Part shown: piece after piece, positions 1 to 64,000 of the stretch | How positions within the stretch are numbered: the stretch's first letter is position 1 | How the letters are laid out: the number at the start of each line of letters is the position of its first letter | Assembly: GCA_977017645.1 (NCBI GenBank) | Contig: OZ360245.1 | Coordinates: 20,088,001 to 20,152,000 of the forward strand | Origin: Torpedo marmorata | Taxonomy: Eukaryota | Length of the DNA: 64,000 nt | Reading direction: 5' to 3' | Notes under the pieces: generated by a model | Seen by the model: the letters and a program-made list of their open reading frames with translations, nothing else | The model's database searches: none | What the model was told of the DNA's origin: nothing | Position numbers and translations under genes: made by a program

Positions 1-563
1 TGCCCGAAACTCTTGTTTCTGCCCAGATGCTGGGTAACCTGAGTTTATCAGCTTTTGCATGTTAGATTTCCAATATCATTGCTTTGGTTTTGGGGTTTGC
101 TTTCTTTCTAGGTTTTCATTTCTGATCTGGCATTCTTGGTTTCCTTTAATTATATATACATTTCATTTTGCTCTCGCATACACCTTTTTTGAATATTCAA
201 TATACAGGTATTGACAAATTTTGAATAAGATGTACAAATAAGAGTACGAGTCATTAAAGGAAAAAAACTGTGGAGTGGGCACACTACCGCAGAATCCTTT
301 GCCATCTCTGAAATGCTGTACGTTTCCTGCAGAATATTAATGTCGTGACCATGCTAACAACTACCGGTAGTCAAAATGAGAGGTGAATTAGAAGCAGCAG
401 ATAATTGTGATGATCTTGTAAATCATTCGTTGTAAATGCCATTAAATTTGCAGGTCTTGGCGGTTGCCCATGTGGCATGCTTAATTCTATTATTTTAAAT
501 TGGCAAGCTTGATATTCTGGACAGAAACTGAGTTTTAAGAAGTGGAAGCATTCAATGTAAATA

Positions 564-771
564 CAGGTATACCCCACTTTACGAATACTCGCTTTACAAA
601 AATTTGCTTTTACGAAGAAACCTGTGTTCGCTATCCGAAAGAAATTTGAATGAGTTTTCGCTTTTACGAAAATAGCCTTCAATAGTAGTGAATGGGTCTT
701 CGCTTTACGCCATTTCAGCTTACGAAAGGTTTCATAGGAACGCTCTACTTTCGTAAAGCGGGGTATACCTG
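564..771. mobile_element. Tigger/pogo-type MITE (208 bp)
   Basis: 22-bp TIRs CAGGTATACCCC(A/G)CTTTACGAA, 21/22 match, flanked by TA at 562-563 and 772-773; no ORF. Confidence 0.85.
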
Positions 772-911
772 TACATCGATCAAGAGTTTTATCAGTGTTT
801 CACACTTAGGTTCTTATTCTACCTTTAGACTGATCCATATCAGGAACTCCTTGACAAAATTCTGAAACAACATAAAATGTTGAACGTTTGGACTTGTGCA
901 TTATTCAAATA

Positions 912-2882
912 CCATATATTTTGGCGTATAAGTCGACCCCCCCCCCCTTTTTCAGCCTCATTTTAATGGTTTTATTGTATATCGGACGTATAAGTCAACC
1001 CCCAAAAATCGCGGTGCCTGAGATATACCATATATTTTGGCGTATAAGTCGACGCGGATAAGTCGACCCCCCCCCCCTTTTTCAGCCTCATTTTAATGGT
1101 TTTATTGTATATCGGACGTATAAGTCAACCCCCAAAAATCGCGGTGCCTGAGATGCTGGGCGTTGGCTGGAGGTGATTGTTATCATGGAGCCTCCATTGA
1201 AACGACGAAAGTATGAGGTGAGTTTTAAATTAAAAGTGATAGAAATGGCCAAGAAAACCAACGACTGTGCTGCTGCAAGAAAATTTGATATATGAGAAGT
1301 TGGTAAGAGATTGGAGGAAGAAAGAAGAGACTTTAAGAAAAATACCAAAAAGGCAATGTTCGATGAGAAGAGGAATCACTCATTGGCTAGAGTTGGAAAA
1401 TCATGTCGCAGCATGGGTACGTGAACAGAGGCAAGATTGCTACATAGTCACCCGAAATAAAATAAGAACATTTGCACTGAAGTGGGCAAAGTCGCACCCA
1501 GAATTCAGTAAAGATTTTGAAGCTACAGTAGGCTGGTGCAACCGTTTCATGAACAGGAAAAATCTGGTATTGCGACAAAAAACAAAAATTGCTCAGAACC
1601 TACCAAAAGATCTTGATCATAAAGTTAAGTTTTCACCAGTTTATTTTACGTAACCGGCAGAAACAAGTTTGCATTGGCAAATATTGGAAACATGGACGAA
1701 ACCACCATGAATTTTGACATGATAGGCAATAGAACAGTGGAATGGAAAGGTGAAAACTGCAAACCAGGAGTACAGGCCATGAAAGGACCAGGTTTACTGT
1801 GGTGTTATCGTGCATGGCCGACGGGACAAAGTTAAGACCCATGGTAATCTTCAAATGCAAATTTCAAGATTCAATTTATTGTCACAGCAATAAGACAGTG
1901 TCATATACCACAAAATTTCTTTTTGCCTGCTGCAAGGCAGACAGACAAAAATTTAAACCTAAAATAAAATTCCCTGCAGGTATTTTTGTACATTTTCATG
2001 AAAGGATGGATGAAAATGGTGTAAAACTATGGATAGACAATGTGTGGAACAGGTGGCCAGGCGGTTTACGCAAGGAACGGAGTTTGCTGGTCTGGGATAT
2101 GTTTCGTAGCCACTTAACTGAGAACACTAAAAGTAGATTAGCACAACATAATACTTACATGGCGGTTATCCCGGGTGGTTTGATGTCTATATTGTAACCT
2201 CTCGATGTCTGCTTGAACAAGCCATTCAAAGACCACGTGCGTAAAGAGTGGAATACATGGATGTCGAGTGCAGAAACATCATTTACAAAAGGCGGGGCAA
2301 TGCGTGCTGCATCGCTTGATGTGCTGTGACTTTGTGCTCAAGGCATGGGACAAAGTGAAAGTAGAGACTAATAAAATCGTTTAAAAAGTGCAGTATCTCT
2401 TGTGCAATTGATGGTACGGAAGATGATTTATTGTGGGACACTGACGACGAAGCTGAAGCCGCGTCATCAGATACAGACTGGGACCCGTATGATGACTGTT
2501 TAAACTGAAACGCCGGATGTGCTTGCCGAGATCTTTACCTCAGACGATGATAGCGAAAGTGATTTTGAAGGGTTCTGAATGCGTTGTTGTTTTCAATAAA
2601 AATGTCAATGAAAATTTGTTGCAGTCAGGTTTTTTGTTTTTCAAGTGTCGACTTATACGGCGAATCGGGTTTTCAAGGGTTGACTTATACGCCGAATTGG
2701 GTTTTCAAGGGTCGACTTAAGCCAAATCGGGTTTTCAAGGGTCGACTTATACGCCGAATCAGCGTGGAGCGGTTTTTGAGCTGATTTTAAGGACTCAAAA
2801 GTATATCCGGCATATAAGTTGACCCCCGTTTTTTGAGATTTTTGAGGGTTTCAAGACTCGACTTATATGCCGAAATATACAG
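912..2882 (+). mobile_element. pogo-superfamily DD35D (Passer/POGK-like) DNA transposon, copy 1, degraded
   Basis: TIRs CCATATATTTTGGCGTATAAGTCG and CGACTTATATGCCGAAATATACAG with TA flanks. Transposase pieces ~1185-2577: Brinker-like N-terminus, CENP-B HTH (ATVGWCNRFMNR), NMDET, VWD, PLD. Several stops and frameshifts. Confidence 0.9.
1864..1946 (-). mobile_element. Short retroelement 3' end inserted into the transposase of pogo copy 1
   Basis: Absent from copy 2 at the matching site (~34905); reverse complement ends TGACAATAAATTGAATCTTGA, like the Rex-type tails elsewhere in the window. Confidence 0.65.
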
Positions 2883-3157
2883 TAGATTTATAACTGGTTT
2901 ACATAATTTTATCCCTCTATGAAATTTTGCATGATATACTTAGAATGTTTTGAAGATAATAATCGTATAAATATGTTTTTGATTTCCTTTATTAAAGCAA
3001 ATCTGTAAGTATTCTAGGTAATTAAGAGCTGCAATTTATTTTGCCATTGAGTGCATGAGTGTTATAAGGTATGCCTGCTCTTGGAACTTTGTATTTGATC
3101 ATTAGGTAACAAATCTTGTCTTTTAAAAACTAAATTAAAACTTTTCCCCCTCCCCAG

Positions 3158-3293
3158 TTGATTGAGGAAACAAAGATTGTGATTGTACCATCAGTGAACC
3201 CTGATGGTAGAGAAATTGCACAAGAGGGCCAGTGCACATCGAAAGTCGGGCAAACAAACGCACACGGCAAAGATCTCGACGCTGATTTCACAG
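3158..3293 (+). CDS. CPD: Carboxypeptidase D internal exon (CP domain III): LIEETKIVIVPSVNPDGREIAQEGQCTSKVGQTNAHGKDLDADFT
   Basis: Pyrimidine tract plus AG at 3156-3157, GT at 3294; translation resembles human CPD IVIVPSLNPDGRE...GKDLDTDFT; phase fits the next exon. Upstream exons lie outside the window. Confidence 0.95.
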
Positions 3294-4105
3294 GTAGTCT
3301 ATCAGAACAGTTGACTGTTTGATTTGAAATAGTGATCCAGAGTGCTGTCGTTCAACATTCCTTCTCCAGAACAGTTATCATTTTTGATATGCAAGCTAAT
3401 GTTACAAAAATACCTTGGCATGTTGCAAGTCCGGCACTTCAAGCTATTTTTGGTTATTCTTGCTGATGATATCAATTTAGTTGGTTCAAATCTTGTGAAT
3501 TAATAAATCCTGGGCATATATGCTTTTTGCACCTATCAAATGTAGATTTTTTTTTAGAGCAAGTGTGTGGTTTGGGAGTATTGTTTGTCGCTATGTCATT
3601 CTGGTGAATTTGCCTTGGGCCTGTGTTGAAACTCGCTCAATCCTGACTACTATTGTTTTAACAATATAGAATGGTATTAAATTAACTGTTTTATTGCAGT
3701 AAAACGGAGAAGTTATAAAGGCTGGCTTCAGAATTGGTGTTCATAATACATCCAGTGATCAATATTTACTTTGGCCACAGACAATTTTAAACAATAAACT
3801 TACTCCACATCATTCAAAAATGTCTTTGTTTTGAGAGTGTTTTATAAACTTTGGTTTTAATGCAAGAAATTATCATTGATAATTCTGGTTAGTTAAACAT
3901 AATTTAAAATTTTAAGTGATTGGTACATTAGTTTGTGATATGTACAGAATATGTAACAAGAATGCAATTTTCTTATTCAACTCTTAAGTACTCAGGCCAG
4001 TTTTTCCATTGTGCCTTTACGTTGAATAGAAAGAATGAGTTTTGCTTGAGAGTACTTCTTGACCAGGCTGTAGATGCAATTAATGGTAACCTTGTATTTT
4101 ACTAG

Positions 4106-4255
4106 GGAACTCATCTGATCAGTTAGCAAAGATGCAGCCTGAGACCAGAGACATTGTCAGGAACCTGATCCTCAATCAAGGATTCACACTATCTGTTGTC
4201 TTAGATGGTGGCTCTCTTCTTGCCACATATCCTTACGATAAGCCTGTACAAACAG
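4106..4255 (+). CDS. CPD: Carboxypeptidase D exon: (G)NSSDQLAKMQPETRDIVRNLILNQGFTLSVVLDGGSLLATYPYDKPVQT
   Basis: AG/GT boundaries, phase 1-1; resembles human QPETKAII...LDGGSMLVTYPYDKPVQT. Confidence 0.95.
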
Positions 4256-4379
4256 GTATGTATCTACCATATAGCCACATCTCTAGTCTATTATAGGCAA
4301 AGGTATTGTTCACTATGAAGTGACATCAGCTGGAAAGGTTCTTTTGTATCTGTCAAGTGAGAATGAGATTGAGGGGTGA

Positions 4380-5720
4380 GGTCGGGTCACCATCCCCTGC
4401 ACTAGGCCCTAATAACCTTCCATTGCCTCTGTTGGGCAAGCCATATTGTTAGTGTGCCCAACGAAGGGAGGGGCTGACATAGTCTTGCATACTGACTTCT
4501 ACCTTGCAGAGGTTAGATGCCACTTTTCTGACACCGTCTGGACCATGACCCCATGAATGAATAACCAGGGCACCATTTTCTGGACTGTTACAGATCTCAT
4601 TAGGAGATCTTCCTTCCACAGTCTCCACCCTCCAAGTTTCCCAACCGTGGACTGCCAATTCAATCTATCTCAGATCCATAAGCAGGATTGTCCTGGTATG
4701 CCCATTGTTTCTGCCTACTCTTGCCCTGACAAACTCATTTCTTCATGCCTGTATCCAGGACACCTCTTGTGCACTCCACTATTTTGATAACTTCTAATTC
4801 CCTGGACCCATCTGGCCCATGCTTTCCATGGACATCTTGTGTCTACATACGTCCATCCCCTATCAAGAAGACCTTGGCATCCTCAGTTTCTTCCTTGAAC
4901 AAAAATCCAACCAGTTTCCATCGACTGATATTGTCATCTACTTGGCAGAATTTGTCCTTGCCCTCAACAACCTATTTTTTGATTCTTCCCACTACCTAAG
5001 ATCAAAGCACTTGCTAAGATAAAAAAAAAGCACTAAGATCAAAGCACTTGCTAAGATAAAAAAAAAGCACTAAGATCAAAGCCCAGTTTCATCTGTCTTT
5101 TTGTCAGTTATGTGGTCAGTCCGTGTCCCAAGCTTACACCGCTTACAAGCAGTGCACCTACACGTAAACGACTTCTCCACTACATTGATGTATTGGTGCT
5201 GCCTCCTGGTCATTTTCATAATCTTTGCCACCAACTTCCACCCTATCCTCAAATTCCCGTCGACTATCTCTGACGCTTCCTTTTCTGGATTTCTGCCTCC
5301 ATCTCGGGAGATACTCTTGGCACTGACACATAAACCCACTAACTCTCACAGCTGCCTCGACTAACCTCCTCCCAACACACCTCCTGGAAGGATGTCATCC
5401 CCTTCCCCCACTTTCTCCATTTAACACTCCCACACTGATCTCTGTCCTCTGCCTTCTGTTTCTGGTGAGGTGAAACGCAAATCGGAAGAACATCATTTCG
5501 TATTTCATTTGGGTAGCTCATTGGTATGAACATTGAATTTTCTAATTTCAGGTCACACACACCCCTGGTGCTCTTTCCTCTCAAACGCTCCCCTGTCCAT
5601 CTAGTTTTCCTGTCCCTTCTACTTTCCACCCCCACTGCTCCACCTGATTCCATCTGCCCATCATCCCTCCCTCGCCTGCTGCTTCCCATCATCTCCAGCC
5701 ACTATACCAACCCCTCCTTT
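4380..5720 (+). mobile_element. Degenerate Penelope-like element (RT remnant); boundaries approximate
   Basis: ORF 4819-5022 (MDILCLHTSIP...FPSTDIVIYLAEFVLALNNLFFDSSHY) is PLE-RT-like; downstream part resembles the PLE at 47999-49344 (FATNFHPILKF). Confidence 0.7.
4996..5082. repeat. 37-bp tandem duplication (~2.3 copies)
   Basis: CTAAGATCAAAGCACTTGCTAAGATAAAAAAAAAGCA at 4996 and 5033, partial at 5070. Confidence 0.9.
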
Positions 5721-6635
5721 GTACTGTTACTGTGTGATGTGATATTGCTATTATTAGTTACATAAGAGTTCGAGCATATTGTTGTTTGTAGAAACCAATA
5801 TAATGTGAAGACCAGTGTTTGCTCCCTTAAAGGTGATATGTTTGTATTTTAGTTTCAATTTTGAAATGTGAAGCAAATTGTAAAGTGGATCTGGCAATGT
5901 AGCATTTAGTGTTGGTGTGATCATGTTGCATCCTGGTCAAAGCTCACATATTCCTTTCTTCTCGACTTCAAAATAGTGAATTCATGATCTAAGCATGAGT
6001 GAGCATTTCATGTGGAGAAGCTGATGGAAAAATCAGTCCTTTATCCTCTTCAAAAATTATGGAACAAGACTAGCAGCTCAAAATCCTGAAATGAGACATA
6101 AACCACCAATCTATAACTTTTAAATTCTGTCAGTTGCATATTTGGTTCTTCAGAGTGATTAAAAGATCAAATTTATTGCATGCAATGTTAAAGAATCATG
6201 TGCAAGAGTTTGTAATTTGGGAATTTCTCGGGGGTTGCAGCCTTTAAATGCAAATGTAGTTTTAATGTTGATTACATTGTTTCTTTCCATTTGTGGCTGC
6301 TTTATAAACTGGGCGATTTCACCTTCAGATACATTTGCTAATCATATCTATTTGTTGATAGTGTAAGATGTATGGATTTTAATCGAGTGAGGTAGGAAGA
6401 GAAATGTGGAAGAAAATAGATCTGCTATCTTGTACATTCCAAAACTCTGTCAAGAATTACAATTTGTGAACAATTTTAGCAGAGCATTAAAGATATCATT
6501 CCAATATGTCTTGTGTATGAGAGAGAAGGGGGTATTTTTGTTATCAGCAATGTTTTCTAATAGCATGTTTTGTAAATGTGGAATATTATTGCATAAAATA
6601 CTTTGACCTCCATGCAATACTGTTTTCTTCAACAG

Positions 6636-6731
6636 TGGAGAATGAGGAAACCCTAAAATATCTGGCAAATGTGTACTCTCTTAATCACCCTAAAATGCAT
6701 CTGGGTCACCCAGGATGTCCCAACAACACAG
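6636..6731 (+). CDS. CPD: Carboxypeptidase D exon: (V)ENEETLKYLANVYSLNHPKMHLGHPGCPNNT
   Basis: CAG acceptor, GTAAG donor; resembles human VENKETLKHLASLYANNHPSMHMG. Confidence 0.95.
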
Positions 6732-6756
6732 GTAAGAAGTTAAAGTGAAATTAAAT

Positions 6757-7010
6757 ACATAGAACATACAACAGTACAGCTCAGGAACAGGTCTTTTGGC
6801 CCACGATGTCTGTACTGAATGTGATGCCAAATTAAACGAAATCTCTGCTACTTGTACATGACACATATCCATCTATTCCCTGCCTATTCATGTGCCTATC
6901 TAGGTTTAAATACTGCTATTATCTGCTTCCAGCACTATCCCCGGCTGCCCATTCCAGACACTCACCACTCTGTTACTATAAAATACTCATCCCACACATC
7001 TCCTCTGAAC
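6757..7010 (-). mobile_element. CR1-type LINE 3' end remnant
   Basis: Reverse complement ends GGGCCAAAAGACCTGTTCCTGAGCTGTACTGTTATGTTCTATG, matching other CR1-type tails in the window. Confidence 0.6.
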
Positions 7011-7878
7011 TCTGCTGTTTTCACCACCCCATTCCCTACCCTGTTGTGTGTTCATATGTTCTTTGAAATGAGCCTTCATGGTGTAAAACCTGTTGTCCGA
7101 ATGTGTGAAAGTTTTATTAGTAAATTTGCAATTGATTTTCATGGAGAAATTTGTTCCCAGAGAAATAAACCTGCATTTATTGAAAATTACAAGCCTTTTG
7201 ACATTTTATTCTGACTGCTGTAGGGGAAGTTAACTTTTGGAAATGTTATTGGTATTTAGTAGTGTAATGTATTTGGAAAATCTAATCATAATCAACTTCT
7301 ATCTTGAATAAAAAGTAACTTTCCACTCTATGTGGACTGATTTAAGTGGAATGTTACTATTTTCCAATTGTGTTGCAGTTCCCGTAGGGAAATTTCAATT
7401 CGGCACAGTCATTTTGTCTTTCCAGTTTCATTGAGATGTTTACTCATCGTGTCTCTTCTGTCAGAAAAGGTTAATGCGTGCTGAGTTTGTTAACATCAAT
7501 GCCCCATTCGAATCACGAAGCTTGATCACAGATTCCAAATGTGAGGAAGGAAACAAAACTTGAAATTGTAGAATGCCTCATCTTTAGTAAAGGAAAGGGG
7601 AAATTGAGCATCCTTGTACGCCACCAAAAGGGGAAGTATTCTTGCAGACAGAGAGACTGTGGATTGTACTCCAAAAATACAAAATAGTCTGTGGGCTATT
7701 TGTCCATCTTTGCATAAACCTTCCAGTAAAATAGTGAGCATTCATTTCTGTTGATCAAATCAATCATGAGAAAATTATGAAAATCATTATTGTTGAATTT
7801 GCTATCATATTCTACTATAGCATGTATGATTGCTTCTGGCATCTTAAGTTTGTCGCTCACTGATTTAATGTGTTACAG

Positions 7879-7943
7879 ATGAAAGCATTCCTGGTGGTGT
7901 AGTACGCGGTGCCCAGTGGCATGGCCACATGTACAGCATGAAG
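7879..7943 (+). CDS. CPD: Carboxypeptidase D exon: (D)ESIPGGVVRGAQWHGHMYSMK
   Basis: CAG acceptor, GTGAG donor; resembles human DENIPGGVMRGAEWHSHLGSMK. Confidence 0.95.
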
Positions 7944-8720
7944 GTGAGCAATTGTCAGCATTGCATGAAATGAGGCTGGGAAAAAAATCGTGTGGGGGAG
8001 GGGGGGAGTTGCTTAGTCACTGTAAAATTGCCACGTTCTACTTTTAAATCCTAGGCTTTGATTGGCTGAACAAAAGCAGCCACAGTGTGCTTTTGCTGTA
8101 CTGCCCTCTCGTGGAGGTTTGCGTGTTGTGATAACATTTTAGTTGTTGAGACATTCCTTTCACAAACTTAAGTCGTGCAAACTTGTGCAGTGTTAAGCAT
8201 TTTGAAGTGACGCATGAAAGACTTTTTATCATAAGGGCAGATATTAATTAGTGGTAAATAGGAAAATCTGCAGATGCTGGTGTCCAGTGCAAGAGTAACT
8301 CAGTCGTCACAGCATCTATAGAAAGTAAAAGTCAGTTGACATTTTGGGCCTGGGCCCTTCAGGAGTGTTGAAAATCAGACAGATGTTTGAATATCAAGTT
8401 GATAGGATAGTTAAGAAGGCCTATGAGATGCTGGTCTTCATTAGTCGGGGAATTGAGTTTGAGTCGAGAGATCATGCTGCAGCTCTACAAATCTCTGGTG
8501 AGACCACACTTAGAATATTGTGTTCAGTCTGGTCACCTCATTATAGGAACGATGTGGAAGCTATGGAGAGGGTGCAGAGGAGATTTGCCTGGATTGGAAA
8601 ATATGTCTTGTGAGACAAGGTTAGCAGAGTGAAGAAGGATGAGCTGACTTAATGGAGGTCTACAAGATTCTGAAACGCATAGTTAAGTTAGACAGCCAGT
8701 GCCTTTTTTCCAAGGTGGTA

Positions 8721-10305
8721 CAGGTGCCTAACCTGAAATTCTGAAAGCCGAACATTTTTTCAGTATATTTTCAGGTGTTTAGCTTAGTTTGAGCCAGTTA
8801 ATGTTTGAAGTTTTAATGTGTTTTACTTCGACCATAAAATTACTAGCGTATTTTATTTTTATCTTTATCTCGCTTCATTTATCACCCCCCCCTGCGAAAC
8901 CCCCGTCCAGCGCCGCCGCGAAACCCCCGTCCAGCGCCGCCGCGAAACCCCCGTCCAGCGCCGCCGCGAAACCCCCGTCCAGCGCCGCCGCGAAACCCCC
9001 GTCCAGCGCCGCCGCGAAACCCCCGTCCAGCGCCGCCGCGAAACCCCCGTCCAGCGCCGCCGCGAAACCCCCGTCCAGCGCCGCCGCGAAACCCCCGTCC
9101 AGCGCCGCCGCGAAACCCCCGTCCAGCGCCGCCGCGAAACCCCCGTCCAGCGCCGCCGCGAAACCCCCGTCCAGCGCCGCCGCGAAACCCCCGTCCAGCG
9201 CCGCCGCGAAACCCCCGTCCAGCGCCGCCGCGAAACCCCCGTCCAGCGCCGCCGCGAAACCCCCGTCCAGCGCCGCCGCGAAACCCCCGTCCAGCGCCGC
9301 CGCGAAACCCCCGTCCAGCGCCGCCGCGAAACCCCCGTCCAGCGCCGCCGCGAAACCCCCGTCCAGCGCCGCCGCGAAACCCCCGTCCAGCGCCGCCGCG
9401 AAACCCCCGTCCAGCGCCGCCGCGAAACCCCCGTCCAGCGCCGCCGCGAAACCCCCGTCCAGCGCCGCCGCGAAACCCCCGTCCAGCGCCGCCGCGAAAC
9501 CCCCGTCCAGCGCCGCCGCGAAACCCCCGTCCAGCGCCGCCGCGAAACCCCCGTCCAGCGCCGCCGCGAAACCCCCGTCCAGCGCCGCCGCGAAACCCCC
9601 GTCCAGCGCCGCCGCCCAGAAACCCCCGTCCAGCGCCGCCGCCCAGAAACCCCCCCCGTCCAGCGCCGCCGCCCAGAAACCCCCCCTGTCCAGCGCCGCC
9701 GCCCAGAAACCCCCCCCGTCCAGCGCCGCCGCCCAGAAACCCCCCCGTCCAGCGCCGCCGCCCAGAAACCCCCCCGTCCAGCGCCGCCGCCCAGAAACCC
9801 CCGTCCAGCGCCGCCGCCCAGAAACCCCCGTCCAGCGCCGCCGCCCAGAAACCCCCCCGTCCAGCGCCGCCGCCCAGAAACCCCCCCCGTCCAGCGCCGC
9901 CGCCCAGAAACCCCCCCGTCCAGCGCCGCCGCCCAGAAACCCCCCCCGTCCAGCGCCGCCGCCCAGAAACCCCCCCCCCGTCCAGCGCCGCCGCCCAGAA
10001 ACCCCCCCCGTCCAGCGCCGCCGCCCAGAAACCCCCCCCGTCCAGCGCCGCCGCCCAGAAACCCCCCCCGTCCAGCGCCGCCGCCCAGAAACCCCCCCCG
10101 TCCAGCGCCGCCGCCCAGAAACCCCCCCCGTCCAGCGCCGCCGCCCAGAAACCCTTCTAGTTGGAGTGTGTCTTTGTTTTGCGCGAATCTGAAGCAACAC
10201 AATTATTTAAAAGTACCGCCGTTAAAATAATTCTATAATCTGAAAAAATCGGAATTCCGAAAAGTGTCCGGTTCCAAGGTTTTCAGATAAAAGGTTAGGC
10301 ATCTG
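8721..10305. mobile_element. Non-autonomous Tc1/mariner-pogo (Tigger-like) element carrying a GC-rich minisatellite
   Basis: TA flanks at 8719-8720 and 10306-10307; termini CAGGTGCCTAACC and GGTTAGGCATCTG; right ~74 bp nearly identical, inverted, to the left end of 61435-62337. Confidence 0.88.
8896..10154. repeat. Minisatellite: 30 perfect copies of GAAACCCCCGTCCAGCGCCGCCGC (24 bp), then ~18 variant units of 27-32 bp
   Basis: Directly visible; variant units add CCA and have C-runs of 5-10. Confidence 0.97.
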
Positions 10306-10790
10306 TAGTAGCAAACACCAGAGGACATCTGTACAAAATGAAGGGAGGAAAGTTTAGGGGAGATATCAGGGGTAAGTTTTTTTTTTTTTAATTTTATTTT
10401 TTTTAAAGAGTTGTGGGTTTCTGGAATGTATTGCCAGGGATGTTGTTGGATGCTGGAACAATACGGGCATTTAAGAGACTTCTCGACAGGCACATGGATG
10501 AAAGAAAAATAGAGGGTTATGAGGTAAGGAGGGCTTAGTTTTTGTTAGGTATGAATATTTTGGTCGGCACAACGTCATGGGCTGAAGGACCTGTGCTGTA
10601 ATGTTCTGTGGTCTAACAGGTAAGAGATTGGAGGTGGCGACAGGTTGGGAATATTTTTGTTTTTACTGCTGACTGTTTATACAATTTCCAGTAAAGCTTC
10701 TACCTAAGGAAAAAACAGTAACATGCTTATTGTCTATAAATTGGCCCCTAGTTAAAAGTCATTTGTTTTCTCTTACTTTTGCTCAACTAG

Positions 10791-10922
10791 GATTTTAGTG
10801 TTACCCATGGTCACTGTCCTGAGATCACAGTTTACACAGACTGTTGTAAATTTCCACAAGCAAAAGACCTTGCTGCAATTTGGCATGATAACAAGAAGTC
10901 TCTTCTCAGCATGCTTGTTGAG
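10791..10922 (+). CDS. CPD: Carboxypeptidase D exon: DFSVTHGHCPEITVYTDCCKFPQAKDLAAIWHDNKKSLLSMLVE
   Basis: TAG acceptor, GTAAG donor; resembles human DYSVTYGHCPEITVYTSCC...NKRSLLSMLVE. Confidence 0.96.
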
Positions 10923-11158
10923 GTAAGCATTGAGCATCAAAGCCTGGGCAAGTTGATCAATGGTTGGATATCTGCAGGTTGTATAATATCCCTAATCCTT
11001 TTCAAAATAGTTCTGGCATTTGGGTAAACCACTCCTATTTAAAAATGAAGAGCTGGCTCCAATGTTTCTCTTTTTCCTAAGTACTTTCTTTGCAGTTTGC
11101 CTAATGCAATCGAATGCCATTTTAAGTACCTTACACCATCTTCTAATCTCTCCGCCAG

Positions 11159-11344
11159 GTTCATAAAGGTTTGCGTGGAAAGATTACGGATCATGATGGA
11201 AATCCCATCCCAAAAGCTGATATTATTCTGAATGAAGGTGTTAAAGTTCCAACTTCAGAGGCAGGATATTTCCATGTTCTGCTGGCTCCAGGATCACATC
11301 ATATTGATGCGCTTGCAGAAGGATACCAGCATCAGCGCAAACAG
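11159..11344 (+). CDS. CPD: Carboxypeptidase D exon (transthyretin-like subdomain): VHKGLRGKITDHDGNPIPKADIILNEGVKVPTSEAGYFHVLLAPGSHHIDALAEGYQHQRKQ
   Basis: CAG acceptor, GTATTT donor; overlaps ORF 11171-11365; resembles human VHKGVHG...GYFHVLLAPG. Confidence 0.96.
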
Positions 11345-11350
11345 GTATTT

Positions 11351-12132
11351 AGACCAAGGAGCTGATTGTTGACTTCAAGAAGGTAAAGCCAGAGGTGTAC
11401 GATCCAGTAATCATTGGGGGATCAGAGGTGGAGAGGGTGAGCAAATTTAAGTTCTTGGGAGTCACTATCTCGGTGGATCTTTCCTGGACCCAACACACAA
11501 ATGGCATCGAGAAGAAAGCATGTCAGGAATTTGCGGAGGTTTGGCATGACATCGGAAACCCTGGCAAATTTCTACAGATGTGTGGGGTGGAAAGTGTGCT
11601 GACCGGCTGCATCACAGTCTGATATGGGGTCACTGATGCCCGCAAGTGAAAAACCCTGCAAAAGATAGGGGACACAGCCCAGGACATCATGGGAAAAACC
11701 CTCCCCACCATCGAGGACCTCTACAGGGAATGCTGCTGTCGGAGAGCAGCAGCAATCATTAAGGATCCACACCACCCAGCACACGCTCTGATCTTGCTGC
11801 TGCCATAAGGAAAGAGGTATAGGTGCCACAAGACTCGCACCATCAGGTTCAAGAACAGCTGTATCCCTCCACCATCAGACTCCTCAACAATAAACTCAAT
11901 CAGGGACTCATTTAAGGACTTTCACTTTTGCACTTTATTGATTTTTTTTTTCTCTCTATTGCAGTCAGTTTGTTTACATTTCTTTCTTTGGTTACATTTC
12001 TCTTTTGTGTACATGTCTTGAGTACAGTTTGTTGCACTACCAATAAGTAGAAATTCTGCCTGGCCTGCAGGAAAATGAATCTCAGGGTTGTATGTGATGT
12101 CATGTATGTACTCTGACAATAAATCTGAATCT
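11351..12132 (+). mobile_element. Rex1/Babar-type LINE 3' fragment
   Basis: ORF with VERVSKFKFLGVTIS and ESVLTGCITV; tail GACAATAAATCTGAATCT; similar to 37785-38290 and 50350-50885. Confidence 0.85.
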
Positions 12133-13127
12133 AGAGTCTAGAGTATAAGACATAGGAGCAGATATAGGCTATTCAGCCCATCGAGTCTGTCCCGCCATTT
12201 AATCTTGAGCTGATACATTTTCCCCACTCAACCCACTGCCCGGCCTTCTCCCCATAACCTTTGGTATCATATCCAATTGTAAATGAAAAGCCGAAAACTG
12301 TAGATGCAGGAACTCTGAAAAAGCTGGAAACATTCAGCAGTTCAGGCAGTATCTATCGAAAGAGAAAAGGTTGATGTGAAATTCATTGAAAGCAGCATGC
12401 AATTTTTTTTCAAAATGTATTAATTTTTTGAGACTGGGCATTTTTTCTATAGCCATTTTTATTTTACTTATCCCTAATTGTAAATTGGCACTGTGAGCTG
12501 TGCAGTCTTTCTGAAAAATGAATTGCCAGAATACTGTGGGGTGAAGGAGTTGCAGGATTTAAACTCAGTGATGATATTTCCAAGTCCGAAGGGTGATGCT
12601 CGGAGAGAAAGTTGCAGGTAGCGCTGTTCCAGTATTCCTACTACCCTTCTCCTTCTTGGTGGTAGACAACACAGGTTAAGGAGCTGCTATTGGAGTAGCC
12701 CGACCCGTTTTGTTTTTTTTTTGTAGATGGTAAGCACTACAGCCACTGTGTGCTGGTGATAATGTAGATTTAGGGTGGTTGATGAAGCATTAATCTGCAG
12801 GCTACTTTCTCTGGATGGTGTTCAGTTTCTTGAATAGAAGGTGGATGGCCTTGGGGGTCGAGGTGATTCATTCGCAGCAGGATACCCAGCCCTGACCTGT
12901 AGTTGAGTTGACACTCTCTTATTGGAAATGGCCATCGCCTGGCATTTCCGTGGCATGAATGTTACTTGCCTGCCCATACCCGAATGTTATCTAATTCTTT
13001 CTCCATGCAGACCTGGGCTGCTTCATTTGCTGATGACTTGTACAGTTTCATTTTGTCCTGCAACTATATTTTCCCATTATAATTGATTTACTTTCAGTCT
13101 GAGTGTCTTCCTATATTTGCATGCTTA

Positions 13128-13552
13128 CCTATATACTCATGTAATAGTCGACACCGTGCAAAAATCGACACTCCTATTTTTGGCCCAAAAATCTGATATT
13201 TTCCATATCGCGTGTAAAAGTCGACCCCCACCCCCCCTATTTTTGGCCCTGGCCGCTCGCCCACCGGAGCTCCCGACGCCTCAACCGCAGACTCTTGCCT
13301 TGGCCCAGGCTGCCCGCCCATCTGTGCTCCCGACGCCCTGACTGCGGACTCTCACCTTGGCCCCGGCCGCCCGCCCATCTGAGCTCCCGACGCCCTGACC
13401 ACGGACTTGCTGCCCACCTGCCCATCGGAACTCCCGATGCCTCGAATAAGTACTTACCACAGTCAAAAGTAGTATGTGTATAATAGTCGTCCCCCTAAAT
13501 TTCACCTTAAAAATTGGTCTACAAAATTCGACTATTACACGAGTTTATTTGG
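13128..13552. mobile_element. pogo/Tc2-like MITE with internal ~57-bp GC-rich repeats
   Basis: Imperfect TIRs CCTATATACTCATGTAATAGTCGA and TCGACTATTACACGAGTTTATTTGG with TA flanks; ~3.5 internal copies of a unit with core GCCCATCTGAGCTCCCGACGCC (13250-13440). Confidence 0.8.
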
Positions 13553-13704
13553 TATTTTTACCAAGCTGACCAGCGCAAAAAAAATTCTCTTTTTTCTGCA
13601 GGTTTCCATTGATTTTTATTGTAAAATGAAAATGGCAAAATTATTGCTAACAGCATTGTTTTTTCAAAAGCTCTAATTTCTGAAAACTCTGGGAAGTATT
13701 TCAC

Positions 13705-13990
13705 ACTGGTACAGTAGCAAGCACTACTTTCTCACAGTTCCAAGATCCTGACCTAGGGAGCTGTCTATGTGGAATTTCTACATTCTCCATGCGGCAATAT
13801 ATCTTGTCCTAGAATGCTAGTAGGTTTACCAAGTGTAAAGCACCACTTGGTGCAGTGGCAAAATAAGTCCAAGGGGATTTGATTGGTGTGTGTGTATGAG
13901 AGAATGTACTCCAGAGGTGCAGATAAATAAGGGGAGGGGAGATGGGACAAATGAGATTGCTCCACATGGAAATGGCATGCCAGTGGTCTC
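13705..13990 (+). mobile_element. Degenerate V-SINE-like element
   Basis: GCTGTCTATGTGGAATTTCTACATTCTCC resembles the V-domain of the younger SINE at 16662-16894. Confidence 0.5.
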
Positions 13991-14398
13991 TAAGTATAGG
14001 ATCAAAAAACTGCAAACTATTTTCTTTAAAGTTTGCGAGTTTATAAAATTATATTCAAATTAGATAATTGAAGGGTGGTACATATTATAAATCTTCATTT
14101 TGATTAATCTGTGAAAGGATTGTTGAACTTAGAAACAACAATTTTGTTGATTGGATATGAAAATTTAGCCCCTTCATTTATCAAAATGACAAAATGGTAA
14201 CCAATTTGTTTTCTAATGGGGAAAAAAAATTGATTTGTTGAATCATGATCAATGCTAATTTCTCCAGTTCGCTGAGCCACTGATAAAAGCAGCACTAGGT
14301 TGATCTGCACCAAAAATAATCGTGCATCTTTTCTCTTTCTTGCGCTAGTACATATGCCAACTCATGTTCTATCTTTTGGTTTCTTTTGTACCTTTTAG

Positions 14399-14501
14399 GT
14401 AGTTGTATCACCAAATGAAGCTGCCAGCACTTTGCTAATTGTTGTTGAGCTGGATAATAAATTATTTGGCCTGCCAAGAGAATTGGTGGTAACAGCAGCA
14501 G
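14399..14501 (+). CDS. CPD: Carboxypeptidase D penultimate exon: VVVSPNEAASTLLIVVELDNKLFGLPRELVVTAA
   Basis: Long pyrimidine tract plus AG, GTAAG donor; resembles human DNRIFGLPRELVVTVS. Confidence 0.95.
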
Positions 14502-15369
14502 GTAAGAATTGATGCAATGCCACACTATTATTACGGTAATTGTTAATAGTGATATTTCTATGAACTTAGCTATGGCTGAAATTTGTCATAATGAGCAATT
14601 AATTTGTTAATGAAAGTGAGATGGACTACAGGAATGGGCTGCTAAATCCCTCAGACTTGATCTATCATTCAACAAGGTCATGGCTAATCTTTCTGCTCCA
14701 CGTTCACATCACTAGCTTCCTTCATTCAAGGATATGTGAATCCTAATCTTGACTGAGTTTTTAAACTATACTGAGGTAGTGAATTCAAACCATCTGAGTG
14801 AAGGTCTTTTTCTCCCTTATCCTGAGTCCTGCCCTTTGTTCTGAACTCTTGACCTCTTCAACTTCTACCCTGTTAAGCTCTCTCAGAATCCTGTGTTTTA
14901 ATAAGATCACATTTCATTCTTCTAAACTCCTGCTCAAATTCTTCAAAGGAGAGCCCACTCACCTCTGGGAATCTGGTAAACCTTTGTCGCACCACTCCTT
15001 GAGCATGACTGTTCTAACGTAGGTACAGAAACAATAAAAGTCTGGCTTTGTTTGAACATGGATTACTTGGTTATTTTGTGACTGACTTCTATTGTGCCTT
15101 CCCTTATAATCTGGAAAAGTTAGCAGAACAAATCTTTGCCACTGGAAGACTTCATACTGTCAATGTACAGGTTACACAAACAGTCCAAGAGTGGAATTGA
15201 ATGGAATATTTAGACATTGATGGCAGTATGTTTCTGCACAAGAATTCCTGCTACAAGTTTATCCAGAGCAGAGTTTGTTTGGTGCAAATGAATGTGTATG
15301 CCCAACTCTCACAATTTACTGTGTTACGCTACAAATTAAGTTAAACAAGTAATATTTTTTTTACTTTAG

Positions 15370-15596
15370 GTGCAGCTTTGTCTGCAGTAATTGTGACCAT
15401 CTGCATTGTTTGGTGTGTTTGCTTCTTCAAATCCAATCACCAAAAGGATGGCTTTCATCGCTTGAGGCAGCATCGAGATGAATATGAAGACGAGATCCGA
15501 ATGATGTCAATGGGTTCAAAGAAATCTCTTCTCAGCAACGAGTTTCAAGATGAAACTGACAGCGATGAAGACACGCTGTATGTCAATAAACATTAA
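15370..15596 (+). CDS. CPD: Carboxypeptidase D last coding exon (TM helix and cytosolic tail), stop TAA at 15594-15596
   Basis: (G)AALSAVIVTICIVWCVCFFKSNHQKDGFHRLRQHRDEYEDEIRMMSMGSKKSLLSNEFQDETDSDEDTLYVNKH, close to the human tail (KDGFHRLRQHHDEYEDEIRMMSTGSKKSLL). Confidence 0.97.
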
Positions 15597-16412
15597 TGTA
15601 TCAAGCCAGCCCTGCTGGTGTGATAGTAATATTCATCTTTTTGTCAGTGAAATGAACAAATGATTCATTACCTTAATAGAGGATATGCCTGATCAACTGC
15701 ACACGGCACTGGGTGGAAATCTTGAAGTAATTTCTGTGACATTCTTAGTTGTCCTTTTTGGGAAAAGTAGATGCTACAAGAATGAATAATAACTTGCACC
15801 ACCACTTAAGAATTGCACATATCTTGATATGACTGCTCACTTGCATACAATGGTTGAAGATCAGCCGCACAAAGAATGTTGTTGCACCGTACCTACCATC
15901 TGAGCCTCTGCCTATCATAACAATTTCTAACAAACAGCCAGTAGTTAAAGATGCAGTACATCTTTTTCTTTTATATTAAAAAAAATACAAAAATGCACAA
16001 TCTACTTTATAAACCTCCACCATTCATAATGACCTTTGGGGACCCCACTATATTTTGTACAAACATAGTTTTGAAAATAAAGGGGCAGGGCAAAGTGAAA
16101 TTTTGCACTTCAATGCTGTAAAGATTTGTACAGGTTATACATGCTACTTTTAAACAATGGACATATTTTAAACCTAACGTGTACTGCAGCTTTATGCTAT
16201 GCATGAACATTGTCAATCGTATAAAGGAGGGAGTGTAACTCTGTTTACCTTCTCTTCCAATCAACTTTAACAGATTTTAAGATTTGGACATTTACTTTTT
16301 GCTCCACTCCAATTGTATATACCGTAGTTCATTTGTATTTCACTCCATAAAATGTAATTGCAGTAAATAATATTACAAGTTAGCAACAAACTAACATTGC
16401 TAATATAATTCA

Positions 16413-16603
16413 CATGCAGTTACACAGGAAAGTCTGCAGATGCTGGGATTGTCATGCAATACACAAGTGCTGAAGAAACTCAGCAGGTCATGCAGCATCT
16501 CTAGGAAGTAAAGGGTAAACTTTGACGAAGGGCTGTTGGTTATCCTTTACTTCCGAGAGATGCTGTGTGACCTACTGAGTTTCTCCAGCACTTTTGTGTA
16601 TTG
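16413..16603. mobile_element. Palindromic Penelope terminal-repeat (pLTR) insertion
   Basis: 12-bp TSD TAATATAATTCA (16401-16412 and 16604-16615); inverted arms TGCTGAAGAAACTCAGCAGGTCA and TGACCTACTGAGTTTCTCCAGCA. Confidence 0.8.
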
Positions 16604-16661
16604 TAATATAATTCATAAACTGAATTTTAACTTTTTTTTTTAATTTAAATTTTTTCTTTAA

Positions 16662-16894
16662 TTTAGACATACAGCACTGTAACAGGCCATTTCGGCCCAT
16701 GAGTCCGTGCCGCCCAATTTACACCCCATTAACCTACACTCCCGGTACGTTTTGAACGGTGGGAGGAAACCGGAGCCCCCAGAGAAAACCCACGGAGAAC
16801 GTACAAGCTCCTTACAGACAGCGTGGGATTCGAACCTGGGTCCCGGTTGCTGGCGCTATAAAGGCGTTGCGCTAACCGCCAAGCCAACCATGCG
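16662..16894 (-). mobile_element. tRNA-derived V-SINE (HE1-like)
   Basis: Minus strand: tRNA-like head with B box GGTTCGAATCCC, V-domain core GGGGGCTCCGGTTTCCTCCCAC, CR1-like tail GGGCCGAAATGGCCTGTTACAGTGCTGTATGTCT. Confidence 0.85.
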
Positions 16895-18754
16895 TCAACA
16901 ATCGATGTACTTAAGATATTCTTTACATTTTTAAGACTCCACAATTGTCAGTAAACAGCACTTGAAAGCCAAACAATTTTTGAGTTGCACAGACGAAAGA
17001 GAAAGCAAACCAAATGAACATTTCTGAAAATAGAGTCTTCAATATTGTATTACTTTTACTTGTTCTTGAATTAGTTTCTTGATGCACACTGGATTATTTT
17101 ATAGTTGGAGCACCCTTGATTGCAATTACAACTGTTATTAGAGAAACTGGGCACAATTTTTAAAGGTGCCCTTTTAATATAACATACAATTATGAAGTAT
17201 TGTTACTGAGACAGTTAAATTGCTTGAACTGCATCATGATGGTAAAAATGGTTACAGGATGGTAAAATGAGAACTTGTGGTCCTATTGTATGCTGTTTGA
17301 AGCATATTTTTTCATAATTTTTATAATCTAAGACTTGGGTGTAATTTTTTTCAGTATAATGTAGTGGTTATTGAATTTTGGTGAAGGATTACAGAATAAT
17401 GAATTGTACAGGTGTGGGAGTGTATGTGTGAATGTTTTCATTGTGTGCCACTGAATGTACACCTGATTTGCCTAAATACAGTATTGATCATCAGAAATAC
17501 AGCATTGCCAAAAACACCTGATCCATCATTATATATCAGTCAATTCATAGGAAATGTCTTGCTGTAACTGATTGTTTTCCAGATATGTTTTTGAGGATTA
17601 CTTCAAAATATTGTTGTCATCATTAATTTGTACCTTTTTTGCACAGGACTACTTTAATCAATATTGTGTATTTGATTATATACTGTGATGCCTTAAATTT
17701 TTCCATTGCTTTCACTTTGTGGTAATGTCACTGAGTACCAGTGAAAGGGTGTGGCATCAAAAAAATAAATGCTTTATTGAGCATAATTATGGTGTTTATG
17801 GTGGTATGTACAGCAAAACAGAAGTGGTATTTAGTTAAAATGTTTCACTTGTTGTAATGATGGGTATGTCAAAAGTAACAAGATGGAAACAATGTATATA
17901 AATAAGTAGCAAGACAGATTGGAATAGTTTTGATTTCTTTCCATTGGATTTTGTTTGTATACTTCTGTTGGTCATCATTTGGGAAGTCTATCTCCAAAAT
18001 TGAAATAACAAATAAAATATATTTTGTCTTAACATGCCTTTTCTGACTGATTTAGGAACCTGCAATTAGAGCTAATGCTTTACAATGACTGAATAAATCA
18101 AATTGAATATTTTTCACAGGGGATTTAAAAAGCTTTTAAATATTTAATTTTTAGGGGACCGATTTCTGCAGTTAGATGCATTAATAATGCAATAAAATGT
18201 GTAAATTAGTATGTTAAATTTTGTTTGCATTGTAGTTTTTCAGTATATCATTGATTTGAGAATCACATTTTCAATACTATTCCTTCTGCAAATTTGTAGC
18301 ACCAACCAAGCAATGCAAATCAGAATACACCAGGGTAAAATATCCTTATTGGATGCATAAAAATATTAATATTTTAAATTACAATTACTATTTTGCAAGC
18401 GTTTAATATAAAGAATTAAAACTATAAAAACAAGCAATTGACAAATAAAGCTTGATCGAAACGTATTTTATAGACTGCCTGATGCATTAATGGAAGTTCA
18501 ATTTTTGTTTTTGCATTGAGTGGGAAATAAGCAAAAGATTCCTGCCTCAAGTAAACAACTATTTACTGAAGCCACCCTGATGAAATTGATTTGTATTGTT
18601 ATAGCTAAAACTGAATACTTGGAACATAACTTGAGAGTGTTGGAAGATGAGATGGTGCATATAATTCGCTGTGCTGCCGCTGCATGCTATCCAAGCTTGG
18701 ATTTCATTTCTGCTGTGCAGTACAGTATGAACTTTTAAAGAGGTCCTGTTGTCA

Positions 18755-18910
18755 ATCCATTGCACTGCTGGAGTTGCTTTCTTTTGGATGACGTGTTGAT
18801 TTGAGGTCTTGTCTGGCCTCTGAGGTGAGCAGAATTCCCTTGAAATAAAAAGTACAATGCTTATTCATTATGCAAAAAAAAACACTCACTCAAATTGGGT
18901 GCATTGTCCC
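18755..18910 (+). mobile_element. Degenerate Deu-domain SINE (SacSINE1/AmnSINE-like)
   Basis: TGCACTGCTGGAGTTGCTTTCTTTTGGATGACGTGTTGATTTGAGGTCTTGTCTGGCCTCTGAGGTG resembles the Deu-domain consensus as recalled. Confidence 0.55.
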
Positions 18911-19099
18911 GAAAAACAGGAGCGGAGAATGTTTGTAAGTATTGGGCAAATGAGTGGGAAATGAAATGGGCTCAACATTTTGGTTTGAGGACTTGCCACC
19001 AGAACTGGAAAGGTAAAATGCAAACACATTTTAAGTTGCAGAGGTGGAAATGGAGGGAACACAGGAAATGATTATCCTAAAGTTTAGACTTCAAAACAT

Positions 19100-20600
19100 G
19101 ACCGCCTTGGGATCACTGAGATGATGAAATATTGAGGCTCTGGTTAGGAAAAAGAAGGCAGCATGTGTCAGGTGCAGGAGGCAGGGATCGGATGAATGCC
19201 TTTAGTAGAGTAGATGTAAGATTATACTAGAAGAAAATCAGGTAAAAAAAGGGAGGATGAGAGGGTGTTGGAAGTTGAGAGATTTATAAATATATTTAGG
19301 GCAAAAGGGTTACCAAAGAGTGAATAGGACCCCTTAAGGATCAAAGCAGACATCCACACCTGTGGAGCCACAGGAAATGGATGAAGTTCTAAACAAATAC
19401 TTATCTGAATTTATTGTGGAGAAAGATATGGATAATAGGGAACTTTGAAGTATAAAGTGATGTATCGAAGAGAGTCCACATTACAGTAGAGGATGCCTTG
19501 ATCAACTGGGTCAGTGGGCTGAGGAATGCTATACAAAGTTTAATTTTAATGTGTGAGGTGTTGGTATGTCAGACCGAGGAAGGACAGTCAATAATAGGGC
19601 CCTGGATAGTGTAAAACAGTGAGACCAAGGCTACAGCTACATAATCCTTTTAAAGTGGTGATGCAGGTAGAAAGTGGCAATGAAGGAGTTTGGTACCCTT
19701 TCCTTGAGTTGGATTGCCATGTTACAACTATACAAGACACATTTAGAGTGTTGTGTGCAGTTCTGGTCACTGTCAGCAAAAACAAGTCGTTAAGCTGGAA
19801 ATGATGCACAAAAAGACTACCGAGCATGTTACCGTTGACTTGGGCTTCTTTCCCTGGTGCACAGGAAGTTGAGGAGTAACCTTTAATAGAGATGTAAAAT
19901 CAAAAGAGGCATAGATATTGAATAGGCATCGTCTTTATGCCGGTGCAGGGGAGTCCAAAACTAGAGGGCACAGGTTTAAGGTGAGAGGAGAAAGAGTTAA
20001 AAGGGACTCATGGGGCATTTTTTCCCAATCACGGAAGGTAATGTGTGGAATGAGTTGCTAAAGGAAGTGGTGCAGGTGGGTACATTTACGACATTTAAAA
20101 GGCAGGGGTACGTGGTTTAGAGCAGTTGTTTTCAAACTGCCCCCCTAAACTCACATTTCACCTTAAGCAAGCCCTATGCCATAGGTGCTCTGTGATTAGT
20201 AAGGGATTATTTAAGGTGGTATGTGAGTGGGAAGGAAAGGTTGAGAACCACTGCTCTAGACCCAATTGTTACTGAAATATTTTGCTTGAGAAAAATTGTC
20301 ATTGGCCCATTTCCTTTGGAGTTATGAAACCGTGCACATAACAAGTCAATTAGGTACGATTAAAACAGTGGTTTTCAAACTTTTTCTTTCCACTCACATA
20401 CCACCTTAAATAATCCTTTACTAATCACAGAGCACCTATGGCATAGGGATTACTTAAAGTGGTACGTGAGTTTAGGGGGGCAGTTTGAAAACCACTGGTT
20501 TAGAGGAACATGAACGAAATACAGCAAATGGGACGAGCTCGGGTTGCTTAACTTGGTTGGTATGGATGTTTTGGTGACCCATCGCTCCACGATTCCATGT
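19100..20600 (+). mobile_element. Old CR1 LINE remnant interrupted by a hAT element
   Basis: CR1-like ORF2 and 3' sequence (ACTAGAGGGCACAGGTTTAAGGTGAGAGGAGAAAG); boundaries approximate. Confidence 0.7.
20123..20497. mobile_element. Composite hAT-Charlie-type non-autonomous element: two inverted ~131-bp MITEs around a 112-bp spacer
   Basis: 8-bp TSD GTTTAGAG (20115-20122 and 20498-20505); arms 20123-20253 and 20366-20497 each have their own CAGTGGTT-type termini. Confidence 0.88.
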
Positions 20601-21149
20601 ACAGTATATTGAAGAACGATTGCAACTACTTTTTAAACATAAAATAAAACTGCACGAATTGCATCAAAATGCACTTTAAAACTCAACAAGACCTTTCGAT
20701 AAATAAATGTAAGCCACAAAAAAAACCTTTGTCATGGGAAAGCAATAAAAAATAAAAATTTTTTGACAAAAAATATTGATCCATGCAGTTTACCTTCTGC
20801 AACCCTCAGGAGCGAAGGGGAGGGGTACTCTGAGAATTACCAAATTTGTTCCACTTATTTTTGTAAGCCCTTCCAAAATCCAACCGCCGTCTGTATTATT
20901 ATTGACTCCTCTGCACGTATTATATCTATATAAAAATAACGTGGATGCTGAAATAAGAAAGAGATAATGCTATGTAAGTGATACAGCAAGGGGAGAGTGA
21001 ATTTAACTTCTCAGCCAGATAGCCAGTAAGTTTGCAAAATAGTAAAATATTTTACATCGCTTTCTGTAATGCTGTTGATCTGAACGTCAAAGCATTCAGA
21101 TGTGATTCAGCAGTTGAATATCCCTCTCCAAATCCCAATTCAGAAACCC

Positions 21150-21750
21150 ATTGCACGACGCGCAGGCGCAAACGCTTTTTTCCGAGCGGTCCCTTTAAAA
21201 CCCTGGACTCTGCCATTCTCTTGAAAGGGATCGCAAAGTAAACCGTTTTTTTAGATAAAGAACAGACAAGTCACAGATAGTGTATGAAGACTATATATGA
21301 ATTCATATCCTTTTATTATTGTAATATATTTGTTTATCCAATTTTATTAGTGCGTAAGAATGCTTTTTCTCTTTCACTATTGATGTATTTCTCCCCTGTG
21401 TCAGAGAATCAGCTAATGAGGGTCCAGGCGGGTGACGTTGCAAAGCAAAGATGGCGGCGGGGAGCAGCAACTATTGGGAGGGTGAGTTGAGGGACCGAGG
21501 GAGGGGAAAGGACACACCGATTACCGGAACCAAGATCGCAGCTCGGGCTTCGGGCCGCTGATCCTCCAGTCACCGCCCCCCTCCCTCTCGGCCTTGCGGG
21601 GCAGCCGGGAAAAGCGGACACGTCGCCGGCCTTGGCCGGGGGGCCCGTTCCGGTTCGCGTTGCCTGAACGACGGCCGGCGAGAGCCGGTTCTGGGCTCGG
21701 GGATGGACGGGCGGGCGGTGGTGCTGTTAGACTGCACCTTCCTCGTTCAC
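21150..21750 (+). promoter_or_regulatory. GOSR1: GOSR1 CpG-island promoter / first-exon region
   Basis: Local CpG enrichment; NRF1-like GCGCAGGCGC (~21160), CRE-like TGACGTT (21433), YY1-type AAGATGGCGGC overlapping the ATG at 21451. Confidence 0.7.
21451..21481 (+). CDS. GOSR1: GOSR1 (Golgi SNARE GS28) exon 1 coding part: MAAGSSNYWE(D)
   Basis: Strong Kozak AAGATGG, GTGAG donor at 21482; resembles human MAAGTSSYWED. Confidence 0.95.
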
Positions 21751-22410
21751 TGTCTCCAGCCCCCTCCTTCCCCTCCACCCCGCTCCCCCGACCCCTCCTT
21801 CCCCCCCACCCCGCTCCCTGTCTCCTGTCCCCTCCGTCCCCCCACCCATCCCGCTCCCTGTCTCCTACCCCCTCCGTCCCCCCCCCCGGTCCCTGTCTCC
21901 CGCCCCCTCCGCCCCCGGTCCCTGTCTCCCACCCCCCCGGTCCCTGTCTCCCACCCCCCCGGTCCCTGTCTCCCACCCCCCCCCCCCGGTCCCTGTCTCC
22001 CACCCCCCCCCCCGGTCCCTGTCTCCCACCCCCCCCCCCCCGGTCCCTGTCTCCCACCCCCCCCCGGTCCCTGTCTCCCCCCCCCCCGTCCCTGTCTCCT
22101 CCCCCCCCCGTCCCTGTCTCCCACCCCCCCCCCCCAGGTCCCTGTCTCCCAACTCCCCGGTCCCTGTCTCCCACCCCCCCGGTCCCTGTCTCCCACCCCC
22201 CCCGGTCCCTGTCTCCCACCCCCCCCGGTCCCTGTCTCCCACCCCCCTTCGTTCTCCCACCCCCCTTCGTTCTCCCACCCCCCTTCGTCCTCCCACCCCC
22301 CTTCGTCCTCCCACCCCCCTTCGTCCTCCCACCCCCCTTCGTCCTCCCACCCCCCTTCGTCCTCCCACCCCGCTCACTGTCTCCAGCCCTCTCCGTACTC
22401 CCACCCCCGT
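21750..22410. repeat. C-rich compound minisatellite in GOSR1 intron 1
   Basis: ~17 units GGTCCCTGTCTCCCAC(C)n, then ~7 units of an 18-bp TTCGTCCTCCCACCCCCC repeat. Confidence 0.95.
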
Positions 22411-22989
22411 CAGTTGGGGCTGGAGATGCGCTGCAGCTGTTGCGAGTCAATGCAGGTAACAGCAGGGTCATCAACCCCCGGGTCGCACCAGCCGGTGGAA
22501 ATCAGAAATCCACGGCGTACAAGCCATGAGGTTAACTTTAACCATATTTGAGATTAGAACACATGTTAAGCATATTATTCACCTGACTCCATCCCCTGTA
22601 TTAAGATGCAATTTTCTGAAATTTGTTTTGAGTCTACTTTGAATTTACACCTTCAGTAAGTAGTTCATCCATTCGCGTTCTGTTATTGGTTTTAAAAGAT
22701 CAGTGCAATGTTATCTCTAAGGGTTAGATAAAGAAAGAAAAAAAGGAGACGCAGGAGATTGCAGATGTTGGATAAAAGTACTTCTGGTTACGTTGTGCTG
22801 TATTCACAATTTCAGACTATCTGAGGAGGTGTTGCAAGATTGAAAAATGACAGTTAATTTGTATCTAATAAGATTATGTGAGTAGCAATTTGTTAACGAT
22901 CTGGTAATCTTTGTGTCTTAAATTAGTTGAGGGATCAGTTTTGGTTGCGGACAAGAGCTCCCCTGTACACTTTAGAAATTGTAACATGG

Positions 22990-23140
22990 AACTTTTGAGC
23001 TCGGCTGAAAGGGAGGTCTGGCATTCGGTTTAATGAGTTAAAGTCCCATCTGATAAGGCAGTTCTTCTGACTGAATGACGACTGCCTAGATTTATCTGCG
23101 TAAAGTCTGACATCGAGCTTGAATCTGGCTGAGTGGCAAG
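22990..23140 (-). mobile_element. Degenerate Deu-domain SINE, antisense
   Basis: TCGGTTTAATG...CCATCTGATAAGGCA...GCCTAGATTT...CTTGAATCT resembles the reverse complement of the Deu/tRNA head region. Confidence 0.5.
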
Positions 23141-23611
23141 AATGCGCTATACACACCTGACACCATTCCATATACTTGGAAAAGTTGTTTTTGTGCCACA
23201 CTGCAAAGATTATATTAGTGTTAAACTTTTTTTTTGGATACTTCCCAATTCCATCCACAACTTTGGCTTCTGTCAAAGGCTATTGCCGGTGCTGCCTGTG
23301 GCATACTCACAAGGAAGGCCTTACTAAACCTATGCAGATACTCAGTTTCACCTCTTTTCTGCAGGTCCAGATGAGTTGTAGCTGCTGGTGGCAATTCCAT
23401 CTGTCAGGCCAAATCCAAATGAAGGAAAAGGAGTTGATGGGAAGTGGTAATTGCTAATGTGTAGGATAAATGTTAAAATGTTGGTTGGGCCAAATAGTTT
23501 GTATTGGATGTGACATGTCCCATAACCTCGGATGAGAAGGAATAATTTCATGGCAAGATTGCAGATGCTTCAAGACAATAGTTTGGTCATCTTTTGCTTT
23601 TGGTCCAAAAT

Positions 23612-23820
23612 TAGAACATAGAAAATTACAGCACAGTACAGGCCCTTCGGCTCACAATGTTGTGCTGACCTATATATACCTAAAAAAAACCTAAACCTTC
23701 CCTACCTCATAAACCTCTGTTTTTCTTTCATCCATGTGCCTGTCTAAGAGTCTCTTAAATGCCCTATTGTTCCAACACCACCACCCCTGGTAATGCATTT
23801 CAAGCACCCACAACTCTCTG
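23612..23820 (-). mobile_element. CR1 LINE 3' end
   Basis: Reverse-complement similarity to the CR1 end at 10420-10615 (ATTTAAGAGACTCTTAGACAGGCACATGGATGAAAGAAA). Confidence 0.8.
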
Positions 23821-24050
23821 GTTTCTATGCATTCCATATAAAACTAAACACTGGTAGCCAAAGATAAGTTACTTCATTTTTTAAATTACCTACATCCAGC
23901 TGATTCACCAGATTGATAATGATTTATGCACTGGGTTTACACCTGTGTAAGAAGTCTTAATTTGTTTGCACACCAGTTAGCTCAACTGATCCATATTGTT
24001 GATTACTTAGCCTCTTGTTTCCTTTTGAAGATAGAATACTTTATTGAATG

Positions 24051-24087
24051 GGTTAGGGTTAGGAGTTTCTCCAGCATTTGTGTTTTT
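24051..24087 (+). mobile_element. 37-bp insertion: (GGTTAG)2 plus 25-bp Penelope terminus
   Basis: 14-bp TSD TACTTTATTGAATG (24037-24050 and 24088-24101); GAGTTTCTCCAGCATTTGTGTTTTT is the reverse complement of the PLE end at 36168-36192. Confidence 0.85.
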
Positions 24088-24957
24088 TACTTTATTGAAT
24101 GATCTGGTTTGTGCCATTTAATGCAAGTCTTTCCCTAATTTCAATGATAATAATCTATTGACGCCAAGATCAATATGAAATGCAGTCAACCTACCAAGCG
24201 ACCTTTATGGTAGTGAAACCTGGGTTTTGTATCAAAATTATCAAAAAGACAATGGAATAATAACATTATTGTTGCTGCCTTTGAGTCATCCTCAACTGAA
24301 ATGGGAAACCATAATACAACTGCCAGTGTCCGAAGCCAAAAATACAGTTATGGACTTCGTGATTCTTGATCAGTCTTGTTATGCTGAGCTGGTCACCCAG
24401 AGGGCACGTCAATTGAGACACTTCTGAAGCAAGTTTGCTGACCCCAGTTCAGTCAAAGGAATTGACCATGAAAGCATCTGTAGAAAAAAAAAGTTTAATA
24501 TTGAAAGTGGGGAAATTGAAGTGAAATAGAAATGATACAGATAGCCATGACCTTCTGAAAGATCTTTGAATTTTGAATTATCTATCAGAATGATTTCTAT
24601 TTGGGGTGGGGTAAAAGGCACAGTATAGGCCCTTCAGCTCAGGATGTTGTGCGGACCTACTTTATGTAAACCTACTACACAACTATCTAATTTTTCCCTA
24701 CCTCGCACCCATCACCCTCTATTTTTTTTCTTGCACCCATGTGACTATGTAAACAATGGCATGGCTAGGTCTTTATCTTGATCATGTATATTAGCTGCCT
24801 ATAGATTTGCACTTTGCTCCTAAGCCACTGAAGGTCCCACCGACAACCTTACTTCTAATTAAGGTCAAAATGAAAGAGAACATTCTCAAATGATTTGCCA
24901 AGATGTCCATAAAAAATTAACTGTATTCCCACAACAGGAATAATTCTTCAGTTTTCC

Positions 24958-25525
24958 ACATTGATGCAATCACAAAGAAGTCTCGCCAGCGGCTATACTT
25001 TGTGAGGTGTCTGAGGAGATTAGTTATGTCACCGAAGACTCTCGTAAACTTCTACAGGTGTACTGTGGAGAGCATTCTGGCTGGTTGCATCACTGCCTGG
25101 TATGGAGGCGCCAACTCTCAGGACAAGAATAAACTCCAGAGGGTTGTTAACTCGGCCTGTGACATCACAGGCACCAGACTTCACTCCATCGAGGACATCT
25201 AAACGAGGCGGTGTCTTAAAAAAGCAGCCTCTGCCTCAAAGACCCCCACCACCCAGGCCATGCCCTTTTCACTCTGCTACCATCGGGAAAAATGTACAGG
25301 AGCCTAAAGACGAGCACTCAACGGCACAAGGACAGCTTCTTCCCCGCTGCCATCAGATTCCTGAATAATCAATGAACCAAAGACACTGCCTTACTTTTTG
25401 TGCACTATTATTTATATATTTTTTATCGTAATGTCGTAAGATGGTTATAATATAAATGTTTGCACTATGATGCTGCCGCAAAACACCGAATTTCATGACT
25501 TGTTCATGACAATAAATTCTGATAA
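24958..25525 (+). mobile_element. Rex1/Babar-type LINE 3' fragment
   Basis: [23 protein letters not shown]; near-identical to the reverse complement of 52060-52630. Confidence 0.88.
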
Positions 25526-26685
25526 ATAAAATTCTCTGTTTCCAATCTGTTGAACATGCATCTTTTCTAATTGTCATCTCTGCAGGGCAGAAGTGGTGTG
25601 TTGCAATTTTCTTTCCATTTATCATTCTGTAGATTGCTTTTGAATCTGCCATATTTTACTGTAATCTTCAAAACCTGTCAATTATATCACAATTTGATGT
25701 GAACTTTTCATTAGATTCAATTAACTTTTTTAAATGGGTAGCTTCTCTCAAGTTGTAAAATGTGTCCTTTTCTCCCCAAGGTTACCATATTTTCCCAGAT
25801 GAATTTTCTGCTAACTGTGATGCCAATGTGGTACCTTACAAATTAAAACAGATAGTGTTTGTGGGTTGCTGGGTGGAATACTTTGCAAGTAAATTACTTA
25901 ATAGATCTCTAATGCTAAATGTGGTGATGAAGTACAAGACAATTAAAATGAAAAGAAGAAGCAGATATTGTTTTTGTGTCTGAGAGAAAAAAACAGATTT
26001 CAGCTGGTGGATCATGTAATGCAGGTGCATTTGTGATGATTTGTGCAGGCTTCCTTGATTATTGCATGTTAGTGGCTAGATTGATAAGTATTAGAAAATT
26101 TAAAAAAAATATGATCTGCTGATATTCCAAATCAAAGCACTATCTTATTTTAATAACTTGCTGCTGTATCTTGAATGTATTGTAATTAAGAACTAACTGT
26201 CTGCCATCATGGTCTTGATTATAGTTCTGGTTTATAGAAGAATGCCTGGAATAAAATATTTCTTGATTTTGAGAGCATTGATGCTGTAGTGCTCCTGTTT
26301 CATAATGACCATTGAAAGTCAGATAATATAGACTTGCACGTTACATATTTATGAATTGAGGATTGTCTGATCTTTGACTTGTCTGCTTTATAGATATTCC
26401 AAGGTCAATATAAATGCAAGTGGAAATCAAGAGAATGTTTTTGTATTGATTGGTACAGGTTTTCTTTCTTAATATCATAGAAGGTGTCTTGTTAAAAGTT
26501 AATAGTTTCAGTGGGTGAACTATGATACGATGCATGTTTGTATTGTCAGTGTGATGAGGGCAGTCTCTTCCTCAGAATCACATTGTAAGAATAGTTTGAA
26601 ATTATTAGGAGAAACTGAATGGGCTGAATTTGTTTTTCTTGGAAGAGGAAGTTTTGGGGAGAACTTGATTAAGATGGTAAGAAAT

Positions 26686-27762
26686 ACGGTCTACCAAATA
26701 CTAATTTTTTTCCATTATCTACAGATTAGAGATTTTTTGCGATCTCAGTTACATACATTTCCTAAGAGGACTGATAAGAATTTAATTGATGTAATTTTTA
26801 ATTTACAACCTTTCTAAAATGGTTCAATATCTAACATTTATGATATGTTGTCAGGAATAAGAGAGGCTCCCTCAGATAAAATTAAAAAAGCCTGGGAACA
26901 GGACCTACAGCTTTTAATTCCAGAAGAAACTTGGAATGTAATTTTCAAATTGGTTAATACCTCTTCTTTATGTGCCCACCACTCTCTCCTACAATTTAAA
27001 GTAGTCCATAGGGCTCACATGTCCAAAGTCAAACTATCTCGTTTTTATGTGGATGTATCTCCTCGTTGTGATAAATGCAACAATGGAGATGCTTCATTAA
27101 TTCATATGTTCTGGACATGCAAGAGTCTTGAGAAATATTGGATCAAAGTATGTCAAACTTTCTCTGCACTTTTTAAAGTTAATTTTAAACCAAATCCCTT
27201 AACTGCTTTATTTGGTATTGTTGGAGAGAGTGACATAACTTTAACGACATCTGAGCTACATGTATTAGCTTTCATTTCTCTTATGGCTAGGCGGGCGGTG
27301 TTGCTCAGATGGAGGGACCTTACCCCGCCTAATCATGCTCAATGGTTATGTGACGTCATGTCATGTTTAAACTTAGAGAAGATTAGATGCTCAATTTCCG
27401 ATTTGAATTTAAATTTTCAAACACTTTGGGGACCCTTTTTGAATTACTTTTATAATCTTTGATTTGTTATGAAGGTAGAAATGTTGACTAATGAGGTAAT
27501 TTATCACTCTGATAAGAATTCTGTCTTTCTTTTTTTTGGCCAAACAGCTTGGTAGTGAGTTTAGATTTTCCTTTTTTTTAAATAATAAAATAATATAATA
27601 TCAATACAATATAATCTGTTTGATTAAAATGTGGAGTACCTTGGATGAAATGATATTGATTAAGTGTAATGTATCTTTTTGAATTTTAACATATATCCAT
27701 ATGTACTCTGTATTTTTGGATGTGAAATTTCAATGTTAATAAAAATACTGAAAAAGAAAGAA
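26686..27762 (+). mobile_element. L1-clade LINE 3' fragment (ORF2 C-terminal Cys-rich domain plus 3'UTR), inside an older CR1 remnant (~26600-28020)
   Basis: ORF 26845-27462 with LLQFKVVHRAH and CDKC...LIHMFWTC; A-rich tail near 27750. Confidence 0.88.
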
Positions 27763-28404
27763 ACTCTTCTCCATAGCAGAGATGTCTAAAATTAGATAGC
27801 GCGGGTTACTGGTAAGAGGTTAGAGGAAGTCTGAGGATTTCTTTTCACCCAGAGGATGGTTGTATTTGGAAAGCACTGCCTGAGTGGGTGGGGATGCAGG
27901 TACTCTCTCAAATTTTAAGAAGCACCTAAAAGAGCACTCGAGTCTCCAAGACGTTGAAGGCTGCCAACTAAAAGCTGGTAGATGGGATGGATACTTAATG
28001 TTGAACATGAACATGGTGATCTACATTTGTAAAAGTTAGTTGGGAAATATTGTGGGTAATAGTTTTACAAATGTTAGTTTTGGATAGCTGAATGGAATAA
28101 TAAAAGCAAATTCTGTGGAATCCTTCAAAACCAGTTAAGTGAGGAATTTTAGAGGCAATCTTAGAGACAGCTTAAATTCAAATGAAACCTTTATGTATAT
28201 TATGCATGAGTAATAGTAAACTGCTAAGGATTAGAAAATTGGTTTCACTCATTGCTGTTTGACTAGTTGTGTTATAATCACTGAGACTAATTTTTGAGGC
28301 CCATGGAATTATTACGGTAAATCTAATTAATCTTATTACTTGCCATTTTCATTTTTGTATTGTTTAGAAAATTTATAATCTTTTTTGTTTGTTTCCATGT
28401 ACAG

Positions 28405-28525
28405 ACCTGAGGAAGCAGGCTCGACAACTGGAGAATGAACTTGATTTGAAATTGGTATCATTCAGCAAGCTCTGCACCAGTTACAGTGGTACCACTTCAA
28501 GAGATGGACGTCGCAACAGGTATAG
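28405..28525 (+). CDS. GOSR1: GOSR1 exon 2: (D)LRKQARQLENELDLKLVSFSKLCTSYSGTTSRDGRRN[RY](S); alternative donors end the exon at 28519 or 28525
   Basis: CAG acceptor; near-identical to human LRKQARQLENELDLKLVSFSKLCTSY; tandem donors AG|GTATAG|GTACTA. Confidence 0.96.
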
Positions 28526-29071
28526 GTACTACACAGCAGTCTTTTTTATTTTACTGTCTTTTCCTGAACCTTCAAAAAAATCTTTGTTTTCAGACTACTG
28601 AGATATTGCTGACTTTTCATGAATTACACTGTATACAACTGTTCAAGGTTTTGTCTTATGCTGAAGACTAGAATATAATTTTCAAGTTTGATGCATTTCT
28701 ATTGATTGCTATAAGTTGCTAAAAGAAAAACAACCAGAAATGGAAAAGTGTTTTCTTTACTATTGATGTTTATTGTCCAATATTTTAATGATGCAGCTTC
28801 ATTTACTTTTTGAGTGTTCTTGCGTTACAGATAACTTCTATTGTTACAATTCAGTCAGCATAAAAAATATTTGTCTTTGAATATTGGACTTTTGTTTTAA
28901 GATTTATAACAAAAAGTGTCCCAGTTTAATTTCAATTGGTAGTTTTAATTTATAGTATTCTGAGCTATTGGAATCTGCCTTTAACGCCATGCATCATTGT
29001 GTTACATTGCCATAAATTTTGTATTTCCGTAGCTGGTATTAACACCTTCTGGAAACTGATCAATGGGATTA

Positions 29072-29553
29072 GTAAAAAACACAAATGTTGGAGAAACTCA
29101 GCAGGTCAAACAGTGTCTTTTATGTAGCAAAGGTAGAAATACATAACTGACATTTCGGGCTTGAGCCCTTCATCAAAGTATGAGAAAATGCCGGCAGGCG
29201 TCTGAACAAAAGAGTGAGGGGGGGAAGGCGGGGGGTGGCAAAGGCAGGAGATGATAGGTGGAGAAAGGAGGGAGGGGACAGCAGCAAAGAGGGGGAGGAG
29301 GGATGGCTGGGTGGGTGGGAAAAAAAACAGGAAGGACAGATGAGGGGGGAGGGGGAAGGAAAAGACAAGCAGGTTTAGTGGAAACCAGAAAAGTCAATGT
29401 TAATGCCATCTGGCTGGAGAGTGCCCAGTCGGAAAATGAGATGTTCCTCCAAGCCTGTTTTTTTCCACCCACCCAGCCATCCCTCCTCCCCCTCTTTGCT
29501 GCTGTCCCCTCCCTCCTTTCTCCACCTATCATCTCCTGCCTTTGCCACCCCCC
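29072..29553 (-). mobile_element. Penelope-like 3' end with inverted duplication
   Basis: Similar to 36160-36270 and 47999-48380; ~100-bp inverted arms at 29231-29331 and 29454-29553. Confidence 0.8.
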
Positions 29554-29554
29554 C

Positions 29555-30210
29555 CTCCGCAGCCACACAGAGTCCAGTCCAAACCATTGGCAACCCGTGC
29601 TCAAGATCCGAACCTCCGACATGGTCAGGAACCCTTCAGCGCCTTCGGCACCCCCTCGCATCCCGGTTCTGATACCTGGTACCCCTTCAGCCAGTTCGAG
29701 CCAGTCTCCAGCAGTCTGCAGCCCGGCGCGAGTCTCCCGACAGCAGTCTCCAGCATCCCACAGCTTCTGTGGTTCCTCGCCTCGAGTCACCAGCAGCCGG
29801 CTGCATGCATAGGTCTTTCAGCCGCAGAGCCCCCTCACTGGTCCGCTGCCGTGGTCACCGTCCTGTGGGTTGTCTCCTCTGCTTCTCCTTCTCAGACGGG
29901 GTATGGTCTCCCCGTTTTCTGGTGCCCTGTGCCAGTCCTCCGCTCCCCTGGAGTCTGCAACCCCTCGTGGCTGCTGCCGATCAGAGGTGCTGCCATCTTG
30001 GGCGCAGACCCCGCGATCGCGGGATTGTAAATAAAACCACCGTCGGCTCCTTTAACGGGCCATTCAAAGCCTGTGCGGAGCTGACGGCAGTCGACTGGGC
30101 GGTTGGACCCCACTGGAGCGCTGTATCTCCACTCCTCGCTCCCCGCGGGTCTGCACCAGCGGCAGCGCTGCCGTTACAGTGGCTGCCGTTACAGAGAGAG
30201 GGGGAGATCC
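29555..30210 (-). mobile_element. GC-rich repeat, probable 5' leader of a non-autonomous retroelement
   Basis: Colinear with 53250-53915 (GTCCAAACCATTGGCA, GGAGTCTGCAAC, GCCATCTTGGGC, CAGCGCTGCCGTTACAG). Confidence 0.6.
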
Positions 30211-30226
30211 TTTTACTCTTTTACTC

Positions 30227-31662
30227 TTTTTTTTGAATATTTTATTTGTATTTTTTAAAGCCAAACATATTATCAATAACAAAAATAATACATCATCAAA
30301 TATAATATTCGTATGTTGACTATTATCCTAAAAAACAACAACAAAATTACAAACAAAGGAAAACCCACCCACCCAATTCCCCCCTAAATGAAAGAAAAGA
30401 GAGGAATAGAATAAGAAAAGGTTGAAATAGAAAAGGAAAGAAGACGTTGGAGGCTCGTCGCTCACCCCGCAGGCTTAAATTTTAAATTACTTGGCATACT
30501 CGGATTTCTGAAGAGGAAATGGACATAGGTCCTGGGGGCAAGGGGGGGCCTGGTTATAGATTTACAGCCATGTGTTGTAAATATGGAGTCCAAATCTTTA
30601 AAAATATATCATATCTATTTCTAAGATTATAGGTAATCTTCTCAAGGGGAACACAACTGTACATTTCCTCATTCCATCTTGTCATACCTAGATGGGAATC
30701 AGACTTCCATGTGACCACTATACATTTTCTGGCCACCGCCAATGCGATCTTCACAAATTTTATTTGAAATTTTGACAGCCTCATCTTAGGACTTACGCCG
30801 GAGATATTGCCCAATAGAAATAATTCTGGGCGTTGTGGGAACTGAATTTCTGTAATTTGTTCTAAGAGTTTCCCTAAGTCTGTCCAGAAAGGTTTTACTT
30901 TGGGGCATGACCAGGTTAAATGCAAAAACGTTCCTATTTCTTTGCCGCATCTAAAACATTTATCTGATATTTCTGATTTAAATTTATTCAATTTTTGCGG
31001 CATGAGATACAACTGGTGCAAAAAATTGTATTGCACCAGTCTGTATCTCACATTTATTGTGTTTTTCATACTGTCCCGACATAAGTCGGACCAGTTTTGT
31101 TCATTAATTATTATATCCAAGTCTGACTCCCATCTCTGTCTAAATCTATGTAGCCCCTGTTTAGGGGTTCCTTTTTGTAGTAAAAGATAGGCTGCTGAAA
31201 TAAACTTTGTGATCCCCTTTCGAATCAAAGTCTCCACTTCACTGCATTCTGGTAGGGTCATTGATGGGCCCAATTTGTCCCTTAAGTAAGATCTCAGCTG
31301 GAAATAGCAGAAGAGTGTATTATTCATAATACCATACTTATTTTTTAATTGTTCAAATGACATAAGTTGTCCATGCTCGTAGCAATCCTCGACACATCTG
31401 ATCCCTTTCCGGGACCAGGCGTCCAGGATCTTATTATCCATTGTGAAAAGGTATACACCTATTTTGAGCCAGAGGTGTTTTTGGAGATAACCTCCCCTTA
31501 TTCCCAATTTGATAATTTATTTTATACCAGGTATCAATTATGTGTTTCAATAGGTGGGTTTCTTTCACACCGGATATTAATTTTTTATCCCATTTGTATA
31601 TAAAGTCTTCTGCTATCTTCTCTCCCACCTTATGCAGTTCCATCTTTACCCAGGAAGGCTTG
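30227..31662 (-). mobile_element. L1-clade LINE 3' fragment
   Basis: ORF 30554-31507 (YRLVQYNFLHQLY, CFRC...FLHLTWSC); T-run near 30227; related to 54928-57213. Confidence 0.9.
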
Positions 31663-33900
31663 TACTCTTTTACTCTTAATATACTTGTAGAAACCCTGAA
31701 GAATTTCCTTCACATTGTCTGCCAAAGCAACCTCATGTCTTTTTTTAGCCTTCCTGATTTCTTTCGAGGTTTTTCTTTCATTTTTTATACTCCTCAAGTA
31801 CCTCATTTGCTCCATGTTGCTTATACCTGCTATATACCTCTCTCTTCTTCCGAACCAGATCCCCAATATCCCTCAAAAACCAAGGTTCCCTATGCCTGCT
31901 AACCTTGCCTTTAATCCTGACAGGAACATACAAACTCTGTACTCTCAAAATTTCACCTCCACTTACATCGCACATCCTTTCCTGAAAACAACTTATCCCA
32001 ATCCACGCATTCTAGATCCTTTCTCATTTCCTCAAAATTAGCCTTTCTCCAATTTAGAATGTCAACCCGAACCCGAGGTCCATAATTAACTTGAAACTAA
32101 TGGCATTATGATCACTGGACCCAAAATGTTTCCCTACATGTACTTCTGTCACCTGTCCTGTCTTGTTCCCTAAAAGGAGATCCAATATTGCATTCTCTCT
32201 AGTTGGTACCTCTAGAAATTGATTTAGAAAACTTTCCTGAACACATTTGACAAACTCCAAGCCATCCTGCCCTTTTACAGTATGGGAGTCCCAGTCAATA
32301 TGTGGAAAATTAAAATTCCCTCCTCTCACAACCTTATGTTTCCTGCATCTGTCTGCTATCTCTCTACAGATTTACTCCTCCAATTCTCGTTGACTATTGG
32401 GCTATCTATAATACAACCCCATGAGTGTGGTCATACCTTTTCCATTCCTCAGCTCCACCCATATAGCCTCAGTAGACGAGCCCTCTGGTCTGTCCCTGAC
32501 GAGCAATGCCACACCTCCCCCTTTCATCCCCGCCCCCCGTTCTATCACATCTAAAGCAACTGAAGACTGGAACATTGAGCTGCCAGTCCTGCCCCTCTTG
32601 CAAACAAGTTTCACTAATGGCCACAATGTCATAATTCCACGTGCCAATCCACGCTCTAAGCTCATCTGCCTTTCCTACAATACTCCTTGCATTGAAATAG
32701 ATGCACTTTAGAAAATTTCCACCACGTACAACCTGTTGACTTCTAATGGTGCATGCAATTTTCACATCATTTTTCTCTCCTCCACTCCTCTATCTGCTCT
32801 GGCACTCTGGTTCCCATCCCCCTGTAAACCCACCAGAGCAGCACGAGCACTAGCAAACCTTCCCGCAAGGATATTAGTGCCCCTCCAGTTCAGATGCACA
32901 CTGTCCTGTCGGAACAGGTCCCACCTTCCCTGGAAGAGAGCCCAATGATCCAGAAACCTGAAGCCCTCCCTCCTGCACCATGTCTTTAGCCACATGTTAA
33001 GCTGCATTATCCTCCTATTTCTAACCTCACTAGCACATGGCATGGGTAGCAATCCTGAGAACACAACCCTGGAGGTCCTGACCTGCAACCTAGCACCTAA
33101 CTCCCTGAACTCTCCTTGCAGGACCTCCTCACCTTTCCTACCCACTTCATTAGTCCCTATATGGACCACGACATCTGGCTGCTCACCCTCCCTCCTGATA
33201 ATGCCGTGAACTCGATCTGAGATATCTCGGACCCTGGCACCAGGGAGGCAACATACCATCTGGGATACTCAATCTCTTCCACAGAACCTCTCATCTGTCC
33301 CCCTAACTATGGAATCTCCTATCACTACAGCTCGCCTCTTCTCCTCCCTTCCCTTCTTAGCCACAGGACCAGACTCCGTGCCAGAGACCTGATCGCCGTG
33401 GCTTGTCCCGAGTAGATCCCCCCCCAATAATATCCAAAATGGCATACTTGTTATTGAGGGGAACGCCCTCTCCTGACTGTCACCCATGTACCCTCCTCCT
33501 CGGTGTGATAGTGTCCCTGTAACTCCTGTCTATCACCCCCTCTGCCTCCTGAATGATCCGGAGTTCATTCACCTCCAGCTCCAACTCCTTAACTCGGCTT
33601 GTCAGGAGCTGCAGCTGGATGCACTTCTCGCAGATGAAGTCATCAGGGATACTGCTGGTTTCCTTGACGACCCACGTTCTGCAAGAGGAGCATTCCCCTG
33701 CCTTGGCTGCCACTGTTTATGACGAGAGGAATAAAATATATGATATATAAAACCTGCCCTTACCTGTGCCTACCTGCTGAATCCTTTTTTTCCTTGAAAA
33801 GGGTGGCCCTTTCTTACTTCAACTCCTGCTATCCCTCGCCTCTTACCTGTTCTCGCTGAAGCCTGTTGAGCCTTACCACCCTGACTCAGTCCACACCCTC
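31663..33900 (-). mobile_element. CR1 LINE 5' half: ORF1 (zinc finger, coiled coil, SGNH esterase) and ORF2 APE endonuclease; 3' half missing
   Basis: CSSCRTW...CEKC; VIGDSIVRG and VVVHIGTNEV (esterase blocks); CIYFNARSIVGKADEL, GNFNFPHIDW, GSSDHNAISF (APE). Confidence 0.92.
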
Positions 33901-34219
33901 AACGGCTGCTCCTGTCCAGGTTTCTATCATTGGACTGCATCCAATTTTTGTATTTACCGTATATTTTGGTGTATAAGTCGACCCACAGATAAGTCGACCC
34001 CCCTTTTTCAGCCTCATTTTAATGGTTTTATTGTATATCGGGCGTATAAGTCGACCCCCTAAAAATTGCGATGCCTGAGATGTTGGGCATTGACCGGCGT
34101 ATAAGTCAACCCCCAAAAATTGTGATGCCTGAGATGCTGGGCGTTGACCGGCGTATAAGACGACCCACAACGAACGCGATGATTGAGCTGCTGGGCATTG
34201 GCTGGAGGTGATTGTTATC

Positions 34220-35548
34220 ATGGAGGGTCCATTGAAACGACAAAAGTATGAGGCGAGTTTTAAATTAAAAGTGATAGAAATGGCCAAGAAAACCAACAAC
34301 TGTGCTGCTGCAAGAAAATTTGATACATATGAGAAGTTAGTAAGAGATTGGAGGAAGAAAGAAGGGACTTTAAGAAAAATACCAAAAAGGCAATGTTCGA
34401 TGAGAAGAAGAATCACTCGTTGGCCAGAGTTGGAAAATCATGTTGCAACATGGGTACATGAACAGAGGCAACATTGCTACATAGTCACCCGAAATAAAAT
34501 AAGAACATTTGCACTGAAGTGGGCAAAGTCGCACCCAGAACTCAGTAATGATTTTGAAGCTACAGTCGGCTGGTGCAACCGTTTCATGAACAGGAAAAAT
34601 CTGGTATTACGACAAAAAACAAAAATTGCTCAGAAACTACCAAAAGATTTTGATCATAAAGTTGTAAGTTTTCACCAGTTTATTTTACGCAACCGGCAGA
34701 AACACAAGTTTGCATTGGCAAATATTGGAAACATGGACGAAACCCCATGAATTTTTACATGATAGGCAATAGAACAGTGGAATGGAAAGGTGTGAAAACT
34801 GTGCAAATCAGGAGTACAGGCCATGAAAGGACCAGGTTTACTGTGGTGTTATCGTACATGGCCGACGGGACAAAGTTAAGACCCATGGTAATCTTCAAAC
34901 GCAAATTGAAACCTAAAATAAAATTCCCTGCGGGTATTTTTGTACATTTTCATGAAAAAGGATGGGTGGATGGATGAAAATGGTGTAAAACTATGGATAG
35001 ACAATGTGTGGAACAGGCGGCCAGGCGGTTTACACAAGGAACGGAGTTTTCTGGTCTGGGATATGTTTCGTAGCCACTTAACTGAGAACACTAAAAGTAG
35101 ATTAGCACAACATAATACTTACATGGCGGTTATCCCGGGTGGTTTGACGTCTATATTGCAACCTCTCGATGTCTGCTTGAACAAGCCATTCAAAGACCAT
35201 GTGCGTGAAGAGTGGAATACATGGATGTCGAGTGCAGAAAAATCATTTACAAAAGGCGGGGCAATGCGTACTGCATCGCTTGATATGCTGTGTGACTTCA
35301 TGCTCAAGGCATGGGACAAAGTGAAAGTAGAGACTGTAATAAAATCGTTTAAAAAGTGCGGTATCTCTTGTGCAATTGATGGTACGGAAGATGATTTATT
35401 GTGGGACACTGACGTAGAAGCTGAAGCTGCCTCATTAGATACATACTGGGATCCATATGATGACTGTTTAAACAGTGAGACCCCGGATGTGCTTGCCGAG
35501 ATCTTTGCCTCAGACGATGATAGCGAAAGTGATTTTGAAGGGTTCTAA
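34220..35548 (+). pseudogene. DD35D transposase with two frameshifts (about -1 at ~34746, +4 at ~34968)
   Basis: Brinker-like DBD (YEASFKLKVIEMAKKTNNCAAARKF), CENP-B HTH, triad NMDET / VWD / QPLD with exactly 35 residues between the 2nd and 3rd Asp. Confidence 0.9.
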
Positions 35549-35609
35549 ATGTGTTGTTGTTTTCAATAAAAATTTCAATGAAAATTTGTTGCAGTCGGGT
35601 TTTTTTTTT

Positions 35610-35835
35610 GGTTTTTCAAGGGTCGACTTATACGCTGAATCAGGTTTTCAAGGGTCGACTTATACGCCGAATCGGGTTTTCAAGGGTCGACTTATACGCC
35701 GAATCGGGTTTTCAAGGGTCAACTTATACGCCGAATTGGGTTTTCAGAGGTTGACTTATACACCGATTCAGGTTATCAAGGGTTGCCTTATACACGGAAT
35801 TGGGTTTTCAAGGGTCGACTTATACGCCGAATCGG
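35610..35835. repeat. Subterminal ~32-bp tandem array (~7 units) containing the TIR core CGACTTATACGCCG
   Basis: GGGTTTTCAAGGGTCGACTTATACGCCGAATC repeated; ~4 units in copy 1 (2637-2760). Confidence 0.9.
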
Positions 35836-36127
35836 CGTGGAGCGGTTTTTGAGCTGAATTTAAGGTCTCAAAAGTATATCTGGCGTATAAGTCGACCCCC
35901 ATTTTTTGAGAGATTTTTGAGGGTTTCAAGACTCGACTTATACGCCGAAATATATGGTATTTTCTTGACTTGGTTTGAACCTGTTTTCTGTCACTTTGAT
36001 AACTAGAATAGTTTCAGCTCTTCCTATTACATGTGGGAATCAAGACATGTTCATTTTAAGAATCGCATTGTGAAACTAGGGAGTGTTGTAAATCTGAAAT
36101 GATGCATTTAGTTGTATATGCATTAGA

Positions 36128-36658
36128 AATAAAACACGAAAATCTGTAGACACCGTGGTTGAAGTAAAAAACACAAATGCTGGAGAAACTCAGCACGTCA
36201 AACAGTGTCTTTTATGTAGCAAAGGTAGAAATACATAACCGACGTTTCGGGCTTGAGCCCTTGATCAAAGTGGCGGCGGAGGCAAGTAGCAAGGAAGGCA
36301 ACGTGGCTGTGGAATCGAGTCTGGGTGAGTATATGGTCGTAGAGCTTGAGAGCAGCAGGGGTTACAGATGGGGAGCAGTGAGAGAGAATCCCACAGAACT
36401 CACTTCGAAGAGCAAAGGCGAACTTCTTCAGGGTAGGCATCCATCAAAGAGTTTTCACAGAGTTGTTGTAGTATTCAGAAGTAAAACACGAAAATCTGTA
36501 GACACCGTGGTTGAAGTAAAAAACACAAATGCTGGAGAAACTCAGCAGGTCAAACAGTGTCTTTTATGTAGCAAAGCTTGAGCCCGAAACGTCGGTTATG
36601 TATTTCTACCGTTGCTACATAAAAGACACTGTTTGACCTGCTGAGTTTCTCCAGCATT
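36128..36658 (-). mobile_element. Penelope-like element with direct and inverted pLTRs
   Basis: 11-bp TSD TATGCATTAGA (36117-36127 and 36659-36669); direct copies at 36130 and 36482, inverted copy 36576-36657; short ORF piece (HSHVAFLATCLRR) between. Confidence 0.85.
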
Positions 36659-37694
36659 TATGCATTAGATTGTGTTTAGCTTCAGATTCCAGAATCTGCA
36701 GTCCGCTTTGTGACTCCATGATGCCTTTAATGACAGGATTTTTTGTGTTGTTTGTTACTTTTACATGTTCCCATTTTTGGCCTGTTTCTTTAGTAATCTC
36801 TCAAACAGTAAAGATGACCAGCATGTAATTACAGTGCATATCAAAAGAGATTCAGGTGTAATCATTTCTGTGCAACAGAAGTCCATTTTCTCTCCCCATC
36901 TTCAGTAATGCAAGATAACATGCAGTCTGTCAATCTGCTTCCCAACCAGTAATTTGGAAAAGTTTACCAAGAGAATTCCATAGGGTAGTGGCATTATCAG
37001 TCTTGTTTAGTCGAGTGGAAAAACAGAATAAACAGTCATTTAGAGAACGAGGAGATTAGAGTTGGAGATTGAATGGATGTTAGTTGAATATACCTTTATA
37101 AGATGACAATTTTTAGTGACTGATTCCAGTAAAATGGTATATTTAGAAAATGGAACAGTAGAATTTTGTCATTCTGCAAAAGAAAATCACCTCCTCCTCA
37201 AAGCAGTAATTTGTTCATATTGAATCATAGGAATCGACAGTACTAAGTAACCATCTGACCGTCTAATATTGATAGTTTTACCCACCAATGTTTTAATAAG
37301 CTCAACTGCTCTTTCCAGCAAGCATTATTGGTCTCTGAATATTAGCCAAACTCCCAATCCCCCTGCCCCCTCCACTGTCTGTGAGGGCGAATTTGGAATT
37401 ATTTCAATTTCCTATCCTGCAAAGGAGAGACATGCATTTGAATTCTGCTTTGTACATGTCTTCCAGGGCTTACCAAATAGCTTTACTACCAGTGAAATGC
37501 TTAAAAGACCTGCTTTTTTGCCAGCTTGCCCAAAGAAAACTCTCATAAGCATCAGTGAATAGGGTTAGGGTTAAAAATCCTTGTACTCCCTTGAAAACAT
37601 GCCATGACTTCTTTCTCTGTTCATTGGGGAGAGCAGAGGGCCATCGGAAACCCAACTAACATCTGGCCTGGCTGCTGAAGTCCAGGATACTTTA

Positions 37695-39185
37695 AGAACA
37701 TAAAAATACATAAGAAATTGGAGCAGGAATAGGCTATCTGGCCCGATGTGTTTGCTCTGCCATTCAATAAGATCTGTCTGATTCCGATTTATTCCAAATT
37801 CAGACTTATTGTCAGAGTACAGTACATACATGACATCACATACAACCCTGAGATTATTTTTCCTGTGGGCGAGGCAGAATTACCACTTATTGGCAGTGAA
37901 AAAAAACTGACTCAACGTACACGTGTAAACAAATAAAGAAATATAAATGAACTGACTGCAATACAGAGAAAAAATTCAATAAAGTGCAAAAGTAAGAGGT
38001 CTTTAAGTCCCTGATTGAGTGTGTTGTTGAGGAGTCTGATGGTGGAGGTGTAGCAGCTGTTCCTGAACCTGGTGGTGCGAGTCTTGTGGCACCTATACCT
38101 CTTTCCTGATGGTAGTAGCGAGAACTGAGCGTGTGCTGGATGGTGTGGATCCTTGATGATTGCTGCTGCTCTCTGACAGCAGTGCTCCCTGTAGATGTTC
38201 TCAATGGTGGGGAAGGTTTTACCCATGATGTCCTGGGCTGTGCCCACTACCTTTTGCAGGGCTTATTCGCTCAGGGCCATTGGTGTCCCCATACCTTTCT
38301 GTGGACTGTTGGGGACACCCCAACTGTCTGTGGACAGTTTCACATACCTGCCTGTTCCCCATAACTCTTAATTCCCCATATTATTTTAAAATCTATCTGT
38401 ATCTTAAATACATTTAATGAGGCATCCTCTCTGCTTCATTGAGCAGAAAATTCCACAGATTCACTACTCTCTGGGGGATTCATTTCCTCCTCCTCCTCTC
38501 TGCCTTAAATCTGCTTCCCTGAATTTCCAGGCTAGGTTCCCTAGTTCTAGTCTCACTTGCAAGTGGAAATAACCTCTCTGCTTACAGATTTTCTATTCCT
38601 TTCATAATTTTGATTCTGAGATTCCCCCCACCCCCTCCCCCTCAATATCCTTCTAAACTCCAATAAGTATAGTCCTAGGCTATTCAATCTCTCCTCATCA
38701 GCTATCCCCTTCATTTCCAGAATCAACGTGGTGAATCTCCTCTGGTCCGCCTCCTAAGCCAGTACAGCTTTTCTCAAGTAAATAGACTAGAATTGCACAC
38801 AGTACTCCAGGTGCACAGAATCTCCCTGCTCGTAATTTCAATCCCTCTAACAATTAAGGGCAACATCCCATTTGCTGCCTTAATTAACTGCTGCAACTCT
38901 AAACTAACCATTTATGATTCGTGTACAAGGACTCTCAGGTCTCTCTGCGCAACAGCACACTGCAATATTTCACCATTTAGATAATGGTCAAATTTAGTGG
39001 TTTTCCTTCCAAAGTGGATGACCTCACATTTACCAATGTTGTATTCCATCTGCCAGACACTTGCCCGCTCACTTAACCTATCTATATCTCTCTGCAGACT
39101 CTGTGTCCTCAACGCAATTTGATTTTCAACTCAATTTAGTGTCATTGGCAAACTTAGATATGCTACACTTGGTCCCCTCCTCCAA
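37695..39185 (-). mobile_element. CR1 LINE 3' fragment interrupted by a Rex element
   Basis: ORF LQRDIDRLSERASVWQMEYNIGKCEVIHFGRK; CR1-type tail at 37695-37780. Confidence 0.85.
37785..38290 (-). mobile_element. Rex1/Babar-type LINE 3' fragment
   Basis: [26 protein letters not shown]; similar to 11351-12132. Confidence 0.85.
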
Positions 39186-39807
39186 ATAATTTATGTTTAT
39201 TTTGAAGGAAGACGAGCTTTCCACATTATTCAAGATTCTGTTTATTACTATGAACACAAAAATGTATTTCCTTTTTTTTTTTTAAAAAGTAGAGGTGTTC
39301 ATTGTGACCATTATTTCCTGAGCAAGATCTGGCCCAGGTTTTTGTTTTAGAATTTCAGTTGAATTAAGCATCCTTTGGTGCAGGTGTGAAATGATTTATG
39401 TTAATGCTTAATAGCACTATTTTGATCTATGAAATGTCCAACATCTTTTCACAGCAGGATATGATTGTAGTTTCCAGAAAATGTCAACATTCATGCTGTA
39501 CTTCTGCTAGTTCCTATGGCATCAATTCTGTTGGCCTGTGTTAGTGATTTCACAGGAAAATCAAATTCCTGATAACATTTATTTATGTTGTGAATTTGAA
39601 TAAATATTAACATTGATGGGTCTAAAATGCCCCTGAGTTGTTTGCTCTATTCCTCTGACCTACCATCATATCCTCTGTCATTTTTTTCTTTCAAAAACTG
39701 TTTGTAATGTTTTTAATCTTTGATTTAGTGCAAAATGATTTTTTGCACAATTTCCAGATAACGTTGCTCCAAGTAACTCTTTAATGCTGTTAGTAATGAA
39801 TACCACT

Positions 39808-40370
39808 TATTATGGTGACTTCGATCCAACAATAGTCACCTGGAGGCTAAGTGAGATACTTGTCTTTGACGCGTTTTAATTAATTTACTAACAAAGTCCA
39901 ATATGTTCAAAATCTTTATTTACACACGTGACTTGCAGTAATCTTCAATGACTTCAATATAAACAGTTCTTGAAAACGATGTATGATGAGTTTCTTTAAA
40001 TAATTCTTTAAACAATTCCAAAACGATGGATAAGTTATAAAACGATATAAAACGCTGTAAAACGGTCAATAAAGATATGGCGATCTCACTCACCCTCCTA
40101 CATTCATTCCTTTCCTTTTCTCTCCGATTCGCGCATGCTCTGTCGCTCCTATAACACTGCGCACCCTCCATAGCGCATACTACATTTCCCAAACTACCCC
40201 GCGCACAATGACGTCACTCCACACTGCGCATGCGCCCGTTGGCACTCCAGCGCATGCTCAGAGCACAGAACGGGCCGAGGACAGCCCAACGGACAACGCG
40301 AGCGCTCCACAAGCCGACGAGACATCGGAGCGCCGCAGCAAGGTAAGTTAATGAGCCTACGGCTCTTACA
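39808..40370 (-). repeat. BEL 3' LTR (563 bp)
   Basis: Direct repeat of 47224-47799; by eye about 9-10 substitutions plus 3-bp and 10-bp indels. Confidence 0.95.
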
Positions 40371-40567
40371 CCGGCCCCTAATTATTATAATTAGACGCAA
40401 TGTCTTGAATAATAATTACACTATAAATTATAATAACAATAACCATAACATTCAAACAATACAAATCTTCTTTCTTCCTTCTTCATAAATCTAGAGTTTA
40501 CCATAATTCTGATTCAACAAAAGTCTGTAACCTGTGAAATATACAACAACAAGTCAGTTTATATTTA

Positions 40568-41980
40568 TTAAAATTCCTCTGTCTCCAACAAAAGGCAGAC
40601 CTTGTTAATAGGTCTGTTTAGAAAACCAGTCTTAGTTTTAATTCGCACTTGACGCACAAGTCCCCTTTTGTCTTGAAAAGTCTCAATAATTTTTCCAAGT
40701 AACCATGAATTTCTCGGAGCTGAATCATCCATTATAATCACAATGTCTCCTGATGTAAAATTGCGTCTGAGGTTAAACCATTTTTGCCGTTCTTGCAGCT
40801 GAAGAAGATATTCTTTAACCCATCTTTTCCAAAATAAATCTGACATATACTGTATCTGTCTCCATCTCCGACGAGCGTATATGTCTTCCTTCTTAAATTG
40901 CCCTGGTGGCATCGATAGATTAGTTTTAAGAAGCAAGAGATGGTTCGGGGTAAGTGCCTCAAGATCATTTGGATCTGTAGAAGCCTTAGTGATTGGACGA
41001 CTGTTTAAAATAGCTTCAACTTCACATAAAACTGTGGAAAGACCCTCCTCGTTCAGACTTTGCACTTTTAAAGTGGAATTAAGTACCCTTCGTATTGATC
41101 TAATTAATCTTTCCCATACACCGCCATAATGTGAACCAGTTGGTGGGTGGAATTTCCAATCAATTCCTTTCTGAAGTAATGTACTATGTATTTGATCTTG
41201 ATTCCAACCTCCGATTGCCTCTTTTAACTCGCGTTGAGCTCCTACAAAATTAGTACCATTGTCAGATCGTATTTCTTTCACTTGACCACGTCTGGATATA
41301 AAACGCCGAAGAGCATTGATAAAAGAGTCTGTGTCAAGAGATAAAGCCACTTCAATATGGATTGCTCTTATAGCTAAACATGTGAAAATAACACCATAAC
41401 GTTTTACAACACTTCTTCCACGCTTAACATCAAAAGGTCCAAAATAATCGACTCCAACATATGTGAAAGGAGGTTCATCGGGAGAGACTCTGTCCAGAGG
41501 CAAATCTGTCATCTGCTGTTGTCCAGGAGTGAGATTTAATCGCCGACAAGCAACACATTTTGATACAATTTTTCTAATTAACACAGTGGCACCAATAATC
41601 CAATATTTTTGTCGTAGTTCGGATAACATATGATTGCGACCACCATGACCCACCTTTTCATGAATATGCCGAAGAATTAAATCAGAGATATAAAAATCCT
41701 TGGCCAGTATAACGGGATGTTTCATCTCTTCTGGTATTGCAGCTCTGCTAAGTCGCCCACCAACTCTTAATACACCATTCTCCAAAATGGGATTAAGTTT
41801 ACGAAGAATACTTGTTCTTTTAACATTCATTCCCCCTTTCAAACTCGAAATTTCGTCTGCAAATCTTTTCTTCTGACAAAAGCGAATTATCTCCATTTCA
41901 GCATCAATCAATTCTTCAACTGTAAGACGTTTTCCTTTCTGTGGCTCAGTAACATTGTTTGTTCGTTTGTTACGATTCAA
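40568..41980 (-). CDS. BEL pol integrase region, uninterrupted 470-codon reading frame within a disrupted pol
   Basis: HHCC (HEKVGH...CVAC), VGVDYFGPF, SDNGTNF, GVWERLI. Confidence 0.85.
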   Translation of the reverse strand: MNRNKRTNNVTEPQKGKRLTVEELIDAEMEIIRFCQKKRFADEISSLKGGMNVKRTSILRKLNPILENGVLRVGGRLSRAAIPEEMKHPVILAKDFYISDLILRHIHEKVGHGGRNHMLSELRQKYWIIGATVLIRKIVSKCVACRRLNLTPGQQQMTDLPLDRVSPDEPPFTYVGVDYFGPFDVKRGRSVVKRYGVIFTCLAIRAIHIEVALSLDTDSFINALRRFISRRGQVKEIRSDNGTNFVGAQRELKEAIGGWNQDQIHSTLLQKGIDWKFHPPTGSHYGGVWERLIRSIRRVLNSTLKVQSLNEEGLSTVLCEVEAILNSRPITKASTDPNDLEALTPNHLLLLKTNLSMPPGQFKKEDIYARRRWRQIQYMSDLFWKRWVKEYLLQLQERQKWFNLRRNFTSGDIVIIMDDSAPRNSWLLGKIIETFQDKRGLVRQVRIKTKTGFLNRPINKVCLLLETEEF

Positions 41981-42076
41981 AAACCATTTTTAAAATCTGA
42001 GCAACCACGCTATTGCTCTTTTTAAACTATTGCAAGATGAAAATCTATGTATTAAATAAGTGATACAATCCCTTTG

Positions 42077-45000
42077 TTAAGATATTATCTGCAATGCATT
42101 TGCAGTTTTAATCTCATTTATAGATTGATCATAGGGTTCTTCTTCTTTGATTTCACAATCATCTAATAAAATTTCCTTTAATTTATCAGGATTTTGAGAT
42201 CGTAAAAGAAACTTAGGCCCAGATATCCACATTTCATTCTTTAGAAAAGATTTGATTTTTAAACCTCGAGAAGCCAAATCAGCAGGATTATCAACTGCTT
42301 TAATATATTTCCATTGTTTTGGACATGAGACTTTATCAATTTCAACAATTCTGTTAGCCACAAAGTTCGAAATCTTGTGGTCTTATTGTTGAGGTATTTA
42401 AGTACAGATGTGCTATCTGTCCAAAAAATAGAGTCTGCTAGATTCATCTGCAGCTCTTTTCTTAGTACTGTGTCCATTCTACTTGCCATGGCAGCAGCCG
42501 TTAACTCCATTCGAGGTATAGTAACTGGTTTTAATGGAGCCACGCTAGCCTTTCCCATTACGAATCCACAATGTATATGAATTTTATTACTATACAGTAA
42601 CAGATAACTAACAGTTCCATAACCTTCCTCACATGCATCAGCAAAATGATGAAGTTGAGCAAATGTCACCTTTCCAAAGTTGATGGGTTTGAAACATCTG
42701 TCAATCTTGAAGCTTTCCAACAAATGAAGATCCTTATTCCAACATATCCAGTTCTGTACAATGGAATCTGGTATCTTATCATCCCAACCTATCTTTTTTC
42801 TACACAGATCTTGCAAGATCTTCTTGGCAGTTAAGACGACTGGTGCCAATATTCCTAAAGGATCATAAATTGAACTGATCGTTGATAGTATCCCTCTTCT
42901 TGTGAGAGGTCTGTCCTTCAAAATGATTTTGAACTTGAAAACATCAGACTGAATACACCATTGTATACCCAACACTCTCTCAACAGGAAGATTGTCATGA
43001 TCTAAATCTAAATTCTTCATTTCTTTTGCTCTTTCTGCTTCAGGTATGACAGCCAACACACGACGACTGTTACTTATCCATTTTGTAAGTAGAAATCCAC
43101 CCTTTAAACAGATTTTTCGTAATTCATAATAAAGAAATATTGCATTTTCTTCAGAAGTTGTAGAAGTAAGACAGTCATCTCCATAAAAATTGTTCAAAAT
43201 GGTGCTTACAGCTTGAGAGCTAAACTCTGTCACATTATCCTCAGCACACTTCCTAAGGGCATAGTTCGCACAACTTGGAGGAGATGATGTTGCTCAAATA
43301 AATGTACTGTCATTCTATATTCTTTCATATTTTGTTTGTAGTTTCCATCAGGCCACCATAGGAACCGTAATAAATCACGATCTTCATTTGGTACTTTCAC
43401 TTGATGAAACATTGCTTCAATGTCAGCGGTGATAACAAAAGGTTCTTTACGGAATCTTATCAAAACTCCTATTAATGTACTAGTCAAATCTGGTCCTTGT
43501 AACAACTGAGAATTTAGTGACACTCCTCTATAAGTCGCTCCACAGTCAAACACAACACGAAGTTTTTTTCTTTTGTGGATGTAAAACCCCATGATGTGGT
43601 AGATACCATTTTTTACCATCATTACGTCCCAATACATTATCTGGTATCTTCTCTGCGTAACCTTTTGATATCATATTAGACATAAAATTGCTATAATCCG
43701 AATGAAAAGAAGAATCTCTATTAAATCTTTTTCTTAAATTCAGTGTACGTTGAGCTACGTTTCTATTGTCAGGCATGTATACTTCTTTTATCTTTACAGG
43801 TAATCCAATACAATAATGTCCATCAACTAACTCGGCAGATTCTGAGACAAAATTCAAAAACTGCTTATCTTCTTTTGAATATTCTTGTTCATCTCTGAGG
43901 CACTCAGGAAAGTCACTTTTGAATTGCTGTTCCCATAGCTCACCAAGTTTCATAACTGAAATTCTATTAACATTTATTGCTAACTGTTCCTGAGCTTTAT
44001 CACCTGTATCTCCTAATGGTCCATTGATTGTCCAACCAAGCATGGTTTTAACAGCATAAGATCCATTCCTTTTACCCTGTATTACTTCTTGTGGTACCAA
44101 AACCTTTGGCACATCTGAACCAATCAGCATTTCTATTTCAGAATTAATTTCAGGTAAATAAACCTTCCACAGATAAGCTAAATGATGGATATCCCTTTGA
44201 AGAGGAATATTTCCTTCATTCACAGGCATAGTCTTTGTTGTGTATTTCGGGTGTAAGCTTACAATAACCGTCTTCATTCATCCTTTATTACTAAACTAAA
44301 ATGGTATTCAGCGTTACCCCTTATATAGTACGTATGACGTCATTACGTCATACGTTATACGTTACATATACAACAGTCTTCTGAGTATATACACTTGGAA
44401 GATCACAAAATTTTTTGTCATCCAATCCAGCAACCTCTAAGCCTGAAACAATGTTAGTTTCAACAACCTTTTCTTGTCCCATGGTTTTTAACATAATTCT
44501 TGATCTTCTTCCTTGAATATTAAGTTTATTCATTAGTCCTTCCGTGCAAAAAGATGCAGTGCTGCCTGGGTCTAAAAATGCATATGTTTTTACTATTACA
44601 TCCCCTTTCTTGGCCTTGACTTGTACAGGCACTATTGAAAGTTTGCAGTTATCCACACCGGCCCCAGTAAGACCACTTGTCTGAACCGAGGTTATAACAT
44701 TATTTTCTGTTGTTTCCTTTGTTTCTGTTTGCTCCTTTTCCAATTCCTTGTTTCTGTTATGGATATGCAAAATTCTAGGATGTCTCAAATTGCATATGTT
44801 ACAATTAATTCGCTTCTCGCAGTTTTTACTGATGTGTCCTTTACACAGACAGCTAAAACATATTCCATTTTCCTTTAAGAAAGCGATCTTTTCCTTATGT
44901 TCCTTCTTTTCCAATCGTAAACACATTTCCAAAGTATGTCCACCTTTACAAAACAAACAACTCTTTTTATCAGGCAAACTTTCCTTTTCCTTATTTACTT

Positions 45001-46837
45001 TGTCCTTTTCTTTATTTATAACTTATACATTAGTAGCAAAAGTACTCCTTTTCAATTTCGGACTAGATTGTGTGTTAGACTTCCTTACATCTTTGCCCAT
45101 TGTATTATCTCTGGCATTTCCATATAGTGGATCTGTTTCAACGTACACCCGTCGTTCAAAAAAATTTACCAAATCCTTTAAGGTAATTTTTCGACCGTAA
45201 TCTACTTGTAAATCACAAGCCAAATCTCTCCATCTATCCCATAACTTGTAAGGTAATTTTTCTAAGATGATTCGCATATTACTATGCACTTCAAGCTCAC
45301 GAATATTATCAATTTCTTCCATAGCATTACAACATCCTTTTAAAAACAAAGTATATTCTTGCAGAGCCTTTACATCATTTTGTTTTATTGATGTCCATTT
45401 AAGAGCTTTATCCATATAAGCTAAAGCAATTCGATGCTTGTTGCTAAAATATTGTTCCAATAAAGCCTTAGCTTTGTCTAATCCTCTTTTTGAAGACATT
45501 TGTTTACAACTCTTTACCAATTCTTTTGGATGTCCCTTTGTGAACATTTCCAAATAATAAAGACATTCATCACGATCTTGACATTTATCTTCAATATTGC
45601 GTTTGAAAGATCTCATAAATGATTGATATTGAAGTGGATCACCATCAAAAGTTTGTATCTCTTTCTTGGGTAAAGAAGAGAGAGACTGTAACTGAAACAA
45701 TAATGCAGCAGTTTCATTTTGTCTTTCCTTGGATGACAATACATTGCTCTGTTCACCGTCTCTTGTTGCATGCAATGTATCTGGAAACCTCACTGGTGTA
45801 GTTTCTTCCATATTTCTGATGCTTGACTCATATAACAAAGAAGCTGCTTCGTTCGACCGAACCCAAGCCGTAGCTTTGCTTTCAGATGTTACCATTGGTA
45901 CATGTGACTCGATACCAATATGCTCTTGAAAGGTTTGTCCTTGTATATGTACGTTTTGTATCCTTGGTTCTAAAATATCTATCCTTTTGGTTGGTTTCTT
46001 TTCCTGTGACACCTTTTTTAAATATGACCTTTTATTATCAGACAAGTTATATAATTTACCTTCAGCACCAGATACCATTGAGCCTTTTATTGCTTTCTTT
46101 TCTGCCTTGGCAATAGCAATGTTTGCTTCCAGCTCCTGCTGTTCTTTTCTCTGCCTTAGTTGCTCCTTCTCTTGTCTTAGCTGCTCCATTAGCTGCTTCT
46201 CATTTTGTCTTAGTTGCTCCTTTAGCTGCTCCTCCTCTTGTTCTAAAATAAATTTATCCTTAAGCGTTTTTTGTTGTGCAAGAAGAGCGGCCAATTTAAC
46301 ATCAACCTTTGTACGTGACGATGCAGAACTTGAAGTACGAGAAACTCTGGAGCTTGAACCAGAACTTCTTTTGCTTCTCCTGCTTACAGCATTTGAGACA
46401 CTGTCACTTGCTTATATTTCGTCCTGCAGTTCATATGCTGTCTTCATACTTACCTCTTTATCCAATTCGAATTGTATATCCTTTGCATCTTCAACCACTT
46501 TAATTTCTTCATCATTTGTTAACACAATTTCAGCCATTTCCCTTTTATCTTCTTGTTCATCTAATGAAGCTGCCTCTTCATCCTTTGCCAGCTTCAATCT
46601 TTCGATAAGAGCCCTTTTATTTCCACTTATGTCCTTTTTCAGTCGCTTCAATTCTTCTTTAATATCCGAAACCTTCACGTCTTCAATACGTTGGTCCTCA
46701 ACAGCAACATCAGCGGTTGCTGCTTCAGCTGCTGATACATCAGTAGCTGCTGTATCACAGGCTGCTGCGGCCATTTTACTCGTCTTGTTCCTCTTTCCTT
46801 CAAGCGTACACAACACCAGCCAAACAACAGTCCCCAA
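42077..46837 (-). pseudogene. BEL gag-protease-RT-RNase H with frameshifts, stops and a solo-LTR insertion
   Basis: Consecutive minus-strand ORF pieces 46837-46412, 46294-45023, 44977-44348, 44277-43546, 43637-43230, 43233-42259, 42361-42077. Confidence 0.9.
44236..44375 (-). mobile_element. 140-bp solo LTR of a different LTR retrotransposon
   Basis: TGTTGT...ACAACA termini, 5-bp TSD GTCTT (44231-44235 and 44376-44380); minus strand has TGACGTCA, TATATAA and AATAAA; removal restores BEL YTQKT-MPV. Confidence 0.9.
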
Positions 46838-47223
46838 TGGACCAGCGGCAGCAATTCCAATCTGTGTTCTTACTTGCTAAAGATACACAGAAGGAGTCCA
46901 CAGACTTATGCCAACCACTTCAAATGACTGTAATGTACTGCAATCCACAAACGAGTTTCAACCACAACATCCGTCAATAATATCACTAATTTTCCAAAAA
47001 TAGTTTCTCCAACGTATTTATAGGACACTTTACTATAAGATTTGAAGCTTTAAATCCCTCTCTGGCTGTTATTCATGGCAGATGGATGTGGATTACAAAC
47101 TGCCCCCTACTCGAGGCATCTCCAAGATGGCCACCATTTTATATCAGTCCAAAGCACAGAGAGATTATTCTATCTTCTTTCCTTCAATTTTCTGTTCCAA
47201 ACATCCAGCCACTTTATTGACTA

Positions 47224-47799
47224 TATTATGGTGACTTCGATCCAACAATAGTCACCTGGAGGCTAAGTGAGATACTTGTCTTTGACGCGTTTTAATTAAT
47301 TTACTAACAAAGTCCAATATGTTGAAAATCTTTATTTACACACGTGACTTGCAGTAATCTTCAATGACTTCAATATAAACAGTTCTTGAAAACGATGTAT
47401 GATGAGTTTCTTTAAATGATTCTTTAAACAATTCCAAAACGATGTATAAGAAGTTATAAAACGATATAAAACGCTGTAAAACGCTGTAAAACGGTCAATA
47501 AAGATATGGAGATCTCACTCACCCTCCTACATTCATTCCTTTCCTTTTCTCTCCGATTCGCGCATGCTCCGTCGCTCCTATAATACTGCGCACCCTCCAT
47601 AGCGCATACTACATTTCCCAAACTACCCCGCGCACAATGACGTCACTCCACACTGCGCATGCGCCCGTTGGCACTCCAGCGCATGCGCAGAGCATAGAAC
47701 GGGCCGAGGACGGCCCAACGGACAACGCGAGCGCTCCACAAGCCGACGAGACATCGGAGCGCCGCAGCAAGGTAAGTTAATGAGCCTACGGCTCTTACA
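47224..47799 (-). repeat. BEL 5' LTR (576 bp)
   Basis: Sense strand starts TGTAAG and ends ATAATA; CpG-rich first half with TGACGTCA and GCGCATGCGC motifs, AT-rich second half with AATAAA. Confidence 0.95.
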
Positions 47800-47998
47800 C
47801 CACTGAATTCTGCAAGATCACTTGGCACAGTGCCTAAGTAACAACCTGAGCTGAAATTTGGTACCAGGTCCTTAATAGATTCTATGATTTTCTCTCGAAT
47901 GTAAATCACATTTACTTCATGGCCTATAATTGCCCATTTTCTCTTTTTCAAAAGTCACGTGGTTGCTAGTATTTGTTCCAATTCAGTCTCTGGTCAAC

Positions 47999-49344
47999 GT
48001 AAAAACACAATGCTGGAGAAACTCAGCAGGTCAAACAGTGTACTTTATAAAGATTCATAACCAACGTTTCAGGTTTGAGCCCTTCATCAAGATATGACAA
48101 AATGTAGGTGGGCGCCTGAACAAAATGGTGGGGTGGGGGCAGGAGGAGGAGCACAGTCCCAAAGGCAGGAGGTAATAGGTGGATAAGGAAGGGAGGGCAT
48201 ACCAGCAAGCAGGGCGAGGGGGGATGGCCCTGTGAATGGAGAGGGAAGGGGGTGGAGAGCTGGAGTAAAGAAGACAAAGGGAATGGGAAGGGAGGGAGAA
48301 TGGAGAGTAGGCTAGCAGAAACTGGAGAAGTTGATGTTAATGCCATCCGGTTGGCCCAGACAGAAAATTAAGTGTGCTCCTCCAAGTTATGGGTGGTCTT
48401 GTTTGGACAGTACACGAGGCCATGGACAGATATGTCAGCATGGGAGTGGGGCACAGAATTGAAATGGTTGGCCACTGGGAGATCCCTGTCACTGATGCGG
48501 ACAGAGCGAAGGTGCTCAGCGAAGCGATCTCCCAGTCTGCGTCCAGTCTCGCTGATGACGAGAAGGCCACAACGGGAGCACCGGATGCAGTAGATAACTC
48601 CCGCAGATACACAAGTAAAGTGTTGCTTCACTTGAAAGGACCATTTGGGGCCCCGAATGGTGGTGAGGGAGGAGGTGTGGGCACAAGTGAGGCACTTCCT
48701 ATGGCCACTGGGGAAGGTGCCAATGGGGCGAGTAATGAGAAGGGATGAGTGGACGAAGGAGTCACGGAGGGAGCGGTCCCTATGGAAGGCAGAGAGGGGA
48801 AGATGTGTCTGATGGGGGGGGATCATGTTGTAAGTGGCGGAAATTGCGGAGGATAATGTGTTGGATGCAGAGGCTGGCTCGGTGGTAGGTGAGGACAAGG
48901 GGAATCCTGCGTTTGTTACATCTGGGGGCAGAGGGGGCCAGGGCAGACGTGCGGGAAATGGAGGAGATGCGGGTGAGGGCTGAGTTGATGGTGGTAGAGG
49001 GGAAGCCATGTATGTGGAAGAAGGAGGGCATATCAGATGATCTGGACTGGAAGACCTCATCTTCGGAACAGATGCGGCGGAGATGGAGAAATTGCGAGAA
49101 GGGAATGGAATCCTTGCAGGGGACTGGGTGTGAAGAAGTGTAGTCAAGGTAGTTGTGGGCGTTTGTGGGTTTGTAAAATATGTCTGTGGAAAGCTTGTCT
49201 CCCGAGATGGAGACAGAGAGATCAAGAAAGGGGAGAGTGTCGCCGGAGATGGACCAAGTGAATTTGAAGTCGGGGTGGAAGTTGGCAGCAAAGTGAATGA
49301 AGTTGACGAGCTCATCATGGGCGCATGAGTGTTTTATTTTACAC
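47999..49344 (-). mobile_element. Penelope-like element, 5'-truncated: RT C-terminus, GIY-YIG endonuclease, pLTR
   Basis: 15-bp TSD CAGTCTCTGGTCAAC (47984-47998 and 49345-49359); LPFLDLSV, YLDYTSSHP, VIYCIRCSRCGLLVISETGRRLGDRFAEH. Confidence 0.92.
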
Positions 49345-50098
49345 CAGTCTCTGGTCAACAGTGACATTTCACACCCCTGATTTTGAGGGAGTTTGTTGAT
49401 GGTAATATGTCTGCATATTGTGGAAAGTTAGTTAATCATTTATGTTCTTATGTGCTGTATGATATAAAACTTGTAGGAAGTGCCTCATATTGATATTTGA
49501 TGTTCTTTTGATTAAAATATCAGTGTGATGTAAGTTGCTAATGAAAATTGTCGATTTCAAGCATAACTTGCAAAGTATCTGACTCTTTTGGAAGTTGTTC
49601 CTTCTTGTTTTTTAAGGTAGCAATACAAGTTGAAAGTAGTTGATAATTTCTTGGTTAGCGCCCAATTGGCCATAGTTGGGCCCGCAAAGAATAAATGTGT
49701 TACTTGATTATTTTGAACTTCAATTCTTAACTGTTTGTATTTCTTTGCTGAATAAACTTAACATTTTTGCTTAAATAAATGTAAAGTGAGATGAAAGATT
49801 TTGAAAACCAGAAAAATGGTGTGCTTTTGCATTTTGGTACATTGAACAATTTTTGCCAATGGTTGAATATTTCATTTCAAATTCTTAAAATACACGTTCC
49901 ATGCAAAACACCTTTAAAATTAATGAAGGATGTTTTGCCTCGAGATTGATGTTAACAAAGTTATTTTGGTTATTTATATATTGAGGTAAATTAATGAAAT
50001 TATTTAATTGCAGTGCAAATCAATTATTGCATGGTCACGTTTTGCTTTGTATTGTTCTGCTGGTTAATTAAATTGCCCTTTTCTTTCCAATTTTGTAG

Positions 50099-50186
50099 CT
50101 CGGATACAACACCGCTTCTTAATGGATCGAGCCAAGATAGAATGTTTGAAACAATGGCTGTGGAAATTGAACAACTGTTAGCCAAG
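50099..50186 (+). CDS. GOSR1: GOSR1 exon 3: (S)SDTTPLLNGSSQDRMFETMAVEIEQLLAK
   Basis: TAG acceptor, GTAAG donor, 88 nt; resembles human SDTTPLLNGSSQDRMFETMAIEIEQLLAR. Confidence 0.97.
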
Positions 50187-50349
50187 GTAAGATTGAAATC
50201 TTATAGTCATTTATTGCTATAATAGTGCTTGCCATGATAATGTTTCCCATTCTGCCATGGTCAATTACCTGAGCTCTGAACAGTGCCTAAATTTTGCAAC
50301 CTTGGTTTGCCTCTCCCTGTTTTCAGAAACCTCTGTTTTTCTTTGAATT

Positions 50350-50885
50350 CAAAGTTCAAATTTACTGTCAGAGTACATACATGACATCACATACAACCCT
50401 GAGATTCTTTCCTGCGGGCCAGGCAGAATTTCTAATTACCGGTAACTAAACTGTACTCAAAGAAAGAACTGTAGACAAATTGTGCAAATACGTAAGTATA
50501 AATATTCAGTAATAAATAATGAGCAAAGTACAAGTCCTTAAATAAGTCTCTGAATGAGTCTGTTGTTCAGGAGTGTGATGGTTGAGGGGTAGAAACTATT
50601 CCTGAACCTGGAGGTACTAGTCTTGTGGTACCTGTACCTCCTTCCTGATGGCAGCAATGAGTACAGAGCATGTTCTAGGTGGTATGGATCCTTGATAATT
50701 GCTGCTGCACTCCGATGGCAATGTTCCATGTAGATATTCTCCATAGTGCGGCAAGTTTTGCCTGTGATGTACTGGGCTGAGTCCACTACCTTTTGCAGGA
50801 TTTTTCAATCAGGGGTATCGGTGACCCACACGAGGCTGTGATTCAGCCGGTCAGCACACTTTCTGAAACACATCTGTAGAAATCT
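50350..50885 (-). mobile_element. Rex1/Babar-type LINE 3' fragment
   Basis: ORF IIKDPYHLEHALYSLLPSGRRYR; tail like 12050-12130. Confidence 0.85.
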
Positions 50886-52059
50886 GCTCGAAACCTCTAA
50901 ATTAGAATTCATTCAAGAAACGGGTCATGTTAATGTTCAGGACAACAGTATGCAAATTAACATCACATGTGAAAATAGCATGGAAATGAGGTGCAATCGC
51001 CAATGTAGGTCCAGATCCAGTTTCTGCACCTTCAAAGTCATACTTCACTCAAATTTTATTTTCGAACATCTTTGGAACCTTGAACCGATACCTTTTTAAC
51101 TTCATTCTCATTCTCGTTTACTGTTTGGATTTTTCTCTGATGTTCTTCACAACGAATCTCACAAGCAGGTGCTACAGAAATGAAGATTTTTACACAACGT
51201 TCAAAATGCTTCATTTACCTGCTGCTCCACATGTCTGCAGGCTGCCTGCCAATGTGTAGCATCAACATACAGCATGTGACACTTGCTTTGTCAATTCTGT
51301 GGTCATGTTTCAGGTTCAAAAATGTATTGACAGTTTTGTTCCTGGAAATGCATGCTGTGTTATTACACACTTCTCATATGATTCTAGAGGTGATTGTGAG
51401 CAATTAAGATGATTGAAGCAGCTTAACTGCATTGTAGGTGGCACAGTTCTATTTCTTCAAAGCCTCAGTAATATTATAGCATTCTAGAGAGCCAAATGTA
51501 ATTGTTGTTTCTCTCCTTGTTAATCGTTATATAAACAAAAATCCCACAGATTTGTTGTCTGTATGTAAGGCCACCATCCCTGATCTAACTGAAGACGATC
51601 AGATAATTTTCCCATAAATCATGCTTAGAGATTGCACTGCACTAAATGACAGGAATTGATTTCATCAAAATGTAATTTGGCTCATATAATGATTCTGCAC
51701 TTGCTGCTGGAGAAATAAGTGCCAGGTGATAGGGTTGTGCATTATCAGCTATTGAATCTACTTGTGTAAACTGGTGACTATAACAATATTATTGTTATTC
51801 TCTTTAAAAAGAAAGGTATAAGCATTCCAGTAGAGTGATAATGATTTGAGTAACATACAGAATCAGACACGTTAAAAAAATTCCAAAAATGCTTTGCTGT
51901 GCAGATTGCATTATTTCTAGGGTTCAAAATTTAAAAAGGTTCCTTTTATTATCTCATAATAATTCATAAAAATGTAAGATAGATGATGTACTTCAACTTT
52001 TGTCTGCTCTAAGGCAAACAGTGTTTCCATGAGCATTGACTGGCGCCTGTTACAATAAT

Positions 52060-53915
52060 CAGAATTTATTGTCATGAACAAGTCACGAAATTCGGTGTTT
52101 TGCGGCAGCATCGTAGTGCAAACATTCATATTATAACCATCTTACAACAATAAATATTTTTTAAATAAATAAATAATAGTGCACGAAAAGTAAGGCAGTG
52201 TCTTTGGTTCAATGATTATTCAGGAATCTGATGGCAGCGGGGAAGAAGGTGTCCTTGTGCTGCTGAGTGCTCGTCTTTAGGCTCCTGTACCTTTTTCCCG
52301 ATGGCAGCAGAGTGAAGAGGGCATGGCCTAGGTGGTGGGGGTCTTTGAGGATAGAGGCTGCTTTTTTAAGACACCACCTCTTGTAGATGTCCTTGATGGA
52401 GTGAAGTCTGGTGCCTGTGATGTCGCAGGCCGAGTTAACAACCCTCTGGAGTTTTTTCTTGTCCTGAGATTTGGTGCCTCCATACCAGACAGTGATGCAA
52501 CCAGCCAGAATGCTCTCCACGGTACACCTGTAGAAGTTTTCGAGAGTCTTCGGTGACATGCCGAATCTCCTCAAACACCTCACAAAGTATAGCCGCTGGC
52601 GAGCCTTTTTCGTGATTGCATCAACATGGAGGCTCCAGGACAGACCCTCGGAGATGTTGACACCCAGGAATTTGAAGTTCTTGACCCTCTCCACTACTGA
52701 GCCCTCGATGAAGACTGGGTTGTGTTCCTCTGACTTCCTCCTGAAGTCCACAATCATCTCCTTGGTTTTGCTAACGTTGAGCGCAAGGTTGTTGGTGTGA
52801 CACCACTCAACGAGCTGATCTATCTCCCTCCTGTACGCTTCCTCATTGCAGTTTGTGATTCTGCCGACAACTGTGGTGTCATCGGCAAATTTGTAGATAA
52901 CATTGGAATAGTACCTGGCCACACAGTCATGGGTGTATAACGAGTAGAGCAGTGGGCTAAGCACGCATCCTTGGGGTGCGCATGTGTTGATAATCAGTGA
53001 GGAGGAGACGTTGTTTCCGATTCGTACTGACTGTGGTCTTCCGATGAGAAAGTCAAGGATCCAGTTGCAGAGTGGGGTACAGAGGCCTAGAGTTTGTAGC
53101 TTCTTGACCAGCACTGAGGGAATAATGGTATTGAAGGCTGAGCTGTAGTCGATGAAGAGCAGCCGTATGTATAAATTGCTGTTTTCGAGGTGATAAGAGA
53201 CAATAAGAGAAAGAGAAGCAAAGGAGGGTCCCTTCAGAGACACTGAGTGTCCATGGATTCACCACCAGTGCCCTCGCAACCTCTGCAGCCGCAGACTACT
53301 GTCCAAACCATTGGCAGCCTGAGCTCCAGGCCTAAATTTCCGATACAATCAGGAAGCCTTCAGCACCCGGGGCCCTTTGGGAGCCCTTCTTGCCCTCAGC
53401 ACCCTCTCGAATCTCGGTTCCAATACTCCGTTCCCATGAGCCAGTCACCAGCAGCCCGCAGCTTGTGTGGGTCCTTCAATCGCTTCGCCAACCGCCCACA
53501 GACTGAGTGAGTCCTTCAGCTGCTGAGCCCCTCGCTGGTCCACTACCATGGTCACCTTCCCTATAGGGTCATCTCCCATGCTTCTTATTCTCAATTGAGG
53601 GGTGTTCTCCCCATTTTCTGGTGCCCTGCGCTGGTCCGCCAATCCCCCGGAGTCTGCAACACATCGTTGTACACTGCCCAGCACAGGTAACGCCATCTTG
53701 GGCACAGACCTCCGTGGTTGCAGGATTTAAAAAAAAACAAAAAAACATTGGCTCATTTAACAGGCCGTTTAAAACTTTTCTTTAACGGTCAACATCAGCA
53801 CCGGGCAGTAGGACCCTGCGGAGCAGCGTTGTGTCTCCTTCCCTGCTCTCCTGTGACCGCAGCAGTGCAGCGCTGCCGTTACAGCAGGTCCGGCAGCGCT
53901 GCACCCCCACTATTC
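52060..53915 (-). mobile_element. Rex1/Babar-type LINE: RT half (52209-53195) joined to a GC-rich 5' leader (53250-53915)
   Basis: ORF 52209-53243: [47 protein letters not shown]; no endonuclease seen. Confidence 0.88.
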
Positions 53916-54709
53916 CCTCTTTATTCCTCTATATACAATAGTCCTTAATTACACATTGCAGCTTCATCTGAGTTCCCTTCAGTATTGTTGTTGGCACTGA
54001 GGATATATTTTATCATTATATTTCATGTATGAAAATAAAACATTTGTTTAAAATAAATAATTAAAATAAAACTTGCATTTATGCAGAATCATAGTACCTC
54101 ACCAAAATCCACAAATAATGAAATCTTGGACACACATAACTATTTTGTTAATGGAGTTTCCTGCATACAATAAATGAATCAGTGAGCATGTGATATATTT
54201 TTATTACTTGAAAGAAAAAAAATCCTGCTCTGTATACTGTCATAGGCAGATGAACATAATTTCTCCATCTCTTCATTGCCCTTTTGAAAATGCAGTTTTC
54301 AATGTTTTGAGATTTCAGCCAAGTTTTATGTACTGGAGTTGGACGAACTCTCACACAGATAAAACTGTCAAACTGACACTTTAGTATAGTGCTCATTTGA
54401 AGGTCCAATTGGTTGTGCTTTCAAAATTGCCACATTGACAATTCAAATTTGCATTTAATTTTGGATAGTGGAATAGCAGAATAGCCTATCAATATAATTA
54501 GCATTAACAGGGAAGTTGGATGAATAATACTTGTCTATATTCTTAGCAGCAGGAGTAGTGCGCTATATTAAATACTTTAAAAAGTGGAAGACAAAATTAA
54601 AAATGGAGAAATATGTATTGATAAGGAATTCTGTACCCTTGTGCTGATATTTTGAGCGTTGCCTTTTTTCTGTGCACATTTCAACATGTTATTTATATTT
54701 TGATTCTAG

Positions 54710-54817
54710 CTCACAGGAGTAAATGACAAAATGGCAGAATACACTTCAACACCTGGTGTTACATCATTGAATGCAGCACTCATGCACACACTACAACGGC
54801 ACAGAGATATCTTACAG
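54710..54817 (+). CDS. GOSR1: GOSR1 exon 4: LTGVNDKMAEYTSTPGVTSLNAALMHTLQRHRDILQ; no later exon found in the window
   Basis: TAG acceptor, GTAAG donor, 108 nt; resembles human LTGVNDKMAEY...SLNAALMHTLQRHRDILQ. Confidence 0.97.
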
Positions 54818-54927
54818 GTAAGAGTCTTCAATAAATAAGCTTCAATCTGGTAATGTTATTGTACAGGTATTTCATTACCAGATTTTTATGATTATTACAT
54901 TTGTTTCTCTCCGTCCCATAATACAAT

Positions 54928-57213
54928 TTCTTTTTTCTTTTTTTTGGGAATATTTTTCACACAGTGATACATACGTAAATAATATACATTATTAATTTCG
55001 GTAAAATCATAATTATATTTGTATTACATAGTGTATCTATCCCTTCCCTTAAACCCCCCAACCCTTATAACATTTCAAACTAAAATTATTACTTAATATT
55101 TAATATTTCTTTCCCTTTCCCTCCCCTTAAATTCCCTCCCCTTCCTAAAAACTAAAAAAAAGAAGGAAAAAAGAAAGTAATATAATATTACTTATTAGAA
55201 ACATCTGTACGGATCGCCCGGGTGTCCACAGCTCGACGCAAGGTTTTCAACGGTATTTTTATTATTTAAATTTGAGAGAGTCAGCAGGGTCTAGGATGTG
55301 GAGTAACACATTTACATATTCATACCTAATGATTGGATATATGGACGCCAAATTTGCAAAAAGTCCCCATATTTATTTCTCATATTATATGTTATTTTTT
55401 CCAATGGAATACAACTCTGCATCTCTATATTCCATCTATCCATACCTAAATTTGTATCTGATTTCCAAGTTACTGCTATACACATCCTTGCTACTGCTAA
55501 AGCGATTTTTACAAATTTCAATTGATATGTTGATAACTTCAACTTTGGTCTAGTTCCTTCCACATTCCCTAATAAAAATAAATCAGGGTTTTGTGGAAAT
55601 GTAACACCCGTAATTTGTTTTAACAAATTCCCTAACTCTATCCAAAAGAATTTTACCTTGGAGCATAACCATGTTGAATGTAAAAAAAGTTCCCTCTTCT
55701 TCACCACATCTAAAACACTTGTTTGATAATGTAGATTTTATCTTATTCAATTTTTGTGGTGTAAGATATAGTTGATGTAAAAGTTATACTGTATTAATCT
55801 ATATCTTACATTAATAATGTTGGTCATACTATCTTGACATAAATCCGACCATTTTTTTCATCAATTATTACATTAAGATCGTGTTCCCATCTCTGTCTAG
55901 ATTTGTGAAGCCCTTGTTTTAAGGCTCCCCTTTGTAACAAGGAATATATTATAGAAGTAAATTTTTTAGTATTTCCTTTCCTAAAAAGAGTTTCCACTTC
56001 ACTATAATTTTGTAACAGCATATCCGAACCTAATTTTTCCCTTAAATATCCTCTTAATTGAAAATAACAAAAAAGAGTATTATTCGGTATTCCATATCTT
56101 TTTCTTAGCTGTACAAACGACATCAATTGATCCCCTTCATAACAATCTTCTATCTTCTTAATTCCTTTCTGTGACCATATATTTAAAAATTGATTATCTT
56201 TTGTAAAAGGTATGAGATTGTTCTGTTTCAATGGCGTTTTAGGTGATATAGTTCCTTTTGTCCCTATCTCATCATTAATCTTGTTCCAAGCAATAATCAA
56301 GTGTTTTAATAATGGTCTTTCTTTAACTCCTACCAGTAATTTTGAGTTCCATTTACATATAAATTCTTCTGTTACTTTCTCTCCTATTTCTCCTAACTCT
56401 ATTCTAACCCATGCAGGTTTTTCTTCACTTTCAAAAAAAGAATAAATCTCATTTGTGCCGCTCGATAATAATTTTTAAAGTTAGGGAGTTGTAAACCTCC
56501 CAACTCATATTTCCATGTTAAACGTTCCATAGAGACTCTTGACATTTTACCTCTCCAAAGAAATTTTCTCACTTGTTTATTTAAGTCTTGAAAAAAAACC
56601 CTGTGGTAATAAAATAGGTATGGTTTGATACAGATTGTATTCTTGGAAATATATTCATTTTCATACAATTAACTCTTCCTATCAATGTTATAGGTAAATT
56701 AATTCATTTTTACAAATCTTCTTTAACCTTTTTAAGTAATGGTAAATAATTCCATTTATATAAATTTTTTAAATTATTATCTGTTCGAATTCCTAAATAT
56801 TTTATCCCGTTATGCAGCCATTTAAACTGAGTATTTATTTTACATATAGTATAATCTCCTTCTGTAAGAGGCATAATTTCACTTTTATCCCAATTTATCT
56901 TATAACCTGAAACTTTTCCATATTCTTCCAATTTAAAATGTAATCTTTGCAACGAGGTCTCAGGCTCTGTCAAATATATTAAAACATCATCCGCAAATAA
57001 ACTAATTTTATGTTGTTCTTGGCCAACTCTAAATCCCTTAATTTCCGAATCGCTTCTAATTGCCCCTGCAAGTGGTTCTATAGCTAGTATAAATAAAGCT
57101 GGTGACAATGGACACCCTTGTCTACTAGACCTTGTCAAACAGAACGGAGTTGATGTTTGTCCATTAGTCACTACTTTAGCTTTTGGAGCATTATATAATG
57201 CTTTAATCCATAC
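54928..57213 (-). mobile_element. L1-clade LINE, 5'-truncated (part of RT to 3' end)
   Basis: RQGCPLSPALFILAIEPL, ISLFADDVL, GYKINWDKS, GGLQLPNF; T-rich tail near 54930. Confidence 0.92.
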
Positions 57214-57214
57214 A

Positions 57215-57870
57215 ATTTCTTTGAGGTAGGTAGAAGAATATATTTCCCCCCCACCCCTCTCACCTCTACCACGCACCACCTTACCCAAGTAATTGTTTCT
57301 CATGGAACTTGTTTAAGATGAGAAGATTGATGACTGACGATCAGTAACTTGAAGGAGAGATTAAAACCACCATTTAACACAAACGTAATCATTGACCCAA
57401 CATCTTCTTTAAACATTCTGCCTCTCACCTTAAGGAGTGAAACACAAATGTCTACAGTCACTGTGATTGTAGTAAAAACACAAAAATGCTTGAAGAACTC
57501 AGCAGGACTCACAGCGTCCGTAGGAAGCAAAGATCAACGTTTTAGGCAGAAGGGCTCCGGCCTGCTGAGTTCCTCCAGCATTTTTGTGCCTCTCACCTTA
57601 AACCTATTTGACATTTCCATACAGGAAAAACGACTATCTGTACCTCATAATTTTATATACTTCTGTCAAGTTACTCCTCAGCCTGCGTCATTCCAGTGAA
57701 AACAATCGAAGTTTGTCCAACCTCTCCTCATCGCTAATATACTCCAGTGCAGGCAACATCCTGGTCAACCTCTTCTGCACTCTCTCCAAAGCCTCCACAT
57801 ACTCCCTAAAATATGGCAACCAGAACTGCACACAATGCTCTAAATGCAGCCTAATTAAAGTTTTATAAAG
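57215..57870 (-). mobile_element. CR1 LINE fragment containing a Penelope insertion
   Basis: Reverse complement reads LYKTLIRLHLEHCVQFW; sequence continuous across the 57434-57586 insert. Confidence 0.75.
57434..57586. mobile_element. Palindromic Penelope pLTR insertion
   Basis: 15-bp TSD TGCCTCTCACCTTAA (57419-57433 and 57587-57601); inverted arms CACAAAAATGCT...GAACTCAGCAGG and CCTGCTGAGTTC...AGCATTTTTGTG. Confidence 0.8.
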
Positions 57871-58624
57871 CTGATAATTCTTGCTCTGTATAAAAGTTCA
57901 TTTAATAGACCTAGGCTTCATCTTAGTTTCTTTTTTGAATTTTTTAAATTAATTGCAACATTTTGAATGAAATTGCATGCACAACAAGTTAATATTGGTA
58001 GATTAGCAACTGAAATATTGTCTCCAGAAAATAAAAGTTTGTGATTGAAGAAGCCATCAATTTCCATTCAATATTGGCCAATTGACAAAGCTGAAAGTGG
58101 AGTTATAATGTTGAACGATCAGATCATCACCATATATAAATGAAGATAAATTGCAGCCTGAGTTGTTAACTGAAGATATTTATCACTCCATTGTGGGTTG
58201 AATGTACATTTGTCAAACTAAGCGATAAGTAAAGGGTGATTGAAAGCTGCTGAATACCAGCTTCCTTGGAAATTAACTTCTTGCATTTTAATTAGACACT
58301 GTTGTGAGAATACAGTGATTATCCAATAGATAAAGTTGAAAATAATGTGCCTTATTCTTTTCTAAAAGTGTGGGTTATTTGTAATATGAATTCAATTTAA
58401 TAGAAAGACAGCTAAACATAAAATATCACAGATTTGATCCTCTAAGGAAGAGTTAAATTTAATGAAAGTATCTGCAATTCTATTAACATTTGTAGAAAGG
58501 AGGTTTTTTTGACTTGCTGAAGGCTTCGAGTCAGAAGGACTCTCATGTTTTCAAGGGTAATCGTAGAGGCATGGAAAAATACAGCACAGACACAGGGTTT
58601 TCAGCTCCAAGAAACTGAAGTTTA

Positions 58625-59277
58625 GACCCACAAACGGAGTGGAGGTTCTCGGTGATGCGGTCTGTCACACTAGTGCAGGGGTCCCTAAACCTTTTAGACC
58701 ATCGACCCCTTCATGGAATCCTTGATCCCTCACCGACTCCCGACCCCAAGGCATGGAATCCTTGGGGTGTTTGGCGGTGCGGGGGGGTGGGGGTGGTGGC
58801 GGCGCTAGATGGGGGGTGGGGGGGCGGCGGCCGCGTTGGACACATACCTCCTTCTTCTCCGCTCCGTCAGTCCTTCGCTCTCTACTTATTAAAAGGCTGA
58901 AGCCAAATACAACATGGCAGCCACCAAGGTCAGCACACGCGAGAGGTTGGCCACCCCTGCCATAGGCGCTATTTTCCGTACACTCGCTCCTGCTTTCGAC
59001 TGCAAATGTTCAATCGATTTCCCCCCCCCCGTTTATCAACCCCCTTTCGACCCCCTGGCATTTATCGACCCCTTGAATTGTCCCATCGACCCCTGGGGGT
59101 TGATATCGACCACTTTGGAGACCCCTGCACTAGTGGGAGGCCACACTGAGTCCACTGAATGCAGTAGATTAACTAGGATGAAGTGCATGAAAACCTTTGC
59201 CTCACGTGGAAGGTCTGCTTGTGGACCTGGGTGGAGAGGAATGGGGGAGATGTAGGGACAGGTTTTGCACACAGCGA
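58625..59277 (-). mobile_element. Old Penelope endonuclease remnant, split by a hAT MITE and cut by the Gypsy LTR
   Basis: Reverse complement reads LIYCIQW, like VIYCIRC of the PLE at 47999-49344. Confidence 0.6.
58676..59127. mobile_element. hAT-Charlie-type MITE (452 bp)
   Basis: 8-bp TSD CACTAGTG (58668-58675 and 59128-59135); termini CAGGGGTCCCTAAA and TTTGGAGACCCCTG; repeated TCGACCCC subterminal motifs. Confidence 0.9.
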
Positions 59278-62200
59278 TGTTATGGACCATGGACTGACCT
59301 TTTGGACTGTGGACTGTCATTAGAAAGGATGGAATTCTGCTGAGAACTCTGTGTGACTTGTGGTACAGCTGAGTGCTGACTCACCACGGTCGAGCTGTGC
59401 AGACAGGCAGTTGGAGCGGCAGAGGGCAGCTGGAGAGCTGTGTGAAATGCACATGCCTCATAAGTGAGGAAGGGTTAAAAACCACACTTTGAGAACGAAG
59501 GGAAGTCATCTGAGGAAGCCTGAAAAAGGATTTGTAAGCTTACTGCAACGCAACATCGGTCATTTCTCTCTCCAACGTTCAATACGACGTCCTTTGTTAT
59601 CAGTTAAAGAACTGAACTTGGACATTGAACTTTGAGATTGAATTTTGTGGACTGTTTTTTGGACTGACTTACTTGACTGACTGACCTGGGGTTTTGGGAA
59701 TTTTTCCTTTTTGAATATTGGGCACAGACTGTAATAGTCTGGGTTTTTCACATACACACTGTTTATAAATATATGATATCCGTATATTTGCTATAGATAC
59801 TTATAGTGGGGTTAATTGTGTTAGGATATTATATTGTTAATAGTCATTAATAAATATAGAGTTAAAATGAAACCCTTTTGACTTGCATCTTCTGTTTTTG
59901 CTGGTTTGCGTTGAAACAAAGTGGGGGCTCATCGTCCGGGATACAAACAAATCTGGGATCTTAGAGGTCAGTTGATTAGTGATCAATCGTCTGAATCAAG
60001 CTGGAGCTTGGTGATTGATGGAATTCCAGTCTGGTCGAGGAAATTCCTTTGGTAAAGATAATTAAAAGCTAGAGTGTGTGTGAAATCAACAGCAACAAAC
60101 CAGCAGCCATGGATATAGAGGGATTCTTGGCTTTACCCTTTCTTGAGAATTTGAAAAATGCCAAAAAGCATGAGTTGGTGACTATTGCCAACAAGTTGGC
60201 AATTGCTTCAGTAGAACTACAAATGAAAAAGGTGGAGATTGGGAGGACAATTGCAAAATACTACATAGAAGAAGGAAAGTTTGACATAGAAGTGTTAGAG
60301 CAGTTTCCCAAGGGTAAAACTTCTGAGAAAATACAGTCGGAATTAAGGAGATTAGAATTGGAGGCAGCCGAAAGACAAAAGAGATTGGAAATGGAACTGA
60401 GGATATTAGAACTAGAGGCAGAGGAGAAAATTAGGCTACATAAACTGGAAAATATTAGAGTGGAAAATGACAGGAGAAAAGAAGAGACCCGAGATCAAAT
60501 TCTTGGTCGTGGTGAGAGGTTTATGGCCATTTGAGGAAGTTGAGATAGATAAATATTTTCAACATTTTGAAAAAGTGGCTGTGAATTTAAATTGGCCACA
60601 AAACCAATGTTCTCTTATGTTATAAAGTGTAATTAAAGGGAAAGCTCAACAAGCTTATTCTGCCCTTACCACAGAGTAAGCTGCTAATTATGAAATTGTG
60701 AAGAAAGCTATACTCCAGGCTTACGAGTTAGTTCCAGAGGCTTACCGATAGAAGTTCAGGAATTTAAAAAAAATCAACAACCCAATCTTATACAGATTTT
60801 GCTTATGAAAAGGTTGTGTGTTTTGACCAGTGGTGCACATCGAAGACTGTAAACAATGATTATAATCGATTGAGAGAATTGATAATAATTGAGGAGATTA
60901 AAAGATGTGATCCTGATGATATTAAAGCATACTTGGATGAGAAGGAGGTGAAAACTTGGCAGGAGTCAGCTAAGTTAGCAGATGAATATGCTTTAACACA
61001 TAAGCCTAAGTGGACGTCAGACAAAATTTTTCAAAAGTGCACTGTAGATAATCCAAGTAAGGTGGAGAGTAAATTTGGAAGTAGTATTAGGGGTGAAGAT
61101 GAATGGAAGTTGGTAAAGGAAAAACCTTCGGGTCCCCTTTGTCACTACTGTAAGAAGGCTGGTCATGTGATAGCAAGTTGTCCTGTGCTGAAAAGGAAGA
61201 GAGAAAAAGAGGTAGCACCGAATGCTTGTATTGAAAGTGAGAAGAGGTATAAAAACCAAGAAGGATCCAAATTTACTGATAAAATTAAGGATGTATTCGA
61301 ACCTTTTGTGACTGAGGGTTTGGTTTCAGTTAAAGAAGGGTTAAAACAAGTGCCAGTGAAAATCTTGCGAGATACTGGGGCTGCTCAGTCCCTTGTGTTA
61401 GACAATGGTTTGGAATTTGGTGAAGAAACTGATACAGGTGCCTAACCTTTTATCTGAAAACCTTGGGACTGGACACTTTTCGGATTTCGGATTTTTTCGA
61501 ATTATAGAGGCCGACGTCCCCGCTGCTGCCGACCCAGGAGGCTGTCGTCACCGGACCCGTTGTGATTTTGAACGCTCACGAAGTATCTGACCTGCCGGGA
61601 GGCCGACGCTGGTTCAGGTCCTGACCTGCCGGGAGGCTGACGCTGGCTTTGTTTCTGACCTGCCAGGAGGCCGACACCGTTGCTGCTCCTGACCTGCCGG
61701 GAGGCTGGTGCCGGCCCCACTTCTGCCGGGAGGCCGACGCCGTATGCATTCCTGCCGGGAGGCCGATGCCGGATTTTTTCCTGACCTGCCGGGAGGCCAA
61801 CGCTCCACCCGCTCCTGCCGGGAGGCCAACGCTCCACCCGCTCCTGCCGGGAAGCCAACGCTCCACCCGCTCCTGCCGGGAGGCTGACGCCGGTACTGCT
61901 CCTACCGGGAGGCCGAAACTGGACCCGCTCCTGCCGGGAGGCCGACAGCGGCACCGCTCCTGCATTGTGATTTGGAACGCATGCGCAGATTTCTGTCACT
62001 CTCTCTCTTCTTCAATCTCTCTCCCTCCCCAGCGACGGCAATTTGCGCATGCGTTCAAAATCGGAGGCGCTGAACAAAGGGGGGGTTGCAGCGGTGTGGA
62101 CGGGGGGGGGGGGTTGCAGTGATGTCCATACCTGTACGACGTCTCCGCTGCTGCCGGGAGGCCGATGTTCCCGACGTTCCACTAACTATCGACGCGGACC

Positions 62201-64000
62201 GACACGGGATTTTCAAGCGTGAGTTAAGTGTAGGTCGCGTCGGGTCATGTTTGGTGAGCACATGACATCCATGAAAAAAAGTTCTGTTTTTGGAGGTTTC
62301 CAGTTTTCGGAATTCCGGATAAAATGTTAGGCACCTGTACCGGCGAAATAAATTTGATTAGAGGTATCGGAAGTGATACTGAGCCCATTCCTTTACACAG
62401 AATAGTGTTAAAATAAGCCTTGGTTAATGGACCTATTAAAATAGGAGTTAGGTCGAATTTGCCAGTGGAAAGAGTCTCACTGTTGCTAGGCAATGACTTG
62501 GCGGAGGGTAAGGTTGATCCTGCAGTGCGAATGACAGCTAATGCAGTCATTGATGAGTCAGAGAGGGACTCTGATATTTACCCAGCTTGTGCTATAACAA
62601 GGGCAATGTCTAAAAAAATGTCAATGCAGATAAGACTGTGAAAAATGATTTAACGGAAAATAAAGTCTGTGATAATCAAAAACAGCATTCAGGTGGAAAT
62701 TACCTGGTAAAGGTTGAGCAATCTTCTTTATTAGACCCAAGCACTGATAGTAAACCTAAGGGTACAGATTTGTCACTATCCGGACAGGAGTTCATAGCAA
62801 GGCAAAATGAGGATCCTGATCTTGCTGAGGTGAGAGATAAGGCTCTCTCTGACGAGGAGATTAAGAAAGTGCCAGTGGGGTATTATGTCAAAGATGAAGT
62901 ATTAATGAGGAAGTGGAGACCACATGATGTTCCTGCCAGTGAAGATTGGGCAGTAGTGCAGCAGGTTGTGATCCCTAAAGCCTAAAGGGATGAAATTATA
63001 ACTTTGGCTCATAGCACACCCTTCGGTGGTCACCTTGGGATGAAGAAAACTATGGATAAGACAATGAAACAATTTTATTGGTCTAGTTTAAGAAAGGATG
63101 TTGTAAGCTTTTGCCGGGCCTGTCACACTTGTCAGGTGGTGGGTAAACCTAATCAGGGTTCCCTGGTGGCACCCTTACAACCTATTCCTGCTTTCGGTGA
63201 GCCTTTCTCGAAAGTGATTGTGGTCTGTCTTGGCCCATTGCCCAAAACCAAAGCTGGGAATCAGTATTTGTTGACAATTATGTGTGCAGCCACAAGGTTT
63301 CCGGAGGCCAGTCCTGAGAGAAACATTAAAGCACAGGCGATTGTGAAGGCTTTGTGAAGTTTTTCAGCTTGGTTGGCCTGCCTCGAGAAATTCAGTCAGA
63401 TCAAGGGAGTAATTTTATGTCAGGCTTATTCCAACAAGTGGTTTATGAATTGAGAGTTAAGCAGATTGTATCTTCTGTATACCATCCAGAGAGTCAAGGG
63501 GCCTTGGAGAGGTTCCATTTGACCCTGAAAAACATGATGAGAACTTATTGTTTTGAGAATGAAAAGGATTGGGATGAAGGGGTTCATTTGCTTTTATTTG
63601 CAGTGAGTGAGTCTGTCCAAGAATCATTTGGTTTTAGTCCATTCGAGTTGGTTTTTGGACATGAGGTGAGAGGTCCTTTAATGGTATTAAAGGAACAGTG
63701 GGTTAATAATGATGTGCATTTAAATTTGTTGGATTATGTCTTTAAATTTAAGGATCGGTTGCATAAAGCTTGTGAAATGGCAAAGGAGAATTTAAAGGCC
63801 ACTCAACAGAAGATGAAGGTTTGGTATGATCGCAAGGCAAAGATGAGAAATTTTAAACCTGGTGACAGTGTTGGTTCTGTTTCCTACACATTCAAATCCT
63901 CTTAGGGCTAGGTTTTCAGGACCATATGAAGTTAAGTCTGAAATTAATGAGGTCACTTATGTTATTGAAACGCCTAATCGCAGACGAGATACTCAGGTCT
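59278..64000 (+). mobile_element. Gypsy LTR retrotransposon, Gmr1-like (protease followed directly by integrase), degraded, runs off the window
   Basis: Putative LTR 59278-59918 (TGT...ACA, start uncertain); tRNA-Pro-like PBS TGGGGGCTCATCGTCCGGGAT at 59922; gag from 60109 with CHYCKKAGHVIASC; protease ILRDTGA; integrase AHSTPFGGHLG...CRACHTC, SDQGSNF, GALER. Confidence 0.9.
61435..62337. mobile_element. Non-autonomous Tigger-like element in the Gypsy protease region, carrying a ~29-bp GC-rich repeat array
   Basis: TIRs CAGGTGCCTAACCTTTTATC and GATAAAATGTTAGGCACCTG, TA flanks; a dozen or more CTGCCGGGAGGCCGACGC units at 61590-61960; Gypsy frame continues across it (EETDT / GEINLIRGIG). Confidence 0.92.

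What the first reader, a model, noticed from the sequence alone, without database searches (positions are those of the whole stretch)
24037..24101. Penelope micro-insertion joined to its target by exactly two telomere repeats
Seen: TSD TACTTTATTGAATG, then GGTTAG GGTTAG, then 25 nt of Penelope terminus, then the same TSD. Longer copies in this window have CCTGCT before GAGTTTCTCC, so the 12 nt are not element-derived. Known: vertebrate telomerase adds repeats ending in the GGTTAG register, and short interstitial telomeric repeats mark repaired breaks. Inference: telomerase extended the free target 3' end during target-primed insertion before joining to the truncated cDNA, or the Penelope RT (a telomerase relative) switched onto telomeric template.
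Basis: partly seen in the sequence, partly recalled or inferred. Interest (0 to 1): 0.7.

Follow-up and report, generated by a model that had tools for sequence, protein, structure and literature searches.

The report
Telomere repeats sealing a retrotransposon insertion
A tiny jumping-gene insertion, probably in a ray genome, is joined to the chromosome by two telomere repeats that a related animal lacks at the same spot, which suggests that telomerase briefly extended the cut DNA end during the insertion, though this is one case.

Summary
In detail: a perfect 14-bp target duplication (24037-50, 24088-101) encloses GGTTAGGGTTAG plus the short 3' end of a Neptune-type Penelope-like element. Both refutation tests failed to refute. 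None of 8 other copies in the window has telomere repeats there, and a relative's single contig crosses the site with neither repeats nor element. The repeats run G-strand-first from the target's free top-strand 3' end. In 3 of 4 other duplication-flanked copies in the window, that slot holds an inverted element arm. Best reading (0.55): telomerase took this second primer, added two repeats, and end-joining closed the gap. Main rival (0.25): a template jump to telomeric RNA/DNA, or a captured fragment. 'Exactly two, in register' is weaker than claimed, because a G on each side makes the run 12-14 nt. The filled allele was seen in no laid run, and no genome-wide test was possible. A second 14-nt telomeric run lies at 37560. 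Earlier scan notes report telomerase-type scars on other DNA; none of the 8 shown of 27 was at a retro-insertion junction. A new variant of known short interstitial telomere insertions.

The parts
24037..24050 (+). Left target-site duplication (14 bp); inferred 3' single-stranded overhang of the top strand after a staggered cut
   Evidence: only >=14-bp direct repeat of this kind near the site; relative shows one copy of its last 10 nt
24051..24062 (+). Filler GGTTAG x2, G-rich strand running away from the target 3' end; telomere-phase run 24050-24063 if the flanking Gs are counted
   Evidence: longest local match within 300 bp is 6 nt and within 2 kb is 8 nt; absent in relative
24063..24087 (+). 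5'-truncated 3' end of a Neptune-type Penelope-like pseudo-LTR, sense orientation, short (tail-less) terminus
   Evidence: 30/30 identity over 24063-24092 to copies at 36162-36191 and 36514-36543; alignment A1; 3762 contigs of run X1 laid, nearly all on this piece
24088..24092 (+). 5-nt overlap TACTT shared by element and target: 3' junction microhomology (likely primer-template pairing)
24088..24101 (+). Right target-site duplication (14 bp)
47984..49359 (-). Reference: longest related copy (15-bp TSD) with RT-thumb, Zn-finger-like linker, GIY-YIG remnant, hammerhead-like motif and the same short terminus; fixes the sense strand
36117..36669 (.). Reference: compound insertion of the same family, 11-bp TSD, inverted pLTR arm with tail at the left junction
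57419..57601 (.). Reference: related-family insertion, 15-bp TSD, inverted pLTR arms
16401..16615 (.). Reference: related-family palindromic insertion, 12-bp TSD
37560..37573 (+). Second perfect 14-nt telomere-phase run, not beside a Penelope piece; possible short interstitial telomere insertion
   Evidence: not tested against other genomes

Best explanation
One insertion event with two reverse transcriptases. (1) The element's GIY-YIG nuclease makes a staggered cut in AT-rich DNA, leaving two 14-nt 3' overhangs (inferred from the TSD). (2) The bottom-strand end pairs with UACUU at the element's short terminus and primes cDNA, which stops after about 25 nt (shown: 5-nt overlap and truncation; inferred: priming). 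(3) The top-strand end, which in this family often primes a second, inverted element arm, is taken by host telomerase instead. Its last G pairs with the template, two GGTTAG units are added with one translocation, and synthesis ends at the template boundary (inferred). (4) Twelve nucleotides are too few to seed a telomere, so end-joining with at most 1 nt of overlap links this end to the truncated cDNA, and fill-in makes the TSD (inferred). The product is a repair scar with no likely function.
For: Empty orthologous site: one 1335-nt contig of organism B covers 23841-24032 and 24092-24610 and skips 59 bases (3 runs, one sample). Not element-derived: 0 of 8 window copies have it; the loose ends listed before 24063-24065 in run X1 are element consensus (5 contigs). 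Not locally templated. Polarity is G-strand from the target 3' end. In 3 of 4 other TSD-flanked copies in the window that junction holds an inverted pLTR arm, and a purified Penelope-like protein cleaves AT-rich DNA and extends both strands (PMC11167929). Telomerase needs an overhang of about 5 nt, and its product is expected to be end-joined internally if shelterin does not load (10.1101/2022.10.31.514589, passages). Telomeric insertions with target duplication are known: 6 of 130 rodent, 4 of 25 primate and 3 of 66 horse loci. The catshark telomerase RNA template is 10 nt followed by a non-matching base (PMC8537989 supplement), so one pass cannot give these 12 nt and a translocating enzyme is implied if the host's RNA is similar. 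The closest protein relatives of the element are from a stingray, so TTAGGG telomeres are expected.
Against: One case. Only 1 base is in register at the start (chance up to 25%), and the end fits 2 of 6 phases. The filled allele was not seen in any laid run. Organism B is distant (86% and 93% identity on the flanks), so two successive events are not excluded. B also shows 3 letters where the window's empty site would have 8, so it confirms only the last 10 nt of the TSD. In vitro the anole element primed without homology to the target, so the 5-nt overlap need not be causal. Extra bases at 5' junctions are common in fish LINEs (about 40-50%) and are attributed largely to template jumps. The inverted arms have also been explained by self-priming, not by priming from the second target strand (PMC3846280).
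Confidence: 0.55

Rival explanations
1. Template jump or capture without telomerase: after 25 nt the element's RT jumps to TERRA or G-strand telomeric DNA, copies 12-14 nt and is joined to the target; or a repair polymerase or end-joining patches in a telomeric fragment.
For: A TERRA or G-strand jump gives the same polarity. Jumps to non-coding RNA at 5' junctions are seen for R2 (almost always U6; PMC11371274 passages), and template jumps are proposed for zebrafish LINE fillers. Capture of telomeric fragments was named as the alternative to telomerase for short interstitial repeats. The 1-nt overlaps at both ends fit end-joining.
Against: It does not predict the in-register start or the end at the template boundary. 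Together these have a chance of about 1 in 12 for a jump, and about 1 in 24 for random capture once strand is included (my estimate from 1/4, 2/6 and 1/2). A whole number of repeats is not expected.
Confidence: 0.25
2. Two steps: an ordinary, probably inverted-arm insertion came first. A later break (for example cleavage at the base of a cruciform, which lies at the TSD edge) removed most of it, and telomerase or capture added the repeats before rejoining.
For: Inverted-arm copies are common here (3 of 4). Telomeric insertions often come with deletions (30-50% of loci). The relative is too distant to separate events.
Against: The deletion has to end exactly at the left TSD edge. TSDs, filler and element piece carry no mismatch, which leaves little time for two events.
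Confidence: 0.08
3. The donor RNA already had the repeats: a source copy or minor subfamily in which GGTTAGGGTTAG precedes this part of the pLTR.
For: The family is very large in organism A (summed depth about 3.1 million on the piece against about 10 on unique DNA), so rare chimeric donors can exist. The tool's tables were cut (3976 pieces and 40 loose ends not shown), and human-like contigs are filtered.
Against: 0 of 8 window copies. No listed piece in 4 runs begins left of 24063 within the filler, although a 42-nt piece would rank among the longest, and mean depth in the bin 24046-24072 is explained by 24063-24072 alone. It also only moves the origin of the junction elsewhere.
Confidence: 0.05
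4. Chance or slippage: a random 6-nt filler was duplicated, or the assembly is wrong here.
For: 3 of 5 perfect period-6 runs of 14 nt or more in the window are non-telomeric, so hexamer duplications occur. The scan has read a very large number of windows. No run shows the filled allele.
Against: p about 6e-7 per 12-nt filler. 2 of the 5 runs are telomeric, although only 12 of 4096 hexamers are in telomere phase. An assembly error is unlikely to make a TSD, a true element terminus and telomere repeats together.
Confidence: 0.04
5. The Penelope-like RT itself, a telomerase relative engaged on the top-strand end, used telomerase RNA as template and repeated it.
For: The top-strand end is a primer for this enzyme class in vitro, and the RTs share ancestry with TERT (PMC8557442).
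Against: It needs boundary recognition and translocation, neither reported for these enzymes in what I read. One pass of a catshark-type template gives 10 nt.
Confidence: 0.04

Closest known systems
Short interstitial telomeric sequences (s-ITS) inserted at repaired double-strand breaks, 'duplication' and 'sequence addition' classes (PMC2246262; PMC7215372)
   Same: Telomeric hexamers appear at a site that is empty in a relative, with a target duplication and an in-register base at the break's 3' end.
   Different: Only two repeats (the Nergadze 2007 search used four as query). The break is apparently the retrotransposon's own staggered cut, and the co-inserted sequence is element cDNA, so the polarity of the break is known.
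TERC-ITS of vertebrates, including two catshark loci (PMC8537989; PMC2246262 section 15)
   Same: One-step insertion of telomeric repeats together with a second reverse-transcribed piece at one break.
   Different: The second piece is Penelope RNA, not telomerase RNA, and it lies downstream of the repeats at the element's normal priming site.
Endonuclease-positive Penelope-like elements, Neptune clade; inverted 5' pLTR and optional tail (PMC8557442, PMC3846280, PMC11167929)
   Same: Heavy 5' truncation, TSD, AT-rich target, two 3' termini separated by a tail, inverted arms in neighbouring copies.
   Different: Telomere repeats take the place of the inverted arm. I found no description of this for endonuclease-positive elements.
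Endonuclease-deficient Athena/Coprina elements at telomeres (as summarised in PMC3846280 and PMC8557442)
   Same: Telomeric repeats abut the truncated 5' end of a Penelope-like element.
   Different: Those prime on the telomeric overhang, carry reverse-complement telomeric repeats and are capped on the cDNA end. Here the site is internal, has a TSD, and the G-rich strand is on the element's sense strand, the opposite polarity (my inference from their model).
5' extra nucleotides of LINE insertions and template-jump chimeras (PMC2666801, PMC4245944, PMC11371274)
   Same: Non-element, non-target filler between the left TSD and a 5'-truncated element.
   Different: The filler is telomeric. In PMC4245944 and PMC2666801 'telomer' occurs only in reference titles.

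Membership tests
Penelope-like element (EN+, Neptune type) | RT followed by C-terminal GIY-YIG endonuclease in the parent family | tested here: met
   Copy 47999-49344(-): the RT-thumb piece has 62 homologues at E<=1e-20 among 114 candidates, most carrying PF26215 (Atlas). The next frame resembles GIY-YIG clusters at 0.95. Pfam scans found no family on these pieces. The copy is broken by frameshifts.
Penelope-like element (EN+, Neptune type) | CX2-5CxxC Zn-finger-like linker before the endonuclease (PMC8557442) | tested here: inconclusive
   CxxC present with the first cysteine position decayed (SGHRKCLTC); no tree built, so the clade name is a likely, not tested, assignment.
Penelope-like element (EN+, Neptune type) | Pseudo-LTRs in direct or inverted arrangement, optional 30-40 nt tail, hammerhead motif | tested here: met
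   Inverted arms and tailed versus tail-less ends. A hammerhead-like core (TGATGA...GAAAC around a short hairpin) is visible by eye, but Rfam found 0 matches at gathering score.
Target-primed retro-insertion | TSD, intact element 3' end, 5' truncation, empty site in a relative | tested here: met
   many contigs in run X1 end at the same terminus (loose ends behind 24094-24097). The relative confirms only 10 of the 14 TSD letters.
s-ITS inserted by telomerase | Telomeric repeats absent from the orthologous site | tested here: met
   joint 24032-24092 in one contig of organism B.
s-ITS inserted by telomerase | Excess of in-register bases at the break's 3' end | tested here: inconclusive
   One base (G at 24050) in register; the criterion is statistical and needs many loci.
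s-ITS inserted by telomerase | Dependence on TERT/TERC | not testable with these tools
   Needs a transposition assay with and without telomerase.
TERC-ITS | Fragment of telomerase RNA outside the template next to the repeats | tested here: not met
   All 37 inserted bases are accounted for by telomere repeat and element; the host's own telomerase RNA was not available.
Athena/Coprina telomere-associated PLE | No endonuclease, reverse-complement telomeric repeats within the element, terminal location, no TSD | tested here: not met
   Family has a GIY-YIG remnant, no telomeric hexamer in 5 of 5 copies scanned, internal site with TSD.

The most novel reading that the evidence does not exclude
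In this lineage telomerase regularly competes with the Penelope-like RT (and perhaps other LINE RTs) for the second-strand 3' overhang of retrotransposition intermediates. It leaves one- to few-repeat, G-strand-polarised, template-boundary-ended fillers at 5' junctions across the genome. Telomerase would then be a host factor in completing retro-insertions, and the second run at 37560 would reflect unusually loose control of telomerase at breaks in ray germlines.
Probability: 0.3. Interest if true: 0.75.

Novelty: new variant of a known kind. Interest (0 to 1): 0.47.

Why it matters
Whether short interstitial telomere repeats come from telomerase or from captured telomeric fragments has been argued from statistics at breaks of unknown geometry. 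A TSD-flanked retro-insertion fixes which strand was cut where and which 3' end was free, so strand, start register and end register become directly scorable. With a family of very high copy number, a single ray assembly could supply enough junctions to decide the question. It would also name a host enzyme acting in the poorly understood second-strand step of Penelope-like transposition. As a single locus it is only a 51-bp scar without function.

Tried and rejected
No whole genome is held for this window, so the genome-wide junction test could not be run. Collection scans for host DNA: viral contigs 0; metagenome contigs 0 for element-plus-telomere in either orientation within 30 nt; 87 stretches for a generic 18-mer, all without element flanks and with no BLAST match to the window, i.e. 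chance matches; prokaryote genome contigs 0. These say only that host DNA is not in those collections. Run X1 (organism A, 99% identical on 24204-24610) has no cover at 23830-24045 and none from unique contigs at about 24116-24203, so it is uninformative on the site; about 92 in 100 of it was read. Rfam: 0 matches. Pfam: no family on the Penelope frames. No TSD found for the copy at 29071-29553, so it is left out of the 3-of-4 count; the 48-kb copy's 17-nt 5' piece matches the inverted tail over only 8 nt and is counted as not inverted. The binned count of three runs double-counts the run at 37560; one search shows two. The pLTR fold is not exceptional (z = -1.49). Local templating rejected. 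Telomerase capping the cDNA end and a cDNA jump onto telomerase RNA rejected on strand polarity. Earlier scan notes: 0 for this genome, 0 by sequence and 0 holding all words in two word searches. Ten literature searches showed no paper describing telomeric filler at the 5' junction of a TSD-flanked retro-insertion; the library lacks most subscription papers, and bioRxiv supplements were not visible, so this is not proof of absence.

Full report
Observation. The structure is present as described: TACTTTATTGAATG at 24037-24050, GGTTAGGGTTAG at 24051-24062, a 25-nt piece at 24063-24087, and the same 14-mer at 24088-24101. A 12-nt filler in telomere phase has p about 6e-7. A run of 14 nt or more is expected 0.0007-0.0024 times per window and occurred in 0 of 450 simulated windows. 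The window holds two such runs, at 24050 and 37560. There are two corrections. The element match extends to 24092 (30 of 30 nt against two copies), so TACTT is shared by element and target. The filler has a G on either side, so its length is 12-14 nt and the register is uncertain by one base at each end.

The element. The piece belongs to a Penelope-like family. The longest related copy (47984-49359, minus strand, 15-bp TSD) encodes a frameshifted RT-thumb region, a decayed Zn-finger-like linker and a GIY-YIG-like domain. It ends at the same short terminus, which fixes the plus strand as sense at the micro-insertion. Its two best protein relatives are from the stingray Hypanus sabinus (66-68% identity; 62 hits among 114 candidates), so the host is probably a cartilaginous fish, likely a ray. 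Pfam and Rfam gave no match. Copies end either at the short terminus or about 35 nt further on. This agrees with the two initiation sites and the 'tail' reported for the anole element (PMC11167929; I read parts 1-2 of 4). 'Neptune' rests on the linker motif described in PMC8557442 (passages); I built no tree.

Refutation tests. (1) Subfamily. Of 8 other motif copies in the window, 6 have CCTGCT upstream, 2 have one-base variants and none has telomere repeats. In run X1, 3762 contigs were laid, nearly all on 24063-24092, with summed depth about 3.1 million against about 10 for unique DNA. The loose ends listed before the piece are element consensus, and no listed piece reaches into the filler. 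The tables were cut and human-like contigs are filtered, so a rare chimeric donor is not excluded. (2) Empty site. Five runs were found and four were laid. In the three runs of organism B (one sample), one 1335-nt contig covers 23841-24032, shows three other letters, and resumes at 24092 through 24610. It has a single copy of the last 10 TSD letters, no telomere repeats and no element. The flanks are 86% and 93% identical to the window. Against my reading: B has 3 letters where the window's empty site has 8, it is too distant to separate successive events, and no run showed the filled allele. X1 has a hole over the site. The filler is not templated nearby (longest match 6 nt within 300 bp, 8 nt within 2 kb).

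Geometry. A 14-bp TSD implies a staggered cut with two 14-nt 3' overhangs (established target-primed model; inference for this locus). The bottom-strand end primes the cDNA, and the top-strand end is free. The filler reads G-rich 5' to 3' from that free end. This excludes telomerase capping the cDNA end, which is the order described for endonuclease-deficient elements (PMC3846280, passages), and it excludes a cDNA jump onto telomerase RNA. It allows telomerase on the top strand, a cDNA jump onto TERRA or G-strand DNA, or fragment capture. Of 4 other TSD-flanked Penelope insertions in the window, 3 carry an inverted pLTR arm at that junction (16401-16615, 36117-36669, 57419-57601). The fourth has a 17-nt piece with only an 8-nt match, and a fifth copy without a TSD was left out. 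The purified anole protein cuts AT-rich DNA and extends both strands, so the top-strand end is plausibly a live primer. Self-priming has been proposed as another origin of the inverted arms.

Mechanism. I favour telomerase (0.55). It needs an overhang of about 5 nt, and its product is expected to be joined internally if shelterin fails to load (10.1101/2022.10.31.514589, passages). The last target base is in register, and the minimal filler ends at GGTTAG, the vertebrate template boundary (recalled; consistent with the templates). The catshark telomerase RNA has a 10-nt template followed by a non-matching base (PMC8537989, supplement part 2 of 3), so 12 nt need a translocation step if the host's RNA is alike. 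The weight of this evidence is modest: about 1 in 12 by chance for a TERRA jump and 1 in 24 for random capture (my estimate). Fillers are common at fish LINE 5' junctions and are mostly ascribed to template jumps (PMC2666801 and PMC4245944, passages), and R2 jumps to U6 RNA (PMC11371274, passages). Jump or capture therefore gets 0.25. A later break in an inverted-arm copy gets 0.08, a chimeric donor 0.05, chance or assembly error 0.04, and the element's RT copying telomerase RNA 0.04. Shown: the sequence anatomy, absence in a relative, absence from the family consensus as far as visible. Inferred: every enzymatic step.

Comparison with what is known. Short interstitial telomeric insertions at repaired breaks are established by comparison of filled and empty loci, including target duplications (6 of 130 rodent, 4 of 25 primate, 3 of 66 horse loci) and an excess of in-register bases (PMC2246262, passages and section 15; PMC7215372, passages). 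TERC-ITS loci, two of them in a catshark, combine telomere repeats with a second reverse-transcribed piece (PMC8537989, passages and section 11). Three telomeric inserts were recovered at I-SceI breaks (PMC5110952, passages). This locus works like those but is not a TERC-ITS and not an Athena-type element. What differs is that the break is apparently the retrotransposon's own, so its polarity is known. Ten searches showed no report of this combination; subscription papers and bioRxiv supplements were not visible. A retrozyme preprint (10.64898/2026.07.22.740005, passages) did not bear on it. Earlier scan notes describe telomerase-type scars in rotifers, an arthropod and a yeast (8 shown of 27). 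They are unchecked leads, and none shown is at a retro-insertion junction.

Limits and verdict. No host genome is held and the collections contain no host DNA, so recurrence is untested. The second run at 37560 hints at a raised background of short telomeric inserts: 2 of 5 perfect period-6 runs of 14 nt or more are telomeric. It was not tested against other genomes, and it ends in GGTTA, not GGTTAG. Verdict: a real, probably young, single-event insertion with a telomeric filler; a new variant of a known kind; interest 0.47, rising to about 0.75 if the pattern recurs with strand and register bias.

Noticed in passing
window 37560-37573: Second perfect 14-nt telomere-phase run on the plus strand in apparently unique DNA, with no Penelope piece and no TSD found; suggests short telomeric inserts may be frequent in this genome.
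   Followed up: partly
window 24083-24092 region and PMC8537989 supplement: The 10-mer GTTTTTTACT at the element's short terminus also lies at the template boundary of the catshark telomerase RNA. Probably a low-complexity coincidence; it does not explain the product.
   Followed up: partly
window 16401-16615, 36117-36669, 57419-57601: TSD-flanked (11-15 bp) Penelope insertions made almost only of inverted pLTR arms; both TSD copies abut element 3' ends.
   Followed up: yes
window 24063-24092: The family is far more abundant in organism A than in B (3762 versus 73-82 contigs laid). Run X1 also holds a contig with this 30-mer in tandem, separated by two letters.
   Followed up: no
window 29071-30200: Penelope copy with an internal 100-bp inversion (29230-29331 versus 29454-29553) fused to a GC-rich repeat that recurs at 53280-53884; no TSD found.
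   Followed up: partly
window 39808-47801: Pao/BEL-type LTR retrotransposon (DUF1759, Peptidase_A17, integrase, DUF5641) with direct repeats of about 570 bp at 96% identity.
   Followed up: no
window 8894-10144: GC-rich 24-bp minisatellite, 48 copies at 98% match.
   Followed up: no
window 909-2879 and 33952-35960: Two copies of a DDE_1 (pogo-like) DNA transposon with internal 32-bp tandem repeats.
   Followed up: no
window 32762-33268 and 60768-63905: A GDSL-esterase-like frame (typical of some LINE ORF1s, recalled) and a SCAN/zinc-knuckle plus integrase region suggesting a Gypsy-type element.
   Followed up: no

Follow-up and report, generated by a model that had tools for sequence, protein, structure and literature searches.

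Predicted self-priming of reverse transcription from an internal, often intron-split leader segment in a BEL/Pao retrotransposon lineage

Introduction

How does a BEL/Pao retrotransposon start minus-strand DNA synthesis when the position directly inside its 5' LTR carries no tRNA-type site? The question is raised by an element of the marbled electric ray Torpedo marmorata (contig OZ360245.1 of assembly GCA_977017645.1), located in a stretch of 64,000 nucleotides that was analysed as a whole and is here called the window. The family Belpaoviridae is described by the ICTV as tRNA-primed, with an 18-nt primer-binding site (PBS) for tRNA-Arg or tRNA-Gly (PMC8742986). Self-priming has been described, as far as the accessible parts of the cited papers go, for Tf1, Tf2, Tj1 and the Tf1/sushi and Tcn1 groups (PMC7175516, PMC4600332, PMC5341516, PMC3601003), the Tf1 primer being the first 11 bases, with an RNase H cut between bases 11 and 12 (accessible part of PMC7175516). 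For the plant TAR Copia lineage (Houba, Osr-1) it was predicted from LTR–PBS complementarity (accessible part of PMC6317226). An earlier sequence-only reading of the window had proposed tRNA-independent priming in the manner of Tf1, and we here evaluate that proposal with regards to the element, its genomic copies and its relatives.

Results

Structure and classification of the element

The minus strand of the window carries, at 39808-47799, a BEL/Pao LTR element with a 5-bp target duplication at both ends. Its parts were as follows.

47224..47799 (-): 5' LTR, 576 bp, TG...TA
39808..40370 (-): 3' LTR, 563 bp
47800..47804 (+): target-site duplication CCACT, twin at 39803-39807
47222..47223 (-): spacer TA, 2 nt, from LTR end to primer-binding position
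40371..40379 (-): polypurine tract AGGGGCCGG
47331..47336 (-): AATAAA poly(A) signal
47230..47256 (-): U5 hairpin with 7-bp stem, arms 47250-47256 and 47230-47236
47579..47585 (-): TATA-like TATTATA, 82 nt upstream of the paired bases; the 3' LTR differs by one base
45023..46876 (-): gag pieces, interrupted, SAP domain and DUF1759
42259..45022 (-): triple Cys-His box, protease, reverse transcriptase and Pao peptidase/RNase H, in several frames, broken
40568..41989 (-): integrase with DUF5641

Because the CCACT duplication bounds the LTRs, their ends are TG...TA, with the usual CA absent, and the spacer is TA, so that the 2-nt gap between LTR and primer site given in the sequence-only reading was borne out. 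TA instead of CA termini were seen in both families studied in the source genome (window 47224-47225, and L153), and in both of these TA-ending families the terminal LTR bases differ from copy to copy. The two LTRs of the window element differ by 9 substitutions over 563 aligned bases and by 2 indels, and the coding region is split over at least seven frames, with Pfam matches to SAP, DUF1759, Pao peptidase, integrase and DUF5641. A SAP nucleic-acid-binding domain (PF02037; 46412-46876, minus strand) opens gag.

The pol order was that of BEL/Pao (PF05380, PF03564, PF18701 and the integrase families), with reverse transcriptase also matched in full-length relatives; the domains being BEL/Pao ones, the element does not fall into the Ty3/gypsy chromovirus phylogeny. 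The frame 44348-45022 encodes the triple Cys-His box of Gag, as defined in the accessible part of PMC554778, and its third zinc finger reads CX2CX3HX4H, versus the CX4CX6HHX3C given there for the Suzu superfamily, to which the element thus does not belong. All six families reached through shared integrase motifs are labelled Sinbad in the accessible part of PMC3118150, among them those of fish NC-184, NC-364, NC-597 and NC-1526, a label obtained by motif look-up that would hold at superfamily level and does not separate Sinbad proper, Sparrow and Surcouf. The window element is a BEL/Pao element, probably of Sinbad type, young yet broken.

The primer-binding position matches the interior of its own LTR

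Directly behind the spacer, three short segments bear on priming.

47212..47221 (-): primer-binding position, 10 nt, without a tRNA-type TGG start
47494..47503 (-): predicted self-primer segment, LTR 297-306, twin at 40065-40074
47487..47493 (-): CGTTTTA, the bases that immediately follow the primer, where fold-back copies restart; its complement is at 47288-47294

The plus strand at 47212-47221 reads CTTTATTGAC (sense, GTCAATAAAG), and LTR 297-306 is the exact complement of this 10-nt position. This confirmed the central observation of the sequence-only reading, namely that the site lacks a TGG tRNA start and is complementary to the LTR interior. Within the 64-kb window, the complement of CTTTATTGAC occurs at 47494-47503 and 40065-40074 only. 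Dinucleotide shuffling of the LTR gave this exact 10-mer in 13 of 20000 shuffles, and any 10-mer taken from offsets 0-5 in 75 of 20000. The AATAAA signal, earlier placed about 170 nt past the 10-mer, is present, with a measured distance of 158 nt. The arms of the U5 hairpin were likewise found, while the stability of that region proved not unusual (z -1.5). That the 10-mer marks the U3/R boundary had been no observation in itself, and it was not confirmed.

With regards to tRNA, the 18-nt site of the Belpaoviridae description, which is a trait listed for the family and no phylogenetic criterion of it, is absent from the window element. A comparison of the site with host tRNAs, suggested earlier, covered 33 predicted tRNAs of 7 amino-acid types, which shared at most 7 of the 10 bases.

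Covariation and intron-split complements among relatives

A profile scan of metagenome contigs gave 80 BEL loci, with animal hosts. From these we assembled a set of 16 elements, comprising 14 metagenome loci, the window element and L153, in which the LTR end was fixed from two LTR copies (four ends were shifted by 1-3 nt to reach CA). An exact complement of 10-15 nt between primer site and own LTR was found in 14/16 elements, with differing letters, and in 12/13 families when near copies were counted once, so that the co-variation expected among related BEL families by the sequence-only reading was indeed seen. Shuffled post-LTR bases matched each of these 14 exact cases in only 0-2 of 300 trials, and none of the 14 starts with TGG. 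As to the remaining two, L131 had a single mismatch, located at the donor, and in L095, whose 3' LTR copy looks interrupted and whose LTR end is poorly fixed, no complement was found. In a quick integrase tree, L095 falls within a group of self-priming relatives.

The complement was contiguous, at 10-15 nt, in 3 of the 16 elements. In 11 of the 14 exact cases it exists only after removal of a 67-139-nt GT-AG interval inside the LTR, running from GTAAG to a pyrimidine-rich AG and leaving 4-8 paired bases in exon 1 and 4-11 in exon 2. A complement present only across such an interval, itself a predicted intron, points to pairing on processed, spliced RNA. The intron rule was derived from eight LTRs already seen, before the wider search, and subsequently held in L085, L123, L133, L106, L120, L121 and L129.

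A further search, anchored on the learnt GT/AC ends, covered 52 of the 80 loci (L095 and L127 being in both sets); the other 28 had been tested before or had no usable upstream DNA. At least 10 nt were reached in 22 of the 52 loci versus 1.3 expected, a count that includes several near copies and two false calls, L100 and L116. The latter were dropped as contiguous cases, since the integrase tree placed both beside families with other sites, and a blind screen in which the LTR ends had not been fixed was left unused, as 10-14-nt matches arise there by chance. A set of 26 loci held 23 distinct first-10 sequences, each with its own LTR match, so that no single tRNA fits. The integrase tree (75 rows, 17 loci omitted, no outgroup) grouped the contiguous cases with fish proteins and placed the intron-split cases in other branches, with a few contiguous ones among them.

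Copies in the source genome

The family is very abundant, with 5527 exact LTR-end/primer-site junctions genome-wide, and the integrase tail domain gave about 24000 candidates in the 6.2-Gb genome. We compared the window element with 29 other close copies, these being the best matches to a query spanning both sites and therefore a biased sample, in which the primer site was exact in 28/29 copies and the LTR self-primer segment in 27/29. Among the 30 copies, LTR 271-296 is nearly invariant, at 0.0013 variants per column and copy versus 0.027 in the LTR, a conservation some 20-fold above that of the remaining LTR. The bases just behind the primer site were of six types among 28 copies.

47204..47211 (-): hypervariable bases behind the PBS, containing the second-helix partner described below, 0.31 variants per column and copy

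A second family of the same genome, whose LTR is unrelated and whose pol is about 75% identical at the nucleotide level, carries its own, different 15-nt LTR/primer-site pair, and one of its copies (L150) shows a matching one-base length change in both halves of the pair. Integrase relatives at the protein level were 59-81% identical, the named ones being mostly from bony fishes; relatives sought in viral contigs were not found.

Rearranged copies as possible traces of replication

At 120 genomic places the primer site is extended by LTR complement (26 and 94 for two LTR variants), and the second family has 11 such places. Examining 116 of them, we found 36 with a short extension followed by internal sequence, 26 fold-backs, 35 in which antisense U5 runs on, and 19 other rearrangements. 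Short extensions could be scored in 34 cases, and in 30 of these the added bases were those of the LTR variant carried by the same copy (Fisher p 6e-5, with copies that are not independent); apparently, the primer copied by the plus strand extended past the 10-mer.

The fold-backs, not all of which are mutually independent, have the order U3, primer, antisense U5 and then sense R, restarting in the repeats just behind the primer, at the first unit in 13 of the 26, tied in 9 and at a later unit in 4. Three junctions of the second family, which involve two distinct partner sites, resume with the base that immediately follows the paired segment. Such restarts would fit strong-stop DNA ending at a cut in the template; the junctions also sit on microhomologies, and template switching alone could yield them. 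Four pairs of rearranged LTR ends (L237/L238, L245/L246, L297/L298 and L306/L307) lie 5.2-5.7 kb apart with an identical junction within each pair. Both LTRs of one element thus carry the fold-back insertion, and such variants appear to have kept transposing. The end points of the extensions were scattered (26 copies), 13 crossing all of U3 and some reaching the polypurine tract, so that no start can be read from them, and they show 3' LTR sequence to be usable as template. A start at LTR 247, taken from two extended copies by comparison with the window LTR, was discarded, since the stops differ when each copy is compared with its own LTRs.

Predicted leader helices and the probable position of the RNA start

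Three further segments are predicted to pair around the primer helix.

47507..47510 (-): leader side of the predicted short second helix, whose other strand, 47204-47207, lies behind the PBS across a bulge
47512..47527 (-): leader segment with predicted U5 pairing over 15 of 16 bases
47258..47273 (-): predicted U5 partner of that leader segment

For the second helix, when 12 upstream bases were set against 10 bases behind the site, the own partner was better than cross-family partners (45/100000 permutations), and the helix is usually preceded by a short A/C-rich bulge. For the pairing of bases -34 to -5 with U5, own pairing also beat cross-family pairing (85/50000, versus 43578/50000 for a control window), with the own partner ranking best in 7/26 loci, and the window helix has a computed 16 bp and -21.8 kcal/mol. 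The 3' LTR copy of the leader could be the partner in these pairings. Pairing of the first bases behind the primer with U5 was not conserved across the 26 loci, nor was an unusually stable U5 hairpin found among them.

TATA-like motifs were present in 11/26 loci and in none of the other 15/26; they lay 49-64 nt upstream of the paired bases in 6/26 loci, and at 20-45 nt upstream in 0/26. A transcription start sought in two read runs in contig form was not seen. Taken together, the covarying upstream helices, the TATA spacing and the introns would place the RNA start upstream of the 10-mer. The start at 47503-47507 put forward in the sequence-only reading is therefore not supported, as the covarying pairings reach some 30 nt further upstream and no TATA-like motif is suitably spaced for it. 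Nor do the data favour a primer made of the initial ~10 nt of the RNA, since only 4-8 paired bases precede the donor in the intron-split relatives. The Tf1-like view of the 10-mer as the first bases of the RNA is, judging from these comparisons, probably wrong.

In nested folding with a start at LTR 245-270, leader–U5 pairing was preferred and the primer helix cost 16 kcal/mol, whereas with a start at LTR 290 or later the primer helix cost nothing. Thirty nucleotides of leader abolished the primer helix in 5/12 relatives and left it in 7/12. Since a long leader displaces the primer helix in nested folds, the helices would have to alternate or to form a pseudoknot. A donor-like GTGAGT lies at 47517-47522 (minus strand), 14 nt upstream of the primer and in the most conserved part of the LTR; it could be a remnant or counterpart of the LTR intron of the relatives.

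Discussion

A self-priming model

That the window element primes minus-strand DNA with its own RNA, in one form or another, is very likely on the strength of the covariation, the intron-split primers and the rearranged copies, all of which strongly support the tRNA-independent priming proposed earlier. As to the form, we judge it likely that synthesis is primed by a short 5' leader, which folds back on the primer site and is cleaved after the conserved AC. Transcription would start some 25-50 nt upstream of the 10-mer, so that the primer would correspond to the 3' end of this leader and not to the place where the RNA begins. Three helices would keep the leader on the template, namely that of 10 bp, the bulged one behind the PBS and the longer one with U5, which would form a pseudoknot or a switch between two folds. 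A cut right behind the 10-base segment, possibly by the RNase H of the element in analogy with Tf1, would yield the primer end. Strong-stop DNA would then stop at the cut and jump to the 3' R, and the plus strand would copy the primer and so rebuild the PBS, with the bulge as its usual stop. The LTR would be rebuilt from the 3' copy and the leader consumed as primer, for which reason retrotransposition would spare an intron located upstream of the cut. Such survival would explain the intron-split relatives.

The broader scenario that we favour, with somewhat more reserve, is that Sinbad/Sailor BEL/Pao elements of fishes and other aquatic animals swapped tRNA for a primer from their own leader, independently of Tf1. 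In many families the host spliceosome would build the primer by joining two LTR exons, so that processed RNA alone would be licensed for copying and an intron could persist in a reverse-transcribed genome; the window element would be the intron-less form.

Alternative explanations

Could the 10-mer instead be the whole primer, with the RNA starting at it or a few bases away, as in Tf1 (accessible part of PMC7175516)? An initiator-like pyrimidine-purine step just before the 10-mer would suit such a start, and for starts at LTR 290-297 the primer helix is free of cost in nested folds. Intron-split relatives would however require first exons of 4-8 nt, the covarying helices draw on bases up to ~30 nt upstream, extended PBS copies hold the complement of upstream bases, and the TATA spacing is unsuitable in all 26 loci, making this quite unlikely. 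Unlikely is also a primer derived from the 3' LTR copy, on the same or a co-packaged RNA, that is cut behind the 10-mer and primes within an RNA circle or on a partner. The DNA sequence would be the same whichever LTR copy pairs, and many rearranged copies link the PBS to the whole U3 and some to the polypurine tract and integrase. Mis-transfer of a plus strand after copying of a short primer can nonetheless produce such long joins too. The segment, moreover, lies 158 nt upstream of AATAAA and is thus not a natural 3' end, a primer of thousands of bases gives the plus strand no simple stop, and in intron-split families the 3' end would have to be spliced when acting as primer and unspliced when acting as template.

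Priming by a tRNA, a tRNA half or another host small RNA, with the LTR–PBS pairing serving as a regulatory switch in packaging, dimerisation or translation, would agree with the ICTV description (PMC8742986), with the competing folds of the leader and with the half-tRNA priming of Copia elements in the accessible part of PMC6317226, and our host comparison spans 7 tRNA types only. Nevertheless, the 26 loci have 23 site sequences that each fit their own LTR, TGG starts are lacking in the 14 exact cases, and the extended copies were templated by LTR and not by tRNA, so that we hold this explanation to be very unlikely. Chance complementarity in an AT-rich LTR has a negligible probability. Blind screens without fixed LTR ends do give 10-14-nt matches, and the calls in L100 and L116 did turn out false; against this stand the rarity of the match in shuffles of the window LTR (75/20000) and the same layout in 12/13 families, and the covariation across families refutes it.

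Relation to known systems

Among self-primed elements, Tf1 and Tf2 of Schizosaccharomyces pombe, Tj1, Tf1/sushi and Tcn1 likewise have no tRNA site, and Tf1-type elements share with the window element, known from DNA alone, a 10-15-nt LTR segment complementary to the PBS position and a primer-yielding cut expected behind it, insofar as the accessible parts of the papers cited above describe them. Unlike these Ty3/gypsy chromoviruses, the window element is BEL/Pao, with no chromodomain by Pfam; its paired segment probably lies inside a longer leader, is flanked by extra helices, is split by a predicted intron in many relatives, and has a primer end that is nearly always AC against GT. The TAR lineage of Ty1/copia is likewise predicted to be self-priming within a superfamily otherwise primed by tRNA; its superfamily and hosts are unrelated, and an intron-split primer goes unmentioned in the accessible part of PMC6317226. 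With Belpaoviridae, and within these the Sinbad superfamily (Sailor lineage), the window element shares the Gag triple Cys-His box, protease, reverse transcriptase, Pao peptidase/RNase H, integrase with DUF5641, LTRs, polypurine tract and 5-bp duplication; unlike in the family description, it has no 18-nt tRNA PBS and its LTR ends in TA.

The main texts of the BEL/Pao surveys PMC554778, PMC3118150, PMC6238403 and PMC8556966, in their accessible parts, contain no statement on the primer site, and those of PMC8220671 and PMC13524379 treat it only in general or for other groups. Our literature search, with subscription papers, Repbase and most supplements lying outside it, found no BEL/Pao self-priming or spliced primer. 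What is new within that scope is the probable self-priming of a lineage whose superfamily is described as tRNA-primed, by a primer that would be internal and often intron-split. If true, the tRNA-primed description of Belpaoviridae needs correction for one widespread animal lineage, and an independent origin of self-priming is added, in a form unseen in Tf1, where the primer is internal and, in many families, assembled by splicing. It would also explain why PBS finders overlook such elements, and it predicts escape from control by tRNA supply and tRNA fragments. For each family the cut site, splice junctions and RNA-DNA joints are predicted exactly, and the rearranged copies offer a route to replication intermediates from genome sequence alone.

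Other observations in the window

Near the 5' end of both LTRs, at 47768-47777 (+) and 40339-40348 (+), lies an antisense consensus-like splice donor, CAAG|GTAAGT. The adjoining CpG-rich stretch carries the motifs TGCGCATGCGC and TGACGTCA, which we take to be NRF1-like and CRE-like, and antisense transcripts of the LTR may be spliced into host DNA. Elsewhere, the window holds a tandem array of nearly perfect 24-nt units and, after it, one of 30-nt units (8745-10188), and two repeat copies with internal 32-/54-nt units (924-2732 and 33980-35867), 96-97% alike and 33 kb apart.
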